Positions 1 through 64,000 are shown, numbered from the stretch's first letter. The stretch is DNA of 64,000 bases from Bacteriovoracaceae bacterium (GCA_048270185.1 JBLWTJ010000001.1:992001-1056000); one strand, 5' to 3'. Numbers and translations are program-made. Notes: generated by a model not told the origin, from the sequence alone.

Positions 1-278
1 CAGCTGTGATACTCATAGTGAAGCATCAGCTTAATGTGGTGATCTTCTTCCTCTCCTACTGGCCAGAAATTTGGCGCATGTGAAACCTGAAGATCCCAAA
101 GATTATCAGCAGTACAAAATGCTAGTGCTGAATCATAGTGAAGCATATCAGCAGTAAACTCAATGGCCTCAACTTTCGCTTCGTCGTTTTCAAATCTTAG
201 ACACTCATTAGATCCATTAAGGGCAAATGCACTTGCGCTTAGGAAGAGAGCGACAATTAATAGTGTTGCGTGTTTCAT
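1..278 (-). CDS. Secreted hypothetical protein, 3' end runs off the window (MKHATLLIVALFLSASAFA-LNGSNECLRF...)
   Basis: Translated by hand. ATG at 278, AGGAGA SD at 283-288, Sec signal peptide, open to position 1. Not in the ORF track. Confidence 0.8.
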   Translation of the reverse strand, partial: MKHATLLIVALFLSASAFALNGSNECLRFENDEAKVEAIEFTADMLHYDSALAFCTADNLWDLQVSHAPNFWPVGEEEDHHIKLMLHYEYHS

Positions 279-420
279 TCTATCTCCTCATCAACTTAGA
301 ACAAGACAGTTCTACTTACCAAACTCTAGTTTGACAAAACCTACCGCGTTAAAAAAGTCCCCAATAATAAAACATAAGGTACTGAAACTATTGATTTAGA
401 TAAAAGATTTCTAAAAGTAG

Positions 421-448
421 TGATCCATTACTGATCTTGGGACGTATT
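421..448 (+). promoter_or_regulatory. sigmaE/ChrR (ECF11)-type promoter TGATCC-N16-CGTATT
   Basis: TGATCC 421-426, 16-nt spacer, CGTA 443-446. Downstream genes are typical of the photo-oxidative stress regulon. Confidence 0.7.
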
Positions 449-475
449 CATGAATATAAAACAAGTGAGGTAAAT

Positions 476-1840
476 GTGAATATCTTAGTGACTGGAGCGA
501 CAGGACTAATTGGAAAAAAACTAGTGTACGAACTCGTACTAGCTGGTCATGAAAATATTCGAATCCTTACAAGAGATGTAGAAAAGGCCCGTGAAGAACT
601 GCCTTTACCTCTAAGATTCCATGTATGGAATCCATCACAGATGACGATAGATGAAGATGCCCTCAAAGAGGTTGATATTATTTATCATCTAGCAGGTGAA
701 AATATTGCAAGTGCAAGATGGAGCAAGAAACAAAAAGAAAAAATTCTTAACTCGAGAAAGAACTCAACTCGACTGCTTGTGGATACAATCAACCGCCTCG
801 ATATTAAAGTACAAAAATTTATTAGCGCAAGTGCTATAGGAATCTATGGTAATACAGGAAAAGTAATCATTGATGAGGAGTCATCTTATGCTGATGACTT
901 CCTCGCCAATGTTTGCAAGAGCTGGGAAGAAGAGCTTAAAAACTTAAAAGATAAGAATATAAAAACTTACTTTGTGAGAACAGGAATTGTTCTTGCAAGA
1001 GAGGGCGGGGCCTTAGCGAAGATGCTTCCAGCTTTTAATATGGGAGTAGCAGGAATACTTGGAAGTGGTAAACAGTATATGAGCTGGATTCACATTCAAG
1101 ACTTGACTCGTATCTATCTAAACTTGCTATCAACATCATTAGAATCAGGGCCTATCAATGCTACGGCCCCAAACCCTGTAACAAACAAAGAGTTTACGAA
1201 AAGACTGGGAAGTGCCCTTTCAAGACCAACATTACTTCCAGCGCCAGCCTTTGCACTTAAAATTGCTCTTGGCGAATTATCAACTCTTCTACTAGATGGC
1301 CAACGAGTTATGCCAATGCGTTTAATCGACAGTGGGTTTGAGTTTAAGTATTCAACATTAAAATGTGCTTTTGAAGAACTACTAAATGAAGACAAAATTT
1401 TTGAACAATTACAGTGGATCGACTGGCCTGTAACTCCAGTCTTTGATTTCTTTAGTGATGAAAAGAACCTGGAGAATATCACACCTGATTCATTAAGCTT
1501 TAAAGTTTTAAATAAGAGCACTGAAAATATTGAAAAAGGGACAATCATTAACTATCGCCTAAGTCTCTATGGCCTACCATTTAAGTGGCGTACAGAGATT
1601 TCTGAGTTCAATAGTGGTGAATCATTTAAAGATATTCAATTAAAAGGTCCCTATAAGAAGTGGGAGCATACCCACGGTTTTATCCCCTATCAAAATGGAA
1701 CTCTAATGACTGATCATGTTCGCTATCAAGTACCTCTTGGTTCAATTGGGAGTCTTGTGGCCGGAGCATTTGTCAGACGTGATATCCAGAAAATATTTAA
1801 TTATCGCAAGAAGAGTCTTGCCAATTTTTTTAGTAAGTAA
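476..1840 (+). CDS. TIGR01777 NAD-dependent epimerase (DUF1731) fused to a C-terminal SRPBCC domain
   Basis: ILVTGATGLIG, HLAGENIA..RWS, SWIHIQD, then FDFFSD..NL..ITP and GPYKKWEHTH. GTG start at 476 after GAGG is more likely than 437. Confidence 0.9.
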   Translation: MNILVTGATGLIGKKLVYELVLAGHENIRILTRDVEKAREELPLPLRFHVWNPSQMTIDEDALKEVDIIYHLAGENIASARWSKKQKEKILNSRKNSTRLLVDTINRLDIKVQKFISASAIGIYGNTGKVIIDEESSYADDFLANVCKSWEEELKNLKDKNIKTYFVRTGIVLAREGGALAKMLPAFNMGVAGILGSGKQYMSWIHIQDLTRIYLNLLSTSLESGPINATAPNPVTNKEFTKRLGSALSRPTLLPAPAFALKIALGELSTLLLDGQRVMPMRLIDSGFEFKYSTLKCAFEELLNEDKIFEQLQWIDWPVTPVFDFFSDEKNLENITPDSLSFKVLNKSTENIEKGTIINYRLSLYGLPFKWRTEISEFNSGESFKDIQLKGPYKKWEHTHGFIPYQNGTLMTDHVRYQVPLGSIGSLVAGAFVRRDIQKIFNYRKKSLANFFSK

Positions 1841-1851
1841 AAGGAGAATTA

Positions 1852-2385
1852 ATGAAGAAGTTAATGTTAATGTTCGCTATTCTAACAAGTTCAATCGCTC
1901 TAGCTAGTTCTGATCTTCCACTTGATACTGTCAGCAAAGTTGACTTAAATCGTTACATTGGAAAGTGGTACGAAATTGCTCGCTTTGAGCAAAGCTTCCA
2001 AAAAGGTTGTACAGCAGTCGAGGCCAATTACTCTCTACGAAAAGATGGAGATATTAAAGTAGTAAATAAGTGCCGTCTAAATACTCCAGATGGAGAACTA
2101 AAAGAATCTGAAGCACGAGCATGGGTTAAAGATAAAGAAACGAATGCAAAACTTAAGGTTCAATTCTTCTTAAGAGGAATTAAATTACCAATCTTTGCAG
2201 GAAATTACTGGATTCTTGAACTTGATGATGATTATCAATATGCTCTTGTCGGTGATAAGTCGAGAAAGTATCTGTGGATTCTTTCACGTACAAATACACT
2301 TGATGAAAAAATTTACTTAGAATTAGTTGCAAAGGCCCGCGACTTACACTTTGATGTAAGTAAGCTTATCAAAACAAAACACTAA
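1852..2385 (+). CDS. blc: Bacterial lipocalin (Blc family)
   Basis: DLNRYIGKWYEIAR, YWILELDDDYQYALVG, YLWILSR; signal peptide; AGGAG SD. Confidence 0.92.
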   Translation: MKKLMLMFAILTSSIALASSDLPLDTVSKVDLNRYIGKWYEIARFEQSFQKGCTAVEANYSLRKDGDIKVVNKCRLNTPDGELKESEARAWVKDKETNAKLKVQFFLRGIKLPIFAGNYWILELDDDYQYALVGDKSRKYLWILSRTNTLDEKIYLELVAKARDLHFDVSKLIKTKH

Positions 2386-2398
2386 CAAGGAGCATAGG

Positions 2399-3358
2399 AT
2401 GACAAAGGAAAGGCCCCTCATAGCAATCAGTTCTTGCCTACTTGGTGATAATATCCGTTACAATGGTGGGCATTGCCGTGAAGATTGGGTCTTTCATGAA
2501 TTGTCAAAATATGTCGACTTTCTTCCGATATGCCCCGAGGTCGAAATGGGCCTCGGGGTCCCTCGTGAAGAGATCCATCTCTTTGTGAATGACAGGAATG
2601 ACAAAGAGATAAAAATTCGAAAGAAGTTCTCACAGGATGATCTTACCGACGCTGCCTTAAAAACATATACTAAAATAAGCTCACGACTAAACGATGCTAG
2701 AATTGACGGGCATATATTAACTAGAAAGTCCCCAACATGTGGAACTGACAATGTTAAAACGGTTACATTAAATGATCCAAATTATGTCATTAAATCAACA
2801 GGCCTCTATGCTCAATATCTTTTTGACCACTATGGACAAATCCCCGTCATTGATAGTGGACGAATTAAGAATCTTGAACTTCGAGAAAATTTCATCAAGA
2901 GAATTTTTTCCCATTTTAGATTTATGCAATTAGATAGAAAGATATCGGCACTTCAGAAATTTCATCAACAATACAAGTACTCGATCATGGAGCACGATCA
3001 GAATAGACTACGACGATTAGGGGCCATTGCCGCGAATCATGAAAGATATGAAATCGAAGAAGTCTTTAAAAACTACTATGATCTCTATATGGAGACGATG
3101 GCAATTGTTCCATCGCGAAAGAATCGTCTCAATGCCTGTTATCATGTCTTTGGCTACTTCAAGAATGAGCTTCATAGCAAAGAGAAAGAATCATTATTAA
3201 AGCTAATGGAAGACTACCAAAATGGCATTACTAATTATTTAACAATAAATTCATTTCTAAGTGTACTCTCAAACGCTCACGAGAAAGACTATCTTAAGGG
3301 ACAATACTTATTTGAGCCATATCCAAAAGAATTAAAACTTTTAAAGAATATTGCTTAA
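2399..3358 (+). CDS. DUF523/DUF1722 (YbgA; 2-thiouracil desulfidase-like Fe-S domain) protein
   Basis: ISSCLLG..RYNGG, CPEVEMGLGVPR, KSPTCG, HVFGYFK, C-terminal YP.EL. Confidence 0.9.
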   Translation: MTKERPLIAISSCLLGDNIRYNGGHCREDWVFHELSKYVDFLPICPEVEMGLGVPREEIHLFVNDRNDKEIKIRKKFSQDDLTDAALKTYTKISSRLNDARIDGHILTRKSPTCGTDNVKTVTLNDPNYVIKSTGLYAQYLFDHYGQIPVIDSGRIKNLELRENFIKRIFSHFRFMQLDRKISALQKFHQQYKYSIMEHDQNRLRRLGAIAANHERYEIEEVFKNYYDLYMETMAIVPSRKNRLNACYHVFGYFKNELHSKEKESLLKLMEDYQNGITNYLTINSFLSVLSNAHEKDYLKGQYLFEPYPKELKLLKNIA

Positions 3359-3381
3359 TATGGGTCAAAGATGAGTCAAAG

Positions 3382-4671
3382 ATGAGCAAGAAAGAAGTTA
3401 ATATATTTTGGTTTCGCCGTGATCTTAGATTAAAAGATAATCATGGACTTCTGCAGGCCCTACAGTCTGGTCGGCCAGTCATTCCTATATTCATCTTTGA
3501 TACAACCATACTTGAGAAACTTAAGGATAAGAACGATCTACGCGTTAATTTTATCCATCAAGTAATTAAAGAACTAAAAACTGAATTAAATGAAATTGGA
3601 TCAGATTTACTCACATTCCATGACAAACCTGAAAGCGTCTTTAAAAAACTACTCAAAGACTATGCTATTGAAAGCGTCTTTGCCAACGAGGATTACGAAC
3701 CTCAAGCAATAAAGCGAGACCAGCAAATAGCTAAAATAATAAAACTACAACTTTTTAAGGATCATTGTATCTTTGTCAAAGATGAGATTTTAAAAGATAA
3801 CGGAAAACCTTATATTGTCTATACTCCTTATAAGAATAAGTGGTTGTCGCAACTGGGCCCGAAGGATCTTGCTACATTTAATACAAAGAAATACTTCGAT
3901 ATTTTCAAGAATATAAAACCAACACCACTTCAATCGATTGAAGATCTTGGATTCATCTACAATGAAAAAGTTCAAGGCTTTAAAAAGACCATCAAAGGCA
4001 AAATCATTGATGAGTACGATCGGGTGCGCGACATCCCTTCTTTAGATGCCACATCGAAGTTGGGAATACATCTGCGCTTTGGTACTATCTCTATTAGAAA
4101 ATGTGCACAAATTGGCCATGAAAGAAATGCTACGTGGCTTAGCGAATTAATTTGGCGCGAGTTCTTTATTCAAATCATGTACCACTTCCCTCATGCTATG
4201 AAGGGTGCATTTCGAGAGAAATATGATGCCATTAAATGGGATAATGATAAGAAGCTATTTAAACTTTGGTGCCAGGGCAGAACAGGCTTCCCAATTGTCG
4301 ATGCAGGTATGCGAGAACTAAATGAAACAGGTCATATGCACAATAGAGTGCGAATGATTGCAGCTTCATTTTTAATTAAAGACCTATTAATCGATTGGCG
4401 TTGGGGGGAAGAATACTTTGCACGAAAGCTAAATGACTTTGAACTTGCTTCAAATAATGGAAACTGGCAATGGGTTGCAGGAACTGGCTGCGACGCTGCT
4501 CCTTATTTCAGGATCTTTAACCCTTATACTCAGCAAAAGAAGTTTGATCCTGACTTAGAATATATCAAAAGGTGGATTCCTGAGTTTGGCACACAAGAGT
4601 ATCCAGAGGAGATTGTCGATCATAAGATCGCCTATCATCGAGCGATTAATACGTACAAAGCTGTCGACTAG
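3382..4671 (+). CDS. phrB: Deoxyribodipyrimidine (CPD) photolyase
   Basis: WFRRDLRLKDN, ELIWREFF, TGFPIVDAGMREL, MHNRVRM, NNGNWQW, RIFNP. Confidence 0.96.
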   Translation: MSKKEVNIFWFRRDLRLKDNHGLLQALQSGRPVIPIFIFDTTILEKLKDKNDLRVNFIHQVIKELKTELNEIGSDLLTFHDKPESVFKKLLKDYAIESVFANEDYEPQAIKRDQQIAKIIKLQLFKDHCIFVKDEILKDNGKPYIVYTPYKNKWLSQLGPKDLATFNTKKYFDIFKNIKPTPLQSIEDLGFIYNEKVQGFKKTIKGKIIDEYDRVRDIPSLDATSKLGIHLRFGTISIRKCAQIGHERNATWLSELIWREFFIQIMYHFPHAMKGAFREKYDAIKWDNDKKLFKLWCQGRTGFPIVDAGMRELNETGHMHNRVRMIAASFLIKDLLIDWRWGEEYFARKLNDFELASNNGNWQWVAGTGCDAAPYFRIFNPYTQQKKFDPDLEYIKRWIPEFGTQEYPEEIVDHKIAYHRAINTYKAVD

Positions 4672-4674
4672 GGT

Positions 4675-6078
4675 TTAGAGGATTATTCGAAATGTTGTAT
4701 TTTCTGCTTCAGGTACAACACAAAGTTTATAACCTGCTTTATCTAGTATTCTCTTACTAATAGCGAGTCCTATTCCGTGACCACCATTTGATAACTTTGT
4801 TGAATAGCCAAATTTAAATAGGTCATTTAAGGCCTTATCTGCGACACCGCTACCACAATCGACAATATCTAAAGTTCTATCCTTAGCGTTGGCCACAACT
4901 TTAACCCAAGGATTTTCGTACTTACCTTCAATAGTAACTTCCTCAAGTGCATTCTTTAGAAGATTTACAATACAAATTGAAATTTCCGTTTGATTGCTGT
5001 TAAAAGAGAAATTATCAATATCAAACTCTAATCTCGTCCCCGCTTCTTCAAACTTATGAATTAATAATTCCTTCACATCCTCAATTACATCTTGAACACA
5101 AACTTCTTGATCTTCAGACATCGTATTATTTTTAAAAAGATGCATATAGAGGTCGGTGATTTCAGTGATCTTATCATTATGCTTTGCAATCAGTTCATAA
5201 CCTGAATTTAAGTTTTTTTCTCTTCCCTTTCTAATTCGATCAATCGCAACCTTTACAACAAAGAGGTGATTCTTGATATCGTGAGCGATACTTGCCGCAG
5301 CAAAGCCAAATTGGGCAACTTTTGAAAGATGCATAACTTCATTTTCCAATTGATAAACCTGCTTCGCTGCTCGATCTCGGTAAAAGAGATTAAATCGAAT
5401 GGCCTCAAAAGCATTGCCAAAGTAATAGAGAGGAAGAATTGCACCAGTAATTTCTAGTCCCAAACAACTGTCATTAATTACTGCCAAAGAAGTTGTGATG
5501 ATCCCAACTCTTAGAAGTGTTTCTTTTCGATTCGTCTTCTTCAGCTCAAGCCATATGACAGCACAAGAATAGAAGACAACGAGAGCACCAATACCTCCCA
5601 ATGCTTTTGCAAAGAGATTTGGTGAAACATGAAAATGCATGGCCTGAGCAAAAAGATCACTTTTAATATAACCATGATTATGAAAGAGAAAATTATAATC
5701 AAAGAAAATACTGCTAAAGGCACAAATGATCTGAATTCCACAGAAAATAAAACAAAAATATTCAGAGAAAACGAGGAACTTTATCTTGCGTCCAAGATAG
5801 CTTTGAACTGTCTTTAAATAACTATAGAAAGAACTATATGCAAAAACCCAGTAAAAGATATAAATATTGTCAGTTATATTTTGGGAAATGAAGTGAGTAT
5901 TAAATCCCATTAGGAAACAATAGGCTGCTGTTGTAAAACACATCACCGCAGGCCATAAAGATGCGCGGTCTCTAAGCTGTATATAGTTCCAAATACTTGA
6001 GAAGAATTGATAAATAAAGAATGAAAAAACGAAGGTCGTTAAATATCTGACAAAGTAAACATACGTTTCTAATTGCAC
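4675..6078 (-). CDS. Multi-TM sensor histidine kinase (orphan)
   Basis: About 7 hydrophobic helices, H-box IAHDIKN, NLLKNA, DCGSG, GHGIGL. GTG at 6078 or TTG at 6081 after GGAG. Confidence 0.88.
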   Translation of the reverse strand: MQLETYVYFVRYLTTFVFSFFIYQFFSSIWNYIQLRDRASLWPAVMCFTTAAYCFLMGFNTHFISQNITDNIYIFYWVFAYSSFYSYLKTVQSYLGRKIKFLVFSEYFCFIFCGIQIICAFSSIFFDYNFLFHNHGYIKSDLFAQAMHFHVSPNLFAKALGGIGALVVFYSCAVIWLELKKTNRKETLLRVGIITTSLAVINDSCLGLEITGAILPLYYFGNAFEAIRFNLFYRDRAAKQVYQLENEVMHLSKVAQFGFAAASIAHDIKNHLFVVKVAIDRIRKGREKNLNSGYELIAKHNDKITEITDLYMHLFKNNTMSEDQEVCVQDVIEDVKELLIHKFEEAGTRLEFDIDNFSFNSNQTEISICIVNLLKNALEEVTIEGKYENPWVKVVANAKDRTLDIVDCGSGVADKALNDLFKFGYSTKLSNGGHGIGLAISKRILDKAGYKLCVVPEAENTTFRIIL

Positions 6079-6152
6079 CAATCTCTCCGAGTTATCTAGA
6101 GAAATTCTATCATGTCACACTATAAATATCAGCCATTTATTTAGGTAAAGTT

Positions 6153-6177
6153 TAGAGAAGGCCATTAACCTTCTCTA
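6153..6177. terminator. Hairpin, probable terminator of the 6196-6591 gene
   Basis: tagagaagg / ccttctcta 9-bp inverted repeat. Confidence 0.55.
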
Positions 6178-6195
6178 TTTACTTAACTGTCTAAA

Positions 6196-6591
6196 CTAAA
6201 TTCGTGCACACTCACGGATTGTACGTGTCACATCAAAATCTGAGCCATAGTCGTCACTCAGATTGTACTTTACAGTTACTTCATCTGTCTCATACTCATC
6301 AGCCGCAACTTTTGTAATACAGCTTTGAAGCTCAATGCGATCATGTGCTCCACCATAGTAATTACTATTCATTTTTAAAGCAGCTTCTTTTACAAGATCA
6401 CAAACCTCATTTACATTTCCAACATAGCAAAACTTACGCTCTCTCTTTGTATCATTGGCTTTGTAATTGAAACTAGAGTCGCTAAAACCAATAATTGGGC
6501 CAATTTTCGTATCCCCTGTTACGATCATTGTTGAGTTAGCAGCTGTCGAAAATGAGCTAAATAAAACAATAAAGCTTAATAAATTCTTCAT
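6196..6591 (-). CDS. Secreted hypothetical protein
   Basis: Signal peptide, 4 Cys, 131 aa. Confidence 0.75.
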   Translation of the reverse strand: MKNLLSFIVLFSSFSTAANSTMIVTGDTKIGPIIGFSDSSFNYKANDTKRERKFCYVGNVNEVCDLVKEAALKMNSNYYGGAHDRIELQSCITKVAADEYETDEVTVKYNLSDDYGSDFDVTRTIRECARI

Positions 6592-6778
6592 ATATAGGGC
6601 CCCCTAAGTTCTAAAATACCTAATTTAATAATTTAAGAAGTGGGCTTCATATCATATTGATATGGTTATTTGAATGAGTAAGTTAAATTTACTTACCTGA
6701 ATAAATGTATAAATTTTATCGACTATCTTCCCCCAATTATCATTAGAGCATATACTGCTTCGATATTAGGGAGAATTC

Positions 6779-7726
6779 ATGAATTTACTAAAGCTATTAG
6801 TGCTACTGGCACTTATATCACCGGCCGCAATGGCAAAAACTCAACGCCTATGGGCATCGATTCCATTTATTCGTGGTGCAGACTTATGTGCTTATAAGCA
6901 AGCCTACTCCCAGACTCGCTCAGAATATATGCGTGAAATGGTGGGCCTCGCTTCCCAGCTTATGCAATCAGGAGCGAAGGGTCGAGAAGCACTTCAAATG
7001 CTTACGACTTTTGATGCCATGTATGACAAAAATATTCGTCTAGCAACTCAACACAAATATCTTGATGTGACATTAGAGAATTCATTAAAAGGTTACTTTG
7101 ATGGATACTATCGTCAATTTCCTGTTGTTAATCGTAATCTTGAGTTCGCACATATGAATAATATTCGCTACATCATGGACTCAGTCTCTAATGGACAAAG
7201 ACCTGGTTGGATACCTACAAATGCTTCAAGTCTTGTAGACTACATGGCCTATGGTTCTTACTCATTTGCGCCAAATTGTAAGGGAAATATTCAAGTGACA
7301 GTAACACTTGTTGGCAGTGACGGATCAGCACAAACATATAATGCCCTAGGTGCTCCTCATGTCGTAATGTCACAAATTGCATCACGTATGTTTGAAGACT
7401 TTCAAAGAACAAAATTTCCTTCAACTCTTAGAGTTGGAAAATACAATATGACAATTGTTGGTGCACTAAATAACTCAATTGGTAAAGCGACTAGTGTAAC
7501 TCAAGCCGAAAGAGCTTGTGACATCATTGATGCTCGACTTCCTAGAGAGTATGAACTTGAAGCAATCGACTCTTATGGAGATTGGAATGGTGGTGTTTCA
7601 ATTGGAAACACTGTCTGGGCCATTGATGGTGGAATGGTTTATCACCCAGGACTCATGAACCCTACTCCTGTTCGCAGGCCATCTCAAGTAAACACAAAAG
7701 TATTCTCATACTACTGTGTAAAATAA
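6779..7726 (+). CDS. Secreted protein with a C-terminal C-type-lectin-like (DUF1566/Lcl-like) module
   Basis: Signal peptide (AMA). QAERAC....RLP..YEL ...W... YYCVK pattern at the C-terminus. Confidence 0.55.
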   Translation: MNLLKLLVLLALISPAAMAKTQRLWASIPFIRGADLCAYKQAYSQTRSEYMREMVGLASQLMQSGAKGREALQMLTTFDAMYDKNIRLATQHKYLDVTLENSLKGYFDGYYRQFPVVNRNLEFAHMNNIRYIMDSVSNGQRPGWIPTNASSLVDYMAYGSYSFAPNCKGNIQVTVTLVGSDGSAQTYNALGAPHVVMSQIASRMFEDFQRTKFPSTLRVGKYNMTIVGALNNSIGKATSVTQAERACDIIDARLPREYELEAIDSYGDWNGGVSIGNTVWAIDGGMVYHPGLMNPTPVRRPSQVNTKVFSYYCVK

Positions 7727-7747
7727 ATTTTATGCTATAATACCCTC

Positions 7748-8797
7748 ATGGATAGAGGGTATAAAATTTTTATTATTTTAATGGTGACATTTCTGTCACA
7801 AATCACATTAGCACTCGATATTAAAATTGATGAATCAGCATTGAAAGAATTATATCAAGATGCAACCTCAAAGAAGTATGCTTATTTTATCTCAGATTCA
7901 GGAGGCGGAAAGATTCGTCTAAAAGGTCAATCTTCTTTGAGAAGTTGTCTTAAATCAAAGGCTTTTGATTTTAAACAATGTCTTGCAGCTCAATATCGAA
8001 TTAAATCAACCTCTAAGTACAACCAATATGACCTTCATCCAATTACACCGACTAAAAATATTTTCAAAGGTGCTGGTGAGTTAGTTATTATTAGTATCCT
8101 TGAGGCATTGAACTCTCCATATAAGAGAGATTATTCAATCGAAAAATTAAATATAAACGGAAAGTGTATGGGAGTTTATCTCATGCAAAAGCGAATTGAA
8201 AAACAAGTCGATGGATTTAGAATTAAAGTCTCACCCTATAATAAAGTTGGTCTAAATCGCTACAAGAAATATAAACCAAAGAAGGCCAAAAAATATGACG
8301 AGATCATTTCACTAAAACAAGAAGATTTAAAGCTAAGTGATCTTGAGACGACTTCAATCATTGATAGCATGATCATCGAGTTATTCTTCCATCATACAGA
8401 TATAGACTTCACTGAAGACAACGAAAGAAATTTCTTCTTCCTCTATGATAAGCATAAAAAGCTTGGTTTCTACATTGATGATCTTGACGGCTTCTTCAAT
8501 AGTTGGAAATCAAAAGAAGAAGTTCAGGCAAAAGTTAAAAGTAATTTCTTCTATGATTTTATTTTGAATGACCCAGTGGGGAAGAAACTAGTTCAGCAAA
8601 GATATAAGAAATTCTATGATTATATCAACTCAACTCAGTTTAAGATAATGTATAAGAAGCTTATAACGACTGTTTCAGAGCAGTCAAGACAATGTCTTAT
8701 TGCAAGCACTCAATTCGTCATGGGGCCAAATGATATCTTTCTTGAAAAGATATTTGATAAGAAAAGACATGATATCCTAAAAGGAATCCTATACTAG
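7748..8797 (+). CDS. Secreted CotH-like kinase-fold protein (divergent)
   Basis: IRLKGQSS, LNINGKCMGVYLM, HTD...NFFFLY, DDLD resemble CotH motifs; N-terminal signal. Confidence 0.6.
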   Translation: MDRGYKIFIILMVTFLSQITLALDIKIDESALKELYQDATSKKYAYFISDSGGGKIRLKGQSSLRSCLKSKAFDFKQCLAAQYRIKSTSKYNQYDLHPITPTKNIFKGAGELVIISILEALNSPYKRDYSIEKLNINGKCMGVYLMQKRIEKQVDGFRIKVSPYNKVGLNRYKKYKPKKAKKYDEIISLKQEDLKLSDLETTSIIDSMIIELFFHHTDIDFTEDNERNFFFLYDKHKKLGFYIDDLDGFFNSWKSKEEVQAKVKSNFFYDFILNDPVGKKLVQQRYKKFYDYINSTQFKIMYKKLITTVSEQSRQCLIASTQFVMGPNDIFLEKIFDKKRHDILKGILY

Positions 8798-8810
8798 CTA
8801 CACTTAAAAG

Positions 8811-8824
8811 TTGATTTCTGTCAT
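8811..8824 (+). promoter_or_regulatory. FNR/CRP-family box upstream of hemN
   Basis: TTGAT-TTCT-GTCAT versus consensus TTGAT-N4-ATCAA. hemN is a classic FNR target. Confidence 0.55.
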
Positions 8825-8908
8825 AAAAATCTCAAAAAACCTATTCTAGATCATCTTTTTTTTGATTCTCTTAAACTAAGATGAGCACAAGAGTCTCAGG
8901 AGAAGAAT

Positions 8909-10249
8909 GTGACAATATTAAAAGATAGTCTCGTAAAGAAATATAATATCCCAGTACCACGCTACACAAGCTTTCCTGCTGTTCCCTTTTGGACAGGAGC
9001 ACCATCTCAAGAACAATGGTTTGAGCATATTAAAGAAGCCTATAATGAAGAGCAAGGAGTAGAACTCTACATTCATGTGCCTTTTTGTGAAAAGCTTTGT
9101 TACTACTGTGGCTGTCACCGAGTTATCTCAAGAAATAAAGACCGTGGTGTCGAGTATGTCGATTATCTGCTAAAAGAGTGGGATATTTACCTACAAAACC
9201 AAACACAGCTAAATATTTCTTCAGTTCATCTTGGAGGGGGAACACCAAATTTTTTAAATAAAGAAGCCTTCACAAAATTATTTAGAAAATTAAAGGAATC
9301 ATTTCGTGATAGCGACTTTAAAGGTTCAATTGAAATTGATCCTAGAACTTGTACTAAAGATCAACTTGATATGTACAAAGATTTTGGAATCACACGCCTA
9401 TCAATGGGAATCCAAGATTTCGATAATAAAGTGCAAACGGCAATTGGGCGAGTTCAGCCTTATGAAAAAGTAAAAGATCTCGTGGACTATTGTCGTGAAA
9501 TTGGAATCGATGATATTAACTTTGATTTAATCTACGGACTACCACACCAAACAACTGAATCGATTGATGCAACAATATCAAAAGTTATAGCACTTAATCC
9601 ACAACAAGTTGCTTTCTATAGCTATGCTCACTTACCAAGTAAAATTAAAAATCAAAAACTGATTCCAGAAGAGGCCCTGCCACAAGGAGCCAAAAAACGT
9701 TCACTATATGAAGATGGAAAGAAACTTCTCGAAATGAATCACTATAAAGAGATTGGACTTGATCACTTTGCCAAAGAGGACTCACAACTCTATCAAGCTA
9801 AACTTGCAGGGAAGCTTAGAAGAAATTTTATGGGCCACACTCATAAGAATTCTTCAATGATTGTGGGCCTTGGTTGTTCATCAATTTCTTCTTCAACAAT
9901 TAGTTTTGCGCAAAATGAAAAAGACGTGAAAAAATATTATCAAATGATCGATCAAGGAAAGCTTGCCATCTCTTCAGGACACATTCATACAAAAGAAGAT
10001 CTTGCTGTTGAAAGCCTTCTTCAGTCCTTTTTTGCGACAGATAGTATTTCAAAAGGCCAATGGGACTCGCTCAAAAATAAGGATTTCATCGAAGAACGTC
10101 TGCACGAGTTACAAGAAGATGGCCTAATTTCAGGTCGAGATAAATTAGTCGTTACAGGGCAAGGGCGACCTTTTATGCGCAATATTGCTAGCGTCTTCGA
10201 TCACCACCTTACAATGAAGAAACAAAATGCCGGCTCTCGTTCACTATAA
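8909..10249 (+). CDS. hemN: Oxygen-independent coproporphyrinogen III oxidase (radical SAM)
   Basis: PRYTSFP, YIHVPFCEKLCYYCGC, GGGTP, SMGIQDF, RRNFMG. Confidence 0.95.
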   Translation: MTILKDSLVKKYNIPVPRYTSFPAVPFWTGAPSQEQWFEHIKEAYNEEQGVELYIHVPFCEKLCYYCGCHRVISRNKDRGVEYVDYLLKEWDIYLQNQTQLNISSVHLGGGTPNFLNKEAFTKLFRKLKESFRDSDFKGSIEIDPRTCTKDQLDMYKDFGITRLSMGIQDFDNKVQTAIGRVQPYEKVKDLVDYCREIGIDDINFDLIYGLPHQTTESIDATISKVIALNPQQVAFYSYAHLPSKIKNQKLIPEEALPQGAKKRSLYEDGKKLLEMNHYKEIGLDHFAKEDSQLYQAKLAGKLRRNFMGHTHKNSSMIVGLGCSSISSSTISFAQNEKDVKKYYQMIDQGKLAISSGHIHTKEDLAVESLLQSFFATDSISKGQWDSLKNKDFIEERLHELQEDGLISGRDKLVVTGQGRPFMRNIASVFDHHLTMKKQNAGSRSL

Positions 10250-10265
10250 CGAGAGCACTATAATT

Positions 10266-10829
10266 TTAGATCTTGAAGATTTCTTTTATTTCTTCATCAG
10301 GCTTTAACTGACCGGCGCGGTAATCCATAATCTTCTTACGTTTCTCATTATAGTAGTAATGAAGATGGATTAGGACTCCAAACTTATCATCCATCTCCAT
10401 TTTTGAGATGATAAAACCTGCTTTTAACTTTGGAATGATAACGGAGTTATTTGTAGCGCAGTGGCGAGAATAAACTAACTGAAAGCCTTCCGCTTCAAGA
10501 ATCGCTAAGCACTTATCAAGCATGGCCCCATAGACACCATGACGACGATACTCAGGTAGAACGGCAGAGTTGCACATATAATAAGTTGTACTATTTTCTT
10601 GGAATCCCCAACTCCATCCGATGAAGTTATTGTCCTTATCAAATACAGCTAAGCAGAGTTTATATGGTTCTCCCATATTCTGACCTAGACGTTTAACATT
10701 ATCGAGTTCTTCTTTAGACAAGACATCCCAAAGAGGAAAGCTATGATCTTCTTGAAAAACCTCGACTCGATGCTCTTGGTATAATTTATCAAATTCTTTC
10801 GGTCCTAAAACCCTGACTTCATATTCCAT
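10266..10829 (-). CDS. GNAT N-acetyltransferase
   Basis: AVLPEYRRHGVY acetyl-CoA motif; N...K.GF. Confidence 0.85.
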   Translation of the reverse strand: MEYEVRVLGPKEFDKLYQEHRVEVFQEDHSFPLWDVLSKEELDNVKRLGQNMGEPYKLCLAVFDKDNNFIGWSWGFQENSTTYYMCNSAVLPEYRRHGVYGAMLDKCLAILEAEGFQLVYSRHCATNNSVIIPKLKAGFIISKMEMDDKFGVLIHLHYYYNEKRKKIMDYRAGQLKPDEEIKEIFKI

Positions 10830-10884
10830 AATAGGTTTATGATATAATCAATTCATAGAAAAGCAATATAAGACTTTTGGTAAA

Positions 10885-10910
10885 GAGGGAGATCGAGAAA
10901 AATCCCCCTC
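10885..10910 (-). terminator. Hairpin downstream of ompW
   Basis: Minus strand reads gagggggat-ttttctcg-atctccctc followed by ttt. Confidence 0.55.
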
Positions 10911-10925
10911 CAGAGAGTGTTCAAA

Positions 10926-11519
10926 TTAGAATCTAAAACCGATACCTACACCAACAAGAAGTGGGTCAATATCAACCTCAGCATTAACAATTGTTCCACT
11001 ATTATTTACGACTGCGTCTGTTTGAAGAAATAATTTTTTAACGTCAAAGTTAAGGTAGAGATTTTCTGCTACTTTAACATCTGTCCCGATTTGTAGAGCA
11101 TATCCAAATGAATCATCATACTTAGTTGAAGTCATATCACCTGGAACTTCACCGTAGAAGATTGTGTAGTTAAGACCTGCACCAACATAAGGTTTAAACT
11201 TACCAAACTCCATGTGGTATTGAGCAAGTAGTGTTGGAGGTAGAAGAGAAACACTACCAAGACTTCCTGTACCATTTAGATTTACATCATGAGTTGCAGT
11301 TGCAAGGATTAACTCAAGTGCGAAGTTTTTAGTAAAAAAGTAAGAGAAGTCGACCTCAGGGACTGATTCATTATTAATAGCGACATTACCGCCGATGCTA
11401 TCGCTTACATCAGGACTTACACCTAAGGCCCTTACACGAACCATGGCATTGTCTTGTGCGAATGAGTATGAGTTAAAAAGTAAAAAGAATAAAATTGAAA
11501 TAATCGATGTTTTTTTCAT
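10926..11519 (-). CDS. ompW: Outer membrane protein OmpW
   Basis: LPPTLLAQYH, PYVGAGLNYT, DIDP, terminal F. ATG at 11519 with AAGGAG SD. Confidence 0.93.
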   Translation of the reverse strand: MKKTSIISILFFLLFNSYSFAQDNAMVRVRALGVSPDVSDSIGGNVAINNESVPEVDFSYFFTKNFALELILATATHDVNLNGTGSLGSVSLLPPTLLAQYHMEFGKFKPYVGAGLNYTIFYGEVPGDMTSTKYDDSFGYALQIGTDVKVAENLYLNFDVKKLFLQTDAVVNNSGTIVNAEVDIDPLLVGVGIGFRF

Positions 11520-11574
11520 AAAAACTCCTTTAATAATTCGATGACTTAAAATTATCAAAGGAGTTTATGAAAAA
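11512..11574 (-). promoter_or_regulatory. Long inverted repeat sequestering the ompW SD and AUG
   Basis: mRNA arms UUUUUCAUAAACUCCUUUGAUAAUU / AAUUAUUAAAGGAGUUUUUAUGAAAAA give 25 bp with one G.U pair and a 2-nt bulge. Confidence 0.75.
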
Positions 11575-11576
11575 TT

Positions 11577-11590
11577 ATGAGTAATATCAG
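11577..11590 (-). promoter_or_regulatory. FNR-like box upstream of ompW
   Basis: Minus strand CTGAT-ATTA-CTCAT, centred about 40 nt upstream of a TSS predicted from GATAAT at 11551-11556. Confidence 0.4.
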
Positions 11591-11605
11591 TAAGGATAAA
11601 ATAAA

Positions 11606-12061
11606 TTAAAAAAAGAATCCCCACTCTTTCATGAATTCTTTATCGCTCTTATCAAAGATTGGCCAAAACCCTTGAGACCCTAAGTGCTCGCCTGTTTCAT
11701 AGTCAATCGTATGATTCATCCAACCAGTTGGTTCAGGGCCAACAAAACGACGTAGTACTATTCTTCCATCAACAATATAGTCTGAGCGATGATATGTTAC
11801 TGTGAAAATTGAGCCATCTGCTTTTCTTCTAAAGAAGCGAATTACTTCGCGATCACTAAGGTCTTCTCCAAGCTTCCACATAAGAGTTGTTTCACCAAAG
11901 TCCTTCGCTTTATACCAACCACCGACAAGGTAATCATGTTCCATATCAGAAACCATTGAACGAAACTCCTGATATTCCTTCATTAATGTCTTAGCATCTG
12001 GATGGTTATAACCAAGAACAAGACAAGGTAGCATTGCTAACATTAAAATAATTGATTTCAT
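11606..12061 (-). CDS. Secreted hypothetical protein
   Basis: MKSIILMLAMLPCLVLG signal; GGAG SD before ATG at 12061. Confidence 0.75.
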   Translation of the reverse strand: MKSIILMLAMLPCLVLGYNHPDAKTLMKEYQEFRSMVSDMEHDYLVGGWYKAKDFGETTLMWKLGEDLSDREVIRFFRRKADGSIFTVTYHRSDYIVDGRIVLRRFVGPEPTGWMNHTIDYETGEHLGSQGFWPIFDKSDKEFMKEWGFFF

Positions 12062-12237
12062 TTTTATCTCCATTTTGTGTGAATGTGTGTTTGCGCAATA
12101 AAAATGCATAATTTCGCGAACTCTGTCTAGTTAAGAAATATTGAACTCATAATTTCAAGCACTTAGACTGGTGGTAATTCTTATAGGAGATCATTTCATC
12201 AAGGCCATTTTCTTGAAATTTGTGGTACTTATCCCCT

Positions 12238-14412
12238 ATGCAAGTAAACGTTAGATACCTCGACAATTTGAAAATCGAAGCCAGCTTCGACGACTTTAAA
12301 ATCATCTCAGATCAGCCTGTTCGCTACAAAGGTGACGGTACGGCCCCTGGCCCTTATGACTATTTCCTAGCATCTTCGGCCATGTGCGCGGCCTACTTTG
12401 CAAAGGTCTATTGTAATAGTCGTGATATTCCAACTGATGATATTCGCATCAGTCAGCAAAATATTGTGGACCCAGATAATCGCTATAAGCAATCCTTTGT
12501 CATACATGCAGAACTTCCTGCTTCGATTTCTGAAAAAGATAAGAAAGGTATTCTTGCTTCGATGGAGCGCTGTACAGTTAAGCGTGTTATTCAAAATGAA
12601 ATTGATTTTAAAATTGAAGCAAAAGAAGTTTTAGGAAATGACGTTAAACTTGAATATGAAGTCGAAAATACTAAAACCATGATTGCAGGTAAAGATTGTT
12701 CCCTTGAAGAGACAATCGAAAATATGACAGAGCTTCTTGCAGGTCTTGGAATTAAAATTGAAATCGCTTCTTGGCGTAACCAAGTCCCTCACGTTTGGTC
12801 TGTCCATATTAGAGATGCCGACTCGCCAATGTGCTTTACAAATGGAAAAGGTGCCACAAAAGATGCAGCACTAGCTTCGGCCCTTGGTGAATACCTTGAG
12901 CGTATCAGCACAAATTACTTCTATAGTGATTACTATCTTGGAGAAGAGATCGCTAACGCAGATTTCGTTCACTACCCTAATGAAAAATGGTTTGAGATTC
13001 CAGAGGATGATTCTCTTCCAGAAGGCCTTATGGATGAAACTCTGATTTCTGCCTACGACAATGATGGAGAGCTTGGAGCTTCAAATCTTGTCGATACAAA
13101 TTCGGGAAATTTTGATCGCGGTGTTTGCGCTCTTCCTTATGAAAGACAATCAGATGGTGAAACGGTTTATATTCCAGTTAACTTGATTGCCAACCTCTTT
13201 GTTAGTAACGGCATGAGTGCAGGAAACACAAAGTATGAAGCACGTGTTCAATGTCTTTCGGAAATCTTTGAGCGAGCAGTAAAGAACCAAATCATCACAG
13301 AAGAAATCACTCTGCCAGATGTTCCAAAGACTGTTCTTGAAAAATATCCAACCATTATGGAAGGAATTAATAAGCTTGAAGAAGCAGGATTTCCTATCGT
13401 TGTAAAAGATGCTTCTCTTGGCGGAAAGTTTCCAGTTATGTGTGTAACGCTGATGAACCCTAGAAATGGCGGTGTTTTTGCATCTTTTGGAGCACACCCA
13501 CGTTTTGAAGTGGCATTAGAGAGATCTCTTACAGAACTTCTACAAGGACGAAGTTTTGAGGGAATGAATGATACTTTTCCACCAACATTTAATGAATTCG
13601 CAATTCGAGAACACAATAATATCGTTGATCATTTTATAGATTCAACGGGAGTAATCTCTTGGCGATTCTTTGGGGCAAAACCACAATATGAATTTAACGA
13701 GTGGAATTTCTCAGGAACGACAGAAGAAGAATACAACTACCTCATGGGTATTTTAAATGAACTTGAAAAAGAAGTTTATATAGCTGATTATAATGAATTA
13801 GGAGCTGCCGCTTGCCGTATTCTGGTTCCTAATTATTCTGAAATCTATCGTCCAGAGGATCTAGTTTGGGATAATCACAATCAGGCCCTTGATTACCGTG
13901 AGGCCATTTTAAATCTCCACGCACTCGACAATGAAGACCTAGAAGAACTTGTGGGACAACTTGAAGAGAGCTCTCTTGATAATTATATGCCTGTATCTGA
14001 ACTCATTGGCGTAGCCTTTGACGAAAGTACAGTTTGGGGGCAATTAGTTATTGGAGAACTTAAGGCCCTTACCTACCTAGCACTTAAACAATTTGAAGAG
14101 GCCAAAGAGCTAGTTGAGATGCTTGGAACATTTAATGATAATACTATTGAGAGACGCCGCTTCTACCAGGTATTAAATATCGCCCTTGATATTGAATTAG
14201 GAGATGATCTTGAAATGGCCGACTATATTGAGAGCTTAACTCGTATGTACGGAGTAGAATTACTTGAGCGTGTGACAAAGACATTAAGTGGAGAAAATCG
14301 CTTTGATGGCCTAACACCAACGAGTTCAAATCTTGAGGGAATTGATAAGCACCTAAAGTTAATTGAAAGTTACAAAAAACTACAATTGGCACGTCACAAC
14401 TTTCTTAAATAA
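12238..14412 (+). CDS. ycaO: OsmC-domain/YcaO-domain fusion protein
   Basis: N-terminal DQP..GDGTAPGPYDYFLASSAMC...RCTV (OsmC). NGKG, ALGEYLER, SNGMSAGN, EIFER, ALERSLTELLQGR (YcaO). Confidence 0.92.
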   Translation: MQVNVRYLDNLKIEASFDDFKIISDQPVRYKGDGTAPGPYDYFLASSAMCAAYFAKVYCNSRDIPTDDIRISQQNIVDPDNRYKQSFVIHAELPASISEKDKKGILASMERCTVKRVIQNEIDFKIEAKEVLGNDVKLEYEVENTKTMIAGKDCSLEETIENMTELLAGLGIKIEIASWRNQVPHVWSVHIRDADSPMCFTNGKGATKDAALASALGEYLERISTNYFYSDYYLGEEIANADFVHYPNEKWFEIPEDDSLPEGLMDETLISAYDNDGELGASNLVDTNSGNFDRGVCALPYERQSDGETVYIPVNLIANLFVSNGMSAGNTKYEARVQCLSEIFERAVKNQIITEEITLPDVPKTVLEKYPTIMEGINKLEEAGFPIVVKDASLGGKFPVMCVTLMNPRNGGVFASFGAHPRFEVALERSLTELLQGRSFEGMNDTFPPTFNEFAIREHNNIVDHFIDSTGVISWRFFGAKPQYEFNEWNFSGTTEEEYNYLMGILNELEKEVYIADYNELGAAACRILVPNYSEIYRPEDLVWDNHNQALDYREAILNLHALDNEDLEELVGQLEESSLDNYMPVSELIGVAFDESTVWGQLVIGELKALTYLALKQFEEAKELVEMLGTFNDNTIERRRFYQVLNIALDIELGDDLEMADYIESLTRMYGVELLERVTKTLSGENRFDGLTPTSSNLEGIDKHLKLIESYKKLQLARHNFLK

Positions 14413-14421
14413 ATCTTTATG

Positions 14422-14455
14422 GTAACCTCTATAGGAATAATCTTATGGAGGTTAC
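14422..14455 (+). promoter_or_regulatory. 15-bp hairpin sequestering the gpx SD; extended -10 in its 5' arm
   Basis: GUAACCUCUAUAGGA-AUAA-UCUUAUGGAGGUUAC (2 G.U pairs). TGgTAACCT at 14420-14428. Confidence 0.75.
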
Positions 14456-14459
14456 AAAT

Positions 14460-15002
14460 ATGACAAATCTATTAGAAATTAAATTCAAAGACGGCAAAGG
14501 CCTTGATAAAACAATCAAAGACTTCGATGCCAAAGCATACCTAATTGTAAACGTTGCTTCAAAATGTGGCCTAACACCTCAGTATGAGGCCCTACAATCT
14601 CTCTACAAAGAGTACCAACCTCAAGGCCTAGAGATTCTTGCCTTCCCTGCTAATGAATTTCTTGCACAAGAGCCAGGTTCAAATGATGAGATCCAACAAT
14701 TCTGCTCTCTTGAGTACAACGTTACTTTTCCAGTAAATGAAAAGATTGTTGTTAAAGGTGAAGGACAACATCCTCTTTATAAGACACTGACAGAAACAAA
14801 GAAAGAGGCCACAAGAAATGAGAAGCCAGACTTTGAACAATTACTAATCAAGAACGATCTGATCACAGGCGAAGATCATGATATTCATTGGAATTTTGAA
14901 AAATTTCTTGTGAATAGTAATGGTGAAATTATCGAGAGGTTCTTCCCAGATATTGCACCAAATGATGAAAAGATTGTTTCTAAACTAAAAGAGCTACTTT
15001 AA
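14460..15002 (+). CDS. gpx: Glutathione peroxidase (Cys type)
   Basis: VNVASKCGLTPQY, AFPANEF..QEPG, WNFEKFL. GGAGG SD favours ATG at 14460. Confidence 0.95.
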   Translation: MTNLLEIKFKDGKGLDKTIKDFDAKAYLIVNVASKCGLTPQYEALQSLYKEYQPQGLEILAFPANEFLAQEPGSNDEIQQFCSLEYNVTFPVNEKIVVKGEGQHPLYKTLTETKKEATRNEKPDFEQLLIKNDLITGEDHDIHWNFEKFLVNSNGEIIERFFPDIAPNDEKIVSKLKELL

Positions 15003-15004
15003 TA

Positions 15005-15030
15005 AAAGAGATGGCCTAGGCCATCTCTTT
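15005..15030. terminator. Bidirectional intrinsic terminator
   Basis: Perfect palindrome aaagagatggcc-ta-ggccatctcttt between convergent genes. Confidence 0.85.
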
Positions 15031-15037
15031 ATATCTT

Positions 15038-15874
15038 CTATCTATTAAAAATATTTCTTAGACGGTCAAAGAATCCACCTGAGCTATCTCTAGCATCTTG
15101 GATTGTTTCAGTAATTTCATTCGTACATTCTCTAATTAAATCAGATGAATTAATTGTTGAAAGTTTCATTTTATTAATGAAGCATTGCTCTTCTTCTGCA
15201 GAGTCAACGAATGATAATGCTCTCACCATATTTACCGTCGGTGCTTCAAAAGCTCTCGCTCCCTCTCCTTCACCATTGTAGAATCTCATAGCATTGATTG
15301 CGTGCTCATTTTCAAATTTTGCACATTGCTCAATTGCATAAACTTTAATTGAATTATATCGACCTAGGATTTCAACACATTCAAATTGAACTTCGTTTTG
15401 AATCTTATTACAATTTGAAATAATTTCATCACTTAAGTTATATTTAGAATCAAGGTGATCAACACAAGCAGTGCTTGCAGCTTTCGTTCCAAGCTTTAAT
15501 CTTAAACCCTCTTTTGATTTAATTCCTGTAAATTCATTACACATAACATCTGATTCAATTTCACATTTTACAATATTCTTCTTTGAATCAATGACACTAC
15601 AATCAACAATATCGTGATTAATAACATCATCAAGACGACCTTCCGTACAAATCTCAGCGACTTTTTCATTTACTAATTCTTTTGCTTTCTTAATTGCCGA
15701 TAGCCTTGCTTTTACTTCTGGAAGGATAAGAACCTTACTACTGTCTTCAACCGTTGTTGAAAATTTAATTCGTTGCTCACCACCATAGAATGAAGTTGCT
15801 TCAATAACGTCGATGGTAGAAGTTGCAGCCATTGTGTTGGCAGCTAAAACTAGTAGTAATAATGATTTTTTCAT
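15038..15874 (-). CDS. Secreted Cys-rich hypothetical protein
   Basis: Signal peptide, many regularly spaced Cys, GAGG SD. Confidence 0.75.
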   Translation of the reverse strand: MKKSLLLLVLAANTMAATSTIDVIEATSFYGGEQRIKFSTTVEDSSKVLILPEVKARLSAIKKAKELVNEKVAEICTEGRLDDVINHDIVDCSVIDSKKNIVKCEIESDVMCNEFTGIKSKEGLRLKLGTKAASTACVDHLDSKYNLSDEIISNCNKIQNEVQFECVEILGRYNSIKVYAIEQCAKFENEHAINAMRFYNGEGEGARAFEAPTVNMVRALSFVDSAEEEQCFINKMKLSTINSSDLIRECTNEITETIQDARDSSGGFFDRLRNIFNR

Positions 15875-16007
15875 GTGGGTCCTCTTTCTTTAAGTGTGTT
15901 TGCTAAAGTATGCCAAACAATAGTCCCACTTTCTTTTATTTAGAAAAATCTACAGATGGTGTTATAATTTAGACATCTGCTAACTATATGAATTTACGAG
16001 GTTTATC

Positions 16008-16319
16008 ATGAAGAAATTAGTATTTTTCGTCCCTAAAGAAGATGCTGAAGCCGTGAAAGATGCTATCTTTGAAGCGGGAGCAGGAACAATTGGTAATTAT
16101 GACTGCTGTTGCTTTGAAACAGAAGGCGTTGGCCAGTTTAGGCCACTAGATGGTTCTAATCCCCATATTGGTTATCAAGATGAAGTTGAAAGAGTTGTGG
16201 AGCTTAAGATTGAAACAATCTGTCCTGATCATAAAGTAAAAGAAGTGATTGCGGTCTTAAAGCAAGCTCATCCATACGAGGAACCTGCCATTGACCTTTA
16301 TGAGTTAGTTAACTTTTAG
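16008..16319 (+). CDS. Stand-alone PII-like domain of the NIF3/YqfO family
   Basis: KLVFFVP, AGAGTIGNYD.C.F, GQFRP, HPYEEPA. Confidence 0.9.
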   Translation: MKKLVFFVPKEDAEAVKDAIFEAGAGTIGNYDCCCFETEGVGQFRPLDGSNPHIGYQDEVERVVELKIETICPDHKVKEVIAVLKQAHPYEEPAIDLYELVNF

Positions 16320-16328
16320 ACTTTTTAA

Positions 16329-17279
16329 TTAGCGCTCAACACATGTGTGTCTAACGATTTCACTTAGACCATCACCTGATTCAACTTCAGTTGTATAAAT
16401 CAGCTCGTCTTCAGTCTTTCCATAAGTGATGGCCTCTTGCTGATAGAGATCCTTAGTTCTAAAAATTTTCATGTCTTTCTTCTCATTGATTTTTCTAAGA
16501 TCAAATTTATCAATCCCATCAAAATCAATTTTTAACTCCATCACGGCCGAATAAGTTAAGATAAGTAGCTTCTTTCCATCTTTGCTAATATCCATTGCAG
16601 TTGGGATTCTTCCCCATAGATTGAAATTATAAAGTTGGTATGGAAGATCAATTGTTGCGACTTCCACTAAGTTTACCTGGTGCTCGCCTTTTGCCATGGC
16701 ATCAGCAATTTTCTTCTTATCAACTTTAAAAAGTTTTGCTGGCATTGCACGACGATTCTCTTCATCGACTGTTTTTGTTAAAAGGTAGATATCACCATTT
16801 GGGTGAACAACTAAGCTTTCAGAATTATACTTACGATCAGGATAATTCATTTTTAACTTAAAAAGTGGATTCACTTCTTTTGTATCTTCCGTAATATCAG
16901 CTTCTTTAATTGCAATAACTGATAAGTACTTTCTCTTTTCTTTATTATCACCAATATCTGCGATGAAGAGACAACTATCATTTCCACATGGGCCTAGGGC
17001 CAGGTCTTCCATGTCATAAGGTTTGTAATTATTAACTTTATACTTCTGAAGAGATTTTCCCGTCATTGTTGTCGTATAGAAGAATGGCCCAGAACCAGAG
17101 TCATTAATATTATACATGCGGTCGCTAAATTTTTGAGAAAGAGCAATTCCTGAAGATTCATTTAAGACACTTGTATCAAGAGTTCCAATCACCTGTGGTT
17201 CTGACCACTTTTGACAAAGGGCAAATGAAGAGCAAGATGTAAAAAGAGTAAGTGATAGAACTGATAGTAGACGAAGCAT
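16329..17279 (-). CDS. Exported beta-propeller protein, probable lipoprotein
   Basis: ESSGIA, NDSG, DMEDLA, ADIGDN, QQEAI blade motifs; FTSC lipobox-like sequence. Confidence 0.7.
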   Translation of the reverse strand: MLRLLSVLSLTLFTSCSSFALCQKWSEPQVIGTLDTSVLNESSGIALSQKFSDRMYNINDSGSGPFFYTTTMTGKSLQKYKVNNYKPYDMEDLALGPCGNDSCLFIADIGDNKEKRKYLSVIAIKEADITEDTKEVNPLFKLKMNYPDRKYNSESLVVHPNGDIYLLTKTVDEENRRAMPAKLFKVDKKKIADAMAKGEHQVNLVEVATIDLPYQLYNFNLWGRIPTAMDISKDGKKLLILTYSAVMELKIDFDGIDKFDLRKINEKKDMKIFRTKDLYQQEAITYGKTEDELIYTTEVESGDGLSEIVRHTCVER

Positions 17280-17355
17280 GAATCCCCCAAAATGTTGCTG
17301 GACTATTAAATCACTGGTCGTTTAGTATGACAATATAAACGCCTTGGAGAATGTC

Positions 17356-18135
17356 ATGCTCGACTTTAGCAAGAAACCTATAATTCCAGTAATTTACCTA
17401 CGCCCACTACTTGGCTACCCGAGTCATCCAGGGATCAATCAGGTCATTGACATGGCCCTTGAAGATCTTGAAGTTCTAAGAAAGTGTGGTGTTGACGGTG
17501 CCTTACTCGAAAATGAGCACGACAGGCCTTATACAATTAAGGCCTCCAAAGAAGTCATTGCGTCCATGAGTGTAGTGGCCCACGCTATCCAAAGACACGC
17601 AGGTACTTTTCCAATCGGTAGTGAGTTCTTAATTAATGACCCTGAGGCTTCCCTTGCCATTGCTAAGGCCGGCGGAAATTCATTTATACGTACCGACTAT
17701 TTTGTCGATCGCATGGCCCGCGAAGAATATGGCGGAGAAATGGAAATTGATCCTCAAGGCTTACTCGACTATCGTGCGAAAATTGGTGCAGAAGATATTC
17801 AGCTTCTCACAGATATTCAGGTTAAGTATGCAACCATGTTAGAAGATAAAACGCTTGCTCAGTCAGCGGCCGATGCTTATCGATTTAATAGTGCCGCGGC
17901 CGTGGTCTCTTCACATGAAACAGGAACTGCTCCAAGTGCAAAAGAAATTCTAAGCGCACGAGAAGGGGCACCTAAACTTCCTATTATCATTGGCTCAGGA
18001 CTATCTCTTGAAAACCTTGATGAACTCTATCCTCTCATCGATGGTGCCATTGTTGGTAGTGCATTGATGACGCAGACAAGAATGGACTACGAAAAGGTTG
18101 CACCATTTATGGATAAGGTCTTTAGGCTTAGATAA
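17356..18135 (+). CDS. BtpA/SgcQ family TIM-barrel protein
   Basis: GVDGALLENEHDRPY, DIQVKYA, IIGSG, DGAIVGS. ATG at 17356 after GGAG. Confidence 0.88.
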   Translation: MLDFSKKPIIPVIYLRPLLGYPSHPGINQVIDMALEDLEVLRKCGVDGALLENEHDRPYTIKASKEVIASMSVVAHAIQRHAGTFPIGSEFLINDPEASLAIAKAGGNSFIRTDYFVDRMAREEYGGEMEIDPQGLLDYRAKIGAEDIQLLTDIQVKYATMLEDKTLAQSAADAYRFNSAAAVVSSHETGTAPSAKEILSAREGAPKLPIIIGSGLSLENLDELYPLIDGAIVGSALMTQTRMDYEKVAPFMDKVFRLR

Positions 18136-18137
18136 AT

Positions 18138-18947
18138 ATGTACTTTATTGGCGACGCAGGAATTGATGAGTATCTAAATTTAGAAAAGAATTATCTAGGT
18201 GGATGCTCTTTAAATGTAGCGGGCCACTATCGCCTATGTTCAAAGCTTGAAACTCATCTAATCTTTCCAACGATTACCAATAATCCTATTGAAAGTTATT
18301 GCGAGGAAATAGGAATCACCCACTACCCTCTATATCGAAATGGAGAGCTTCCTCGCCAAGAAATTGATATACAAGAAAGTGGCGAGAAAATCTTTGTACA
18401 ATATCACCCAGGAGTTATTGAAGGTTTTGTATTAGGTCATGAAGAAAAATTACTTTTAAAAAAGTGTGACACCATTGTGGCCCCTCTCTTTACTCAAATC
18501 CTTCCCTTCATTGATCAAGTCATTGAAGTTAGCGACTCAAAATTTATCTTCGACTTTCACGATGCTAGTGACTTCAATAAAGATATCAATGAAATTTCAA
18601 AATACTTAAAGCATGCAAGTATGGCCCAATTTGGCTTAACTCTTAAAGATGAAAACTTAAAAGCACAGCTTGTGAATAAGTCTATTGAACTTGGAATCGA
18701 ACTTCTTATCACGCAAGGTAGTGATGAGATTTACTATCTTGATGCCAAATCAAATACTGAAGTCAGATATACTCCAACTAAAATTGAAAAAGTATTTGAT
18801 AGCACAGGAGCCGGTGATTCTTTCCTTGGGGCATTTCTTTACTATAAGCAAGTCACAACAATCCACGATGCACTTGCCAAAGCAAGTACTTACGCAGCGC
18901 AAACTTTACAGTATTTCGGCCCTCTCCCTCATTTGTCGCATATATAA
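18138..18947 (+). CDS. PfkB family carbohydrate kinase
   Basis: GGCSLNVA and DSTGAGDSFLG signatures. Confidence 0.88.
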   Translation: MYFIGDAGIDEYLNLEKNYLGGCSLNVAGHYRLCSKLETHLIFPTITNNPIESYCEEIGITHYPLYRNGELPRQEIDIQESGEKIFVQYHPGVIEGFVLGHEEKLLLKKCDTIVAPLFTQILPFIDQVIEVSDSKFIFDFHDASDFNKDINEISKYLKHASMAQFGLTLKDENLKAQLVNKSIELGIELLITQGSDEIYYLDAKSNTEVRYTPTKIEKVFDSTGAGDSFLGAFLYYKQVTTIHDALAKASTYAAQTLQYFGPLPHLSHI

Positions 18948-19064
18948 CCAAAGCGTTAACAAACGTGCGCAACGCGTATTTAATTAACATAGTTAATATC
19001 CATATAATTTCTGTTTACATTTATTTACCCGAGAATACCCAGATCTCAAAGTTACGGAGAACTT

Positions 19065-20546
19065 ATGAATACAATTGAATTCCCAAATGAAACGATCCAC
19101 TGCCAAAACCTAATTGGTGGAAATTGGAAAACAGGAAGTGGTGCCAAGATCGATATCCACTCTCCTTATAATGGGAAGGTTGTCGGCGAAACACATAATG
19201 CGACATCACAAGAAATCGAAGAGGCCATCAACCTTGCTCATGAAGCATCAAAGAAATGGGGCCAAACACCTTTAAAAGAAAGAACTCAAGTTCTTTTTAA
19301 CTTCAGAAATATTCTTCTAAGAGATATCGATAAGATGTCTAATAGGGTTGCCCTTGAAAGTGGGAAAACTCTTGCCGAAGCAAAGGCCGGAATCCTTAAA
19401 GGAATTGAAGTCTTAGAATTTGCTGTTTCTATCCAAAACCTCGACCAAGGTGGAAAGATGGAAGTATCACGTGGTGTTTTTTGTGAGTACAGAAGAGAGC
19501 CACTTGGAGTTGTTGCTTCAATCACTCCTTTTAACTTCCCGGCAATGGTTCCAATGTGGACAATCCCAATCGCAATCGCTCTAGGAAATAGCTACGTTTG
19601 GAAGCCTAGTGAGAAAACTCCACTCACAGCGACTCTACTTGCCAATGCTCTAAAAGAAGCAGGTCTTCCAGATGGTGTAATGACAGTACTAAATGGTGAT
19701 TCAACAGTTGTTAATGCCATTATTGATAATGAAAAAGTTAAGGCAGTTGGATTTGTTGGTTCAAGTAAAGTTGCAAAACTAGTTTACCAAAGAGCAAGCC
19801 AGCACGGAAAACGTGCACTATGCCTTGGTGGAGCAAAGAACCACATCGTTCTACTACCAGACGCAACGCCTGAGATGGCAGGTGTAGGAATTGCTGATTC
19901 ATTTACTGGTTGTGCCGGTCAAAGATGTATGGCCGCTTCTGTTTTACTAGCTGTTGGTGAGACAACAAAGCAAATTGAAGCAATTAAAGAACGCGCCCTT
20001 GCCACAACTTGTGGAGATAAGATGGGTGCACTTATTACAAAAGAACAATATGACTTCTTAAATGGTGCAATTGATGATGCTGTTAAGAATGGTGCTACTT
20101 TACTTCTCGATGGCCGTGGTCAAAAAGCTAGTGATGCCAAATACGAAGGTGGCTACTGGCTAGGGCCAACGATACTCGACAATGTAAAACCTGATTCACA
20201 GGCTTCAAAGATTGAATTATTTGGGCCAGTACTAAGCATTATCCGCGCACAAAATATTTCAGAAGCAATGGAAATTGAAAACTCAAATGACTATGGAAAT
20301 GCTTGTTCTGTTTTTACAAATAACGGAGCAATGGCAGAGATCGTTGCAACAAAAGCAAAGGCCGGAATGGTTGGAATTAATATAGGAGTACCAGTTCCAA
20401 GAGAACCATTTAGTTTTGGTGGAATCAATGAATCAAAATTTGGATTCGGAGATATCACTGGAGCAAACTCTCTAAACTTCTGGAGTGATATTAAGAAAGT
20501 TACGACTAAGTGGACAATGCAAAACGATCACAACTGGATGAGCTAA
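19065..20546 (+). CDS. mmsA: CoA-acylating (methyl)malonate-semialdehyde dehydrogenase
   Basis: PFNFPAMVP, KPSE, GGAKNH, CAGQRCMA, GINIGVPVP. Confidence 0.92.
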   Translation: MNTIEFPNETIHCQNLIGGNWKTGSGAKIDIHSPYNGKVVGETHNATSQEIEEAINLAHEASKKWGQTPLKERTQVLFNFRNILLRDIDKMSNRVALESGKTLAEAKAGILKGIEVLEFAVSIQNLDQGGKMEVSRGVFCEYRREPLGVVASITPFNFPAMVPMWTIPIAIALGNSYVWKPSEKTPLTATLLANALKEAGLPDGVMTVLNGDSTVVNAIIDNEKVKAVGFVGSSKVAKLVYQRASQHGKRALCLGGAKNHIVLLPDATPEMAGVGIADSFTGCAGQRCMAASVLLAVGETTKQIEAIKERALATTCGDKMGALITKEQYDFLNGAIDDAVKNGATLLLDGRGQKASDAKYEGGYWLGPTILDNVKPDSQASKIELFGPVLSIIRAQNISEAMEIENSNDYGNACSVFTNNGAMAEIVATKAKAGMVGINIGVPVPREPFSFGGINESKFGFGDITGANSLNFWSDIKKVTTKWTMQNDHNWMS

Positions 20547-20550
20547 GAAA

Positions 20551-21834
20551 ATGAAGGAAACTAAGATGGATGCAAAAACATTGAAATTTGAAAGGTCGAG
20601 CCACGTCGTTCTGACTTCACATAGAAACCAAGTTTTTAAGAAATCTCTACCGATTCACTGGGGAGCAAAGAACCCAAAAGAGCGTGGACCAGTTATTGGA
20701 ACAATTACTGAACTTGAAAATAGAAATGCCATAGGAACACATAGCGGCTCTTACACTGTTTATCGTGCCCTATCGATTGCTCAAGGGAATTACCCTAAGG
20801 AGCACAGACCGGATCTAAACAATACTCAGGCAACAACTGAAATTGGACCTTTTGATTCATGGTTTGATCCTGATAAATTAGTTTCGATTGACCCATGGGG
20901 TGGACACGTTCAACAAGTTTTTAAAGACGAGTTAGGCGATGGATATAATATCAATCCAACAATTGCTGTGACACAGGCCCATCTTCAAATCCCAGAAATT
21001 TATGATGCCGTTGCCAAAGGACGTCTAAAGCCAGATGGAAAGATCGTTAAGAATAATGGAGATATTGCCATTACAAAAATTGCTTTTGAACCTGTGTGGT
21101 ATCTACCGGGTATTGCTAAGCGCCTTGGTATTGATGAAGGTGAATTAAGAAAGATTCTCTTTAATGAAACAGGGGGAATGTTTCCAGAACTAGTTACGCG
21201 CCCAGATTTAAAGGTTCTTCTTCCACCAATCGGCTCTTCAACGGCCTATGTATTTGGTGATCCAAAAGATCTGGCCAATCCTGATGTAAAATTATCTTGT
21301 CGTGTTCACGATGAGTGTAATGGTTCAGACGTTTTTGGTTCTGATATTTGTACATGCCGTCCATACCTAACTTATGGGATTGAGCACGCGGCAAAGACAG
21401 CGCAAGAAGGTGGAGTTGGTATTGTCGTCTACTTTAGAAAGGAAGGACGAGCTCTTGGTGAAGTAACAAAGTTCCTTGTTTATAACGCAAGAAAGAGACA
21501 AGAAGGTGGAGATTCAGCTGCGAATTACTTTAAGCGCACGGAATGTGTTGCTGGAGTTGAGGATGCGAGATTCCAGGAGTTAATGCCAGATGTACTACAC
21601 TACTTTGGTATCAAAAGAATTCACGAACTTCATTCAATGTCGAATATGAAATACAACGCAATTACAGGAAGTGGGATTGAAGTTATTAATCGTATCTCAA
21701 TTCCAGATGAGCTAATTCCAGCCGATGCTCAAGTTGAAATTGAAGCAAAGAAAGCTGCCGGTTACTTCACTGCAGGCGAAGTGAAGTCAAAGAATGACCT
21801 CGAAAAAGTACAAGGAAGAAAACTAGATGAGTAA
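20551..21834 (+). CDS. URC1-type GTP cyclohydrolase II-like protein
   Basis: N-terminal WGA...RGPVI..RNAIGTHSGSY extension plus RVHDECNGSDVFGSDICTCRPYL and KEGRALGE. Confidence 0.92.
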   Translation: MKETKMDAKTLKFERSSHVVLTSHRNQVFKKSLPIHWGAKNPKERGPVIGTITELENRNAIGTHSGSYTVYRALSIAQGNYPKEHRPDLNNTQATTEIGPFDSWFDPDKLVSIDPWGGHVQQVFKDELGDGYNINPTIAVTQAHLQIPEIYDAVAKGRLKPDGKIVKNNGDIAITKIAFEPVWYLPGIAKRLGIDEGELRKILFNETGGMFPELVTRPDLKVLLPPIGSSTAYVFGDPKDLANPDVKLSCRVHDECNGSDVFGSDICTCRPYLTYGIEHAAKTAQEGGVGIVVYFRKEGRALGEVTKFLVYNARKRQEGGDSAANYFKRTECVAGVEDARFQELMPDVLHYFGIKRIHELHSMSNMKYNAITGSGIEVINRISIPDELIPADAQVEIEAKKAAGYFTAGEVKSKNDLEKVQGRKLDE

Positions 21835-23035
21835 TACGTCCAATAATATTGATTATATCAGAAGTCCAAAGGCCATCAGAGAAAAAACGATGATGCTTTA
21901 TAACCTTTCAAAAGAAGGGAAGACGAACTTCGAAATTCATGAAGAGAAACTTGATGAAGTTGCAAACTTTGTTTTAGAAACAATTAAGAATAACTACCCT
22001 AGTCTTGAAATCCCTTTTCACTCACGTTGGGGACACTTTAGAGTTGGTGGAATAAAAAGAGACGATGAAGTAGCAAAGAAGCTAGCAAATGCAGACGCTC
22101 TAGAGATTGCAAGAACAAAGCTTGATCTTGCCATCACTTCTGTCTTACTAGATGCAGGAGCAGGCCCAACCTGGAAGTACAATGAAGCGGGACAATTCTT
22201 TAATCGCTCAGAGGGACTAGGAGTTGCAAGCTTTCATATGTTTATGGCAGGTGCATTTTCAAATGATGGAAGCCTTGCTGCCCACGCAACAAAGCTTACA
22301 ACAATTACTGCAAGTGATATTGAAAAATACTTTCAAGTAACGCCAGAGAATCCTCTTATTGGAACTGAAGGTCGTGCCCTACTTCTTAAGTCTCTTGGAG
22401 AAACAATTGCCAAGAAACCGGAAGTTTTCAAAGATGGACGCCCAGGTAATATCGTCGATCACTTAATTGCCAAGCACGGTAAAAGCTTTAAGGCACAAGA
22501 TCTACTAAAAGCAGTTCTTGAGCATTTTGGGGATATTTGGCCATCACGAATTGAAATGGATGGAGTCAATCTTGGAGACGTTTGGTCTCACCCAGCATTA
22601 GGAGAGAAGAATTCATTTGACTCTCTTGTAGCATTTCACAAGCTATCTCAGTGGTTAACTTACTCACTAATTGAACCAATTATTGAAGCCGGAATAAATG
22701 TAACAGACGTAAGTGAAATGACAGGTCTTGCAGAATATCGCAATGGTGGCCTTTTAATTGATAAGGGATTGATCTCTCTTAGAGATAAATCACTTTATGA
22801 TATTGCTCATAGGCCGGATAGCGAGGTCATCATTGAATGGCGCGCTCTTACTGTAGTCTTTCTCGATAAATTAGCAGATATCGTTCGTGGACAACTAGGC
22901 TTTAGTGCAGAGGAATTCCCTCTAGCAAAAGTCCTTGAAGGTGGAACATGGTGGGCCGGAAGAATCGCGGCCAAGGAGAAACGTGAAGATAGCTCTCCTC
23001 CATTAAAGCTTGATAGTGATGGAACAGTTTTTTAA
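21827..23035 (+). CDS. URC4/Urg3 (DUF1688) protein
   Basis: IPFHSRWGHF, SVLLDAGAG..W, RSEGL, FHKLSQWLTYSL, TGLAEYRNGGL, SDGTVF. Confidence 0.93.
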   Translation: MSNTSNNIDYIRSPKAIREKTMMLYNLSKEGKTNFEIHEEKLDEVANFVLETIKNNYPSLEIPFHSRWGHFRVGGIKRDDEVAKKLANADALEIARTKLDLAITSVLLDAGAGPTWKYNEAGQFFNRSEGLGVASFHMFMAGAFSNDGSLAAHATKLTTITASDIEKYFQVTPENPLIGTEGRALLLKSLGETIAKKPEVFKDGRPGNIVDHLIAKHGKSFKAQDLLKAVLEHFGDIWPSRIEMDGVNLGDVWSHPALGEKNSFDSLVAFHKLSQWLTYSLIEPIIEAGINVTDVSEMTGLAEYRNGGLLIDKGLISLRDKSLYDIAHRPDSEVIIEWRALTVVFLDKLADIVRGQLGFSAEEFPLAKVLEGGTWWAGRIAAKEKREDSSPPLKLDSDGTVF

Positions 23036-23050
23036 AAATTTGGAGAATAT

Positions 23051-23680
23051 ATGACAACACTTAACTTAATCAATCACCCGATTATCCAACATAAGCTAAC
23101 AAAGCTACGTGAAAAAGATACAAACTCAATTGGCTTTAGAGGCCTTATGAATGAGATCGGTAAATTTCTAGCCTACGAAGCCACTCGCAATATCACAACT
23201 GAAACTTATGATATCGAAACACCACTGATGAAGACACGTGGTATTCGTCCAACAACTTATCCAATGGTTGTCTCAATCATGAGAGCAGGAAATGGAATGC
23301 TTGACGGTGTTCTTGAAACCCTACCATATGCAAGTGCCGGACATATTGGAATTTATCGCGATAAGTTTATCCACAACACAGTTGAGTACTATTTCAAACT
23401 GCCAGAAGATGCCAAGGGACGTGATGTTCTCCTTCTTGATCCTATGCTTGCAACTGGAGATACAATGATTGCATCCATTGATCGCCTAAAGCAGTATGAA
23501 GTCGGAAAAATTACAGTTTTATCAGTTCTAGTTAGCCCTGAAGGAATTGAGAAGGTACACCACTTTCATCCTGATGTTGAAATCTTTGCTCTAAGCAAAG
23601 AGGAAGGCCTTAATGAGAAAGGCTACCTTCTTCCAGGTATGGGTGATGCCGGGGACCGACTATATAATACAACGCTTTAA
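23051..23680 (+). CDS. upp: Uracil phosphoribosyltransferase
   Basis: IMRAG, LDPMLATG, YLLPGMGDAGDR. Confidence 0.96.
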   Translation: MTTLNLINHPIIQHKLTKLREKDTNSIGFRGLMNEIGKFLAYEATRNITTETYDIETPLMKTRGIRPTTYPMVVSIMRAGNGMLDGVLETLPYASAGHIGIYRDKFIHNTVEYYFKLPEDAKGRDVLLLDPMLATGDTMIASIDRLKQYEVGKITVLSVLVSPEGIEKVHHFHPDVEIFALSKEEGLNEKGYLLPGMGDAGDRLYNTTL

Positions 23681-23707
23681 TATTTTAAATGAGATTGAGG
23701 GAGAGAG

Positions 23708-24319
23708 ATGAGCGAAGTCTATATCATAGGAATTGCAGGTGGAAGTGGGTCTGGAAAGACTACTTTTGCGACAAGGTTACGTGCACGCCTAGGAGAAGAA
23801 CATTCTGAAGTTCTTGGCCAAGACTCATACTATATCGATCAATCAAATAAATTTGACCATGATGGAGGGGCCGTCAACTTTGACCACCCTTCATCATTAG
23901 AATTCTCACTCATGGCCTCTCACCTACTTGAGCTTAAAAATGGCAAAAGTATCGACGTACCTATTTACGACTTTGCTACACATAAGAGATTACCAAAGGC
24001 CGACAAATTAGCTCCGAAAAGAATTATTTTTGTTGATGGAATCCTTATCTTCTCTCAACCAGAGGTCGTTAATTGTCTCGATCATAAAATCTTTATCGAT
24101 TGTGAAGAAGAACTTCGCTACACGAGACGACTTGATCGTGATGTCAAAGAACGTGGACGTACTCCAGAAGGTGTTAGAGCTCAATTTCAGGCCCAAGTTA
24201 AGCCAATGCATGATGAATTTGTTGAGCCATCAAAATCCGTTGCTTGCGATATTGTCTGTGTTCATAATTTTGATGAAAAGCTTGATTTGTGGACCGAAAA
24301 GATAAAGAACCTCATTTAG
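23708..24319 (+). CDS. udk: Uridine kinase
   Basis: GIAGGSGSGKTT, NFDHP, RRLDRDVKERGR, FVEPSK. Confidence 0.95.
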   Translation: MSEVYIIGIAGGSGSGKTTFATRLRARLGEEHSEVLGQDSYYIDQSNKFDHDGGAVNFDHPSSLEFSLMASHLLELKNGKSIDVPIYDFATHKRLPKADKLAPKRIIFVDGILIFSQPEVVNCLDHKIFIDCEEELRYTRRLDRDVKERGRTPEGVRAQFQAQVKPMHDEFVEPSKSVACDIVCVHNFDEKLDLWTEKIKNLI

Positions 24320-24329
24320 CATCCGATAA
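24303..24329 (+). promoter_or_regulatory. sigma28 (FliA)-like promoter
   Basis: TAAA-N15-TCCGATAA versus consensus TAAA-N15-GCCGATAA. Confidence 0.65.
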
Positions 24330-24355
24330 GTTTTATAGAATTTCTCGGGGGATCT

Positions 24356-25450
24356 ATGAAACGTATCACGCTACTTGCGATTATTTTTTTTCTATTTAGC
24401 TGCCAATCAGAACAAGCTTCAAAACGCAGTGTTGCTTCAGTTAATGCACTTCAGCCACCTGTTGAACAAGGTGAAATCTGGGGAGAGAAAGAAGCACAGA
24501 ATATGGAGCGAGTTGCTGATATCTTTCGCGAAACACTTATTGAGTCAACAGGTAATGACAAGATCATGAAGCGTGATGCCCACCCAAAGCACCACGGTTG
24601 TGTCACTTCTGATCTAACAATCGATAATTCGAAGTTACCTGAAAGTCTAAGAGTTGGACTCTTTAGCGAAAATAGATCTTATAAGAGTATCATTCGTTTC
24701 TCCAATGGAGATCCTGACTTTAGGAAGAATGATATTGAAAGTGATGTTCGTGGTATGGCCCTTAAAATTATTAATCCAACCTATCAGAATTATCTCCAAG
24801 AAATTGGTTTTGATGGAAATGAAAATATCCACGATTTAGTCATGATGAATGCAGATAGCTTCTTTATTGCCAATCCTAAGGCTTATGAAAAATTTATGGA
24901 ATCAACTCGAGGACGTTTTGGAGTCCTTGGCTACCTGGCCCTACACTGGGGAACTCTAAAAAAGATTCTTGGAGCACGCGTAAAGGTCTCAAACCCTCTT
25001 GATATAGACTACGCTTCAGCAACACCATATAAGCTAGCTAATACAAGTATGAAATTTGGTTTTAAGTCTTGTCGTAAGAATAAAGATACAATCCCTGAAT
25101 CTCCAAGTGCGAACTACCTGGGAGAAAGGTTAATGAGTACACTTGCAAGAGAAGAAGGATGTTTTGAATTCTATGTCCAGCCAAATATGGATCCAAAGAA
25201 GAATCAAATTGAGAATGCTATGAAGTCATGGGATGAGAAGAAGTCACCTAAAATCACAGTCGGAAAGCTTATTGTTAACAAGCAAACCGGATTTCGTTCA
25301 CCAGCGAGAATGGAAGCATGTGAGAATATGACATTTAATCCATGGCGAGCACCAAAAGAGAATCGACCTCTAGGTGGAGTTAATCGTATAAGATTAGAGG
25401 TCTACCTCAATCAATCAAAATTAAGACACGATTATAACGGTGTTAGATAA
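24356..25450 (+). CDS. Catalase-related heme lipoprotein (mini-catalase/peroxidase)
   Basis: Lipobox LFSC, RDAHPKHHG distal His, RFSN, DVRGMALK, DLVMMN, NRIR..VY proximal Tyr. Confidence 0.85.
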   Translation: MKRITLLAIIFFLFSCQSEQASKRSVASVNALQPPVEQGEIWGEKEAQNMERVADIFRETLIESTGNDKIMKRDAHPKHHGCVTSDLTIDNSKLPESLRVGLFSENRSYKSIIRFSNGDPDFRKNDIESDVRGMALKIINPTYQNYLQEIGFDGNENIHDLVMMNADSFFIANPKAYEKFMESTRGRFGVLGYLALHWGTLKKILGARVKVSNPLDIDYASATPYKLANTSMKFGFKSCRKNKDTIPESPSANYLGERLMSTLAREEGCFEFYVQPNMDPKKNQIENAMKSWDEKKSPKITVGKLIVNKQTGFRSPARMEACENMTFNPWRAPKENRPLGGVNRIRLEVYLNQSKLRHDYNGVR

Positions 25451-25454
25451 GAAG

Positions 25455-25478
25455 AAGGCCCTGAAAACAGGGCCTTTT
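25455..25478. terminator. Intrinsic terminator between convergent genes
   Basis: aaggccctg-aaaa-cagggcctttt. Confidence 0.85.
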
Positions 25479-25488
25479 ATTTGAGAAA

Positions 25489-26856
25489 TTATTGTGCAAG
25501 AATTGCTGAAAGGTGGGCAGCATATGACCATGTTAGATCTGTTGCACCTTCCATATAACCGCTATGACGGTTCATTTGTTCTGACATATGCCCGTTTGTA
25601 CCGGCATGGTAATTTGCACGATTAAAGAATTCCTGTGCCTTAATTCTTAGGTTTTTAATGATTGCAACTTTAGTCGCCTCATTTGTTAAACCTTCAAGAC
25701 TACATTCTTTCTTCTTAAGCTCAAGTAGGTCACAGTAGAACTCAGTATTTGTGATATTGAAATCTTGCGCAAGAGCATGTGAAAGTTTCAGGTGAAATTC
25801 GGCCATTGCAAATGTTGCTAAGAACCATGCATGTCCTTCACTATCAGTCGTGTAACCATCGTAAGTATCTTCTGGATAGCGTCCAATAGCTGTTCCAAGT
25901 TGCTCACCTTCAATTGTGTTAATTCCATATAGATTTTTGAAAGTATTTTCAATTTTAGAAACAGTTCTTAGGACTCTGTCACTTTTAACATCATAGTAAC
26001 CATTATTATCTCCAGCGTGTAGAACACCCAGAACAACTGAAATATCAAGTTGAGACTTCCATACACCACGAGTTTGATAGATTGTTGATTGAATATAACC
26101 TTTGTCTTCAGACCAGAAGTTTTCAACAACAGCTTCAATCTTCTTTGCCTCTTCTTCATAGTATTGAGCTGCTCCACCATCTCCTAGACGTCTTGCAAGG
26201 TTTGCTCCTTGTAGAAGGGCCTGTCTTTGAGCAAGGATCGTTGAGAAGTGAAGTCCCATGACTTCTTCCCAGTAATCAAAACCTTGTTCATTCCAATGAC
26301 GAGCAGTGTATTCAAGATCTTGCTTAATAACAGAAAGTGCAGGAAGAGTTGGCGTGTAAAGAGTATTCACAACGTAATCCATCTTTCCTTCTTCAATAAG
26401 TGTATTAGCAAAATTGATTAGAGTTAGTGCTCTAAGCGCTGGACCGTCGTGTTGAGGACGACCCCAAGGCCCAGTGAAGACTGTTCCGTCAACATTGTAC
26501 TTTGGCTCACCAAGATTCCAAAAACCAGAAGCATTCTGGTTTGTTTGTACCCTTTCAACAAAGCGATAAAGTACACCATAAAGCTCTGCTTTCTTTTCCT
26601 GTGTTTCTTGTTTAGCAACATTTAGAACTGTATTCATTACAAGTGCTGCATCTCTTACCCAGTGGTAGAAATAATCAGGATTTGCTCGAGATGGTGAAGC
26701 AACAACTGTTCCCTTTACAGTATCAGCTGGTTCAATATTCTCTAAAAGGTATTGTAAACTATTTCCATAGTTGATCTTGTCTAAGATCTTTGTCGTACTT
26801 GCAAATGATGTACTTGCAAAAAGTGTAATCAGTAAAAAGCTCTTTAAGAATTTCAT
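25489..26856 (-). CDS. Secreted glucoamylase (GH15)
   Basis: Signal peptide; PDYFYHWVRDAAL, LGEPK, WGRPQHDGPALRA, DYWEE, GRYPED, SEQ, LTWSYA. Confidence 0.93.
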   Translation of the reverse strand: MKFLKSFLLITLFASTSFASTTKILDKINYGNSLQYLLENIEPADTVKGTVVASPSRANPDYFYHWVRDAALVMNTVLNVAKQETQEKKAELYGVLYRFVERVQTNQNASGFWNLGEPKYNVDGTVFTGPWGRPQHDGPALRALTLINFANTLIEEGKMDYVVNTLYTPTLPALSVIKQDLEYTARHWNEQGFDYWEEVMGLHFSTILAQRQALLQGANLARRLGDGGAAQYYEEEAKKIEAVVENFWSEDKGYIQSTIYQTRGVWKSQLDISVVLGVLHAGDNNGYYDVKSDRVLRTVSKIENTFKNLYGINTIEGEQLGTAIGRYPEDTYDGYTTDSEGHAWFLATFAMAEFHLKLSHALAQDFNITNTEFYCDLLELKKKECSLEGLTNEATKVAIIKNLRIKAQEFFNRANYHAGTNGHMSEQMNRHSGYMEGATDLTWSYAAHLSAILAQ

Positions 26857-28553
26857 TATATCTCCTTGAGGTATTCTTTAATTTCTTTGGCACTTCCAAG
26901 TGATAAAACACACGAAGTAATTTCATCACACTTACTCTTATTTAATTCATTGATAATTTTCTTTGTCTTTAAAACATGCATTGGACTCATACTTAATTTA
27001 TCCACACCACTCCCAATAAAGAAACTTAGAAGTTCTGGGATATGGGCCATTGATCCACAAATTGAAACACCTATCCCATTTTCCTTGGCATTTTTTGCAA
27101 CCAGATTTATTAATCTAAGAACACCTGGGTTAAAAGGATCGTATAGTTTTTCAACTTTAGGATTAATACGATCAACAGCGCATGAGTACTGAATTAGGTC
27201 ATTAGTTCCAAGAGAGAAGAAATCAACATGCTTTGCTAGAACATCTGAAATGATTGCAGCAGAAGGAACTTCGATCATCATACCAATTTTGATATTTGAC
27301 GATACTTCAACTCCTTCACTTACTAATTCATTCTTACACTCTTCAACAAAACTTTTTGCTTCCACTAGCTCTTCTAATGAAGAAATCATTGGAAACATAA
27401 TCCCCATCTTTCCATAAGTACTTGCTCTTAAAAGGGCACGAATTTGAGTCCTAAACAACTCGCGATCTTGTAGACAAATACGAATGGCACGATAGCCTAA
27501 GAATGGATTATCTTCCGCATCGATCTTTAAGTACGGAAGACTCTTATCTCCACCGATATCTAAAGTTCTGATGATACATTCTTTGTCACCTAAGCGGCTG
27601 AGGATTCTCTTATACTCTTTAAACTGTTCATCTTCTGTTGGCATCGTATCTCGATCCATATACAGAAATTCAGTCCGATAAAGTCCTACAGAATCGGCAT
27701 CATTGCGCTCAAAAGAGTCAAGATCGTGATATGTTCCAATATTTCCAGCAAGACTAATCTCGTGACCGTCTGTTGTTTTTGCAGGCAGCCCCTTAAGTTT
27801 TTCTAACTCGGCGAGTGCGTTTCTTTGCTCACCTAATTGAGTCTCAAATCGCACAATATCGTCTTGAGTAGGGTTAACGATAACTTCACCTGTCTCACCA
27901 TCAAATGCAATCATATCACCGTCAATACAATTTTCAGTAATATTCTTAAGTCCGACAACGGCCGGGATCTCAAGAGTTCTTGCCATGATGGCCGAGTGAG
28001 AAGTCTTCCCACCAATATTTGTTAAAAATCCTAGAACATAGTTCTTATTCATCATTGCTGTTTCTGATGGAGTTAAATCATTAGCAACAAGAATCACCTC
28101 TTCATCTAAGAGAGAGAGATCAATAGTTTTCTTACCTACTAAATGATTTTCAACACGTCTGAAAACATCTTTTAAGTCAGCGGCGCGCTCACGCATATAC
28201 TCATCACCCATTGATTCAAAAAGAGTCACAAACTCAGTTACAACTTGGCTTAGGCACCACGCTGCATTTAATTGATCGCGCTCGATTTGATTCGTCGTCT
28301 TCTTATAGACTTCTGGGTCGTCTAGGATCATCAGGTGAGCATCGAAGATAGCGGCCTTACCTTCCCCTAGATTTTCAAGACTAGCATCACGAATTTTTGA
28401 GATCTCCTGGCGAGATATTGCCATAGCAGCATCAAGCTTTTTAATCTCAGCGGTAACGTCAGTAATACTTGCACGTGAGATTTCTATTTTAGAATCATCT
28501 ATCTTTAGCACACGGCCAATAGCGATTCCAGGAGAGGCTTTAATTCCTTTCAT
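26856..28553 (-). CDS. ptsI: PTS enzyme I
   Basis: GGKTSHSAI phospho-His, GLYRTEFL, NPFLGYRAIR, GTNDL. Confidence 0.97.
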   Translation of the reverse strand: MKGIKASPGIAIGRVLKIDDSKIEISRASITDVTAEIKKLDAAMAISRQEISKIRDASLENLGEGKAAIFDAHLMILDDPEVYKKTTNQIERDQLNAAWCLSQVVTEFVTLFESMGDEYMRERAADLKDVFRRVENHLVGKKTIDLSLLDEEVILVANDLTPSETAMMNKNYVLGFLTNIGGKTSHSAIMARTLEIPAVVGLKNITENCIDGDMIAFDGETGEVIVNPTQDDIVRFETQLGEQRNALAELEKLKGLPAKTTDGHEISLAGNIGTYHDLDSFERNDADSVGLYRTEFLYMDRDTMPTEDEQFKEYKRILSRLGDKECIIRTLDIGGDKSLPYLKIDAEDNPFLGYRAIRICLQDRELFRTQIRALLRASTYGKMGIMFPMISSLEELVEAKSFVEECKNELVSEGVEVSSNIKIGMMIEVPSAAIISDVLAKHVDFFSLGTNDLIQYSCAVDRINPKVEKLYDPFNPGVLRLINLVAKNAKENGIGVSICGSMAHIPELLSFFIGSGVDKLSMSPMHVLKTKKIINELNKSKCDEITSCVLSLGSAKEIKEYLKEI

Positions 28554-28561
28554 ACAAGGAC

Positions 28562-28822
28562 CTAAAGTTCGAATTTATTATTTACTAATGTACTAAGACG
28601 ATCAATTGCATTTTGCTCATCAGAACCATTAGCTGTAATCGTTATCACAGAATCTTTAGTTAGACCTAGCCCCATAAGACTCATGATTGATTTAGCATTA
28701 ACTTCATTACCATTTGCAATGATATTAATATCTGATTCAAATTCATTTGCTGTTTTCACAAAGCTTGCAGCAGGTCTTGCGTGTAGGCCTTCTTCATTTT
28801 TGATCGTAACTTCAATTTGCAT
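28562..28822 (-). CDS. ptsH: PTS phosphocarrier HPr
   Basis: GLHARPA and NAKSIM. Confidence 0.97.
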   Translation of the reverse strand: MQIEVTIKNEEGLHARPAASFVKTANEFESDINIIANGNEVNAKSIMSLMGLGLTKDSVITITANGSDEQNAIDRLSTLVNNKFEL

Positions 28823-28831
28823 ATAAACTCC

Positions 28832-30763
28832 CTATTGTTTAAAATTTAAATTTAAAATTTCATCAGTATTTGAAACAGCTCCTGACTTTAAGAAAGTCAG
28901 ATCACTAATTTTATCCATATTTGTTATCACAACAGGTGTGATTGTACTCTTTGCTCTTTCTTTCACAAGATCGAGATCGAACTCGATAAGAATGTCGCCT
29001 TTTTTGACGCTATCACCGGCCGCAACCTTGCCTGTGAAACCTTCTCCTTTCATCTTCACAGTATCAATTCCTACGTGAACAAGAACTTCAGCACCGCTTT
29101 CAGCAATAATCCCTACTGCGTGATTTGTGTGGAAAATTTGAGCAACCTTTCCATCAACAGGTGAATAGACAACACCTTCTGTTGGATCAATAGCAAAGCC
29201 ATCACCAACTAACTTTCCTGAAAAAGTCGGATCAGGAACATCGGCAATTGAAATAAATTGTCCTTTAAGTGGCGAGTAAATTCCATTTGTATGAACTTTC
29301 TCAATTACAGGAGCGGCCTTAGCAAGAGAGAGGATTTCTTCTTTTAATTGTTCTGACTCCGTTCCATAAATAATTTGCACATTATTTCCTGATTTCATAA
29401 TTCCGCGAGAACCTGTCTTCTTTAAAGCTTCTTCACTGACCATATCAGGATTTACAGCAACTAATCTTAGACGAGTAATACAAGCGTCTAGGTTTTTAAT
29501 ATTACTTGCTCCACCAATCGCGGCAAGGATTTCAATGGCCTTATCTGTTGCTGAGATATTCGCATCAACTTCCACAAGGTCTTCATCTTCACGTCCAGGT
29601 GTTTTAAAATCGAAAATTGGAATTAGTGTATAGAAAACACCGAAGTATAGAACCGCAATAATTGGTCCAACGACAAGCCATAAGTAGAAACTATTTTGCT
29701 GATTGAAGTAACCAACAACAAAATCAATTAAAGATGCCGAGAATGTATATCCTAAGTGAATATCAAAATGATTTGTCAGAAGCCCCGAAATAAATGCACC
29801 ACAAACGTGGAATCCATAAAGAAGTGGAGCAACAAAGATAAAGGCAAACTCAAGAGGCTCTGTAATCCCAGTTAAGATTGAAGTCAGGGCCGCTGTAAAC
29901 ATGATCCCACCAATCGCAGTTCGCTTTGCCTTTGGCGCTCTAAGAGTCATAGCAAGGGCCGCGGCCGGAAGTCCGAAGAGCATAATTGGGAACTCACTGG
30001 CCATAATTTTACCAGCAGTTGGATCTCCCGCGAAGTAACGAACAGACTCTCCGTGAATTGTCTTACCTGCTTCTGTAACGAATGAACCAAATTCATAAAG
30101 AAACGGTGGATAGTAAACGTGGTGTAGACCAACCGGAATAAGAAGTCTCTTTCCTGCAGCATAGAAAGCTGGGCCATACTCTGAGGCCATCACTCTCACA
30201 CCAAAATCATGAATAACTTGTTGGATTGGTGGCCATATATAACCAAGAACAATTCCAGCAATAACTGCAGTTGCTGCTGTTAATATTGGCACTAGCCTCT
30301 TTCCGGCAAAGAATCCTAAGAATCTTGGAAGTGTTGTTTGATAGAATTTATTATAGAGATAGGCCGACAGAAGACCAATGATAATCCCGCCAAATACCCC
30401 TGTGTTGATAGCAAGTTCAAGATTTTGAACTTCACCAATCACTTTTAAAACATTGATAAGAGTGAAATATCCAACGGCCGATGCAAGACCTGCAACACCT
30501 GCTCCACCAGTGAAGCCAATGGCAACACCAATTGCAAAAACAAGTGGAAGTTGTTCGAAGATAGCTAGTCCACCACTATAAAATAATTTTCCAATACTCA
30601 TTAGAGCAACACTTGTCACAACACCTTCTGTTGTGGCCGAATCTTGAAGAACACGTCCTAAGGCAACAAGTAGACCTGCCGCTGGCAATACTGAAACTGG
30701 AACCATTAGTGATTTTGCAAGTCTTTGCAAAACAGTGAAGACTGAGTTTGTTATTTCTTTCAA
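28832..30763 (-). CDS. ptsG: PTS glucose-family EIICBA
   Basis: EIIC (GLHH, TGITEPLEF), EIIB DACITRLR, EIIA GDGFA and HVGIDTV. TTG start after GAGGG. Confidence 0.92.
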   Translation of the reverse strand: MKEITNSVFTVLQRLAKSLMVPVSVLPAAGLLVALGRVLQDSATTEGVVTSVALMSIGKLFYSGGLAIFEQLPLVFAIGVAIGFTGGAGVAGLASAVGYFTLINVLKVIGEVQNLELAINTGVFGGIIIGLLSAYLYNKFYQTTLPRFLGFFAGKRLVPILTAATAVIAGIVLGYIWPPIQQVIHDFGVRVMASEYGPAFYAAGKRLLIPVGLHHVYYPPFLYEFGSFVTEAGKTIHGESVRYFAGDPTAGKIMASEFPIMLFGLPAAALAMTLRAPKAKRTAIGGIMFTAALTSILTGITEPLEFAFIFVAPLLYGFHVCGAFISGLLTNHFDIHLGYTFSASLIDFVVGYFNQQNSFYLWLVVGPIIAVLYFGVFYTLIPIFDFKTPGREDEDLVEVDANISATDKAIEILAAIGGASNIKNLDACITRLRLVAVNPDMVSEEALKKTGSRGIMKSGNNVQIIYGTESEQLKEEILSLAKAAPVIEKVHTNGIYSPLKGQFISIADVPDPTFSGKLVGDGFAIDPTEGVVYSPVDGKVAQIFHTNHAVGIIAESGAEVLVHVGIDTVKMKGEGFTGKVAAGDSVKKGDILIEFDLDLVKERAKSTITPVVITNMDKISDLTFLKSGAVSNTDEILNLNFKQ

Positions 30764-30909
30764 TTGTCCCTCTCAACGTTAAGAAAATATATTTAATTGT
30801 GTTTGAGGGATTAAACAACACTTAGTGTTATCAGGCTAGACACGCAGCAATGCAATCAGCATGATTATTCATTAAATTTCAGACAGTTACAAACCAACAG
30901 ACAAAAAAG

Positions 30910-31992
30910 TCAGATATTTAACTTCTCGTAGAGGCCATAGAGGAAAGGAACCACTTCAATACCGATTAAAATGATAATAATGATCTCCATCCAATGACTA
31001 CGACGATTGTTAAGTTCGGCCATATACATTTGAGAAATATCGAGTAAGTTTTTAAGTTTTTGGTCAACTAAAGACTGCCACTCAGAAACCTGAAGTCTTT
31101 TGAGGCAAATTCTGAAAAGTCTGGCGTAGTAAATATCACCAATCACTTTAACTGAGTTTTCAATTCGATCAACTAACTCACTGGTTTCAAAGTAAAGCTG
31201 ACTGGCATCCTTTGCTAAAATTGAGATCTTACTAAATACAGAGGGGCTTTTTTCAACAACCTTTCGATAAAGCCCAGAGAGTTTCTTATCAAGAAGATCA
31301 TCAAAGAAGCGAAGTTCTAAGAGCTGAATATTGGCAAACTCAATTACATCACAAATATCTTGAGCATCTTCACTACTATAGACAAAGGCATTATCCCAAT
31401 CAATAACGACCACATCATTGTCACTATAAGATATACAACACTCTTTAACCGGAGCTAGCATGGCCTCACTCAATTGGCTTTCTTTTTCCATGGCCAATAA
31501 GTGAAATACAAAATCATCTTTAAGCCAAAAATCTTTTTCTTTAATATCGCTAGAAGCAAGAAAAATACTATATTCCTCTGATTGTTCCCAAACTTTAGGA
31601 TTAATGAGTGTTTTACCAAGGTTTTCAATAAAGAAACTGATTCGATTACGACAGAATTGTTCGACGGCTTCACCTTGAGACCAGCCTTCAACCCAAGAGA
31701 TAATCTCTTTCTGATCATTGAAACTTGGAGCATCAATATCAAGGCAAAAAGACAATGCCCCATAACTCCAAATCTTTACAGTGACATTAATTGGTGTATT
31801 TTCAAGAGTGTGGCTTCCAAGATAGATCACAAGTGGAGGATCATTAAAGAGCATATTCTTGGAAGGTTTATTAAGGCTAAACTTCTTTAATAGAGCGTGA
31901 TCCTTGAGTTTCTCATAGGCTTCATCGAGTAAAACCTCGTGAGCAACATCATATATGCGATAGACTTTTAAAACACCTAACTTGCCACTCAT
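30910..31992 (-). CDS. RMD1/DUF155 family protein
   Basis: EFANIQLLELRFFD, D.YYARL, C-terminal E.IIIILI..E TM helix. Confidence 0.75.
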   Translation of the reverse strand: MSGKLGVLKVYRIYDVAHEVLLDEAYEKLKDHALLKKFSLNKPSKNMLFNDPPLVIYLGSHTLENTPINVTVKIWSYGALSFCLDIDAPSFNDQKEIISWVEGWSQGEAVEQFCRNRISFFIENLGKTLINPKVWEQSEEYSIFLASSDIKEKDFWLKDDFVFHLLAMEKESQLSEAMLAPVKECCISYSDNDVVVIDWDNAFVYSSEDAQDICDVIEFANIQLLELRFFDDLLDKKLSGLYRKVVEKSPSVFSKISILAKDASQLYFETSELVDRIENSVKVIGDIYYARLFRICLKRLQVSEWQSLVDQKLKNLLDISQMYMAELNNRRSHWMEIIIIILIGIEVVPFLYGLYEKLNI

Positions 31993-32012
31993 ACTTCACC
32001 TGTGAAAAGGAT

Positions 32013-32810
32013 TTAAGTTGTCTTTAATTTTCTAACTAAAATCTTAAAGAGCCAAGGTAAATATTTAGATAAAATGATGCCCATCTTTTCTTTAAGGCCT
32101 ACAATATGAAACTCATCATCTTGGGCAATAATATGGTCAACATATTGACGAGCAAAAACGTCAGGATCGATTCCCGCATTAGTGGCTTCATCCATCGTCC
32201 CCTGCTTAGAGCCATCTGCCGTTAGGGCATTTATTGAGACATTGGTACGGACATATCCAGGACAACAAATTCCTATTTTTATTCCATAGTCATAAACCTC
32301 AGCTCTTAGGGCATCAAAGAATCCGTGTATTGCATGTTTTGAAGCTGAATAACTAGCTCGTCCAGGAACTCCATAGAGTCCTACAACAGAAGAAGTTGTT
32401 ACAATTTGTCCAGAACGTTTACTTGTGAAGTGAGGAAGAAGTGCCTTTGTTAGGCCAACTGTTCCAAGGTAGTTAATTTCCATTAACTTCTTATCAACAT
32501 CTAGTCCTGTTTCAAGAGAAGAAGATCTTTGCGAGACTCCTCCATTATTAACAAGAATATCAATGCCACCAAAGGCTTTCATTGCCTCATCGACTTTAGT
32601 ATTAAAGCTATCGTAAATAGATAGATCAAGAGTTAAGACATAGGCCTTATCGGGGTGAGTAAGCTTCCCCTTGACTTCTTTAAGAGCAATCTCATTTCGC
32701 GCCGAAAGAATAAGACGTGCTCCTCTTTTTGAAAATTCATAAGCAAGAGCTTCACCAATTCCACTTGAGGCTCCAGTAATCCATACAATTTTATCTTCTA
32801 TCTTGTTCAT
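32013..32810 (-). CDS. Short-chain dehydrogenase/reductase (DHRS7-like)
   Basis: WITGASSGIG, NNGGVSQRS, YSASK. Confidence 0.93.
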   Translation of the reverse strand: MNKIEDKIVWITGASSGIGEALAYEFSKRGARLILSARNEIALKEVKGKLTHPDKAYVLTLDLSIYDSFNTKVDEAMKAFGGIDILVNNGGVSQRSSSLETGLDVDKKLMEINYLGTVGLTKALLPHFTSKRSGQIVTTSSVVGLYGVPGRASYSASKHAIHGFFDALRAEVYDYGIKIGICCPGYVRTNVSINALTADGSKQGTMDEATNAGIDPDVFARQYVDHIIAQDDEFHIVGLKEKMGIILSKYLPWLFKILVRKLKTT

Positions 32811-32816
32811 AGATTA

Positions 32817-32845
32817 ATGCTAAGTTTAATTTTGTGAAATTTCAA
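32817..32845 (-). promoter_or_regulatory. sigma70 promoter predicting a leaderless SDR mRNA
   Basis: TTGAAA-N17-TAGCAT-N6-ATG, no SD. Confidence 0.65.
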
Positions 32846-32901
32846 GGTAAGTATCGTGACAAGTATCATGGCAAGCACCAAGGGAAACTCTCCGTGAATC
32901 C

Positions 32902-34818
32902 TTATTCATTTGCCGTCTTTTTCAATTCTAAAACGACATCTCGATCGAGATCTTTAATCTTCTCAAACTTCAGTCCCATTTTCTTTAAAATAATACCATA
33001 AAGTCTTTCATGCTTTTTAGAAGTATAGACATAGACAGAGTCTAAGTCCTTATCCGCTTTAATTGAGGAGACTAATTGTTTTAGGAGTTCTTCACTAAGT
33101 TTTCGGTCCCCTAAATTTTCATCAACACTAAAGCGCACGGCCTCAGCAACTCTTCGGCCCTTCTTCCTTTCAACCACAACTCCCGTTGCCTTCTCAAATG
33201 GCATCGCTTCTTTTGTGGATTTAGATGAGACAAGGGCAAGCCCTCCCCGAATATTTTGAGGCTTATTTTTTTGTGTTGATACAAGTAAGACAGTACGATC
33301 TTCCATTGCCTTACTACTCTTAATAAAATTTGAAATTTCTTCGTCACTAAGATTTAGTCTCTTGCGATAGGTATCAGCAACAAAATTCCAATAATCATCA
33401 CTTAGCTTTGCTGCCTTTTTATCAGAATTCTTTAAATTGATTGCATAGTAATCCCCTTTATCAAGTTGGACTTTATAACCATGGCCCCCATTATTGAGAC
33501 ATTTAGATGATAAACAAAAATTGAGTTCTTCTAAGTCCTTGACTGAAGTAATAGGATCTTTAAGTGTTGCTTTCTTGGCGGTACTAACAGACTTAACAAC
33601 TGAGCCAATAGATGAAAATCCTACCCACGCAGACTCTGCAGCAAAGAGAAGAATATCATCACGATACTCTTGGCCACATTCAATATACTTTTGATAATAA
33701 CCTTGTTCTTTGGAGAGGATGAAATTATCAAGTAAAGCTTCACATTCTTTACTCTTTAATGGAAGTTCGATGGCCTCTTTTGCATAATAAGCTTTGGCCG
33801 AAAGACTTGCTGAACTTTGAGTTATTTTAGAAAATAACTCTTTTCGCATTCCCCACTTTGCGATACCAGCACTTCGAAGTCCCCAGACCCCTAACCTAAA
33901 AGCAGGGCCTGTAACAAGTGGAACAACAATAAATCCTGCTTCGATTGCTATATCTTTTATTTCTTCACTTTCAATATAATCTTTATTCTTTTGATAGAGA
34001 TGACAAGCTAATTTACCTGTCTCAGGATTACTTACCTCACTCGACCAATCAATTTCATTTAAGAGCTCATTAGTCACGTCATCAATTTTAATCCCACTTC
34101 CAAGAGCCTCTAAGAAATTTTTAAGCCGGCTCTCTCTTAATTCATTCGTACGTGAATTATTTGAGTAATTGAAATCACTTTCTTCTTGAATGAAGCGTGC
34201 CTTAATTTCCGATACTTTATCTTGAGCAGCACTTAAGTAATCAGAATATGTATTTACAAGTGATTGCTTGAATACTTTTTGATTATAAGAATCAGTTAAA
34301 ATTATCCCCTCTATATCTGGCCCTGCAAGGACAGGCCTTTTTGATAAGAGAAGTAATTTTAATTTCTGCAGTTGCTGAAGCTTCTCTTCAAGATCCACTC
34401 GCATCTTTGGAGTACAAACTCTGAAACATTGATTTAATTTATTTGAAGTAGTCTCTAGTTCTTTTGCGACAATACGTAATTGTTCAAAGTCTTCTTGGAT
34501 ATTATTAAATTGTTCCTCATACCACTGGCGACTTTCATGAGCTTCGACAAATCCACTACGCAAGAAACGTAACATTCCTTTATTATTATCAATTTCTGCC
34601 TGTAAGAAAGCTTTCTTCTCATTTGCTTTCTCAATAATCCAAGACCATTCACTTAAAGCGCTACTTTTTAATAAAGGAGTAGAAATTGATTTAGCTTCGA
34701 TACAGCTTAGATCTGACTCATTTTTAATTAAGTAAGCACACCTATTCTCAATTGAATCCGATGCGTGAACTTTTAAAAATAAAAGTAAAAGAAATAGAAG
34801 TCTTCCCAAAGATATCAC
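32902..34818 (-). CDS. Large exported protein with a C-terminal GNAT-fold (FeeM/LuxI-like) domain
   Basis: Signal peptide, helical N-half, central hydrophobic segments. C-terminus has GGLALV..MPFE..VAEAVRFSVD..YVYTSKKHERLY..GLKFE. Confidence 0.55.
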   Translation of the reverse strand: MISLGRLLFLLLLFLKVHASDSIENRCAYLIKNESDLSCIEAKSISTPLLKSSALSEWSWIIEKANEKKAFLQAEIDNNKGMLRFLRSGFVEAHESRQWYEEQFNNIQEDFEQLRIVAKELETTSNKLNQCFRVCTPKMRVDLEEKLQQLQKLKLLLLSKRPVLAGPDIEGIILTDSYNQKVFKQSLVNTYSDYLSAAQDKVSEIKARFIQEESDFNYSNNSRTNELRESRLKNFLEALGSGIKIDDVTNELLNEIDWSSEVSNPETGKLACHLYQKNKDYIESEEIKDIAIEAGFIVVPLVTGPAFRLGVWGLRSAGIAKWGMRKELFSKITQSSASLSAKAYYAKEAIELPLKSKECEALLDNFILSKEQGYYQKYIECGQEYRDDILLFAAESAWVGFSSIGSVVKSVSTAKKATLKDPITSVKDLEELNFCLSSKCLNNGGHGYKVQLDKGDYYAINLKNSDKKAAKLSDDYWNFVADTYRKRLNLSDEEISNFIKSSKAMEDRTVLLVSTQKNKPQNIRGGLALVSSKSTKEAMPFEKATGVVVERKKGRRVAEAVRFSVDENLGDRKLSEELLKQLVSSIKADKDLDSVYVYTSKKHERLYGIILKKMGLKFEKIKDLDRDVVLELKKTANE

Positions 34819-34825
34819 ACTAAAC

Positions 34826-34853
34826 CTATCGGCTTTTCACCCAAATATATTGA
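34826..34853 (-). promoter_or_regulatory. sigma28 (FliA)-like promoter
   Basis: TCAA-N16-GCCGATAG, 7 nt upstream of the GTG start. Confidence 0.6.
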
Positions 34854-34956
34854 GGAAAAATAAAATAAACTACTGAAATTAGATTGAGATTTTAGGCAAA
34901 GTAGAACTTAACCTTTCTTTAATCCGCAAGAAGCTAGGTTAACCGAATAGAGAGAC

Positions 34957-36129
34957 GTGGAAAATAGAATAAACCTCGACCTATTATTAGAAAATATCAA
35001 CGGTATAGCATACCGCTGCTTGAATGATGCTGAGTGGACCATGTTGTTTATCACCTCAGGAGTAGAGCGTATTACCGGCTACAAAGCATCTGATTTTATC
35101 CAGAATAAGAACTTATCTTTTGATGATATCTATCACCCTGAAGATCGAGATAGAATTTTTGAAGAGGTATCTTACGCATTAAAAGCTCATAAATCCTACA
35201 CTATCGAATATCGAGTAAAGCATAAGGCCGGGCATTATATTTATCTATGGGAGCAAGGCATTGGAATCTACGAAAACAACGAAGTCATTGCTCTTGAAGG
35301 TTATATTACAGATATAACACTTCAAAAAATGACAGAAATTGATTTAATGGAGAAAGTGAATCAACAGGCCAGTGAGCTTTTGAGACAAAGAGAAGATGAG
35401 ATTGAAAGAGCAAATTTTTTAAGAACACTAGAATTAACTAAAGCCATGGCACATGAGTTTAAAAATCCACTTACACTAACACTAAATTCCTGCAATATAA
35501 TGAAAACAGAAATAGGAAGGGATCCAATTAATCGACAAAGAATCGAGATGCTAATTTCCATCATGAAGAATGCGAATTTACGTATCAATGATATTGTTGA
35601 AACAATCGACTTAACATTTCGTTCACTTTCAAACAAAAGAGGGCTTTTTCATATTAGGGAGCTTATTGATAAGAGTTTGAATGAAGAGCTTAGGCAAGAA
35701 ATTGAAAAAGAAAATATAAGGATAAATATCGATCAAGGTATTATTCAATACTTACTAGAAATAACAGGCCAAAACTTTATTCAGTCATTAAGAAATATTT
35801 TGAGAAACTCAATAAAGGCCATTAGAGATTCTGAAAAAAAATCACAAGGAGTCATTACCATCAATGTAGATGAAGCGGAAGATGAAACACTCCACCTTGA
35901 AATTTATGATAATGGAGTTGGTATATCAAAGGAATGTATGGATATCATCACTATCCCCTTCTATTCTACATCCACAAGTAATACAAGTGGCGGCCTAGGA
36001 CTTGCAACAGCTAAGTTTCTGTTTCAACACGATAATATAGGAATAGCTTTTGAGAGTGAAAAAGACGAATGGACCAAGGTTATTCTAATAATACCTAAAA
36101 GTCGCTGGAGGCAGAATGGAAACAATTAA
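34957..36129 (+). CDS. PAS-domain sensor histidine kinase
   Basis: PAS (TGY...HPEDR..EYR), AHEFKNPL, NILRNS, DNGVG, GGLGL. Confidence 0.92.
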   Translation: MENRINLDLLLENINGIAYRCLNDAEWTMLFITSGVERITGYKASDFIQNKNLSFDDIYHPEDRDRIFEEVSYALKAHKSYTIEYRVKHKAGHYIYLWEQGIGIYENNEVIALEGYITDITLQKMTEIDLMEKVNQQASELLRQREDEIERANFLRTLELTKAMAHEFKNPLTLTLNSCNIMKTEIGRDPINRQRIEMLISIMKNANLRINDIVETIDLTFRSLSNKRGLFHIRELIDKSLNEELRQEIEKENIRINIDQGIIQYLLEITGQNFIQSLRNILRNSIKAIRDSEKKSQGVITINVDEAEDETLHLEIYDNGVGISKECMDIITIPFYSTSTSNTSGGLGLATAKFLFQHDNIGIAFESEKDEWTKVILIIPKSRWRQNGNN

Positions 36130-36502
36130 TATCCTCTTTGTAGATGATGAACCAGCACTTCTCGAATTAATTGAACTCTATTTTGAAGATGAAATCGAAG
36201 CAGGTGTCTTTCACCCATTCTTTTGTGAGTCTGCACAAGATGCTCTGAATTTGTTAGAACATAATGATGATCTAGAAATTTCAGTAGTTGTGACAGATAT
36301 TAATATGCCTAAGATGAATGGTATTGAGTTTGCTGAAAAACTTAGAAAGTTCTACCCTCAAATTGCACTCTACATGATGTCGGCCTATGGGGATCAAAGG
36401 ACACTAGATGAGATAAAGCATCTCGATGTAAAATACTATTTCAACAAACCCGTGGATTTTGATGATTTAAAAAATATTTTAATTCAAAAGAATGTAGCTT
36501 AA
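36116..36502 (+). CDS. Single-domain response regulator
   Basis: FVDDE, TDINMPKMNG, KP; overlaps the kinase stop. Confidence 0.93.
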   Translation: METINILFVDDEPALLELIELYFEDEIEAGVFHPFFCESAQDALNLLEHNDDLEISVVVTDINMPKMNGIEFAEKLRKFYPQIALYMMSAYGDQRTLDEIKHLDVKYYFNKPVDFDDLKNILIQKNVA

Positions 36503-36918
36503 AGAAAATGTACTAAAAAGCCTAGTTCCTCTCTAATTTCTTTATCTGAAATATTTAATTCATCTGCTCTTTCTAGTAGATCTTGACATCCACCTTTTTT
36601 TCCAAAGTTCTCTTCTGCACAATCTTTCATCTTACTTAGCGTTGATGATTTAAATGAATTCAAGATTTGTTCTTTAATTTCTTCATCTGTTGCACCGTAT
36701 TTCTTTGCACGATCAAGAACATCATCACAACCAAGGCCATCTATTAAATAAGCATCAACAGTTTCTGTCACTTTTGCACCATCAGATAACATCACACAGA
36801 AGTGAAGATCGGTCATAGCCGCTGCTTTCTTAACAGCTCTTCTCATACGATTTTCTGTGTTAGCAAAAGCCTGAGCTGCAAATGTTAAAAGTATAGCTAT
36901 GATAATAAACTTCTTCAT
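36499..36918 (-). CDS. Secreted hypothetical protein with an internal repeat
   Basis: Signal peptide AFA. GCDDVLDRAKKYGATDEEIKEQI resembles GCQDLLERADELNISDKEIREEL. Confidence 0.75.
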   Translation of the reverse strand: MKKFIIIAILLTFAAQAFANTENRMRRAVKKAAAMTDLHFCVMLSDGAKVTETVDAYLIDGLGCDDVLDRAKKYGATDEEIKEQILNSFKSSTLSKMKDCAEENFGKKGGCQDLLERADELNISDKEIREELGFLVHFL

Positions 36919-37089
36919 ATAGTCTCCATAAGTGTTTTGCTAAATATAACAGCTGATGGGAAACACAATAAAAGAAACTTCAAATCCGTATATCCTTTAC
37001 ATGTACAAAAAATTGACAATGATAGCTCTCAATTGGTTCGAAACTAGCATTGCTTAAAGTTTAATCCTTGCCAATATAAGTAACTGTTT

Positions 37090-37488
37090 TTACTCACTAA
37101 AAATATTATGTCTAAAATCAGCGTCGTAATCACCAGATTTGATATTTAGAAGTACGAATACTGAGTCGGCTCCGTAGTTTCCATTATAAACAGACTCAAT
37201 TCTGATATTATACACAACACATTCCTCGGCCTTAAAACATCCTCTGATATTAGCAATTGCACTCTTAGATAGACTCTCATCAAATGATCGGTTTAAATAA
37301 GCATCAAAGTTATCCTCTGATACGACAAAGAAATTTGAGTTAACACGTTTGTGACCGGCTTTCCAAAGGTACTTCCTTTCCACCTTGGCCACGAATGAAA
37401 TAATATCATCTTGAGCTTTTTGATCTAAGTAACTAGAAGCAAAGACAAGACTATTAAGAGCAAGGGCAATAATAATAAAGATTCTCAT
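37090..37488 (-). CDS. Secreted hypothetical protein
   Basis: Signal peptide VFA, AGGAG SD. Confidence 0.75.
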   Translation of the reverse strand: MRIFIIIALALNSLVFASSYLDQKAQDDIISFVAKVERKYLWKAGHKRVNSNFFVVSEDNFDAYLNRSFDESLSKSAIANIRGCFKAEECVVYNIRIESVYNGNYGADSVFVLLNIKSGDYDADFRHNIFSE

Positions 37489-37576
37489 AATAAACTCCTA
37501 TCGTTTCTCAACTTTATATAGAAGTTATATGCCTAGTGGATAAATATGAATATTAGAATAAAAGAATACAGCCTAT

Positions 37577-38428
37577 CTAATTTTTGGAGACATAAAAATT
37601 GACGACTCGTCCCTCTTGCTTGTTACTGTCATGACCTTCTAGCATCTCTAAACCATCAAGGGAATTTAAGGCACTTAGCATAATTTCATCCCAACCAGAA
37701 ATAAAGAGCAGGTAGAACTTTGCTCCAGAATCGATGAGGTCCTTAAAGTGTGAGATCAGTCGAGGTACATTATCCGTTCCTACTGAATCATAGAGGTAGT
37801 AAGCATCGTAGCCCGCAAACGCTTTAGGGTTTTCTAAGAAGTCACAAGTTTTAAACTTAAGATTATCGAGCTTGAACTCGGAGGCCAATTTATTTGTAAA
37901 TTGCACACGTTCGTCAACAAGCTCTAGTCCGAGGTAATTAAGTTTACTCTTAATTTTTAGGGCCAAGTAAAGAAGTGCTCGTCCTGTACCTGATCCAAGA
38001 TCACATAGAGATGTTATTTCAGGGTGTGCATTTATAAACTCAACGAGAAGGTCGAGATCATCATAACAAGCAGTATAGACATGGTAGTTTTCACCAAAGA
38101 TAATATTATTATCATCTCCATTACACTCATTACCCTCTTCATATTCTTCAGGATAGAGATGCTCAATATCGATTACTTTAAGAAGACGATCATAAATAAG
38201 ATCACGAAAGCTTGGATCAAACTGACCTGCTGTAATTACATTCTTTACCAGGGTCATAATCTCACCCACTGTCTCAAAATCTAAATTATCAAAATAGGCC
38301 TCTTTTAGAACAAGAGCATCACGACGATTAATCTTACAGATTTTATTAAGAAATTTACTTTGGTCAGCTAACGGTCTTGATAAGACTTGCTGCCATCTCT
38401 TTTGAGGGTTTAAAAATTGGAAGAACAT
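37577..38428 (-). CDS. Class I SAM-dependent methyltransferase (DOT1-like)
   Basis: CDLGSGTGR, GLEL...R, CDFL, YLY. Confidence 0.8.
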   Translation of the reverse strand: MFFQFLNPQKRWQQVLSRPLADQSKFLNKICKINRRDALVLKEAYFDNLDFETVGEIMTLVKNVITAGQFDPSFRDLIYDRLLKVIDIEHLYPEEYEEGNECNGDDNNIIFGENYHVYTACYDDLDLLVEFINAHPEITSLCDLGSGTGRALLYLALKIKSKLNYLGLELVDERVQFTNKLASEFKLDNLKFKTCDFLENPKAFAGYDAYYLYDSVGTDNVPRLISHFKDLIDSGAKFYLLFISGWDEIMLSALNSLDGLEMLEGHDSNKQEGRVVNFYVSKN

Positions 38429-38508
38429 ATTAAGAACTTAGCCTTTTAGAGCTCAAAAGGCCCGAAGTATTTTTACCTTAAAATTTACGAACGATTAAAG
38501 GAATTAGC

Positions 38509-39240
38509 TTATATACTTGTAGCAATCGTGTATGAGAGATGTTCATACTTTAGTGCTAACTCATCATTATAGTCTTCAAGCAGTGGCCATAGCTCGTCTC
38601 TATAGTTGGGACCAAATATATTTATAGTGCCTTCACTTACGGACTTATTATAACCTACTAGCTCTTTATTAACTTCAGCGACTTTCTTTATATAGAGCTT
38701 ACGCTCATTTTCAGTTAGTTGATGTGAAGTAAAATCGGCCGTTAAAATACTTGCAAACTTAGCTTGTCTCTTTAGAGCATCTCTATACTTGGGGATCTTA
38801 TTCAATCTATCAATTAAGTCGATATGTGCTAAGACCTTCTTCTTGGCCTCGTTTTCGTTTCTATCTTTTAAAAGATAGTAATCATATATTCGACGGTATA
38901 GTTCAAGTTGTACCTCTTTCCAATTAACACCCTCAGCATCAATTCCATCTTTATCAACAACAACCATCAATAATAAGCTATCTATTTTGTTATTGAAGTG
39001 ATTATTGATTTCTTCAATAGAGTCGCTTTTCTTCTCTTTGTTCTCTTTGTTCTCAATTTTCTTAGCTTTTATTGTATATTTTTCAGATAATAATTGATGA
39101 TTCGATTCATTAACATTGATATTGGAAGGAGGTGATGAAGTTTCTTTATTAACAGTAATATCTTTTTGATTTGAAAAGAAATTAAAAATAACGATAAAAA
39201 TAATTGCTAGGCTCACACCTAAGAAGATAGATTTTTTCAT
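38509..39240 (-). CDS. Membrane-anchored hypothetical protein
   Basis: N-terminal TM helix and low-complexity linker; ATGA overlap with the upstream kinase. Confidence 0.7.
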   Translation of the reverse strand: MKKSIFLGVSLAIIFIVIFNFFSNQKDITVNKETSSPPSNINVNESNHQLLSEKYTIKAKKIENKENKEKKSDSIEEINNHFNNKIDSLLLMVVVDKDGIDAEGVNWKEVQLELYRRIYDYYLLKDRNENEAKKKVLAHIDLIDRLNKIPKYRDALKRQAKFASILTADFTSHQLTENERKLYIKKVAEVNKELVGYNKSVSEGTINIFGPNYRDELWPLLEDYNDELALKYEHLSYTIATSI

Positions 39241-40598
39241 AATTCTTTAGAAATAGTAACTGTTGTACCTGTATTTAACTCGGATTCAAATTTCACGCTG
39301 AAGCCTAGCTCCCGGCAAACTTTTTTTAAAATGAAAAGTCCTAAGCCTCTCCCCGTCTCACCTTTTGTCCCGCTAGTGCTTTGGAAGACTTGATCGGTAT
39401 TACGATTCATTTCATGTAAGACTGACTCTTCAATACCAAGTCCCGTATCTGAACATGAAATATATATTTTTTCACTATCCTCATAGCAACTTATGACTAG
39501 ATTTGATTTTTCTTTTGAGAACTTAATTGCATTTTGAATAATATTACCAAGAACACTATCCTTGAGGGCCTCTTTATTTGTATGAATATGAACATCACGA
39601 TTAGGCTTATAGTCCAAGCTAATATTTATCTTCTTCTCACCTGCTTGTTCCTTATATTCAAATATTAACTCTTCTAAAGCTTCTTTTATTGAAACATCTA
39701 CTAATTTAAAAGAGCTCGAGTTCTCATCAATTACATTACGAGTATTCTCAATAATGCCCTTTACTGAATTATAATAAGTATCAAGTTTTTCAGCGGCTTT
39801 TTCATACTCCCCACGTCTTATGAGGCGCCTTACGTGCTCGACGATGAGCATTTTATTAGCAATGTCATGACTGATAATACGATTGGCAAGTAGTGCTTCT
39901 TTATGGGCCTCAGTGATTTTTTTCTCAATAAGCTCAAGCTCAAGATTCTTTTTTTCCAATTCGTTATTATGCTGAAGATTTGTGTAAATTAAGTTCTGGT
40001 AGTACTTATCAAGTTTGAAGATCCTAAGAATAAAGATTTGGAATGAAGCAAAGAAAGATGGAGAACTCATATGCTCATCAATATGGTAAGTGAGAACATT
40101 CCCCTCTTGGCTCGTTTTAATTTTCCAAACCATTGATTCAGACACTAATTTAGGAAGAGCAAGAAAGACAATCCGGTACATGTCAACAAAGACAGGAAAT
40201 ATATCATCCTCATCTTTAAAAGTGAGCTTAATATCAAATGTCTTCTTACCTGTTTTAATTAATTCGGCCGTCACTTGATCAGTATAAAAGGTTTTAAATG
40301 AGTATTTCAAAATAAAGTCGCCAACAAAGCGAAAACTAATCATGCGACTGAGAATATCGAGAACCTGTTTGACGAATTTATTTGTGAGCCCATGCTTCGT
40401 CATACCTTCATAGAATTTATTATATTTTCGATTAAGTGCCTCAGTTATGATTCGGTAATCATACCAAGTGATGTACTTATTCTCGTCTTTAATAGTAGTG
40501 TAATCGAAACCAAGGTTTTCAAAGAATAGGTTAGGCTCATCATTGTTTTCAATGATGAAGTTTATATAGGCATGGACGGCTTTATTACTAACGTTCAA
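39237..40598 (-). CDS. Sensor histidine kinase with an unusual soluble N-terminal domain
   Basis: SHDIAN, NIIQNAIKFS, DTGLG, GETGRGLGL. TTG start after GAGG. Confidence 0.88.
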   Translation of the reverse strand: MNVSNKAVHAYINFIIENNDEPNLFFENLGFDYTTIKDENKYITWYDYRIITEALNRKYNKFYEGMTKHGLTNKFVKQVLDILSRMISFRFVGDFILKYSFKTFYTDQVTAELIKTGKKTFDIKLTFKDEDDIFPVFVDMYRIVFLALPKLVSESMVWKIKTSQEGNVLTYHIDEHMSSPSFFASFQIFILRIFKLDKYYQNLIYTNLQHNNELEKKNLELELIEKKITEAHKEALLANRIISHDIANKMLIVEHVRRLIRRGEYEKAAEKLDTYYNSVKGIIENTRNVIDENSSSFKLVDVSIKEALEELIFEYKEQAGEKKINISLDYKPNRDVHIHTNKEALKDSVLGNIIQNAIKFSKEKSNLVISCYEDSEKIYISCSDTGLGIEESVLHEMNRNTDQVFQSTSGTKGETGRGLGLFILKKVCRELGFSVKFESELNTGTTVTISKEL

Positions 40599-40600
40599 CT

Positions 40601-40642
40601 TAATCCTCGTAATTATAAATTTTACAACACAAACGAGGATTA
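40601..40642 (-). promoter_or_regulatory. Perfect 10-bp inverted repeat covering the kinase SD
   Basis: taatcctcgt 40601-40610 / acgaggatta 40633-40642. Confidence 0.65.
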
Positions 40643-40699
40643 TCCTAGAAAACTTCTGCTAAAATTTTATGAAATAGTGCGCTACAATTTTTGTACTTA

Positions 40700-41479
40700 T
40701 TACTTACCTCGAGCACCAGATGGGCCACCTAGAAATTCATGTCTAATCGCTGCTGGATCTTGTCTTACTTTGCTTTCAATTTTACGTGAGATATCGCCGA
40801 GGTCACTATCTACTCTCTTATACTCATAGCCATGACAATTTACATTTTGATCACCTACTGCAAAATCAGAACACTCATTATTAGCGGCAATATCTCTCTT
40901 CTTTTTTGCTTCATCCATATAGAATTTAGCAAATTTCACACATTCATCTGGTGATGAATCTTTCATATTAAGACAGTTGTCATAGACCTTAATTCCTTCA
41001 TCTCCAAGCTGTTCGTGAACTTGCGCCTTAAGAGCAAATTGATGAGAAGTTTCTTGGCAGAATTTCTTATCATCAGAGGACTGAAGACAGCGTCTCATTC
41101 TAAACTCATAAGCGTCACAGGCATAGCTTGTAGCATATTTGCAGTTATCTTTCTTCGTAACTTTCTTGGTAACTTTCTTGGTAACTTTCTTGCTATCTTT
41201 CTTTACTGGCTTTGGTGAAGGTTTTGTTGAGCTTATGCCACACTTTACTTCTCCTGCAACAATACTTCCATCAACAAGACCTTCTGCGTTTCGGCCACAT
41301 TTTGTTTCCACAAGTTTTAAACGATAATTAGACTGACACACACTTCGGTCAATTGAATTCGTCTTTGTTCGACAAGCCTGTTGAACTTCTCTTACATGCT
41401 TTAAATGAGCTTCAGAGAATGTTTGTGCATAAGAAAATTGTAGTAAAAACAGTGCTGAACAAGTAAAAAAACGAAACAT
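40700..41479 (-). CDS. Secreted Cys-rich hypothetical protein with a Lys/Pro-rich linker
   Basis: Signal peptide, paired Cys, KPSPKPVKKDSKKVTKKVTKKVTKK. Confidence 0.75.
   Translation of the reverse strand: MFRFFTCSALFLLQFSYAQTFSEAHLKHVREVQQACRTKTNSIDRSVCQSNYRLKLVETKCGRNAEGLVDGSIVAGEVKCGISSTKPSPKPVKKDSKKVTKKVTKKVTKKDNCKYATSYACDAYEFRMRRCLQSSDDKKFCQETSHQFALKAQVHEQLGDEGIKVYDNCLNMKDSSPDECVKFAKFYMDEAKKKRDIAANNECSDFAVGDQNVNCHGYEYKRVDSDLGDISRKIESKVRQDPAAIRHEFLGGPSGARGK
41157..41192. repeat. In-frame 12-bp tandem repeat x3 (encodes KKVT)
   Basis: gtaactttcttg repeated perfectly three times. Confidence 0.95.
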
Positions 41480-41508
41480 TATATCCTCACCTTGAATTAT
41501 ATTAATCC

Positions 41509-41536
41509 ATATCGGTTATTGATGAGAATTACCTTA
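41509..41536 (-). promoter_or_regulatory. sigma28 (FliA)-like promoter
   Basis: TAAG-N16-ACCGATAT. Confidence 0.5.
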
Positions 41537-41655
41537 GTGTTTTAATCCGACATAACGAGAATTGCACATAAGTCACTGTATTTACTTAGAGAATCATACC
41601 AATAAATTAAGCTTTTATTAAATCGATGAACCCATTTTTCTGTTAAGATGTGAAT

Positions 41656-41750
41656 AGTGGTAGTTCTTGATGGAGAAAAATCGCTCTACGTACAGTACAT
41701 GTTACGTGTACGGCTTAACAAAAAAGCCCTTCTTAATGTAGGGCTTTTTT
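41656..41750 (+). ncRNA. Candidate small RNA, about 95 nt
   Basis: Extended -10 TGtTAAGAT 41641-41649, internal hairpin 41689-41712, terminator with U-tract, and no large + strand ORF. Confidence 0.35.
41720..41750. terminator. Bidirectional intrinsic terminator
   Basis: aaaaaagccct...agggctttttt just after the glsA stop. Confidence 0.85.
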
Positions 41751-41758
41751 GTTTTTAA

Positions 41759-42679
41759 TTAATAGATCGACTGCCCTGTATAAGTGGTAAAGAGTTCAAG
41801 GGCCTCAATTCCAGCAAGGGAGTTTCCTGTTTTATCGAGGCATGGTGACCAAGTTGAGATGGACATCTCATTTGGAATGACACCGACGATTCCCCCTCCG
41901 ACTCCCGACTTTGCAGGAATCCCCACGCGATAAGCGAAGTCACCAACAGAGTTATAAAGACCACATGTCATCATGATAGCGTTGAGTCTTTTATTCTGGC
42001 CCTTTGTTAGAATTTTCTTTCCAGTCCAAGGGTTTTGTCCATTGGAACTAAAGAGACGAAATGAACGAGCAAGATCAACACAGGTCATTTCAATAGAACA
42101 AATTGTCGAATAGATTTCAATAACTTTATCGACATCGTTTTTAATATTACCATAACTCTTCATAAAGTAAGCAAGAGCGAAATTACGATTTCCAGTAGCA
42201 AGCTCTGAATCCCTTACGGACTCATTGATATAAATATCTTGATTACCACTTAGCTCACGAACAAACTTTAAGACTTCATCAACTGGATCTTTATAGAGAT
42301 CAATTAGGGTATCGATTACAACAATGGCCCCTGCATTGATAAAAGGGTTACGTGGTATTCCCTCTTCATTTTCTAATAAGATAAGTGAATCAAATCGACT
42401 ACCAGATGGTTCAAGCCCTACTCGCTTCCATAGTTTTGAATCTAGTTTCTGATATGCCAGGACAAGAGTAAAAACTTTAGAAATCGATTGAATTGAAAAA
42501 GACTTTTGTGAATTGCCAATGATGTACTCATTCCCATCATTTGTACAAATCGACATGCCAAACTGATTAGGATCAATTTTTCCAAGCTCTGGAATATAAT
42601 CTGCTACTTTTCCCTTACCAATGAGAGGTGAAATTTCCGAATATATTCTTTCTAAAATTTGAGTGTACTTCTCTTCCAT
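41759..42679 (-). CDS. glsA: Glutaminase
   Basis: GKVADYIPEL, IQSISK, EPSG..F, NPFINAGAI, CGLYN, PAKSGVGGG. Confidence 0.96.
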   Translation of the reverse strand: MEEKYTQILERIYSEISPLIGKGKVADYIPELGKIDPNQFGMSICTNDGNEYIIGNSQKSFSIQSISKVFTLVLAYQKLDSKLWKRVGLEPSGSRFDSLILLENEEGIPRNPFINAGAIVVIDTLIDLYKDPVDEVLKFVRELSGNQDIYINESVRDSELATGNRNFALAYFMKSYGNIKNDVDKVIEIYSTICSIEMTCVDLARSFRLFSSNGQNPWTGKKILTKGQNKRLNAIMMTCGLYNSVGDFAYRVGIPAKSGVGGGIVGVIPNEMSISTWSPCLDKTGNSLAGIEALELFTTYTGQSIY

Positions 42680-42748
42680 AAAAAGAATATCTACTCTCAT
42701 AAGAGCAAACAGGCCATATGGCTTTCATAAAGTGAAAATATTTCATTC

Positions 42749-43339
42749 TTAAGCTTCAGAATGATTTGATCCGTAGTATCCATCTATCCACACTTTCTTT
42801 AATGCCTCATATAGGGCTTCGTTGATATGGAGAAGTTTAGAGTCGGCTTCCTGACCAAGAACATAAATCTGCTTTGCAAACTCACCAATAATAGGTGCTT
42901 CACTTGGCGCTAGTGCTGATATTTTATTAGGATAAGCTTCTTTTAATCGCTTACAGATACTCATTACCCTTTGACCGTGCTTATCTTTATAGGCGGCAAC
43001 ACCAAATGATCGACAGACAGCAGGACGAGTTTCATAATTGCTACAATAACCTTGAGTACCATCTTCGGATTTTTTCATATAGAAGATGCATTGGCGTGAG
43101 TTATTACTTTCTAATTGTTCAATTAACTCTTCAACACGATCCATACCCTCTTCTTCAAGAATTCTAAATGCCGTCGGTAACATTTCGTTTGTTGATGCTG
43201 AAATTTCCTGACTTAAACAGCAGGCACCACAACCACTAAGGCATCGAAGTCCGACGCTAGATTGATAACCTGAAAAGGTCTTGGCCGAATTAGCAAAGAT
43301 CGATTCGATATGCTCTGAGATTTCTCTATTAATACTCAT
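42749..43339 (-). CDS. YkgJ/CxxCxxCC family Fe-S or Zn cluster protein
   Basis: CLSGCGACC, CIF, CSNYETRPAVCRSF. Confidence 0.88.
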   Translation of the reverse strand: MSINREISEHIESIFANSAKTFSGYQSSVGLRCLSGCGACCLSQEISASTNEMLPTAFRILEEEGMDRVEELIEQLESNNSRQCIFYMKKSEDGTQGYCSNYETRPAVCRSFGVAAYKDKHGQRVMSICKRLKEAYPNKISALAPSEAPIIGEFAKQIYVLGQEADSKLLHINEALYEALKKVWIDGYYGSNHSEA

Positions 43340-43462
43340 AAAAACCTACACACGTAAAAATCGAGTGCATTCTATTCACAAAATATATCTTGGCAATCAA
43401 ATTTTAGAAAAAATGAATAAGCTATTGAAAATTCATAAACGATCAATGATAGCTATTATAAT

Positions 43463-43492
43463 AAAGCGCCCTTTTCGATAAAGGACGCATTT
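43463..43492. terminator. Hairpin after the pgl fusion gene
   Basis: gcgccctttt-cgat-aaaggacgc imperfect inverted repeat. Confidence 0.5.
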
Positions 43493-43502
43493 ATGAATAC
43501 TT

Positions 43503-45824
43503 TTATGCTACAGCAAGCTGAGGTTTAAGTTTTGCAATAACTTCAACAAGGTGCTTACAGACAAAATCCACTTCTTCTTGAGTCATCATTCCATGGAATG
43601 GTAATGCTAAGGTTCTTGTACTAATATCGATAGTATTCTCTAACCCTGAGACGTCAATATCAAAGTTTTTCATGAATGGTTGATCATGAATTGAATCAAA
43701 ATAAGCGCGAGCAGGGATACCTCTACTAGCGAGTTCATCGATTACGATATCGCGACTAACTCCACGTTCTAGTTTTACAACATAAACAAACCAGCTCATT
43801 GTTACACCCTCAGCAATAACTTGAAGACAAAGACCATCTTGACCTTTTAGGGCGTCATTATACATATGAGCAACACGTTCACGATCTTTTAATATTTGAT
43901 CGATTTTTCTTAACTGTGTAACTCCTAGAGATGCACTCAATTCATTCATGCGACAATTAAAGCCAAGAAATTCGTGCTTAAGCCATCCCCCCATGCTATT
44001 TCGCCCTTGATTTCTTAGGGCCCTAACATGATTTGCAACATCTTCGTCATCAGTAACAAGGATTCCTCCTTCTCCTGTTGTGATTTGCTTATTTGGATAG
44101 AATGCGAATGTTGATACATCTGCAAATGTACCTACCATCTTGTCACCAATTTTAGCACCTAATGCTTCACATGAATCATCAATAGTTTTAAGTCCATACT
44201 TTTTTGCTACTCGACAAATCTCTTGCCAATTAGCTGGATGGCCAAAAATATCTACCCCAAGAATAACCTTAGTTTTCTCAGTAATTTTAGATTCAATGTC
44301 TTTTGGACAAACACAGTGGGTTTCCTCTTCGATATCAGCAAAAACAGGAATTGCACCGGCATGTAAAATCACTGAAACAGAAGATACAAATGTATAAGAA
44401 GGAACAATTACTTCATCACCTTCTTTCACTCCTAAGGCGAGTAGCCCAAGGTATAAGGCTGAAGTTCCAGAGCTAACAGCAACTGCTTCTTTTACACCAA
44501 TATAATCTTGAATATTTCTTTCAAATTCTTCGACTTTTGGGCCTAGAGAAAGAACTCCACTTTCTAAAACAGAAACAACACCATCAATATCGTCTTGTCC
44601 AATAATAGGTTTGGCCATCGAGAGGTTGATATCCTCTCTTTTAAAATTTTTATTCACAGATAATCTCCTTGCAGGTTGACCAACGTAGGTCCCTGCTTCT
44701 TTAATATTTTTGATAACGCTAGAGTTAAGGCCAATAACAACATCACGGCAAACTTCGACAAGTGGTTTTACGACAGAGCCGGCTCCCACCATCACCATTT
44801 CGCCAATCTGAACACCTCCGCAAAGTGTTGCATTAGGACAAATATGAGCAAAATCCCCAACAACACAGTCATGTTCTACAATAGAACCAGTATTGATAAT
44901 GACATGATTTCCAATGACAGCATTTGGACCGATATAAGCACCGCTAAGAATAGCTGTTCCATGGCCAATAACTGCACTTTCATGAATAATTGCACTAGGA
45001 TGGATAATTGACTGCCAGTTAACCTTTAAGTCATTTGCCATCTTCTTTCTTATTGAATTGTTACCAATAGCAAGAAGCCCTCTCACTCCTTCGATATCTG
45101 TAGGTAGATAATCAGTGAGTTTAACATCGAGGTAAAAATCAACAGTTTGAATATTTTCTACTTTTTGATCGTAAATTGCATAAATATCAACCCCACTCTC
45201 TTGAGCTGCATATTGGACAGATAGAGAATGTCCTCCCCCTCCAAATAAATAGAAAGGATGATCAAATCTTTCCATCGTCTTTGATTTACTTGCATCAATT
45301 CCAACGGGCTTAATCATTTGCTTAATTGTCATTAGAATAATTTTGAGATCAAAGAGAAATGATTGCTTCTGAACGTATAACAGATCATATTTAAACTTAT
45401 TATTCCAAGTAAGTGAGTTACGACCTGAAACCTGTGCAAGACCAGTTAAACCAGGCTTAATATGGTGTCTTTTACTTTGCTCTTTAGAGTAGAAAGGTAA
45501 GTATTCTTTAAGAAGAGGTCTGGGTCCCACAACACTTAGATCACCAAATAAGATATTAAAAAATTCAGGTAACTCATCAAGGCTAAACTTTCTTAAAAAT
45601 TTTCCATATGTACCAATTCGTTCTGACTCATCTAATGAAGTATCAAGACTCATAGTCCTAAACTTTATCATTTTAAAGGTTTTACCTTTGTACCCGACTC
45701 TTTCTTGAACGAAGAAGATGGGTCTTCCTTGGATAACAAGACTAAGAAATGAAACCACCACTAAAACTGGTGAAACGAGAATAATTGAAAAGATTGAAAA
45801 AAGAATATCGAATGTTCTTTTCAT
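43503..45824 (-). CDS. Trifunctional PglC-like phosphoglycosyltransferase / PglD-like acetyltransferase / PglE-like DegT aminotransferase
   Basis: aa 1-187 KRTFD, KFRTM, SLDELP, VGPRP. aa ~190-388 GGGGH, NTGSIVEHD and hexapeptide repeats. aa ~398-773 SSGT, DSCEA, FYPNKQITTGEGG. Confidence 0.92.
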   Translation of the reverse strand: MKRTFDILFSIFSIILVSPVLVVVSFLSLVIQGRPIFFVQERVGYKGKTFKMIKFRTMSLDTSLDESERIGTYGKFLRKFSLDELPEFFNILFGDLSVVGPRPLLKEYLPFYSKEQSKRHHIKPGLTGLAQVSGRNSLTWNNKFKYDLLYVQKQSFLFDLKIILMTIKQMIKPVGIDASKSKTMERFDHPFYLFGGGGHSLSVQYAAQESGVDIYAIYDQKVENIQTVDFYLDVKLTDYLPTDIEGVRGLLAIGNNSIRKKMANDLKVNWQSIIHPSAIIHESAVIGHGTAILSGAYIGPNAVIGNHVIINTGSIVEHDCVVGDFAHICPNATLCGGVQIGEMVMVGAGSVVKPLVEVCRDVVIGLNSSVIKNIKEAGTYVGQPARRLSVNKNFKREDINLSMAKPIIGQDDIDGVVSVLESGVLSLGPKVEEFERNIQDYIGVKEAVAVSSGTSALYLGLLALGVKEGDEVIVPSYTFVSSVSVILHAGAIPVFADIEEETHCVCPKDIESKITEKTKVILGVDIFGHPANWQEICRVAKKYGLKTIDDSCEALGAKIGDKMVGTFADVSTFAFYPNKQITTGEGGILVTDDEDVANHVRALRNQGRNSMGGWLKHEFLGFNCRMNELSASLGVTQLRKIDQILKDRERVAHMYNDALKGQDGLCLQVIAEGVTMSWFVYVVKLERGVSRDIVIDELASRGIPARAYFDSIHDQPFMKNFDIDVSGLENTIDISTRTLALPFHGMMTQEEVDFVCKHLVEVIAKLKPQLAVA

Positions 45825-47683
45825 TACCCGACGTCCCCAAGTTGTACGACAAAGTCAGACTTAATATTTATGCTATTATTTGTCTCATTTATAAGATCTG
45901 ACATATCGTTAATACAACTAAGGTCATTCTCCATTGCCTTAACAATGATGGAATAGATACGTTTAAGGATTGCCTTACGAGAAAATTCATCATTAATAGT
46001 ATGTCCACAGTCTCCATTAGGTAGTGTTACAATATCTTTATGAGACGTTTGTAATTCTTCCCCAGTCAGATAAAGTTCTTCGAATAGCTTCTCACCTTTC
46101 TTCATACCGGTGAAAACGATATTTATACTCTCAATGCTTTTTCCCATAGCAAGAGCAAGTCTTTCTACAATATCGAGAATATAAATCGGATCTCCCATCT
46201 TTAAGACACAAAGGGATGTATTTTCAGAAACTGTTAAGCTATTCAACACAAGGCCAACCGCTTCAGGTATTGTCATAAAATAACGCTTCATTCTCTTATC
46301 AGTGATCGTCACTTTTTCATTATTCAAAATTTGTTCCATTACAATTGGAATCAGTGATCCACTAGAACCTAAAACATTACCAAATCTAACGGCGCGGTAT
46401 TCGCAGGTGCTATCTTTTGAGTAACAAGCGAGTAGGATTTCACACAGACGCTTAGTTGCCCCCATCACAGATGTAGGATTAACAGCTTTATCTGTAGAAA
46501 TTAAAATGAAACTCTTAACAGGAAACTCTGTTGAGAGATCGAGTAAATTCTTAGTACCTAAAACATTATTAAGAATTGCCGCCTTAGGGTTCGCTTCAAC
46601 AAGAGCAACATGTTTGTAAGCAGCTGCATGAAAAATATACTCTGGACAAGATTCTTTGAAAGAAGCATCTAGGGCTTCTTTATTTGTAATATCAATCATT
46701 AGAGAAGTAATTCTTACGTTACCAAAGTTGAATGATTTTATCTCATTTGTGATTTTGAATAGATTGTACTCACAGTTATCAATTAGAATAATCTCTTGGG
46801 GTTGCATTAAGAATAGCTGTCTCACTAGTTCAGCACCAATGCTACCTCCTGCTCCAGTTATACATACTTTTGAGCCATAAATTTTCTCAGAAAGAATAGT
46901 TAAGTCTGCTTCAATAGGCTCTCGCCCAAGTAATGTGTTTAACTCTATTTTATTAACCTTAAAATTTTGCCCAGAGAAAAGGTTTGCTTCAGAGATTGTG
47001 ACAGAAAGCTTATTACATACCTCTTTTATTTCTTTAGATTTATTAAAGTAATTACAATCAATAACAATTACTTCCTTAATTCTATTCTCAACAATTACTT
47101 TTTCCAATTCATCAATTCGACCCAAAACCTTAAACTGACCTTTAACAAGACTTACGTCATAGTCATCAACAAAGCCTACAATCGTGTGTGACTCACAATT
47201 AACATGACTTGCTAAGGATACTGCCTTCTTATCACTTCCTAGGATGATCGTTCTTGGACAATGTTGAGCATAAGATCGATCAAATAGTATCTTTCTCGTA
47301 ACTCGTGAAAAGATCATAATAACAAGAGAAACAGAGAAAATATTGAATAGTAACTGTTGATCGAGATTGAAAAATAAATATAAAGAGACACAAGTTGCAG
47401 TTAGAGCTAAGATCGATTTTAAAATACTTAGAGGTGTTGTATGCCTCCAAGAGTCAAGATTGCTTTTAGTTAGTAAACTAAAAAGTACAAAAAGTGATGA
47501 AAACTCAAGGTAGTAATATAGGAAAGATTCATTTCTTAAAAAGCCTAAGATAACTAAGTATGAATTAATTATTAATAAATCGAAAATAGGCCTAAATAAA
47601 AAATTAATAACCACTGAGAAAATCAACTCATACCCCACTAAAATTGTTAAATAAATTTTAGCCATTAGAGATGAAGTTCTCAA
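45824..47683 (-). CDS. Membrane-bound UDP-GlcNAc 4,6-dehydratase (PglF/CapD/WbpM family)
   Basis: N-terminal TMs, TGAGGSIG, HAAAYKHV, STDKA, MGATKR, RFGNVLGSSGS, GEKLFEEL. Confidence 0.93.
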   Translation of the reverse strand: MRTSSLMAKIYLTILVGYELIFSVVINFLFRPIFDLLIINSYLVILGFLRNESFLYYYLEFSSLFVLFSLLTKSNLDSWRHTTPLSILKSILALTATCVSLYLFFNLDQQLLFNIFSVSLVIMIFSRVTRKILFDRSYAQHCPRTIILGSDKKAVSLASHVNCESHTIVGFVDDYDVSLVKGQFKVLGRIDELEKVIVENRIKEVIVIDCNYFNKSKEIKEVCNKLSVTISEANLFSGQNFKVNKIELNTLLGREPIEADLTILSEKIYGSKVCITGAGGSIGAELVRQLFLMQPQEIILIDNCEYNLFKITNEIKSFNFGNVRITSLMIDITNKEALDASFKESCPEYIFHAAAYKHVALVEANPKAAILNNVLGTKNLLDLSTEFPVKSFILISTDKAVNPTSVMGATKRLCEILLACYSKDSTCEYRAVRFGNVLGSSGSLIPIVMEQILNNEKVTITDKRMKRYFMTIPEAVGLVLNSLTVSENTSLCVLKMGDPIYILDIVERLALAMGKSIESINIVFTGMKKGEKLFEELYLTGEELQTSHKDIVTLPNGDCGHTINDEFSRKAILKRIYSIIVKAMENDLSCINDMSDLINETNNSINIKSDFVVQLGDVG

Positions 47684-47739
47684 TCGGGTAAATAAATCCT
47701 TAATGTATTAACTAACCTGATAAGCTATTATTAATAGGA

Positions 47740-48951
47740 ATGAAGAAGATATTTCTAAATAAAGGCCTACCTATTTTTAACACAATAGGAATTATTGCCT
47801 ACTCGCTATCTCAGTGGCTTATTATTAAGTTAATTAGTAACAAGTACCCGACTGGGGCCCTAGGGGACTACGCCCTTTCTCTTTCTTATTTAGCACCTCT
47901 AACATTATTCTTCTGTTTCTCATTAAGAAATTTTTTTAATAGTCATCATGAACAGATTACTATTTCAGATATATTCACACAGAGAGTCTTATCAATACTC
48001 GCCTATTTCCTATCTTCCTTGATAGCGCTATTAGTATTTATCCCCAATGTTGATAAGGTGGTCTTTATCATACTCATGCTAATACGAAGTGGTGACCTAC
48101 TTTCTGACCTTGCTTACACAATCAAGCAAAAGAAAAAAGATATAAGATATATCGGAACGAGTCTTTCATTAAAAAGCATGTTCATTATGATTTTATGTGT
48201 TCTTGCATATAGTAAAGCCGATTTAACAATAAGCTTCTTCTTAGTTGGAATTCTAAGTATTACAATTATCTTCTCAATTATTGATCTAAGTAATTCGATA
48301 GAAATATTTAAGTTTAAGACCGACGCCCTAAAGAAAATAACGATCCTAACAGTACCTTTGGCGCTCGCTTCTCTAGTAAACTCAGTAAATGCAAATGTTC
48401 CTCGATACTTTCTAGACTTTTTCTTTGATAAGACTAGTGTTGCTATATTTTCAACTTTCTTCTTTTTCTACTCTTCAATAATAGTCATTACTAATTCCTT
48501 CATCCAAGTATCTTTAAATAGACTATCCCTATCTCTTGTAAACCGTTATGAGGTAAACAAGATGATAAAATCTTACTTTCTCTTTGCGCTATTAACTTCT
48601 GCAACATTTGTATTATTCAATGAACTCACAGGGGAATATATTTATAAATTAATATTTGGAATAAAATATACGGAGTATGTTCATTATTTACGCTACTTGA
48701 ATATAATTATTCCACAAGCAATTCTAATTATACTTATCAATTACTTCGTAATAGCGCTAAAGGTATACAAAACGAGCTTTATCATTACTTCAATAACATT
48801 AATCGTTCACTTCGTTGCTGCTTATTTATTAATTAAAGACACAGAGATCACAGGAAGCTTCAATGCATTTATTATTTCTCAAATCTTTTATATTATACTT
48901 AACCTCATCTTAATTACTAATAAAGTTAGAGGGATAAGATATGAATCTTGA
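47740..48951 (+). CDS. wzx: Wzx-type oligosaccharide flippase
   Basis: About 12 TM helices, SQW..., G.Y.L, N.PRY; locus context. Confidence 0.8.
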   Translation: MKKIFLNKGLPIFNTIGIIAYSLSQWLIIKLISNKYPTGALGDYALSLSYLAPLTLFFCFSLRNFFNSHHEQITISDIFTQRVLSILAYFLSSLIALLVFIPNVDKVVFIILMLIRSGDLLSDLAYTIKQKKKDIRYIGTSLSLKSMFIMILCVLAYSKADLTISFFLVGILSITIIFSIIDLSNSIEIFKFKTDALKKITILTVPLALASLVNSVNANVPRYFLDFFFDKTSVAIFSTFFFFYSSIIVITNSFIQVSLNRLSLSLVNRYEVNKMIKSYFLFALLTSATFVLFNELTGEYIYKLIFGIKYTEYVHYLRYLNIIIPQAILIILINYFVIALKVYKTSFIITSITLIVHFVAAYLLIKDTEITGSFNAFIISQIFYIILNLILITNKVRGIRYES

Positions 48952-50143
48952 TTTGATAGAATTCAACTTCTACCTCTCTCTAATAATCATCATCCTTAAA
49001 TTAATCTTGAAAGGATGGAAGGATCATTTAACTTATTTTATCATTTTCTACTTCTTCTTTTCGATGGGCCCTGTTTTAAATATTTTAATCGGAAATGGTA
49101 TCTATTTTGGAACTCCAAAAGATTATATTCATATAGCGACAACAAACTTCCTATATGCAATAGCAACAATGTCCATCCTATCAGTCATTCTCAAGCCTAG
49201 AAATACAGTCATCGAAGAGGTAAAAGAGAAATTCCCCCTCTTAAACTGGGCGTTTATCTTTTTTATAGTCTTAGCAAGCTTTAATATCTTAAAACTAACT
49301 TCGATTGGATTAAGTATTGATAAAGTGACAAAAATTTCAATTATTGGAAACTCAATTCACTACAGTTATCTACTCCTTCAATTATTCCTAGTATCCTTCT
49401 ACTACCTATGTCGAAGCGGAAGTACAAAAAAACTCTATTTAATAAATTTTCTCACCTATATCGCCTATTGTTTAGTTACAGGTGAACGTGACTTTATATT
49501 CCCTTTATTTTCAATTGTGGGACACTTACTTATTCATCAAAGGACTAGTTTGAAGAAAAAGATCCTCCTAACATCATCTCTATCTTTATTAGGTATTGGT
49601 GGAACATTGATCTTTATCATGAGGGATGTAACACAAAAAACGACAAACTATGTCGAATCTTTCTTAAATCAAGGATCACTGCTTTTCGTAAATGCATTCA
49701 CAGCAAAACTGATTGATATTAAGTATAATTTTTTCTATGGAGAAACATACTTACAAAGTATTCTTAGTCTTCTGCCTAGTTTTATCTATAAGTCCTCATA
49801 TAATAATCTTGCATGGCTTAAAAATAATTATGCCCCAGGGGGAGATTCAGGATATGGTTTTGGACTTGATGCCGAAGGGTATATGAACTTTGGGTACTTT
49901 GGTGTTATTGCAACATTTGTTCTTATTGTTTTAGTACAAAGATTTTGTAACTATAATATTAATAAAGGAAATTTCTTTAAGTATTACAGTGTCTTTTTCC
50001 ACGGATTCACGATGTATTGTTTTAGGAATGACTCATTAGCATTTTTAAAAGGTAATCTTTACGCAGTTATATTCTATTTCATAATTATTCAGGCCAATAA
50101 TTTCATAACAAAACATACAGGCCAAGTAGGACCTCATGAGTAA
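48941..50143 (+). CDS. wzy: Wzy-type polysaccharide polymerase
   Basis: Multi-TM, G.R, YGETY, GFG..AEGYMNFG motifs. Confidence 0.8.
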   Translation: MNLDLIEFNFYLSLIIIILKLILKGWKDHLTYFIIFYFFFSMGPVLNILIGNGIYFGTPKDYIHIATTNFLYAIATMSILSVILKPRNTVIEEVKEKFPLLNWAFIFFIVLASFNILKLTSIGLSIDKVTKISIIGNSIHYSYLLLQLFLVSFYYLCRSGSTKKLYLINFLTYIAYCLVTGERDFIFPLFSIVGHLLIHQRTSLKKKILLTSSLSLLGIGGTLIFIMRDVTQKTTNYVESFLNQGSLLFVNAFTAKLIDIKYNFFYGETYLQSILSLLPSFIYKSSYNNLAWLKNNYAPGGDSGYGFGLDAEGYMNFGYFGVIATFVLIVLVQRFCNYNINKGNFFKYYSVFFHGFTMYCFRNDSLAFLKGNLYAVIFYFIIIQANNFITKHTGQVGPHE

Positions 50144-51371
50144 GCCTTTAAGAGTACTCCAAATTGTCAAAACTACAGATGGTGCAAGCTGGGCCCTTAA
50201 CCAAGTAAAATGTCTAATAAGTAATGGAATTGAAGTTCACATAGTTTTAAATAGCGAATCTGGTAAATTTTACGAAGACTGGCGAAACAGTGGTGCCACA
50301 ATACACATATTAGATTGTAAGCTTAGCCCTGTGTCTCCACTTAAAACGCTTAAATCCATTTACTCACTTAGAAAGATAATAAAGAAAGTCTCACCAGCTA
50401 TTATTCACAGTCACTTTTTTATTAATACTATCCAAATGCGACTGGCAACTTTTGGTTTAAATTTAGAGCGTGTATTTCAGGTACCTGGACCTCTTCACCT
50501 TGAACATATCATCTTTCGATATCTTGATTTATTAACAGCTAGAAAGAACGATCAATGGATCGCTTCATCAAAGCATATAAAAAACTTATACCTAAGAAAT
50601 GGGGTCGATGAAAGACGAGTTCACCTAAGCTATTATGGCAATGATTATAGTAATTTCAATAAAGTCGATAAAGCAAAAGAAGATGATACGATTCGTACAA
50701 AATATAATTTCACAAAAGATGATATTATCATAGGTAATGTCTGCTATATCTATCCTCCCAAAAGATTTATAGGTCAGAAAGTTGGCCTTAAAAATCATGA
50801 AGTGATGATTAAAGCAATTGAAATTGCAAGAAGAACAAACCCTAGGATAAAAGGACTATTTATAGGCGGAGAATGGGGAAACTCAACTGCTTATGAAGAT
50901 AGCCTCAGAGAATCAATCCCAATATCAGAAAAAGAAAATATTATCATTACAGGTAAAATACCTCCGAATGAAGCAGCAAAAGGCTGGATGAATATTGATT
51001 ATACAATTCATTTACCACTCTCTGAAAGCTGTGGAGGAGTAATTGAACCCCTACTCTCCCTTCGGCCAGTTATTACATGCCAAACAGGTGGTATCCCTGA
51101 AATTATCTTCGATAAAGAAACAGGCTATTTGACAAGTAGAGATAACCCGCAAGATGTTGCTAACAAGATTCTTGAGGTTATTAGTGATGAAGACAATGCC
51201 AACAAGTATACTTTAAAAGGAAAGAAGCTTGTCTTAGATATGTTTGATATTAGAAGAACTGCAAAAGAGATAGTGGAAATATATAAAAAAATAATTAATC
51301 TTGATAACTCATATGAAGAATACTCTTCAAAAGAATATCTAGATAGGATGAAATGTAATGAAAAGATCTGA
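50136..51371 (+). CDS. GT4 glycosyltransferase
   Basis: IIHSH, K.H, SESCGGVIE, GGIPEII...TG. Confidence 0.88.
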   Translation: MSKPLRVLQIVKTTDGASWALNQVKCLISNGIEVHIVLNSESGKFYEDWRNSGATIHILDCKLSPVSPLKTLKSIYSLRKIIKKVSPAIIHSHFFINTIQMRLATFGLNLERVFQVPGPLHLEHIIFRYLDLLTARKNDQWIASSKHIKNLYLRNGVDERRVHLSYYGNDYSNFNKVDKAKEDDTIRTKYNFTKDDIIIGNVCYIYPPKRFIGQKVGLKNHEVMIKAIEIARRTNPRIKGLFIGGEWGNSTAYEDSLRESIPISEKENIIITGKIPPNEAAKGWMNIDYTIHLPLSESCGGVIEPLLSLRPVITCQTGGIPEIIFDKETGYLTSRDNPQDVANKILEVISDEDNANKYTLKGKKLVLDMFDIRRTAKEIVEIYKKIINLDNSYEEYSSKEYLDRMKCNEKI

Positions 51372-52749
51372 TTTTTTGAAATTCATTGGAGTAGGACTTG
51401 CTCTTCCAGCACTTGGAAGATCCCAACCAAAGCAAAGTCAGGCAAACAATAAGAGAATTGACGATATCACAAATTATGGTGCAATTAGTGACGGAAAAAC
51501 TGATGTAACAAGTGCGATAAGAGACTGTCTAAAAGCTAACTCTAGTGCCTTTATCCCTATGACTGCAAAAGGTTTTATTGCAGGGGGAATCATTTTAAAA
51601 GAATCCAAAATTTACGGTTCTGGTGTGCTTATTCGATCAAAGAAAGCAGATTATACAATCATGACGAAAGGAAAGAATTGTATTGTTGAAGGTCTAGTAT
51701 TTAAGTCAGCAAACGGTAATTATAACAATGGTGTTTCAGATATTAATATAGGAGAAAGTAGTCATAGCGTCCGAATTCATAGCTGTAAGTTCGAAAGTGA
51801 CCACTATTGTGCTATCTCTGCAGATAAGAATGCTGAAAAAGACCTAAAGTTAACATATAAGTCTCCAGTGAAAGAAATTATTATTTCTAAAAATATTTTT
51901 GCTGGTAATTATTCAAGGGCACTCTACTTACATAGCGCCGAGGAACTTATCATTTCTGATAATATAATCAAACAGACTCTTTTTGATGGGATTCGATTAA
52001 GACAAAGAATTAAAAAGTGTATTATTTCAAAGAATATATTTAATAATATTGGAACAAAGAAACATACAGACTCACAAGATGCTATTGATACGTACTGGAG
52101 CGGAGAAGAACTCATCATTAGTGATAATATCATTAAAAACTGCTCTAAAAATGCAATCGAAGTTAAAGGAGTATCCCCTGACAGTACAGGTGCAACTGGT
52201 AAAGTTATTATAACTGGAAATGAAATATTAAATACTTCCTATAGTGCGATTCATATCTCTTCTGGCGCTAGTAAGTCAATTACAGTAAAAGACTTCATCA
52301 TTGCAAATAATATTATTAAGTACTCTGGTACCGCAAAAGTGAGCAAAGGTAATGCTGCCATTTTCATTAGACATGGAGTTGAGAATCTTAATATAAACTC
52401 AAATATAATTTCTTCAAATAACTCACGTGGAATCTTCTTGGCCAATATAAAAAAAGATAATGAGATAGTGAAAAATGTTACGATAACGGCCAATAATCTT
52501 ATCGATAATGGTAATGAAAATGAAGGTTATGCAATCCTAAGCTCAGGTGTTGAAAATTGTAATATCTACGCAAATAATATCGATAATAAGAATGGACAAC
52601 AAAAAGTAGCAATCGCAATCACAGACCAGAAAGGAAGTGAAAGCACGGCCATCATTAATGGAAATATAATAAGATCAAATAAAAAAGAATCAATTCTATA
52701 TAATAAAAAGAATAAAAAAATATTGGTTAACAATAATTTGATTAATTAA
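51358..52749 (+). CDS. Exported right-handed beta-helix (pectin-lyase fold) protein
   Basis: Tat-like leader MKRSDFLK, YGAISDGKTDVTSAI, repeated IISDNII/IISKNIF coils. Confidence 0.8.
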   Translation: MKRSDFLKFIGVGLALPALGRSQPKQSQANNKRIDDITNYGAISDGKTDVTSAIRDCLKANSSAFIPMTAKGFIAGGIILKESKIYGSGVLIRSKKADYTIMTKGKNCIVEGLVFKSANGNYNNGVSDINIGESSHSVRIHSCKFESDHYCAISADKNAEKDLKLTYKSPVKEIIISKNIFAGNYSRALYLHSAEELIISDNIIKQTLFDGIRLRQRIKKCIISKNIFNNIGTKKHTDSQDAIDTYWSGEELIISDNIIKNCSKNAIEVKGVSPDSTGATGKVIITGNEILNTSYSAIHISSGASKSITVKDFIIANNIIKYSGTAKVSKGNAAIFIRHGVENLNINSNIISSNNSRGIFLANIKKDNEIVKNVTITANNLIDNGNENEGYAILSSGVENCNIYANNIDNKNGQQKVAIAITDQKGSESTAIINGNIIRSNKKESILYNKKNKKILVNNNLIN

Positions 52750-53258
52750 TCAATTTTCTTATAAATTAAAACAGAACCGAGGGCCGTAACTAGAATTCCT
52801 AACACAGATGTATACCATGCCCTATTCTCATAAAAACGTTCTTTTCTAAGATAGACAACATCACCTGGCTGAAGTTGGAAATTGTGGCTATTAAAGTCTC
52901 CACCACTACTCAGATCAAACTCAATAGTCTTTAGGTCGCGTCCCGCCTTACGTGTAATTTTAACATCTGTTAAGTTAGCATCACCGGTTGCTCCGCCGGC
53001 CAAAGATAGGCCACTAATTAAGCTTGTCCCCTTTGGCACAAAGTGAAGACCAGCTGATTTAACCTCACCCCAGAAATTAGTCGGTATAAGTACTTCATTC
53101 TTCACTGAATTTGAAAAGTAAAGTGAACCAGACTTCTTCTCTAGACCTTTGACTTCTGTTGGCAGAACAATTGAATTTAGGTCAATTTTATTGGCCGCAT
53201 GTGCTAAAGGACCTAGGAATAAATTTGCTACCGTTAAGATAATAGTGATCAACTTCAT
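52746..53258 (-). CDS. Short SLBB-domain polysaccharide export (Wza-like) protein
   Basis: WGEVKSAG, LSLAGG, LQPGDVVY and C-terminal helix; only 170 aa. Confidence 0.75.
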   Translation of the reverse strand: MKLITIILTVANLFLGPLAHAANKIDLNSIVLPTEVKGLEKKSGSLYFSNSVKNEVLIPTNFWGEVKSAGLHFVPKGTSLISGLSLAGGATGDANLTDVKITRKAGRDLKTIEFDLSSGGDFNSHNFQLQPGDVVYLRKERFYENRAWYTSVLGILVTALGSVLIYKKID

Positions 53259-53286
53259 GAAAATATCTTAATCAAACAAATAAAGC

Positions 53287-54765
53287 TTAGCAAGAAACTT
53301 TTGCTATTTCAGGGGCCATCCCAAGGTCTTTCGCATCATGATAAAAGACTTTAATTTCATCATGAGAGTAGATTCGGTCATCAATAAGATAACAAGCGAA
53401 ACAAGAAAGAATAAGCATGAAGACGGAGACTAAAGCACTCAATAATATCAACAACTTAGTAGTGAACTTCTTATGATCTTCAATTTTTGGATTAAGTATG
53501 TTGAATGTGAGGTAGTTTTGAATTGAGTTCAAATTATTCTGTGCCTCTCTAAGCTTTGACCTTAGATCAACAATTGTAGTCTTCAAAGGATTTAGTTGAT
53601 CATTTGTGATCGTATTAAGATTCTTATCCTTTAATAATATATCTCTTTGGATTTTATTCTCTTTAATCTGAAGAGTCAGTTTATCAATTAAAACAGTGAG
53701 TGTTTTCTTCTTCTGGATTAGCTCAGGAATTTTCTCAAGCTCAATGCTTTTACTCTTCTCATCATCTGTAATTGCTGCATCACTTACATTTAGTTTTTTA
53801 AGTTCATTTGCTAAAGAGTATCTCTGTTTCTTGAGATCATTAATAAGAGATGAGTTTTCTTTGTAAGAACCAGACTTAAGTAATTCGATATTTTTAGATA
53901 GATCAATAATTTGTTGTTCAATCTCCCCTTTCTTACGAATAAGAGATCGGTCTGAACCTGAGAAGTTAATTTTCTTCATATTCTTGTAGAATTTAAGATC
54001 TGAGTTTACAGAAATCAATAACTCACTATTCTTAGCAAGACTTTTTTCCTGCTCTCTTATGACCTCATCTAAATCAGCAACTCTTTCATCAGCACCAACT
54101 TTAATCACACTATGATTATCAACAAGTTGTTTCTCGTGTAATTCTAGTTCTGATTGAAGTTTTTCAATTCTTTCCTTTGCTAAGATAAAATTTGAATTAT
54201 ACTTTGTACTTTTTAAATTCTTAACAATTGCATCTTGAATAATTAAAGTCGTAAACTTATTAGTACCTCTAGTGTATAAAACATAACCTCCGTAGCGAGG
54301 GCTCTGTTTAACACTATAGCTTTCATGGATATTCTCAGCAATGAATCTTACGATACATTCTTTATTATATGAGCAGTATTTATAAATCGATTCAAGACTA
54401 TGCTTCTCACCTTCTTCATTTTGAATAATCAGTTCCTTAATATCATCTGTCGCCATTAATTCCTGGGCCACACTCAACTTAAAGTCCCATCTTTCAACAA
54501 GAGAACGATAGGTTTTAATTTCGTCAATCTTACTTAGGCCAATGATCTCAGCAAATCTTGACTCCTTGCTTGAGTTCTCGAAAATAGAGTTGAAATGTAT
54601 TTCTCTGACATAATTCTTATCTTGGTTAATATAGAAAGTAAGTAAAGCACCAACGCTCAGTAGAATACTCAATAAATTTATTGGCCAGTATCTACGCATG
54701 AGAGTGAAAAAAAGAGAGAAGTTGATAACAGAATCATTATTTAAGAGTAGTCTAAGCTTTCTCAC
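53287..54765 (-). CDS. Polysaccharide co-polymerase (Wzc/GumC-like TM and coiled-coil module)
   Basis: Two TM helices flanking a long coiled coil; DDRIYSHDEI...LG.. P tail. Confidence 0.75.
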   Translation of the reverse strand: MRKLRLLLNNDSVINFSLFFTLMRRYWPINLLSILLSVGALLTFYINQDKNYVREIHFNSIFENSSKESRFAEIIGLSKIDEIKTYRSLVERWDFKLSVAQELMATDDIKELIIQNEEGEKHSLESIYKYCSYNKECIVRFIAENIHESYSVKQSPRYGGYVLYTRGTNKFTTLIIQDAIVKNLKSTKYNSNFILAKERIEKLQSELELHEKQLVDNHSVIKVGADERVADLDEVIREQEKSLAKNSELLISVNSDLKFYKNMKKINFSGSDRSLIRKKGEIEQQIIDLSKNIELLKSGSYKENSSLINDLKKQRYSLANELKKLNVSDAAITDDEKSKSIELEKIPELIQKKKTLTVLIDKLTLQIKENKIQRDILLKDKNLNTITNDQLNPLKTTIVDLRSKLREAQNNLNSIQNYLTFNILNPKIEDHKKFTTKLLILLSALVSVFMLILSCFACYLIDDRIYSHDEIKVFYHDAKDLGMAPEIAKVSC

Positions 54766-55478
54766 TTGTTACCTTCTTTTACATATACTATTCCACCAAG
54801 CTCAACCCCTAAGGACTTCAAGTAATTTGTATTCTTTTTAATTAAGCTTAATCTTGTTTTACGCTCTCTTACAATAAAGTCGCAATGTGAGGAGAATAAA
54901 AGAGGAGTTCTTGCATCAACTCCTAGGTCTTTTAATTCTTTATCGTCTAGCATAAATATAATTTTATCAAAGGCAAACGTTATTTGATTCATAACACTTG
55001 CTAACTCACTTGTATGATGAACAAATTGCGAAAGAAAATAGCTATAATTCAAAGTAGAAATATTATCCGAAAGTTTTTTAAGAGCTAACGATTTCTTATT
55101 AACATTATTAAGAGGTAGTATAGATTCATTAATTGAAATATCTTTAAATCCATCCCCTATATCACTATAAGATATAACCAAGACTTTCTTATTAAAACAA
55201 ACATCAATACAGCTCATAATTGAAAGAACAATATCTTCAAGCTTAGATTTATCAATTAAACCAACGATTGTTGAAACTTTGCTTTGAGGAGTAGTGTCAC
55301 TAATAACTTTAGACATACTTAATAGGTCTTTGCGATTTTTAATTCGATAGAAAATCGAGCTTAGGTCATACTTTTTATCAAGAGAATCTTGGATAATATT
55401 CTCATTTAAATGAGAGTACTCACCTCGATTATGGCTATTCTCTAAGACTAAGATTTTATTCTTCAAACTTCTTGTCAT
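54762..55478 (-). CDS. Degenerate BY-kinase-like (CapB/Wzc kinase fold) protein
   Basis: C-terminal FIVRERKTR....L..LGVELGGIV matches BY-kinase ends; Walker A GK(S/T) not found. ATG at 55478 after GAGG. Confidence 0.55.
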   Translation of the reverse strand: MTRSLKNKILVLENSHNRGEYSHLNENIIQDSLDKKYDLSSIFYRIKNRKDLLSMSKVISDTTPQSKVSTIVGLIDKSKLEDIVLSIMSCIDVCFNKKVLVISYSDIGDGFKDISINESILPLNNVNKKSLALKKLSDNISTLNYSYFLSQFVHHTSELASVMNQITFAFDKIIFMLDDKELKDLGVDARTPLLFSSHCDFIVRERKTRLSLIKKNTNYLKSLGVELGGIVYVKEGNK

Positions 55479-55647
55479 GTGACCTCTTGACTTAACAAAA
55501 ATCAAATTTCAATTCATTATACATAATATTTATTAACAAAGCATTAAGATGGTAGTTAATTCCCCCTCCTACAAGGCCTCCAGGAAAAACTGAGGAACAA
55601 ATTGCCATGGGGCGAAAATTAAATTTTATTGTGATTAAATAACGAAG

Positions 55648-56091
55648 ATGAATGAAATAAGTTTACCGAAAAAACAGATAGATATAGATTTCACTAGGTT
55701 TACATCTAGTCTTGGACTATTCATATCAAATAATTCATCTGATCTAGTTCAGTGTTTCTTTAGTGGATACAAGAAGACGTCAAAGCCCGAGTATTCTAAG
55801 AATAAGGTTTACTCGATCTATGAAATTACTCCCCTAGTTAATACTCTTGCTATAACAAATAACATTATCGATTTAAATATTGATAGTCGCTTAACTGAAA
55901 ACGAAGTCTCTATTTCAATGGCCATCGTGCTGGACTGGCAACCACAGCTTAAAAAGTTTGTCACAATTACAATTGATGACGTTCATATGCTCCTTGATGA
56001 AGAACTCAATTATATAAAAACGAAAAAGTTTAAAGAAGATATTACTAAGTTCTACCATCGCATGCTTTATACTAGAGGTACGAATGAATAA
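55648..56091 (+). CDS. Hypothetical protein
   Basis: 147-aa ORF overlapping the PilZ gene start. Confidence 0.6.
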   Translation: MNEISLPKKQIDIDFTRFTSSLGLFISNNSSDLVQCFFSGYKKTSKPEYSKNKVYSIYEITPLVNTLAITNNIIDLNIDSRLTENEVSISMAIVLDWQPQLKKFVTITIDDVHMLLDEELNYIKTKKFKEDITKFYHRMLYTRGTNE

Positions 56092-56449
56092 GCACAGCAG
56101 AGACTTTCAACGCTATTCATTTGAGTCTTATAATATTGCCGCATATACAATTATGGAAAATAAAAAGTTACCGGTTAAGCTAATTAATATTGGACTTGGT
56201 GGCTGTCTCATAAAAGTTTCTTCTGACATGAATATTGATAATTTATGTATTATCCTAGCTGAGAAACAAATCAAAATGGATTTGAGTCAGAGGTGGAGCA
56301 GAAAAGATGATAAATATAACTATATTGGTTTTAAGATAAAATTTAACGATTATTATAATTTCAACCTCTGGAAGAACTTAGTTCACTCTACTCAGAGAAT
56401 TGAACTTAAGCATAGTAATAATAAAGCGCCAAGAGACATTAGTCTATAA
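56084..56449 (+). CDS. PilZ-domain protein
   Basis: RDFQR (RxxxR), NIGLGG (D/NxSxxG variant), RW, IGFK. Confidence 0.75.
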   Translation: MNKHSRDFQRYSFESYNIAAYTIMENKKLPVKLINIGLGGCLIKVSSDMNIDNLCIILAEKQIKMDLSQRWSRKDDKYNYIGFKIKFNDYYNFNLWKNLVHSTQRIELKHSNNKAPRDISL

Positions 56450-56462
56450 GCCTGAGGTATTC

Positions 56463-57746
56463 ATGAATAAAAGCGTATGTGTAATAGGACTTGGCTATGT
56501 CGGTCTTCCTGTAGCCTATAATTTCGCTAAAAAGTACCAAACGATAGGTATCGATATTTCAAGCAAACGAGTCGATGAGTTAAATAATCATCTCGATCGT
56601 ACAAGAGAGATCACGACAGAAGAACTAAGAGAGCTTAGCATGAATTTTTCAACAAAGATTGAAGATGCGGCTGACTTTAATTTCTTCATTGTAACCGTAC
56701 CTACTCCAATTGATAATTTTAAAACTCCAGATCTTACTCCTGTAATAAGCGCAACAAATGACGTCGCAAAAGTACTAAAGAAAGGAGATACTGTCGTCTA
56801 CGAATCGACAGTCTACCCCGGTGTAACGGAAGATATCTGTGCCAAAATCCTTGAAGAGAGAACTGGTTTAAAATTTGGTGTCGATTTCTTTATGGGTTAT
56901 TCACCAGAAAGAATTAATCCAGGAGATAAAGAACATACGTTCACAAAGATCACAAAAGTCGTCTCGGGCTGTTGTCCAGAGAGCTTAGAAGATATTGCTA
57001 CAATGTATGCAAGTGTTATAGAAGCTGATGTCTTTAGAGCAACATCAATAAAAGTAGCAGAAGCATCAAAGGTTATTGAAAATATCCAACGGGATGTAAA
57101 TATCGGCTTAATTAATGAGCTGGCTCTAATTTTTGATAAGCTTAATATTAATACAACTGATGTTCTTGAAGCATCAGGTACAAAGTGGAACTTTCTAAAC
57201 TTTAGGCCAGGGCTTGTTGGTGGTCATTGTATCGGTGTTGATCCCTACTACCTTTCTTACAAGTCACAACAAGTTGGTATCATTCCACAAATCATAAATG
57301 CGGGAAGAAGAGTTAACGATAGTATTGCCAATCATATTTCGCAAAAGGCCGTAAAGCTTCTCATTCAAAATAATGTTAAAGTTAAAGATGCTAATATTGC
57401 TGTACTTGGGCTCACATTCAAAGAGAATTGTCCGGATCTTAGAAACTCAAAAGTTGAAGATATAATTAGAGATCTTGAAGAATATTCAACAAATACCCTA
57501 CTTGTCGACCCTCATTGTGACAAAGAAGAAGTTGAATCCAAGTACAATAAGGAAATTCAAGAATTTCATCAATTAGAAAATATCGACTTACTCTTAATTA
57601 ACGTGGCCCATAAAGAATTCACAGAAATTTCAGAAGAAGAACTGATTAAAGTCTTTTCTGGAAAGCCACCAATTATTATCGATGTTAAAAATATTTGTCC
57701 AACATCAATTAAAAAGAATAAAGAATATACTTACTGGAGCCTTTAA
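56463..57746 (+). CDS. UDP-N-acetylhexosamine 6-dehydrogenase (WbpO/TviB family)
   Basis: GLGYVGLP, VPTP, ESTVYPG, SPERINPG, GGHCIGVDPYY, TFKENCPDLRNS. Confidence 0.94.
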   Translation: MNKSVCVIGLGYVGLPVAYNFAKKYQTIGIDISSKRVDELNNHLDRTREITTEELRELSMNFSTKIEDAADFNFFIVTVPTPIDNFKTPDLTPVISATNDVAKVLKKGDTVVYESTVYPGVTEDICAKILEERTGLKFGVDFFMGYSPERINPGDKEHTFTKITKVVSGCCPESLEDIATMYASVIEADVFRATSIKVAEASKVIENIQRDVNIGLINELALIFDKLNINTTDVLEASGTKWNFLNFRPGLVGGHCIGVDPYYLSYKSQQVGIIPQIINAGRRVNDSIANHISQKAVKLLIQNNVKVKDANIAVLGLTFKENCPDLRNSKVEDIIRDLEEYSTNTLLVDPHCDKEEVESKYNKEIQEFHQLENIDLLLINVAHKEFTEISEEELIKVFSGKPPIIIDVKNICPTSIKKNKEYTYWSL

Positions 57747-58780
57747 TGGATCAGAGCTTACAAGAGCTATCAAATAAACTAATAAAAGAGCCTCGTAAAT
57801 GGCTTGTAACAGGTGCTGCTGGTTTCATCGGTTCTAACCTTTGCGAATTTTTACTAAATAATAATCAAATCGTTGTCGGTCTTGATAACTTCTCTAATGG
57901 ATCAAAGGCAAATATAGAAGACATAAAATCAAAGTGTCATAATCATGTTGAAAACTTCCAATTTCATGAAGGTGATATTAGAGACTTCAATACATGCTTA
58001 GAGCTGACAAAGGGAGTGGATCACATTCTCCATCAAGCAGCACTTGGCTCAGTCCCCCGCTCGATTAAATCTCCGGACTTAAGTCATCAATCAAATGTTG
58101 ACGGGACCTTTAATATGCTAAATGCTGCTCGAATGGCCAACGTTAAGTCATTTGTTTATGCCTCTAGTAGTTCGGTCTATGGAGATAATAACCTAGACTT
58201 CAAACTTGAAAGTAATATTGGGACCCAATTATCACCTTATGCCGTCACTAAGCATGTATGTGAATTATATGGAAGAGTGTTCAACTTAACATACGGACTA
58301 CCTACAATTGGTATCCGTTACTTTAATGTCTTTGGAAGAAGACAGGATCCAAATGGGGCCTATGCTGCTGTTATACCAAAGTGGATTGAAAAGGCCTTAA
58401 CAGGGCAAGACTTAGATATATATGGAGATGGTGAAACAAGTCGTGACTTCTGCTATATCGACAATGTTATCCAAATGAATATTAAAGCATCATTAAATAC
58501 AGACCCTAGTAATTTTGGCCAAATTTTTAATTGTGCATTAAGTAAGACCACTTCTCTTAATACTCTTTCAAAGCTAATCCTCGAAAACATCAAGGAGCAA
58601 TCAGGTAAAGAGCTTAACAGTAAAATCAATTACCAAGACTTTAGAAAGGGTGACATTAGAAACTCTCAAGCAAATATTACTAAGAGTATCGAAAATCTAG
58701 GCTATCAACCAGAAATCTTTATTGAAGAAGGTATCAAAAGAACAGTGCAATACTATCTTTCGAAAAAAGAGAATTTATAA
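57746..58780 (+). CDS. UDP-GlcNAc(A) 4-epimerase (WbpP/TviC family)
   Basis: WLVTGAAGFIGSNL, HQAALGSVPRS, SPYAVTK, YAAVIPKW. Confidence 0.94.
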   Translation: MDQSLQELSNKLIKEPRKWLVTGAAGFIGSNLCEFLLNNNQIVVGLDNFSNGSKANIEDIKSKCHNHVENFQFHEGDIRDFNTCLELTKGVDHILHQAALGSVPRSIKSPDLSHQSNVDGTFNMLNAARMANVKSFVYASSSSVYGDNNLDFKLESNIGTQLSPYAVTKHVCELYGRVFNLTYGLPTIGIRYFNVFGRRQDPNGAYAAVIPKWIEKALTGQDLDIYGDGETSRDFCYIDNVIQMNIKASLNTDPSNFGQIFNCALSKTTSLNTLSKLILENIKEQSGKELNSKINYQDFRKGDIRNSQANITKSIENLGYQPEIFIEEGIKRTVQYYLSKKENL

Positions 58781-58781
58781 A

Positions 58782-59933
58782 GTGAAAAAAGTTAATATCA
58801 CGCTAGACTTTAGGTTTGCTCGTTATAATGGCAAGATTTGGACAAAGTCATCATTTGATTACAAATTCTGGCAAAGATATTTAATGACATTTTCACATGT
58901 GAATATCATTGCACGTGTTGAAGATGTGAATTCTCAAGAAGGGCTAAAGCCTGTCACAGGTGACAATGTAACTTTCACAGAAGTTCCCTACTTCCTTGGA
59001 CCAAAGGATTATTTCTTTAAAAGAAGTGCCATCCGTAAGATGTTAAAAGGCATCATTAATCCAAATGAAGCCTATATTATGCGTGTACCATCAACAATTG
59101 CTGATGTTCTACAACCACTTCTAGTAAATAACCATATTGAATACGGAATTGAGCTCGTAGGAAATCCTTACGACACATTTAAGAAAGGTTCTTACCAGCA
59201 CCCTCTTCGTCTCTTCTTTCAATATTGGCTGACAAAGAATGTAAAAAAACAAATCTTTCAGGCCAAGAGTAGCTCATATGTAACGAAGACTTACCTACAA
59301 GAGCTCTACCCTAACAAAAATCCAAAAAATCAATTCAGTTATTCTTCGATATCTCTACTTCCAGAGCATATTTCTCATAGCAGAGAAGATTTTAACATGA
59401 ATAAGAAGCTACTCTTTATTGGCTCACTTGAATACCTTGTGAAATCACCAGACACGCTCATAAAAGCCTTTCACAAGGCCCTACAATCAAATGACAAACT
59501 CACCCTAACCATTGCAGGCGATGGGAAAGAAAGAAGCGGTCTTGAAGAGTTAGTGAAGAAGCTTGGTATCGAAAACAAAGTCACATTTCTAGGCTTTCTA
59601 AATGGTGGAGACGCTGTCAGAGAGCAACTTGACCAACACGATATCTACATTCTGACTTCAATTTCTGAAGGCCTTCCGCGAAGTATGGTCGAGGCCATGG
59701 CAAGAGGATTACCATGTATTGGTAGTACGATTGGCGGAATAAAAGAATTACTAGAAGAAGATGATTTAGTTGATCCACAAGATGTACAAGGACTAAGTCA
59801 AAAAATAATTGAGTTCTGTCGTGACGATGAGCAACTAAAAGAAAAATCAAAGAGAAACTTAGAGGTCTCTAAGTCATACTTGAATGAATTTCTGGATCAA
59901 CAAAGAAAGTCTTTTTATCAGACACTGCTATAA
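58782..59933 (+). CDS. GT4 glycosyltransferase
   Basis: SEGLPRSMVEAMARGLP, GGIKEL. GTG start just after the upstream stop. Confidence 0.9.
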   Translation: MKKVNITLDFRFARYNGKIWTKSSFDYKFWQRYLMTFSHVNIIARVEDVNSQEGLKPVTGDNVTFTEVPYFLGPKDYFFKRSAIRKMLKGIINPNEAYIMRVPSTIADVLQPLLVNNHIEYGIELVGNPYDTFKKGSYQHPLRLFFQYWLTKNVKKQIFQAKSSSYVTKTYLQELYPNKNPKNQFSYSSISLLPEHISHSREDFNMNKKLLFIGSLEYLVKSPDTLIKAFHKALQSNDKLTLTIAGDGKERSGLEELVKKLGIENKVTFLGFLNGGDAVREQLDQHDIYILTSISEGLPRSMVEAMARGLPCIGSTIGGIKELLEEDDLVDPQDVQGLSQKIIEFCRDDEQLKEKSKRNLEVSKSYLNEFLDQQRKSFYQTLL

Positions 59934-59997
59934 TAAGTGTCCCCCTTTGCTTTTATATAGATCTCGTATAAAAGAGAATATCTTTAACCATATTAGA

Positions 59998-60525
59998 TTA
60001 CTCACACTTTCTCTCTTCACCTTCTTTTAGGAGCTTAAATTCCATCAATACAAGTTGTGATAGTGGTTTCTTGATTTTTTGAATGAGGGGCCTACCTACA
60101 ATGATAGGACAAGTTTCAACCCTTCTTAAGTATTTACGGCCTGCACGAATTCCGGCTGCGTGAAATTTTAAATCACTCTCAAACTTTGCATTAACAGTTA
60201 AAGTCATTTCATATTGATCTTGTTGCAAAGAAAAATGAAGAGCGTTCTCAACCTTGTTCTTACTATACTTTAGCTCAGTTAGTTTATCGCCAGAGACTTT
60301 ATATGTTACCCAGAACTCTTCTCCTGAAATGATATTAACCATATCATTAAAAACATAGGGAGCCTTATCGATAGTTCCAGACCATGTGCTCTTATCTTTC
60401 TTTTTCAAGGTAAGTTTTGTTTGTGGACGACAAGTTGTCTTCGAGCAAATCTCTTCGATACTTTCATTTGCCAGAATACTGGTGCGTATTGAGAATAGTA
60501 GAAGCAATAAGATAACAGATTTCAT
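59998..60525 (-). CDS. Secreted hypothetical protein
   Basis: Signal peptide, 4 Cys, GAGGGG SD. Confidence 0.7.
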   Translation of the reverse strand: MKSVILLLLLFSIRTSILANESIEEICSKTTCRPQTKLTLKKKDKSTWSGTIDKAPYVFNDMVNIISGEEFWVTYKVSGDKLTELKYSKNKVENALHFSLQQDQYEMTLTVNAKFESDLKFHAAGIRAGRKYLRRVETCPIIVGRPLIQKIKKPLSQLVLMEFKLLKEGEERKCE

Positions 60526-60536
60526 AACCCCTCTCT

Positions 60537-61049
60537 TTAGAATAAGATTCCAATTGTTAAAACACCACTCGTGTCACTATCAGTGCTTTCTTTTAAATTA
60601 TACTTGTAACCAATTCCGAAATCTAAATGCATTCGATTAAAATATACCCACTGATGGCCAAGGACTACATTAACAAATTGTTGTCTCTCAACTTCCATAC
60701 TCTCATGCTTAACAACTGATGGGAATGTCTCATACCAAACATCATAGTCGACATCACGTCCCCACTTGTAGCCACCTTCAAGAAACCAAGAATCGCCCCA
60801 AGCATTCTCAGCTGTGTAGTAACGATATCCTACAAGATAGTCTTCTTGACTTGAATCTGTTACTTGGTTAGTACGAAAAAAGAGCGCATGTTTTTGGCCA
60901 AGGACTCTTAGATACTCTAAGGCATACATTGTCCCATGTAAGTTTGAGTAACCAAAGTTTCCAAGTGAAAAGCGGTTTTTAAATTCTGTTGCTGATGTTG
61001 ATGTTGATAAAGATAAAAGAAATAATAACAAAGTAATAATTTGTTTCAC
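60537..61049 (-). CDS. Small outer-membrane beta-barrel protein
   Basis: Signal peptide, amphipathic strands (GYRYY, LGHQW, DFGIGY), terminal F. Confidence 0.7.
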   Translation of the reverse strand: MKQIITLLLFLLSLSTSTSATEFKNRFSLGNFGYSNLHGTMYALEYLRVLGQKHALFFRTNQVTDSSQEDYLVGYRYYTAENAWGDSWFLEGGYKWGRDVDYDVWYETFPSVVKHESMEVERQQFVNVVLGHQWVYFNRMHLDFGIGYKYNLKESTDSDTSGVLTIGILF

Positions 61050-61078
61050 AATAATCCTTTATTGAAGTTGATAGTTAC

Positions 61079-61106
61079 TTATCGCCTCAAAACACAATGA
61101 ACTTGA
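61079..61106 (-). promoter_or_regulatory. sigma28 (FliA)-like promoter
   Basis: TCAA-N16-GGCGATAA. Confidence 0.5.
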
Positions 61107-61194
61107 TCAATATCTTCAATGATTTCAGTAAGATAGATCATCAAAGTAAATTAAGGAAGTTAGAAGAGATATCTATAAGATGCCTTAAGATTTA

Positions 61195-63753
61195 TCAAGA
61201 CCTTGACTCTGGCCCTCTCATTCTTTTAAGTATTTTTTCCAACTCGACGGCCATAAAAACAAAAGAAGAAAGACCTAAAGTTAGAAGTAATTCATTGAGG
61301 CTTAAAGCTCTAGTATGTAGAACCTTATTTAAAATAGGATGATAAATTGAAGCCAATTGAATACTAAGAGTTAAAATTACTGTTCCCCAAAGAAAGGGAT
61401 TAGTAAAAATTCTCTTTCGATTAAAGAATGAAAGTCTTTCTGAGCGAATTGCTAGAACATGGCCAATCTGACTTAAGCACAAAACATTGAAAACAATGGT
61501 TTGCCATGTATCTGGAAAATACTTTAGGCCAAAATACTGAGACGATACGACAACTAGCCCCATTAATAATCCAACCCAAATAATATGAGTTCCAAGGCCT
61601 CGACTAAAGATGCCTTCGTTTGGGCTTCGTGGCCCAACCTTCATAATATTAGGCTCTGCTTTTTCAACAGTAAGGGCAAGGCCAGGAAGTCCATCTGTCA
61701 CAATATTTATCCAAAGGATATGAATCGGAAGAAGAGGAATTGGTAAGCCTAGTATTGGTGCAAGAAAGAGTGACCAAAGCTCACCTGAATTACTCGTCAT
61801 TGTATACTTGATAAACTTTTTAATATTATCAAAGATACGACGGCCCTCTTTAACCGTATTAACAATAGAGGCAAAGTTATCATCTAATAGAATCATATGG
61901 GCCGCTTGCTTTGAAACATCTGTCCCAGTAATCCCCATGGCAATACCAATATCTGCTTTCTTAAGAGCAGGAGCATCATTGACTCCATCTCCTGTCATCG
62001 CGACATAATGTCCTCTGTCTTGAAGAGCTTTAATTATTCTAAGCTTCTGTGCCGGAGTTGCTCGGGCATAGACCTTAATATCTTCAACTCTCGCTAGAAA
62101 TTCCTCATCCGCCATCTCATCAAATTCGTAACTACTAAGGACAAGAGAGTCATTATTATCTTCTAAGATACCAAGTCGAGTTGCAATTGAAGTCGCTGTG
62201 GCCTTGTGATCCCCCGTAATCATCACTGTTTTAATTCCAGCAGACTTGCATAGGGCCACGGCTTCTTTGGCTTCTTCGCGAGGAGGGTCCATCATTCCAA
62301 CAAGGCCTAAGAATTCGAGATTCGACTCAAAAACTTCAATACTAATATCATCTGGAAGTTGATCAAAATGTCTGTGACAGAAAGCTAAAACTCTAAGACC
62401 TTGAGCGGCCATGGTATCTGCTTTCTCTAGTATATCCTTGTCTTGCGTAATTGCTTCAACTGCACCTTTCGTAAATCCTATATACCCACCGGCTGGATCC
62501 TTATGAATTGTTGTCATTTTCTTTCGATCTGAATCAAATGGAAATTCAAGAACACGTGAATAGTTTTTTAATAAATCTTCTTTTTTACCACTCTTTGACT
62601 CACCAAAAGCAAGTAGAGCTGTTTCTGTTGGATCACCTATAAGAGTATTATTCTTACCATAACTAGCGTCATTACTAATAGAAATGGCCAGATAGAAGTG
62701 ATGGAGTAACGATGGCCGATGACAGTAGATATCTTCAACTTGCATACGATTCTGTGTTAGGGTTCCAGTCTTATCACTGCAAATATAAGAAACTGATCCA
62801 AGTGTTTCAACAGCAGCAAGCTTTCTCATCAATGCATTCTTCTTCACAAGCCTTCTGGCCCCAATGGCCAAGGAAATTGTAATGACAGCAGGAAGAGCTT
62901 CAGGGATGGCAGCGACAGCAAGAGAAATCGCGGTTAAAAGCATTAAGAGAGGCGGCTCACCTCTAAGTAATCCAGCAGCAAAGAAAATAGCACATAGAAT
63001 TAAAATAATAATCGCTAAATTCTTACCAAAGACGGCCAGCCTTTTTTGTAGAGGGGTCTTTACTTCCTTCTGTGTTTGTAACATTCCTGCGATTTGACCG
63101 ATTTGAGTCTGCATACCAGTTTCAACGACTACTCCTTGTGAGCGTCCGTAAGTCACAACCGTCCCTTTAAAGGCCATATTATGTTGGTCACCGAGAGAAG
63201 AGTTAAAATCAGCTAGAACTGATTCATTTTTTAAAACAGGAACTGACTCACCGGTAAGGGCCGCCTCTTCAATTTGAAGATTCTTTACTTCAAATAAGCG
63301 TAAATCGGCTGCAACAATATCCCCCGCTTCAAGAGTGATAATATCCCCAGGAACTAGCTCACTGGCATTAATGCTTACGAGAACTCCATCACGAAAAACC
63401 TTTGCATGTGGTGCGGACATTTTCTTCAAGGCCTCAATGGCCTTTTCAGCGCGAAACTCTTGTACAAAGCCAATAATTCCATTGAGAATAATGATTACAA
63501 AGATGGCAATTGTATCAGCAGCTTCTCCCACAAGGCCTGCAATGACGGCCGCAACTAAGAGAACAAGAATCATGAAGTCTTTAAATTGATCAAAGAAGAT
63601 AGCGAAGGGACTTTTTTGTGCTTTCTCTTGTAATTGGTTAGGTCCGAATTGGCTTAACTTATCAAAAGCTTGTGAAGAAGAAAGCCCATTTGTGAAACTT
63701 TGAGTATTCTCTAAGACTTCCTCAATTGTTAAATTAAACCATGCCTTTTTCAT
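61195..63753 (-). CDS. P-type cation-transporting ATPase (type IIA, Ca2+-like)
   Basis: LTGES, IPEALP, DKTGTLT, KGA, MITGD, GDGVNDAPAL, NIVTDGLP. Confidence 0.96.
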   Translation of the reverse strand: MKKAWFNLTIEEVLENTQSFTNGLSSSQAFDKLSQFGPNQLQEKAQKSPFAIFFDQFKDFMILVLLVAAVIAGLVGEAADTIAIFVIIILNGIIGFVQEFRAEKAIEALKKMSAPHAKVFRDGVLVSINASELVPGDIITLEAGDIVAADLRLFEVKNLQIEEAALTGESVPVLKNESVLADFNSSLGDQHNMAFKGTVVTYGRSQGVVVETGMQTQIGQIAGMLQTQKEVKTPLQKRLAVFGKNLAIIILILCAIFFAAGLLRGEPPLLMLLTAISLAVAAIPEALPAVITISLAIGARRLVKKNALMRKLAAVETLGSVSYICSDKTGTLTQNRMQVEDIYCHRPSLLHHFYLAISISNDASYGKNNTLIGDPTETALLAFGESKSGKKEDLLKNYSRVLEFPFDSDRKKMTTIHKDPAGGYIGFTKGAVEAITQDKDILEKADTMAAQGLRVLAFCHRHFDQLPDDISIEVFESNLEFLGLVGMMDPPREEAKEAVALCKSAGIKTVMITGDHKATATSIATRLGILEDNNDSLVLSSYEFDEMADEEFLARVEDIKVYARATPAQKLRIIKALQDRGHYVAMTGDGVNDAPALKKADIGIAMGITGTDVSKQAAHMILLDDNFASIVNTVKEGRRIFDNIKKFIKYTMTSNSGELWSLFLAPILGLPIPLLPIHILWINIVTDGLPGLALTVEKAEPNIMKVGPRSPNEGIFSRGLGTHIIWVGLLMGLVVVSSQYFGLKYFPDTWQTIVFNVLCLSQIGHVLAIRSERLSFFNRKRIFTNPFLWGTVILTLSIQLASIYHPILNKVLHTRALSLNELLLTLGLSSFVFMAVELEKILKRMRGPESRS

Positions 63754-63804
63754 TTGCCACCAACCAATTTATTACACAGAGTAATATTATTAGATTAAAG
63801 ACAA

Positions 63805-64000
63805 TTAATCAAAGCGAGAAAAGAGAATAACAGCAATATTTGGCTCGGCCATTTGAGAGGCCATTACTTGATAAATCCCACCTTGAGTCTCGACCACACA
63901 CATAAATGAACTTCCCTCTGATAAGGAGCTAACTTCAGAAAAACTTTGCTTAGCGATAAAGTTCTCACTGCAACCATTTTTCTTCATTGTCTCTTTAACA
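63805..64000 (-). CDS. Hypothetical protein, probably 5'-truncated by the window edge
   Basis: Frame stays open upstream of ATG 63987 to position 64000. Confidence 0.55.
   Translation of the reverse strand, partial: VKETMKKNGCSENFIAKQSFSEVSSLSEGSSFMCVVETQGGIYQVMASQMAEPNIAVILFSRFD

Follow-up and report, generated by a model that had tools for sequence, protein, structure and literature searches.

The window analysed here, 64,000 nt of DNA from a Bacteriovoracaceae bacterium, contains five co-directional plus-strand ORFs (19065-24319) that probably constitute one operon, a Bdellovibrionota-specific form of the URC pathway serving carbon and energy supply. As a variant of the known URC route, the operon most likely degrades uridine and uracil to acetyl-CoA, ribose phosphate and urea, the last of which is discarded. 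The URC pathway as such is not new; it is the five-gene form that represents a variant. Judging from the names of related organisms, the host is Halobacteriovorax-like and belongs to an obligately predatory lineage.

In the proposed pathway, Udk and Upp would convert uridine and uracil, respectively, into UMP, which PyrH and Ndk, both encoded elsewhere, may then raise to UTP. URC1, whose enzyme class is suggested by 63% identity to a solved protein, would open the uracil ring of UTP by means of a zinc-activated water. Going by what happens in yeast and by the analogous reaction of GTP cyclohydrolase II, the products would be pyrophosphate, 5-phosphoribosylurea and malonate semialdehyde. URC4 could subsequently cut 5-phosphoribosylurea into urea and ribose 5-phosphate, as its predicted fold and yeast genetics suggest. 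Finally, family, active-site residues and synteny point to the ALDH as the enzyme that would transform malonate semialdehyde, CoA and NAD+ into acetyl-CoA, CO2 and NADH. The operon thus represents a testable route from the pyrimidine ring and its ribose to acetyl-CoA, NADH and ribose 5-phosphate, and these, instead of nitrogen, would be its net yield. Classical work suggests that the RNA which reaches predatory bacteria from their prey exceeds what they can reuse, and the pathway would suit a predator flooded with such RNA.

A conserved five-gene block

The ORFs are separated by 4, -8, 15 and 27 nt in the order ALDH to udk, the negative value being an 8-nt overlap of URC1 and URC4 (Table 1). 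Since a consensus promoter scan reported no promoter in the leader, we regard its TATAAT as weak promoter evidence.

Table 1. Leader and genes of the operon, with sequence elements and family matches
Feature	Position	Strand	Length (aa)	Elements or matches
Leader	18948..19064	+		Direct reading: perfect TATAAT at 19003-19008, weak -35 element, GGAG 7-10 nt ahead of the ALDH ATG
ALDH (mmsA-like, MSDH-type)	19065-20546	+	493	PF00171, 418 bits; TIGR01722, 449 bits
URC1/UrcA homolog	20551-21834	+	427	PF12471 (GTP_CH_N), 277 bits; PF00925, 58 bits; NF005536, 738 bits
URC4/DUF1688	21827-23035	+	402	PF07958, 484 bits
upp	23051-23680	+	209	TIGR01091, 236 bits; NF001097, 245 bits
udk	23708-24319	+	203	NF004018, 216.5 bits; TIGR00235, 189 bits (under the cut-off of 220)

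Synteny was examined in a sample of 80 related loci, nearly all from Bdellovibrionota, and neighbours were counted only where a locus was assessable. URC1 is present in 77 of these loci (three unassessable) and Upp in 79 (one unassessable), while ALDH was found in 69 (four absent, seven unassessable) and Udk in 68 (seven absent, five unassessable). Among the 70 loci in which every neighbour can be assessed, 62 carry the full five-gene set in identical order; upp adjoins URC4 in 79/79 assessable loci, and udk lies 3' of upp in 68/75. Because the order is kept in this way while the flanks differ, with no flanking family common to more than 15 of 79 related loci, the cluster is far beyond chance adjacency. 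An earlier note on this DNA had read the stretch as a URC-type pyrimidine catabolic operon of the order mmsA-urc1-urc4-upp-udk with gaps of at most 27 bp, had counted Upp and Udk among its members and had proposed a survey of its conservation. The ORF coordinates, the family matches and the order kept across the related loci are all in line with that reading. No conserved transporter or regulator was seen beside the five-gene cluster among the related loci. Six of the loci run on into catabolic neighbours, a deaminase gene and genes for xanthine dehydrogenase.

A DNA search of the genus covered 13 genomes, our own included. In seven other genomes, in some only as fragments, a similarity of 70-79% is confined to positions ~19050 to ~24300 of the window, and the flanking sequences are located elsewhere there. 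Within the genus, the five-gene block behaves as a discrete module.

When 301 Bdellovibrionota genomes were surveyed, URC4 was detected in 117 and an ortholog of the ALDH (identity of at least 52%) in 110. Both occur in 104 genomes, URC4 alone in 13, the ALDH alone in six and neither in 178. The bacterial three-gene URC operon with UrcA (PDB 7EEV, 7EJ3) shares with the present one the closely related URC1 and the order URC1-URC4-upp, which is the same in 24 of 26 Pseudomonadota loci, but Bdellovibrionota add udk at most loci and an MSDH-type ALDH in the 104 genomes mentioned. Neither ALDH nor udk was found within ~7 kb of any of the 26 Pseudomonadota URC loci. As these loci and 13 of the 117 URC4-positive genomes of the phylum lack a linked ALDH, this enzyme is dispensable for the core route.

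Carbon supply, salvage and the fate of urea

The TIGR01091 match identifies Upp as a uracil phosphoribosyltransferase, and its gene is the sole full-length upp in the genome; a second udk-like gene, on contig C4, encodes a protein with 40% identity to the Udk of the operon. According to strong equivalog-level matches, Upp would form UMP from uracil and PRPP, and Udk would phosphorylate uridine (and cytidine) with ATP to give UMP (and CMP). Since no other full-length copy of upp exists in the genome, the operon must serve salvage too. It is conceivable, yet rather unlikely, that the cluster is primarily a salvage or homeostasis unit in which Upp and Udk feed the UMP pool, and URC1, URC4 and the ALDH merely act as an overflow valve for excess UTP and a minor carbon route. 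Such a role would agree with the sole upp residing in the cluster, with UTP, the probable substrate of URC1, being a central pool metabolite, and with the lack of a conserved adjacent transporter or regulator. On the other hand, a dedicated clade of ALDHs that would feed acetyl-CoA is kept in 104 of 117 URC4-positive genomes, and the extension of six loci into catabolic genes speaks for degradation. The salvage and the catabolic reading are not mutually exclusive.

For the fate of urea the whole genome, which is 95.9% complete, was searched. No match to the urease alpha subunit (PF00449) was obtained, and the urea carboxylase/amidolyase model (TIGR02712) gave only partial matches to biotin-carboxylase-like regions, all under the cut-off. 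Neither of the urea-degrading enzymes that the earlier note had suggested looking for was thus found, and urea is probably excreted for this reason. Likewise, RutA was not found in the genome, and nothing scored over the cut-off for dihydropyrimidinase. The genes pyrH and ndk are present outside the operon. To call the operon complete, as had been done, was too strong, as it lacks a transporter, a UMP/UDP kinase and a urea-degrading enzyme.

The yeast URC systems (Lachancea kluyveri URC1-6 and URC8; S. pombe urg1-3) have in common with the operon URC1, URC4/DUF1688, a UPRT (URC6) and the input from a uridine kinase. However, yeast uses urea as a nitrogen source by cleaving it with URC3,5, whereas neither urease nor urea carboxylase was found in the present genome, and the route of the operon seems geared to carbon and energy and not to nitrogen. 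The Rut pathway of E. coli (rutA-G), reportedly described by Kim et al. in 2010, is said to lead from uracil through malonic semialdehyde to a three-carbon product. It resembles the proposed route in this respect but takes the free base and employs a flavin monooxygenase.

The MSDH-type dehydrogenase and its substrate

The yeast 3-hydroxypropionate step is assigned to the reductase URC8. The operon, by contrast, contains no SDR and instead an MSDH-type ALDH; the opposite strand carries an unrelated adh_short gene at a distance of 8 kb. According to the published account, the yeast pathway proceeds via ribosylurea and urea and ends in 3-hydroxypropionate (PMC7530994).

All ten PDB matches to the ALDH at E <=1e-60 are (methyl)malonate-semialdehyde dehydrogenases, with top matches at E 1e-91 to 1e-108 and the best one being 9izv (E 1.7e-108). 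With 449.0 bits, the protein passes the curated cut-off of TIGR01722 for CoA-acylating MMSDH (448.5 bits) by 0.5 bit. The catalytic Cys288 and Asn157 are conserved among orthologs, and Arg287 directly precedes the cysteine in 63/63 of them. At the position of the general-base Glu, 62 of 63 orthologs have Leu (Leu254) and one has Met. The canonical MMSDH-type paralogs of the phylum show Leu (11/12) or Phe (1/12) at this position and human ALDH6A1 shows Asn, whereas four other ALDHs of the genome possess Glu. The protein thus has the hallmarks of a CoA-acylating, non-hydrolytic semialdehyde dehydrogenase, an assignment that is predicted from sequence. A second MSDH-type ALDH was not detected in a search of the genome.

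It shares with MmsA/IolA/ALDH6A1 (TIGR01722) the best PDB matches, Cys288, Arg287, Asn157 and the non-acidic Leu254. Nevertheless, it forms a separate clade with at least 52% identity inside and 37-43% identity to the canonical MMSDH-type paralogs of the phylum, and its gene keeps company with URC genes, not with genes of valine, inositol or beta-alanine metabolism. Sixteen positions are clade-specific, including Lys112, which is found in 63/63 orthologs where the human enzyme and the canonical paralogs have Arg. In the B. subtilis MSDH the two arginines that hold the substrate carboxylate are Arg124 and Arg301; the putative corresponding positions here are Lys112 and Arg287. Since Lys112 replaces the canonical Arg, the substrate could differ. 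One would then have to consider methylmalonate semialdehyde, derived from thymine or valine, or a novel URC intermediate in place of malonate semialdehyde and its conversion into acetyl-CoA. The narrowly passed TIGR01722 cut-off, the divergence of the clade and the six genomes with an ALDH ortholog but no URC4 would fit this option. We nonetheless consider it very improbable: the Cys, the preceding Arg and the missing general-base Glu are all common to MSDHs, known MSDHs take both malonate and methylmalonate semialdehyde, to judge from the names of PDB 9izv and 8xxq, and synteny ties the ALDH to the very step that is expected to release malonate semialdehyde. The gene conserved immediately 5' of URC1 encodes an MSDH-type ALDH and not a reductase of the URC8 kind, so that the pathway most likely ends in acetyl-CoA. 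Synteny, family and active-site residues accordingly favour the proposal made earlier that a CoA-acylating dehydrogenase substitutes for URC8. From the perspective of enzymology, a distinct MSDH clade devoted to a nucleotide-derived aldehyde is a lead worth pursuing.

Probable ring opening by URC1 and proposed urea release by URC4

URC1 matches PDB 7EEV/7EJ3, entries that bear the title "UTP cyclohydrolase", with E 4.2e-178 over residues 16-426, 63% identity and TM 0.87-0.93 (TMq 0.87). A UTP cyclohydrolase UrcA of a bacterial URC operon has reportedly been described (Zhang et al., ACS Catal 2021, from the title). An alignment of 41 sequences revealed that Cys256, Cys267, Cys269, Tyr311 and Arg340 are invariant, and the Cys triad aligns with Cys residues of Mtb RibA2. 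Going by E. coli RibA work, the cysteines presumably bind zinc, and Tyr311 and Arg340 are presumably catalytic. URC1 misses the RibA equivalog cut-offs, scoring 49.8 bits with TIGR00505 (cut-off 205.85) and 57.6 bits with NF001591 (cut-off 148). It is therefore a probable UTP cyclohydrolase that would open the uracil ring hydrolytically. Given the 63% identity, the ring is most likely opened at UTP and not at UMP. The route via UMP as originally outlined hence holds for the entry through Upp and Udk, but most likely not for the ring opening itself.

The name 'GTP cyclohydrolase II', which is widespread in databases for URC1-type proteins and is that of the NF005536 match, is thereby corrected. 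That URC1 is indeed a GTP cyclohydrolase II feeding riboflavin synthesis is scarcely credible: although URC1 is the sole PF00925 match in a genome that lacks a canonical RibA and whose ribD-ribE-ribB-ribH operon encodes a monofunctional RibB of 215 aa, four congeners (~99% complete each) have ribH and zero PF00925 matches, from which it follows that the genus gets RibA activity by another way, many genomes of the class hold ribBA (E 1e-55 to 1e-76) in addition to a URC1-type gene, the ribA score is far too low, and the nearest solved structure is titled UTP cyclohydrolase while URC1 always adjoins URC4 and upp.

The AF2 model of URC4 (pLDDT 96.7) found its best Foldseek matches in Qng1/DUF2419 (E 1.9e-9). 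VIA-align superimposed it on Qng1 with Z 27.3 and an rmsd of 3.0 Å over 312/319 residues; across the Qng1 structures (PDB 7U07, 7UK3, 7UGK) the values are Z 26.6-27.3, 308-325 aligned residues and rmsd 2.9-3.1 Å, so that the predicted fold matches nearly the whole chain. HhH DNA glycosylases reach only Z ~10. According to the literature on Qng1, this enzyme cleaves queuosine 5'-monophosphate and has its C-terminal carboxylate in the active site (PMC9881137). Both families end in a strictly conserved aromatic residue, which in URC4 is a Phe at the same position in 123/125 members. D312 and D251 are each conserved in 125/125 and K272 in 122/125 URC4 family members; they are candidate counterparts of K199 and D231, the catalytic Lys and Asp of the HhH motif in Qng1. 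Yeast URC4 is placed at the step from ribosylurea to urea in published work (PMC7530994). On the basis of the fold and of yeast genetics, we propose that URC4 may be an N-glycosidase that cuts 5-phosphoribosylurea to urea and ribose 5-phosphate. Both enzymes would then cleave the N-ribosidic bond of a 5'-phosphorylated ribotide, but the leaving group would be urea instead of queuine; moreover, the two share only 16-18% identity, and URC4 is ~80 residues longer. The earlier note regarded the chemistry of both URC1 and URC4 as poorly resolved; in light of 7EEV/7EJ3 this no longer holds for URC1, and for URC4 the Qng1-like fold suggests a concrete reaction.

Tentatively, and with slightly more doubt than confidence, one may go further and suppose that predatory Bdellovibrionota rebuilt URC from nitrogen scavenging to the gain of carbon and energy from surplus prey RNA. 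A private MSDH clade (Lys112) and udk would have been joined to URC1-URC4-upp, with urea discarded, the entry at UTP drawing directly on the nucleotide pool and the block coming and going as a single mobile module, even among members of one genus. As part of the same joint reading, URC4 would be the first member of the Qng1 nucleotide-glycosidase superfamily to which a substrate other than a queuosine compound, namely 5-phosphoribosylurea, is assigned.

The uncharacterised DUF1688/URC4 family, which comprises 2415 representative clusters, gains a proposed reaction. PF10343 (Qng1/DUF2419) gave no match to the URC4 of the window at E <=0.001; homologs of URC4 bear the name 'URC4/urg3 family protein' at NCBI, and some of them carry a precomputed match to this model.

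Layout and conservation of the gene block

The five co-directional genes described in the earlier note, with spacings of no more than 27 bp, were recovered in the ORF listing at 19065-24319, and the Pfam and NCBIfam assignments agree with it. The first two ORFs are 4 nt apart, the second and third overlap by 8 nt, and the last two gaps measure 15 and 27 nt. A consensus scan called no promoter in the leader, with nothing above shuffled expectation, and 16000-27000 gave no Rfam match at E 0.1 or better. The only strong hairpin in the terminator scan, which likewise yielded nothing above shuffled expectation, lies 3′ of the next, unconserved ORF.

Features of the operon and its surroundings (window positions)
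Feature	Position	Strand	Observation
ALDH	19065-20546	+	TIGR01722, CoA-acylating methylmalonate-semialdehyde dehydrogenase, 449 bits; barely passes cut-off of 448.5
URC1-type protein	20551-21834	+	PF12471 and PF00925; NF005536, 738 bits
DUF1688/URC4 protein	21827-23035	+	PF07958, 484 bits
Uracil phosphoribosyltransferase (upp)	23051-23680	+	Pfam and NCBIfam
Uridine kinase (udk)	23708-24319	+	Pfam and NCBIfam
Leader	18948-19064		perfect TATAAT; GGAG ahead of ATG
BtpA/SgcQ-family gene (PF03437) and PfkB-family kinase	17344-18947	+	just upstream of operon, kinase 2 nt after BtpA/SgcQ gene; kinase short (269 aa), weak fructoselysine-6-kinase-like match
364-aa ORF	24356-25450	+	36 nt past udk; weak partial catalase match, 28 bits
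Hairpin	25455-25476		follows the 364-aa ORF
GH15 glucoamylase-like gene, PTS enzyme I, HPr, fused EIICBA sugar transporter	25489-30763	-	gene set for sugar uptake, in a lineage of obligate predators
OsmC-YcaO fusion	12220-14412	+	730 aa, OsmC-like domain fused to YcaO cyclodehydratase with C-terminal domain; glutathione peroxidase gene adjoins
Polysaccharide/O-antigen-type cluster	~43500-60000		G+C 0.31-0.34, below rest of window; sugar transferase-aminotransferase fusion, Wzy-like polymerase, glycosyltransferases, UDP-sugar dehydrogenase, UDP-sugar epimerase

Genome contigs were scanned with a URC4 alignment, which gave 590 confirmed stretches; the best 80 of these, almost all from Bdellovibrionota, were annotated by blastp of the window proteins against six-frame ORFs. 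Bacteriovorax and Halobacteriovorax supply the nearest URC4 homologs, that of Bacteriovorax sp. Seq25_V at 81%. Among these best 80 loci, URC1 is present in 77 and absent from none (three unassessable), and Upp is present in 79 and absent from none (one unassessable). The ALDH was found in 69 and is missing from four (L018, L031, L049 and L056; seven unassessable), while Udk was found in 68 and is missing from seven (five unassessable). The survey of operon conservation that the earlier note had called for thus bears out the arrangement: the same five-gene order is kept in 62 of the 70 loci, from the best 80 of 590, that could be assessed for all neighbours. Bdellovibrio bacteriovorus chromosomes (L046, L050) are among these 62. 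The flanks are not conserved; the commonest flank family appears in 15 of 79 of the best 80 loci, and the functions are unrelated.

Within the genus, DNA similarity of 70-79% spans only window positions ~19050 to ~24300. The block was detected in seven other genomes among the 13 genus genomes searched (own included; in some as fragments only), and a DNA similarity search did not find it in five congeners, each 99% complete. The window flanks have their counterparts on other contigs or in genomes without the block. Therefore, the five genes behave as one discrete module that is gained or lost together, and chance adjacency is rejected on the conserved order across loci and on the block-only similarity in the genus. 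The BtpA-PfkB pair and the catalase-like ORF were rejected as operon members, as they have no homologs at E<1e-10 in the best 80 of 590 related loci and their congener homologs reside on other contigs.

Two local variations were seen downstream of udk. In six Pseudobdellovibrio-type loci (L041, L069 and four similar ones) the gene is followed by a cytidine/dCMP-type deaminase and a xanthine-dehydrogenase small subunit, which suggests a larger nucleobase-catabolic island there. In L026, L124 and L125 an ORF of ~1000-1400 aa with an ALDH domain follows, possibly PutA-like, with 27-29% identity to the window ALDH.

Probable ring opening by URC1 and the predicted fold of URC4

Residues 16-426 of the URC1 protein match the PDB entries 7EEV and 7EJ3 at E 4e-178; the entries bear the titles 'Structure of UTP cyclohydrolase' and 'UTP cyclohydrolase'. 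Foldseek with an AF2 model of the protein (pLDDT 81.9) retrieved the same two entries with 63% identity and a TMq of 0.87, followed in the ranking by E. coli RibA (GTP cyclohydrolase II) at E 1e-7. Three Cys, one Tyr and one Arg are invariant among 41 URC1 sequences; the three Cys we take to be the zinc-binding Cys of GTP cyclohydrolase II, with residue roles assigned after the RibA literature. The match to the UTP cyclohydrolase structures indicates that the ring is most likely opened on UTP with loss of pyrophosphate, and not on UMP. The entry at UMP that had been proposed earlier is thus the less likely one, since the closest solved relatives carry the UTP cyclohydrolase title. The genes pyrH and two ndk genes are located elsewhere in the genome. 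By analogy with RibA and with the yeast pathway (PMC7530994), the products would be 5-phosphoribosylurea and malonate semialdehyde.

It is very improbable that URC1 instead serves as the RibA of this genome. Such a role would fit a genome that encodes ribD-ribE-ribB-ribH with a monofunctional RibB and in which URC1 is the only PF00925 match, yet the protein scores below the RibA equivalog cut-offs, and ribBA coexists with a URC1-type gene in many genomes of the class. Moreover, four congeners have ribH without any PF00925 match. No canonical RibA was seen in the seven genus genomes examined, which include these four. The rib genes lie outside the window, on another contig of the host genome (C4, locus L091, 6508-9386), and RibB has 215 aa.

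As to URC4, whose substrate would be supplied by a UTP-opening URC1, an AF2 model was derived from 125 diverse family members (pLDDT 96.7). The top ten Foldseek hits are all the queuine salvage enzyme DUF2419/Qng1 (E 1.9e-9), and VIA-align aligned the model with Qng1 at Z 26.6-27.3 and an rmsd of ~3.0 Å over 308-325 residues; HhH DNA glycosylases reached a Z of ~10, far under Qng1. A sequence search of the PDB gave nothing meaningful, the best E being 0.11 with the single protein and 0.43 with the 125-sequence profile. The relation is hence visible by fold comparison only.

According to PMC9881137, where the term URC4 does not occur, Qng1 acts on queuosine 5′-monophosphate; Asp231 of its HhH motif starts glycosidic cleavage, Lys199 orients the ribose, and an invariant Tyr at the end of the chain contributes its free carboxylate to the active site. 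This Tyr, as described there, has a parallel in the URC4 family: in 123 of the 125 aligned proteins the last residue is a Phe at one aligned position, none extends further, and the typical tail reads SDGTVF. Qng1 loses its activity when it is tagged at the C-terminus. In the same alignment K272 is conserved in 122 of 125 sequences, and D251 and D312 in all 125, which makes the three candidate catalytic residues. Taken together with the conversion of ribosylurea to urea by yeast URC4 (PMC7530994), the Qng1-like fold of the model points to 5-phosphoribosylurea + H2O -> urea + ribose 5-phosphate as the most likely reaction.

The aldehyde dehydrogenase

The ALDH has ten PDB matches with E values of 1e-60 or lower, every one a (methyl)malonate-semialdehyde dehydrogenase. 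Among the names given to public orthologs are 'malonic semialdehyde oxidative decarboxylase' (H. marinus SJ) and 'CoA-acylating methylmalonate-semialdehyde dehydrogenase'. In 63 orthologs adjoining URC1 the catalytic Cys288 as well as Asn157 and Arg287 are invariant, and the general-base position is occupied by Leu (62 of 63) or Met (one), where four other ALDHs of the genome have Glu. Twelve canonical MMSDH-type paralogs of the phylum, with 37-43% identity, also have Leu or Phe at this position and Arg before the Cys; in place of the Lys112 of the URC-linked clade they have Arg, and the two groups are set apart by 16 positions in all. In a quick tree the URC-linked and the 'orphan' ALDHs fall together on the same side of a branch (support 77), a grouping that is suggestive only. 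Judged by its sequence, the window ALDH shows the tested features of malonate-semialdehyde dehydrogenases, yet falls into a clade of its own, and its product would be acetyl-CoA.

Distribution and probable role of the pathway

In a sample of 301 Bdellovibrionota genomes, whose members are partly kin and hence not independent, URC4 was detected in 117 and an ALDH ortholog of at least 52% identity in 110. Both are present in 104 genomes and neither in 178; URC4 occurs without the ortholog in 13, and the ortholog without URC4 in six. URC1-URC4-upp-udk is found in 10 of 12 loci from URC4-only genomes, and no MSDH-type ALDH adjoins any of the 12, of which two or three are too near a contig end to judge. 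In Pseudomonadota, URC4 is present in 27 of 401 sampled genomes. URC1, URC4 and upp stand together in 24 of 26 loci there, none of the 26 has an ALDH or udk within ~7 kb, and the flanks vary, now and then with nucleoside-metabolism neighbours. Taking both phyla together, URC1-URC4-upp is the common core in bacteria; Bdellovibrionota have added udk to it, and most of them the ALDH too.

The pathway itself is the known URC route, its key bacterial enzyme has already been solved, and the NCBI annotation of these genomes already carries names for URC4-family and MSDH-type proteins. No description of the five-gene Bdellovibrionota form was found in the literature searched, although key UTP cyclohydrolase/URC papers might still contain one. 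This form differs from the yeast and the common bacterial ones in having a dedicated ALDH clade for a probable oxidative, CoA-acylating last step, in its linked udk, in its apparent lack of urea utilisation, and in its modular distribution in a predatory phylum.

In the host genome (3.35 Mb, 95.9% complete) we found no urease alpha subunit, no urea carboxylase above cut-off and no RutA, while the score with the hydantoinase/dihydropyrimidinase model was 209.6 bits, below its cut-off of 393; all four are likely absent. Since neither a urea-degrading enzyme nor another pyrimidine route was found, a role in carbon and energy supply with urea discarded is supported. A second udk-like gene exists in the genome (40% identity). 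The operon upp is the only full-length copy, so the operon must have a salvage function too.

Follow-up and report, generated by a model that had tools for sequence, protein, structure and literature searches.

The locus examined here, from a Bacteriovoracaceae bacterium, raises the question of how much of a sugar-nucleotide pathway can be carried by one polypeptide, and which sugar such a polypeptide would deliver. The stretch of DNA analysed, 64,000 nts in length, is referred to below as the window. A preliminary description of it proposed that the whole bacillosamine pathway is encoded in two polypeptides, a PglF-type 4,6-dehydratase and a fusion of PglC-, PglD- and PglE-type enzymes.

A three-domain protein and its dehydratase partner

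The fusion is encoded by a single unbroken ORF, as previously described, and the three domains and their order (Table 1) were borne out by profile matches above the respective cut-offs. Bac_transf (Pfam) covers residues 2-172 (E 6.8e-58; 195.6 bits for a cut-off of 27; profile positions 1-179 of 179), PglD_N covers residues 192-266 (30.2 bits for a cut-off of 23.4) and is followed by Hexapep/LbH repeats at about 264-397, and DegT_DnrJ_EryC1 covers residues 408-759 (E 1.9e-110, 370 bits). In addition, the protein scores 182.4 bits with the NCBIfam model TIGR03570 (NeuD/PglB/VioB), exceeding the cut-off of 160.8. The motifs said to be intact in all three domains were also found, namely the Asp-Glu dyad D83-E84 in the phosphoglycosyl transferase (PGT) domain, E317-H318 in the acetyltransferase domain, to which the EH motif of C. 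jejuni PglD is aligned, and the PLP lysine K579 in the aminotransferase domain. The PGT domain also contains the PRP motif P101-R102-P103 and, as expected of a DegT fold, the aminotransferase domain contains the pyridine-binding Asp D550. In an alignment of 29 triple fusions, just 34-84% identical to the query, D83, E84, P101-R102-P103, H318, D550 and K579 are invariant (29/29), and position 317 is occupied by E in 12 proteins and by D in 17.

Table 1. Features of the locus, in window positions
Feature	Position	Strand	Remarks
Triple-fusion ORF	43503..45824	(-)	773 aa, ATG start, zero internal stops
PglC-like small monotopic PGT domain	residues 1-190 = 45255..45824	(-)	re-entrant helix, DE dyad, PRP, aromatic box
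PglD/NeuD/PglB/VioB-type N-acetyltransferase domain	residues 191-400 = 44625..45254	(-)	PglD_N + left-handed beta-helix
DegT/DnrJ/EryC1-type PLP sugar aminotransferase domain	residues 401-773 = 43506..44624	(-)	C-terminal tail ...LAVA
PglF-like membrane-anchored UDP-GlcNAc 4,6-dehydratase	45824..47683	(-)	619 aa from TTG
Stop/start overlap TAATG, 1 nt	45822..45826	(-)	dehydratase stop / fusion start; sequence ...GGG TAA TG AAA...
Terminator-like hairpin	43466..43488	(-)	9-bp stem, 5 G-C, T-rich tail; 15 nt past fusion stop codon
Divergent surface-polysaccharide genes	47740..59933	(+)	Pfam, NCBIfam

The AlphaFold2 monomer model of the fusion has a mean pLDDT of 87.8; each of the three domains is modelled with high pLDDT, regular beta-helix strands extend across residues 270-388, and confidence is low solely at residues 178-180, in the linker 391-396 and in the tail 770-773. 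The packing of the domains against each other is left undefined by this model because its pTM is 0.52.

The PglF-type identity previously assigned to the upstream gene product is substantiated by a Polysacc_synt_2 match at residues 273-552 (Pfam, E 1.2e-93, 314 bits) and by its best solved relative, C. jejuni PglF/WlaL (5bju, E 1.9e-74). Its segments 'istdkav' and 'mgatkr' are aligned with 'istdkav' and 'mgctkr' of PglF, and we take these STDK and MGxTK stretches to be the PglF-like catalytic stretch. Its hydrophobic segments lie within residues 8-129. The length of the dehydratase depends on the TTG start, an in-frame ATG being located six codons downstream, at 47665. The 1-nt overlap with the fusion gene, already pointed out in the preliminary description, was confirmed and supports a translational coupling of the two genes, while the position of the hairpin, which comes from a consensus scan only (4 sites found for 2.5 expected in shuffles), suggests that they form a two-gene operon. 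The divergent cluster contains an unknown 403-aa ORF, a Wzy-type polymerase, a GT4 glycosyltransferase, a beta-helix protein, an SLBB export protein on the (-) strand, a TviB-like UDP-GlcNAc 6-dehydrogenase, a TviC-like 4-epimerase and a second GT4.

Proposed pathway and identity of the sugar

From homology, we infer every chemical step and all substrate identities of a pathway by which the operon would probably supply a Wzy-dependent surface polysaccharide with its lipid-linked first sugar. In the first step, the membrane-anchored PglF-like dehydratase would convert UDP-GlcNAc into UDP-4-keto-6-deoxy-GlcNAc. The three following steps would all occur on the 773-aa fusion, in a direction opposite to the N-to-C order of its domains: the C-terminal DegT domain would aminate C4 with PLP on K579, the central PglD-type domain would N-acetylate the C4 amine from acetyl-CoA with H318 as the base, and the N-terminal PglC-type domain, held in the inner leaflet by its re-entrant helix, would transfer the phospho-sugar onto undecaprenyl phosphate by means of the D83-E84 dyad, releasing UMP. 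The predicted product is Und-PP-2,4-diacetamido-2,4,6-trideoxyhexose, the C4 configuration of which is most likely gluco, i.e., diNAcBac.

In the PGT domain, residues 1-188 have C. concisus PglC as best solved relative (8g1n, E 4.1e-55). The sole strongly hydrophobic stretch of the fusion, residues 13-38, includes S18-P19, which is aligned with S-P of PglC and presumably forms the break of the N-terminal re-entrant helix; P19 is retained in at least 90% of 23 sequences. In the same alignment, the dyad and the PRP motif match their PglC counterparts; both motifs are named for small monotopic PGTs in the excerpts of PMC10186338. According to the same excerpts, an aromatic box and a GLLLP loop are co-conserved in diNAcBac PGTs, the box is tied to the use of UDP-diNAcBac, the box and a long C-terminal extension are degenerate or truncated outside this subgroup, and a protein is assigned to it when it scores 200 or more with the authors' profile HMM. 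In the fusion, the aromatic box is complete (5/5), with Y108, Y112, W140, F144 and F187 corresponding to Y118, Y122, W150, F154 and F197 of PglC, the E107/R186 pair is retained and the alignment runs through the C-terminal extension of PglC to chain residue 202 of 205. The GLLLP mobile loop is absent, being replaced by a 5-residue gap relative to PglC; it is missing throughout the clade of the query and is PglC-like in a second clade (e.g., 'DGNLLPD' in P0052). As judged from these alignments, the fusion keeps one of the two motifs published for diNAcBac PGTs and lacks the other.

The best solved match of the aminotransferase domain is 7b0m (E 1.3e-74), an uncharacterised metagenomic sugar transaminase, and a literature search on PDB 7B0M / 7B0D returned no relevant paper. 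GDP-perosamine synthase (3bn1, E 4e-63) ranks third among solved relatives by sequence, and the matches with Pcryo (7l7x, E 5e-37) and C. jejuni PglE (1o61, E 7e-35) are far weaker. With Foldseek, 7b0m gave a TM(target) of 0.91, DegT structures gave 0.86-0.93 and GDP-perosamine synthase was second by fold. No NCBIfam equivalog cut-off was reached (PseC, 298.9 for a cut-off of 423.5; LegC and ArnB also below). Uncharacterised and perosamine-type enzymes are far nearer relatives of the domain than PglE is.

The pathway initially proposed is partly supported. Its four enzyme families are present, but with an aminotransferase domain remote from PglE and a PGT domain without the GLLLP motif, bacillosamine (gluco) is the likely product rather than an established one. 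The same chain of enzymes, if it placed an axial amine at C4, would yield the galacto epimer, Und-PP-2,4-diacetamido-2,4,6-trideoxygalactose (N-acetylated FucNAc4N/AAT-type). The distance of the aminotransferase domain from both PglE and Pcryo_0638-type enzymes and the PGT domain devoid of GLLLP are compatible with this epimer. Likewise, the excerpts of PMC11626204 report that small PGTs using UDP-FucNAc4N cluster apart and that the aminotransferase WcfR acts on the same keto sugar to give an axial amine. However, the complete aromatic box and the long C-terminal extension are features of diNAcBac PGTs (excerpts of PMC10186338), and in the FucNAc4N pathways described in the excerpts of PMC11626204 the sugar is transferred with its amine free, whereas the present fusion includes an acetyltransferase domain. 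The galacto epimer is considered unlikely, though more probable than the other alternatives.

A far less probable reading is that the acetyltransferase and aminotransferase domains constitute a GDP-perosamine / N-acetylperosamine module (Per/PerB-like), unrelated to the adjoining dehydratase. The rank of GDP-perosamine synthase among the relatives of the aminotransferase domain speaks for it, as does PerB (4ea7, E 3.7e-26) being the top solved match of the acetyltransferase domain. Yet PglD (2npo) follows at E 6.7e-26, so that the two scores are practically equal. This reading was rejected because the gene translationally coupled to the fusion encodes a PglF-like enzyme, the PGT domain is of the PglC-like kind, monoPGTs being UDP-sugar enzymes in the excerpts of PMC11626204, and the window ORFs scanned include no GDP-mannose 4,6-dehydratase, the sole nearby SDR reaching 71 bits with the Gmd model for a cut-off of 415.

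Recurrence and origin of the fusion

An orthologue of identical length (773 aa, 82% identity) is present in the isolate genome of Halobacteriovorax sp. BALOs_7, on a 3.15-Mb contig, and the same domain order was found in 32 other 90%-identity clusters, the carriers including a Bacteriovoracaceae MAG and a Planctomycetia MAG. In all 33 fusions, the gap from PGT to acetyltransferase is 0-8 residues and that from acetyltransferase to aminotransferase 2-31 residues. That the long ORF arose from faulty assembly or sequencing, or contains a dead remnant of a domain, is scarcely credible and was rejected: the origin of many relatives from metagenome assemblies is the sole opening for it, and against it stand the recurrence of the domain order, with junctions of similar length, in 33/33 fusions from independent assemblies, the orthologue in an isolate, the catalytic residues of all three domains invariant in 29/29 and the high pLDDT of each domain.

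The preliminary description left the rarity of the architecture undecided. It is uncommon, with just 4 cases among the best 150 50%-identity representatives, but recurrent, as it accounts for 33 of the 265 proteins collected and falls into two deeply separated aminotransferase lineages. Among these 265 proteins, four (1190-1200 aa) carry an added glycosyltransferase (GT4-PGT-AT-AMT, where AT and AMT denote the acetyltransferase and aminotransferase modules), and other combinations comprise 25 PGT-AMT, 11 AT-AMT and 15 AMT-AMT proteins as well as 12 PGT-AT proteins of about 400 aa. PglF-AMT fusions also exist (e.g., P0076, 1079 aa). A search for proteins above 1353 aa with all modules found none, its 1 match being PGT-only, which is weak evidence. 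In the ESM Atlas, one cluster of at least 50 members has an 813-aa representative with DegT and Bac_transf (score 0.98), which serves as a lead only. The suggestion that such proteins might be already common and characterised is thus partly borne out by their recurrence, and no paper characterising them was found. A fusion survey, the monoPGT sequence-similarity network of O'Toole et al. 2021 (PNAS), which reportedly catalogued fusions including those with sugar-modifying enzymes, lay outside the reach of the literature search, in which no description of the triple fusion was found.

Separate and adjacent PGT, acetyltransferase and aminotransferase genes occur in the same order in Caloramator, Caldilineales and Gemmatimonadota (loci L009, L044 and L058), as abutting or overlapping ORFs followed by a 520-734-aa ORF of unscanned family. 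This arrangement points to gene fusion within an operon, and the protein probably arose by the joining of neighbouring pglC-pglD-pglE-type genes. The aminotransferase domain begins with Met then Ala in 20/29 aligned fusions, which looks like a relic start codon. In a scan of genome contigs with aminotransferase-domain patterns, which is no census, triple-fused loci were 0 of the 80 among the matches listed, and these did not include any Halobacteriovorax locus.

PglD-type acetyltransferases are homotrimers with active sites at the subunit interfaces. The hexamer or larger lattice and the substrate channelling proposed in the preliminary description are speculative. A C-terminal Ala or Ala-Ala tail is present in 31/33 fusions, compared with 11/149 standalone aminotransferases. 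It is conceivable, but doubtful, that the protein is a self-organising machine, in which three PGT domains, joined by a near-zero linker, would anchor trimeric acetyltransferase hubs at the membrane, C-terminal aminotransferase dimers would cross-link these hubs into a hexamer or 2D lattice, the UDP-sugar would be passed from the distal tip toward the membrane and abundance would be set by the conserved Ala/Ala-Ala tail acting as an ssrA-like protease degron for ClpXP or FtsH.

Comparison with known systems

If active as predicted, one polypeptide and one dehydratase would turn UDP-GlcNAc and undecaprenyl phosphate into a lipid-linked diacetamido-trideoxyhexose primer and could be used as a compact glycoengineering tool. 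It would also be a natural test case for whether attaching consecutive sugar-nucleotide enzymes to a membrane PGT brings about channelling, and for how domains that oligomerise with 3-fold and 2-fold symmetry can coexist within a single chain. That these modules have been joined again and again, in many combinations, documents a strong pressure to co-localise the pathway at the membrane. As a single-genome observation the fusion is incremental, since the class of bifunctional monoPGTs (BiPGTs) of the Imperiali/Allen papers is established and dozens of such fusions lie in databases under generic names.

BiPGTs consist of a monoPGT core fused to at least one further catalytic domain (excerpts of PMC11626204 and PMC10186338); the fusion, which carries two further catalytic domains C-terminal to the PGT core, extends this known class of fused sugar transferases. 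The word 'aminotransferase' occurs 0 times in PMC12776464, and the fused domains listed in the excerpts do not include such an enzyme. The closest described member is PglB of Neisseria gonorrhoeae, listed as a UDP-diNAcBac enzyme in Table 2 of PMC10186338 (seen in excerpt), in which an N-terminal PglC-type PGT is fused straight to a PglD-type acetyltransferase. The likeness to this protein proposed earlier is supported by the same order of the two domains, with the difference that the window protein has a third enzyme, the C-terminal DegT aminotransferase.

The Campylobacter Pgl system uses the same four enzyme families as four proteins (PglF, PglE, PglD and PglC). Among solved structures, its PglF (5bju) and PglC (8g1n) come closest to the window counterparts and its PglD is near the top, whereas the aminotransferase is only distantly PglE-like and three of the four enzymes are on one chain. 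The context also differs, being a Wzy-type polysaccharide cluster with no PglB-type oligosaccharyltransferase seen among the window ORFs scanned. The genes in the operons of Caloramator, Caldilineales and Gemmatimonadota are colinear with the fusion but are separated by stop codons; the window, moreover, has its dehydratase gene in first place. Finally, the PGT-AMT, AT-AMT, GT4-PGT-AT-AMT, AMT-AMT and PglF-AMT proteins use the same modules in different sets.

Domain content and conserved residues of the fusion

The PglC-like phosphoglycosyl transferase (PGT), PglD/NeuD-type acetyltransferase (AT) and DegT-type aminotransferase (AMT) domains of the fusion lie on a single chain, and the uninterrupted 773-aa ORF announced in the preliminary description was recovered as an ATG-started frame free of stop codons. 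The claimed 1-nt overlap with an upstream 4,6-dehydratase was read as TAATG, and the coupled partner is PglF-like, its top solved relative being PglF/WlaL of C. jejuni (5bju, E 1.9e-74). This dehydratase contains several hydrophobic segments within residues 8-129 and an alternative in-frame ATG start six codons inside the ORF. Because a terminator-like hairpin follows the stop codon of the fusion, the unit looks like a two-gene operon.

Coordinates of the fusion, its domains and other features of the window
Feature	Window position	Strand	Fusion residues	Details
Fusion ORF	43503..45824	-		773 codons, ATG start, zero internal stops
Bac_transf			2-172	Pfam, E 6.8e-58
PglD_N			192-266	Pfam
Hexapeptide/LbH repeats			~264-397	Pfam
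DegT_DnrJ_EryC1			408-759	Pfam, E 1.9e-110
Met-Ala at AMT start	44613-44618	-	403-404	
C-terminal KPQLAVA	43506-43526	-		
Terminator-like hairpin	43488..43466	-		3′ of fusion stop codon, by consensus scan only
Dehydratase ORF	45824..47683	-		Polysacc_synt_2 (Pfam), 619 aa from TTG, directly upstream of fusion
Cluster ORF	47740-48951	+		403 aa
Cluster ORF	53287-54765	-		492 aa
Cluster ORF	54762-55505	-		247 aa
Glutaminase gene	41759-42700	-		
Uracil-related gene run	19065-24319	+		
OsmC-YcaO gene	12220-14412	+		730 aa

The catalytic residues previously described as intact in all three domains were each located by alignment. The PGT domain aligns with C. concisus PglC (8g1n, E 4.1e-55, query residues 1-188 to chain residues 10-202) and retains S18-P19 (the Ser-Pro break in its re-entrant helix), the Asp-Glu dyad D83-E84 and the PRP motif P101-R102-P103. 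In the AT domain, which exceeds the curated cut-off of the NCBIfam NeuD/PglB/VioB model (182.4 versus 160.8 bits), E317-H318 aligns to the E-H of C. jejuni PglD, and the PLP lysine of the AMT domain is retained in a FYPNK stretch as K579. D83, E84, P101-R102-P103, Y108, W140, H318, D550 and K579 are each found in 29/29 aligned triple fusions (PGT-AT-AMT chains), whose identity to the query is only 34-84%. From this alignment an AlphaFold2 model was built with a mean pLDDT of 87.8 and with low confidence only at residues 178-180, in a linker at 391-396 and in the last four residues, and Foldseek matched it to DegT structures at TM(target) 0.86-0.93. Its pTM is 0.52, so the placement of the domains relative to each other is undefined in the model.

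Recurrence and origin of the triple fusion

The closest relative of the fusion, a protein of Halobacteriovorax sp. BALOs_7 (NCBI name), is likewise 773 aa long and shares 82% identity at 100% query coverage; it is encoded on a 3.15-Mb contig. The window would thus probably derive from a related predatory bacterium. Domain HMMs from alignment A1 were used to scan all 265 proteins gathered from the searches, and PGT-AT-AMT was found in 33 (query counted), PGT-AMT in 25, PGT-AT in 12, AT-AMT in 11, tandem AMT-AMT in 15 and AMT alone in 149. Every one of the 33 triple fusions belongs to the best 120 90%-identity clusters; the start of three or four (716-754 aa) lies within the PGT domain, and these may represent incomplete gene calls. 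Junction lengths are alike throughout, with gaps of 0-8 residues from PGT to AT and 2-31 from AT to AMT. When 1.84 billion 50%-identity representatives were searched exhaustively, E <= 0.001 was reached by 155,093 proteins, the best 150 of which include only four triple fusions (P0017, P0021, P0035 and P0043). Hence the architecture, whose rarity had been left as a question, is real and uncommon but clearly not unique.

Four of the triple fusions (P0035, P0038, P0046 and P0050; 1190-1200 aa) carry an extra N-terminal GT4 module and one 1079-aa protein (P0076) joins a PglF-type dehydratase to an aminotransferase, indicating that the pathway has been fused in many combinations. The AMT-AMT proteins (e.g., P0022, P0031-P0034, P0039 and P0044, 775-785 aa) are near the query in length, so length alone cannot indicate architecture in this family.

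The unfused state is represented by the loci L009 (Caloramator), L044 (Caldilineales) and L058 (Gemmatimonadota), in which separate abutting PGT, AT and AMT ORFs occur in the same order and are followed by a 520-734-aa ORF that, judged by size and position, may be PglF-type. No triple fusion was present among the 80 loci listed from the genome-contig scan, which do not include the query's own relatives. Of the 29 aligned fusions, 20 have Met followed by Ala exactly at the start of the AMT domain (M403-A404 in the query), a pattern that fits a putative relic start codon of a once-separate AMT gene. A midpoint-rooted FastTree phylogeny of the AMT domain (n=127) covered every fused form other than AMT-AMT, 30 standalone proteins (the first of the 149) and 24 ORFs from the loci that lie near PGT or AT ORFs. 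The query sits among 19 triple fusions that group with support 94 (unstarred). Nine further triple fusions and the four GT-containing forms fall into a second clade (100*), parted from the query's by branches with standalone enzymes (98*). Because the clades are separated in this midpoint-rooted tree and its starred branches require at least four label changes, either at least two independent fusions took place or a single fusion was followed by several fissions.

Genomic context and predicted product

The fusion lies in a Wzy-type polysaccharide cluster with a repeat-unit polymerase, two GT4 glycosyltransferases, an SLBB export protein, and TviB-like and TviC-like enzymes, which would supply a UDP-2-acetamido uronic acid. 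No Pfam/NCBIfam family was found for three cluster ORFs (see table); a flippase or chain-length regulator is expected somewhere in such a cluster. The PglF-like partner would form a UDP-4-keto-6-deoxy-GlcNAc intermediate, which would then be aminated, acetylated and transferred onto Und-P. We conclude that the predicted product is a lipid-linked 2,4-diacetamido-2,4,6-trideoxyhexose, with the gluco form (bacillosamine, diNAcBac) favoured.

PMC10186338 ties a five-residue aromatic box to PGTs acting on UDP-diNAcBac. The 8g1n alignment, in which chain numbering equals that of this paper +4 (an offset derived from the dyad position), places all five residues in the fusion (Y108, Y112, W140, F144 and F187). 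Together with the pair E107/R186, which corresponds to the E117-K196 salt bridge, and a long C-terminal extension of the PGT domain, the box supports the diNAcBac reading. However, the GLLLP loop, which the same paper reports as co-conserved in diNAcBac PGTs, is deleted across the query's clade. Moreover, the AMT domain matches PglE (1o61) at an E of only 7e-35 and 7l7x from Psychrobacter at 5e-37. Its leading matches are 7b0m (1.3e-74), an uncharacterised transaminase from an oil-field metagenome; 7b0d, a transaminase of Archaeoglobus veneficus; and 3bn1 (4e-63), a GDP-perosamine synthase. As the AT domain also matches PerB and PglD equally well and the AMT domain reaches no NCBIfam equivalog cut-off, certainty on diNAcBac is lowered, and the galacto epimer is a live rival. 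The bacillosamine pathway proposed in the preliminary description is partly supported: a diacetamido-trideoxyhexose is the predicted product, and its gluco identity is favoured with less certainty. A GDP-perosamine product is unlikely, since the coupled partner resembles PglF and no Gmd gene was found in the scanned ORFs of the window.

The glutaminase gene shares the strand of the fusion and is the second gene downstream of it, with the terminator-like hairpin and a gene for a CxxCxxCC-domain protein in between. L-glutamate, which glutaminase produces, usually serves DegT enzymes as amino donor; the proximity is probably a coincidence. Elsewhere in the window, an aldehyde dehydrogenase, a GTP_CH_N/GTP-cyclohydrolase-II-like protein, a DUF1688 protein, a uracil phosphoribosyltransferase and a uridine kinase are encoded in one run, which presumably resembles the yeast URC-type uracil catabolism gene set. 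Another gene encodes an N-terminal OsmC-like domain fused to YcaO cyclodehydratase and YcaO_C.

Proposed assembly, C-terminal tail and comparison with known fusions

Along the fusion, the chemistry would run from the C- to the N-terminus (AMT, AT, then PGT), i.e., towards the membrane. According to the alignment and the AlphaFold2 model, the PGT-to-AT junction is essentially linker-free and the AT-to-AMT junction consists of a short low-confidence linker. PglD-type enzymes form trimers and DegT enzymes form dimers, with active sites shared in each, so that a 3-fold and a 2-fold interface would coexist on one fusion chain; the hexamer or lattice proposed in the preliminary description would be a reasonable assembly on geometric grounds.

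A C-terminal Ala is found in 31 of the 33 triple fusions (the query and proteins within the range P0003-P0053), 20 of which end in Ala-Ala. The tail occurs in both deep clades and the residues preceding it are not conserved. Standalone aminotransferases from the searches end in Ala in 11/149 cases (Ala-Ala in 2/149), standalone AMT ORFs of the loci listed in 13/80 (Ala-Ala in 3/80) and PGT-AMT fusions in 8/25. Fisher's test of 31/33 versus 11/149 gives p ~2e-23, uncorrected for sequence relatedness. Since unfused sister enzymes in loci L003, L004 and L006 likewise end in -AA or -EA, part of this signal may be lineage-specific. Non-polar C-terminal tails recall ssrA-type and LpxC-type protease degrons; the Ala tail may act as a degron or docking tail.

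The literature search found no paper on a PGT-acetyltransferase-aminotransferase chain; the catalogue of O'Toole et al. 2021 was outside its reach and a prior mention is possible. The triple fusion is genuine, intact and mechanistically sensible, and its chief interest lies in the questions of oligomer symmetry and channelling and in the conserved C-terminal tail. Among the kinds described, it comes closest to the bifunctional monoPGTs, a class of which N. gonorrhoeae PglB, a PGT combined with an acetyltransferase, is an example; the triple fusion is an incremental extension of such PglB-type fusions, recurrent in sequence databases.
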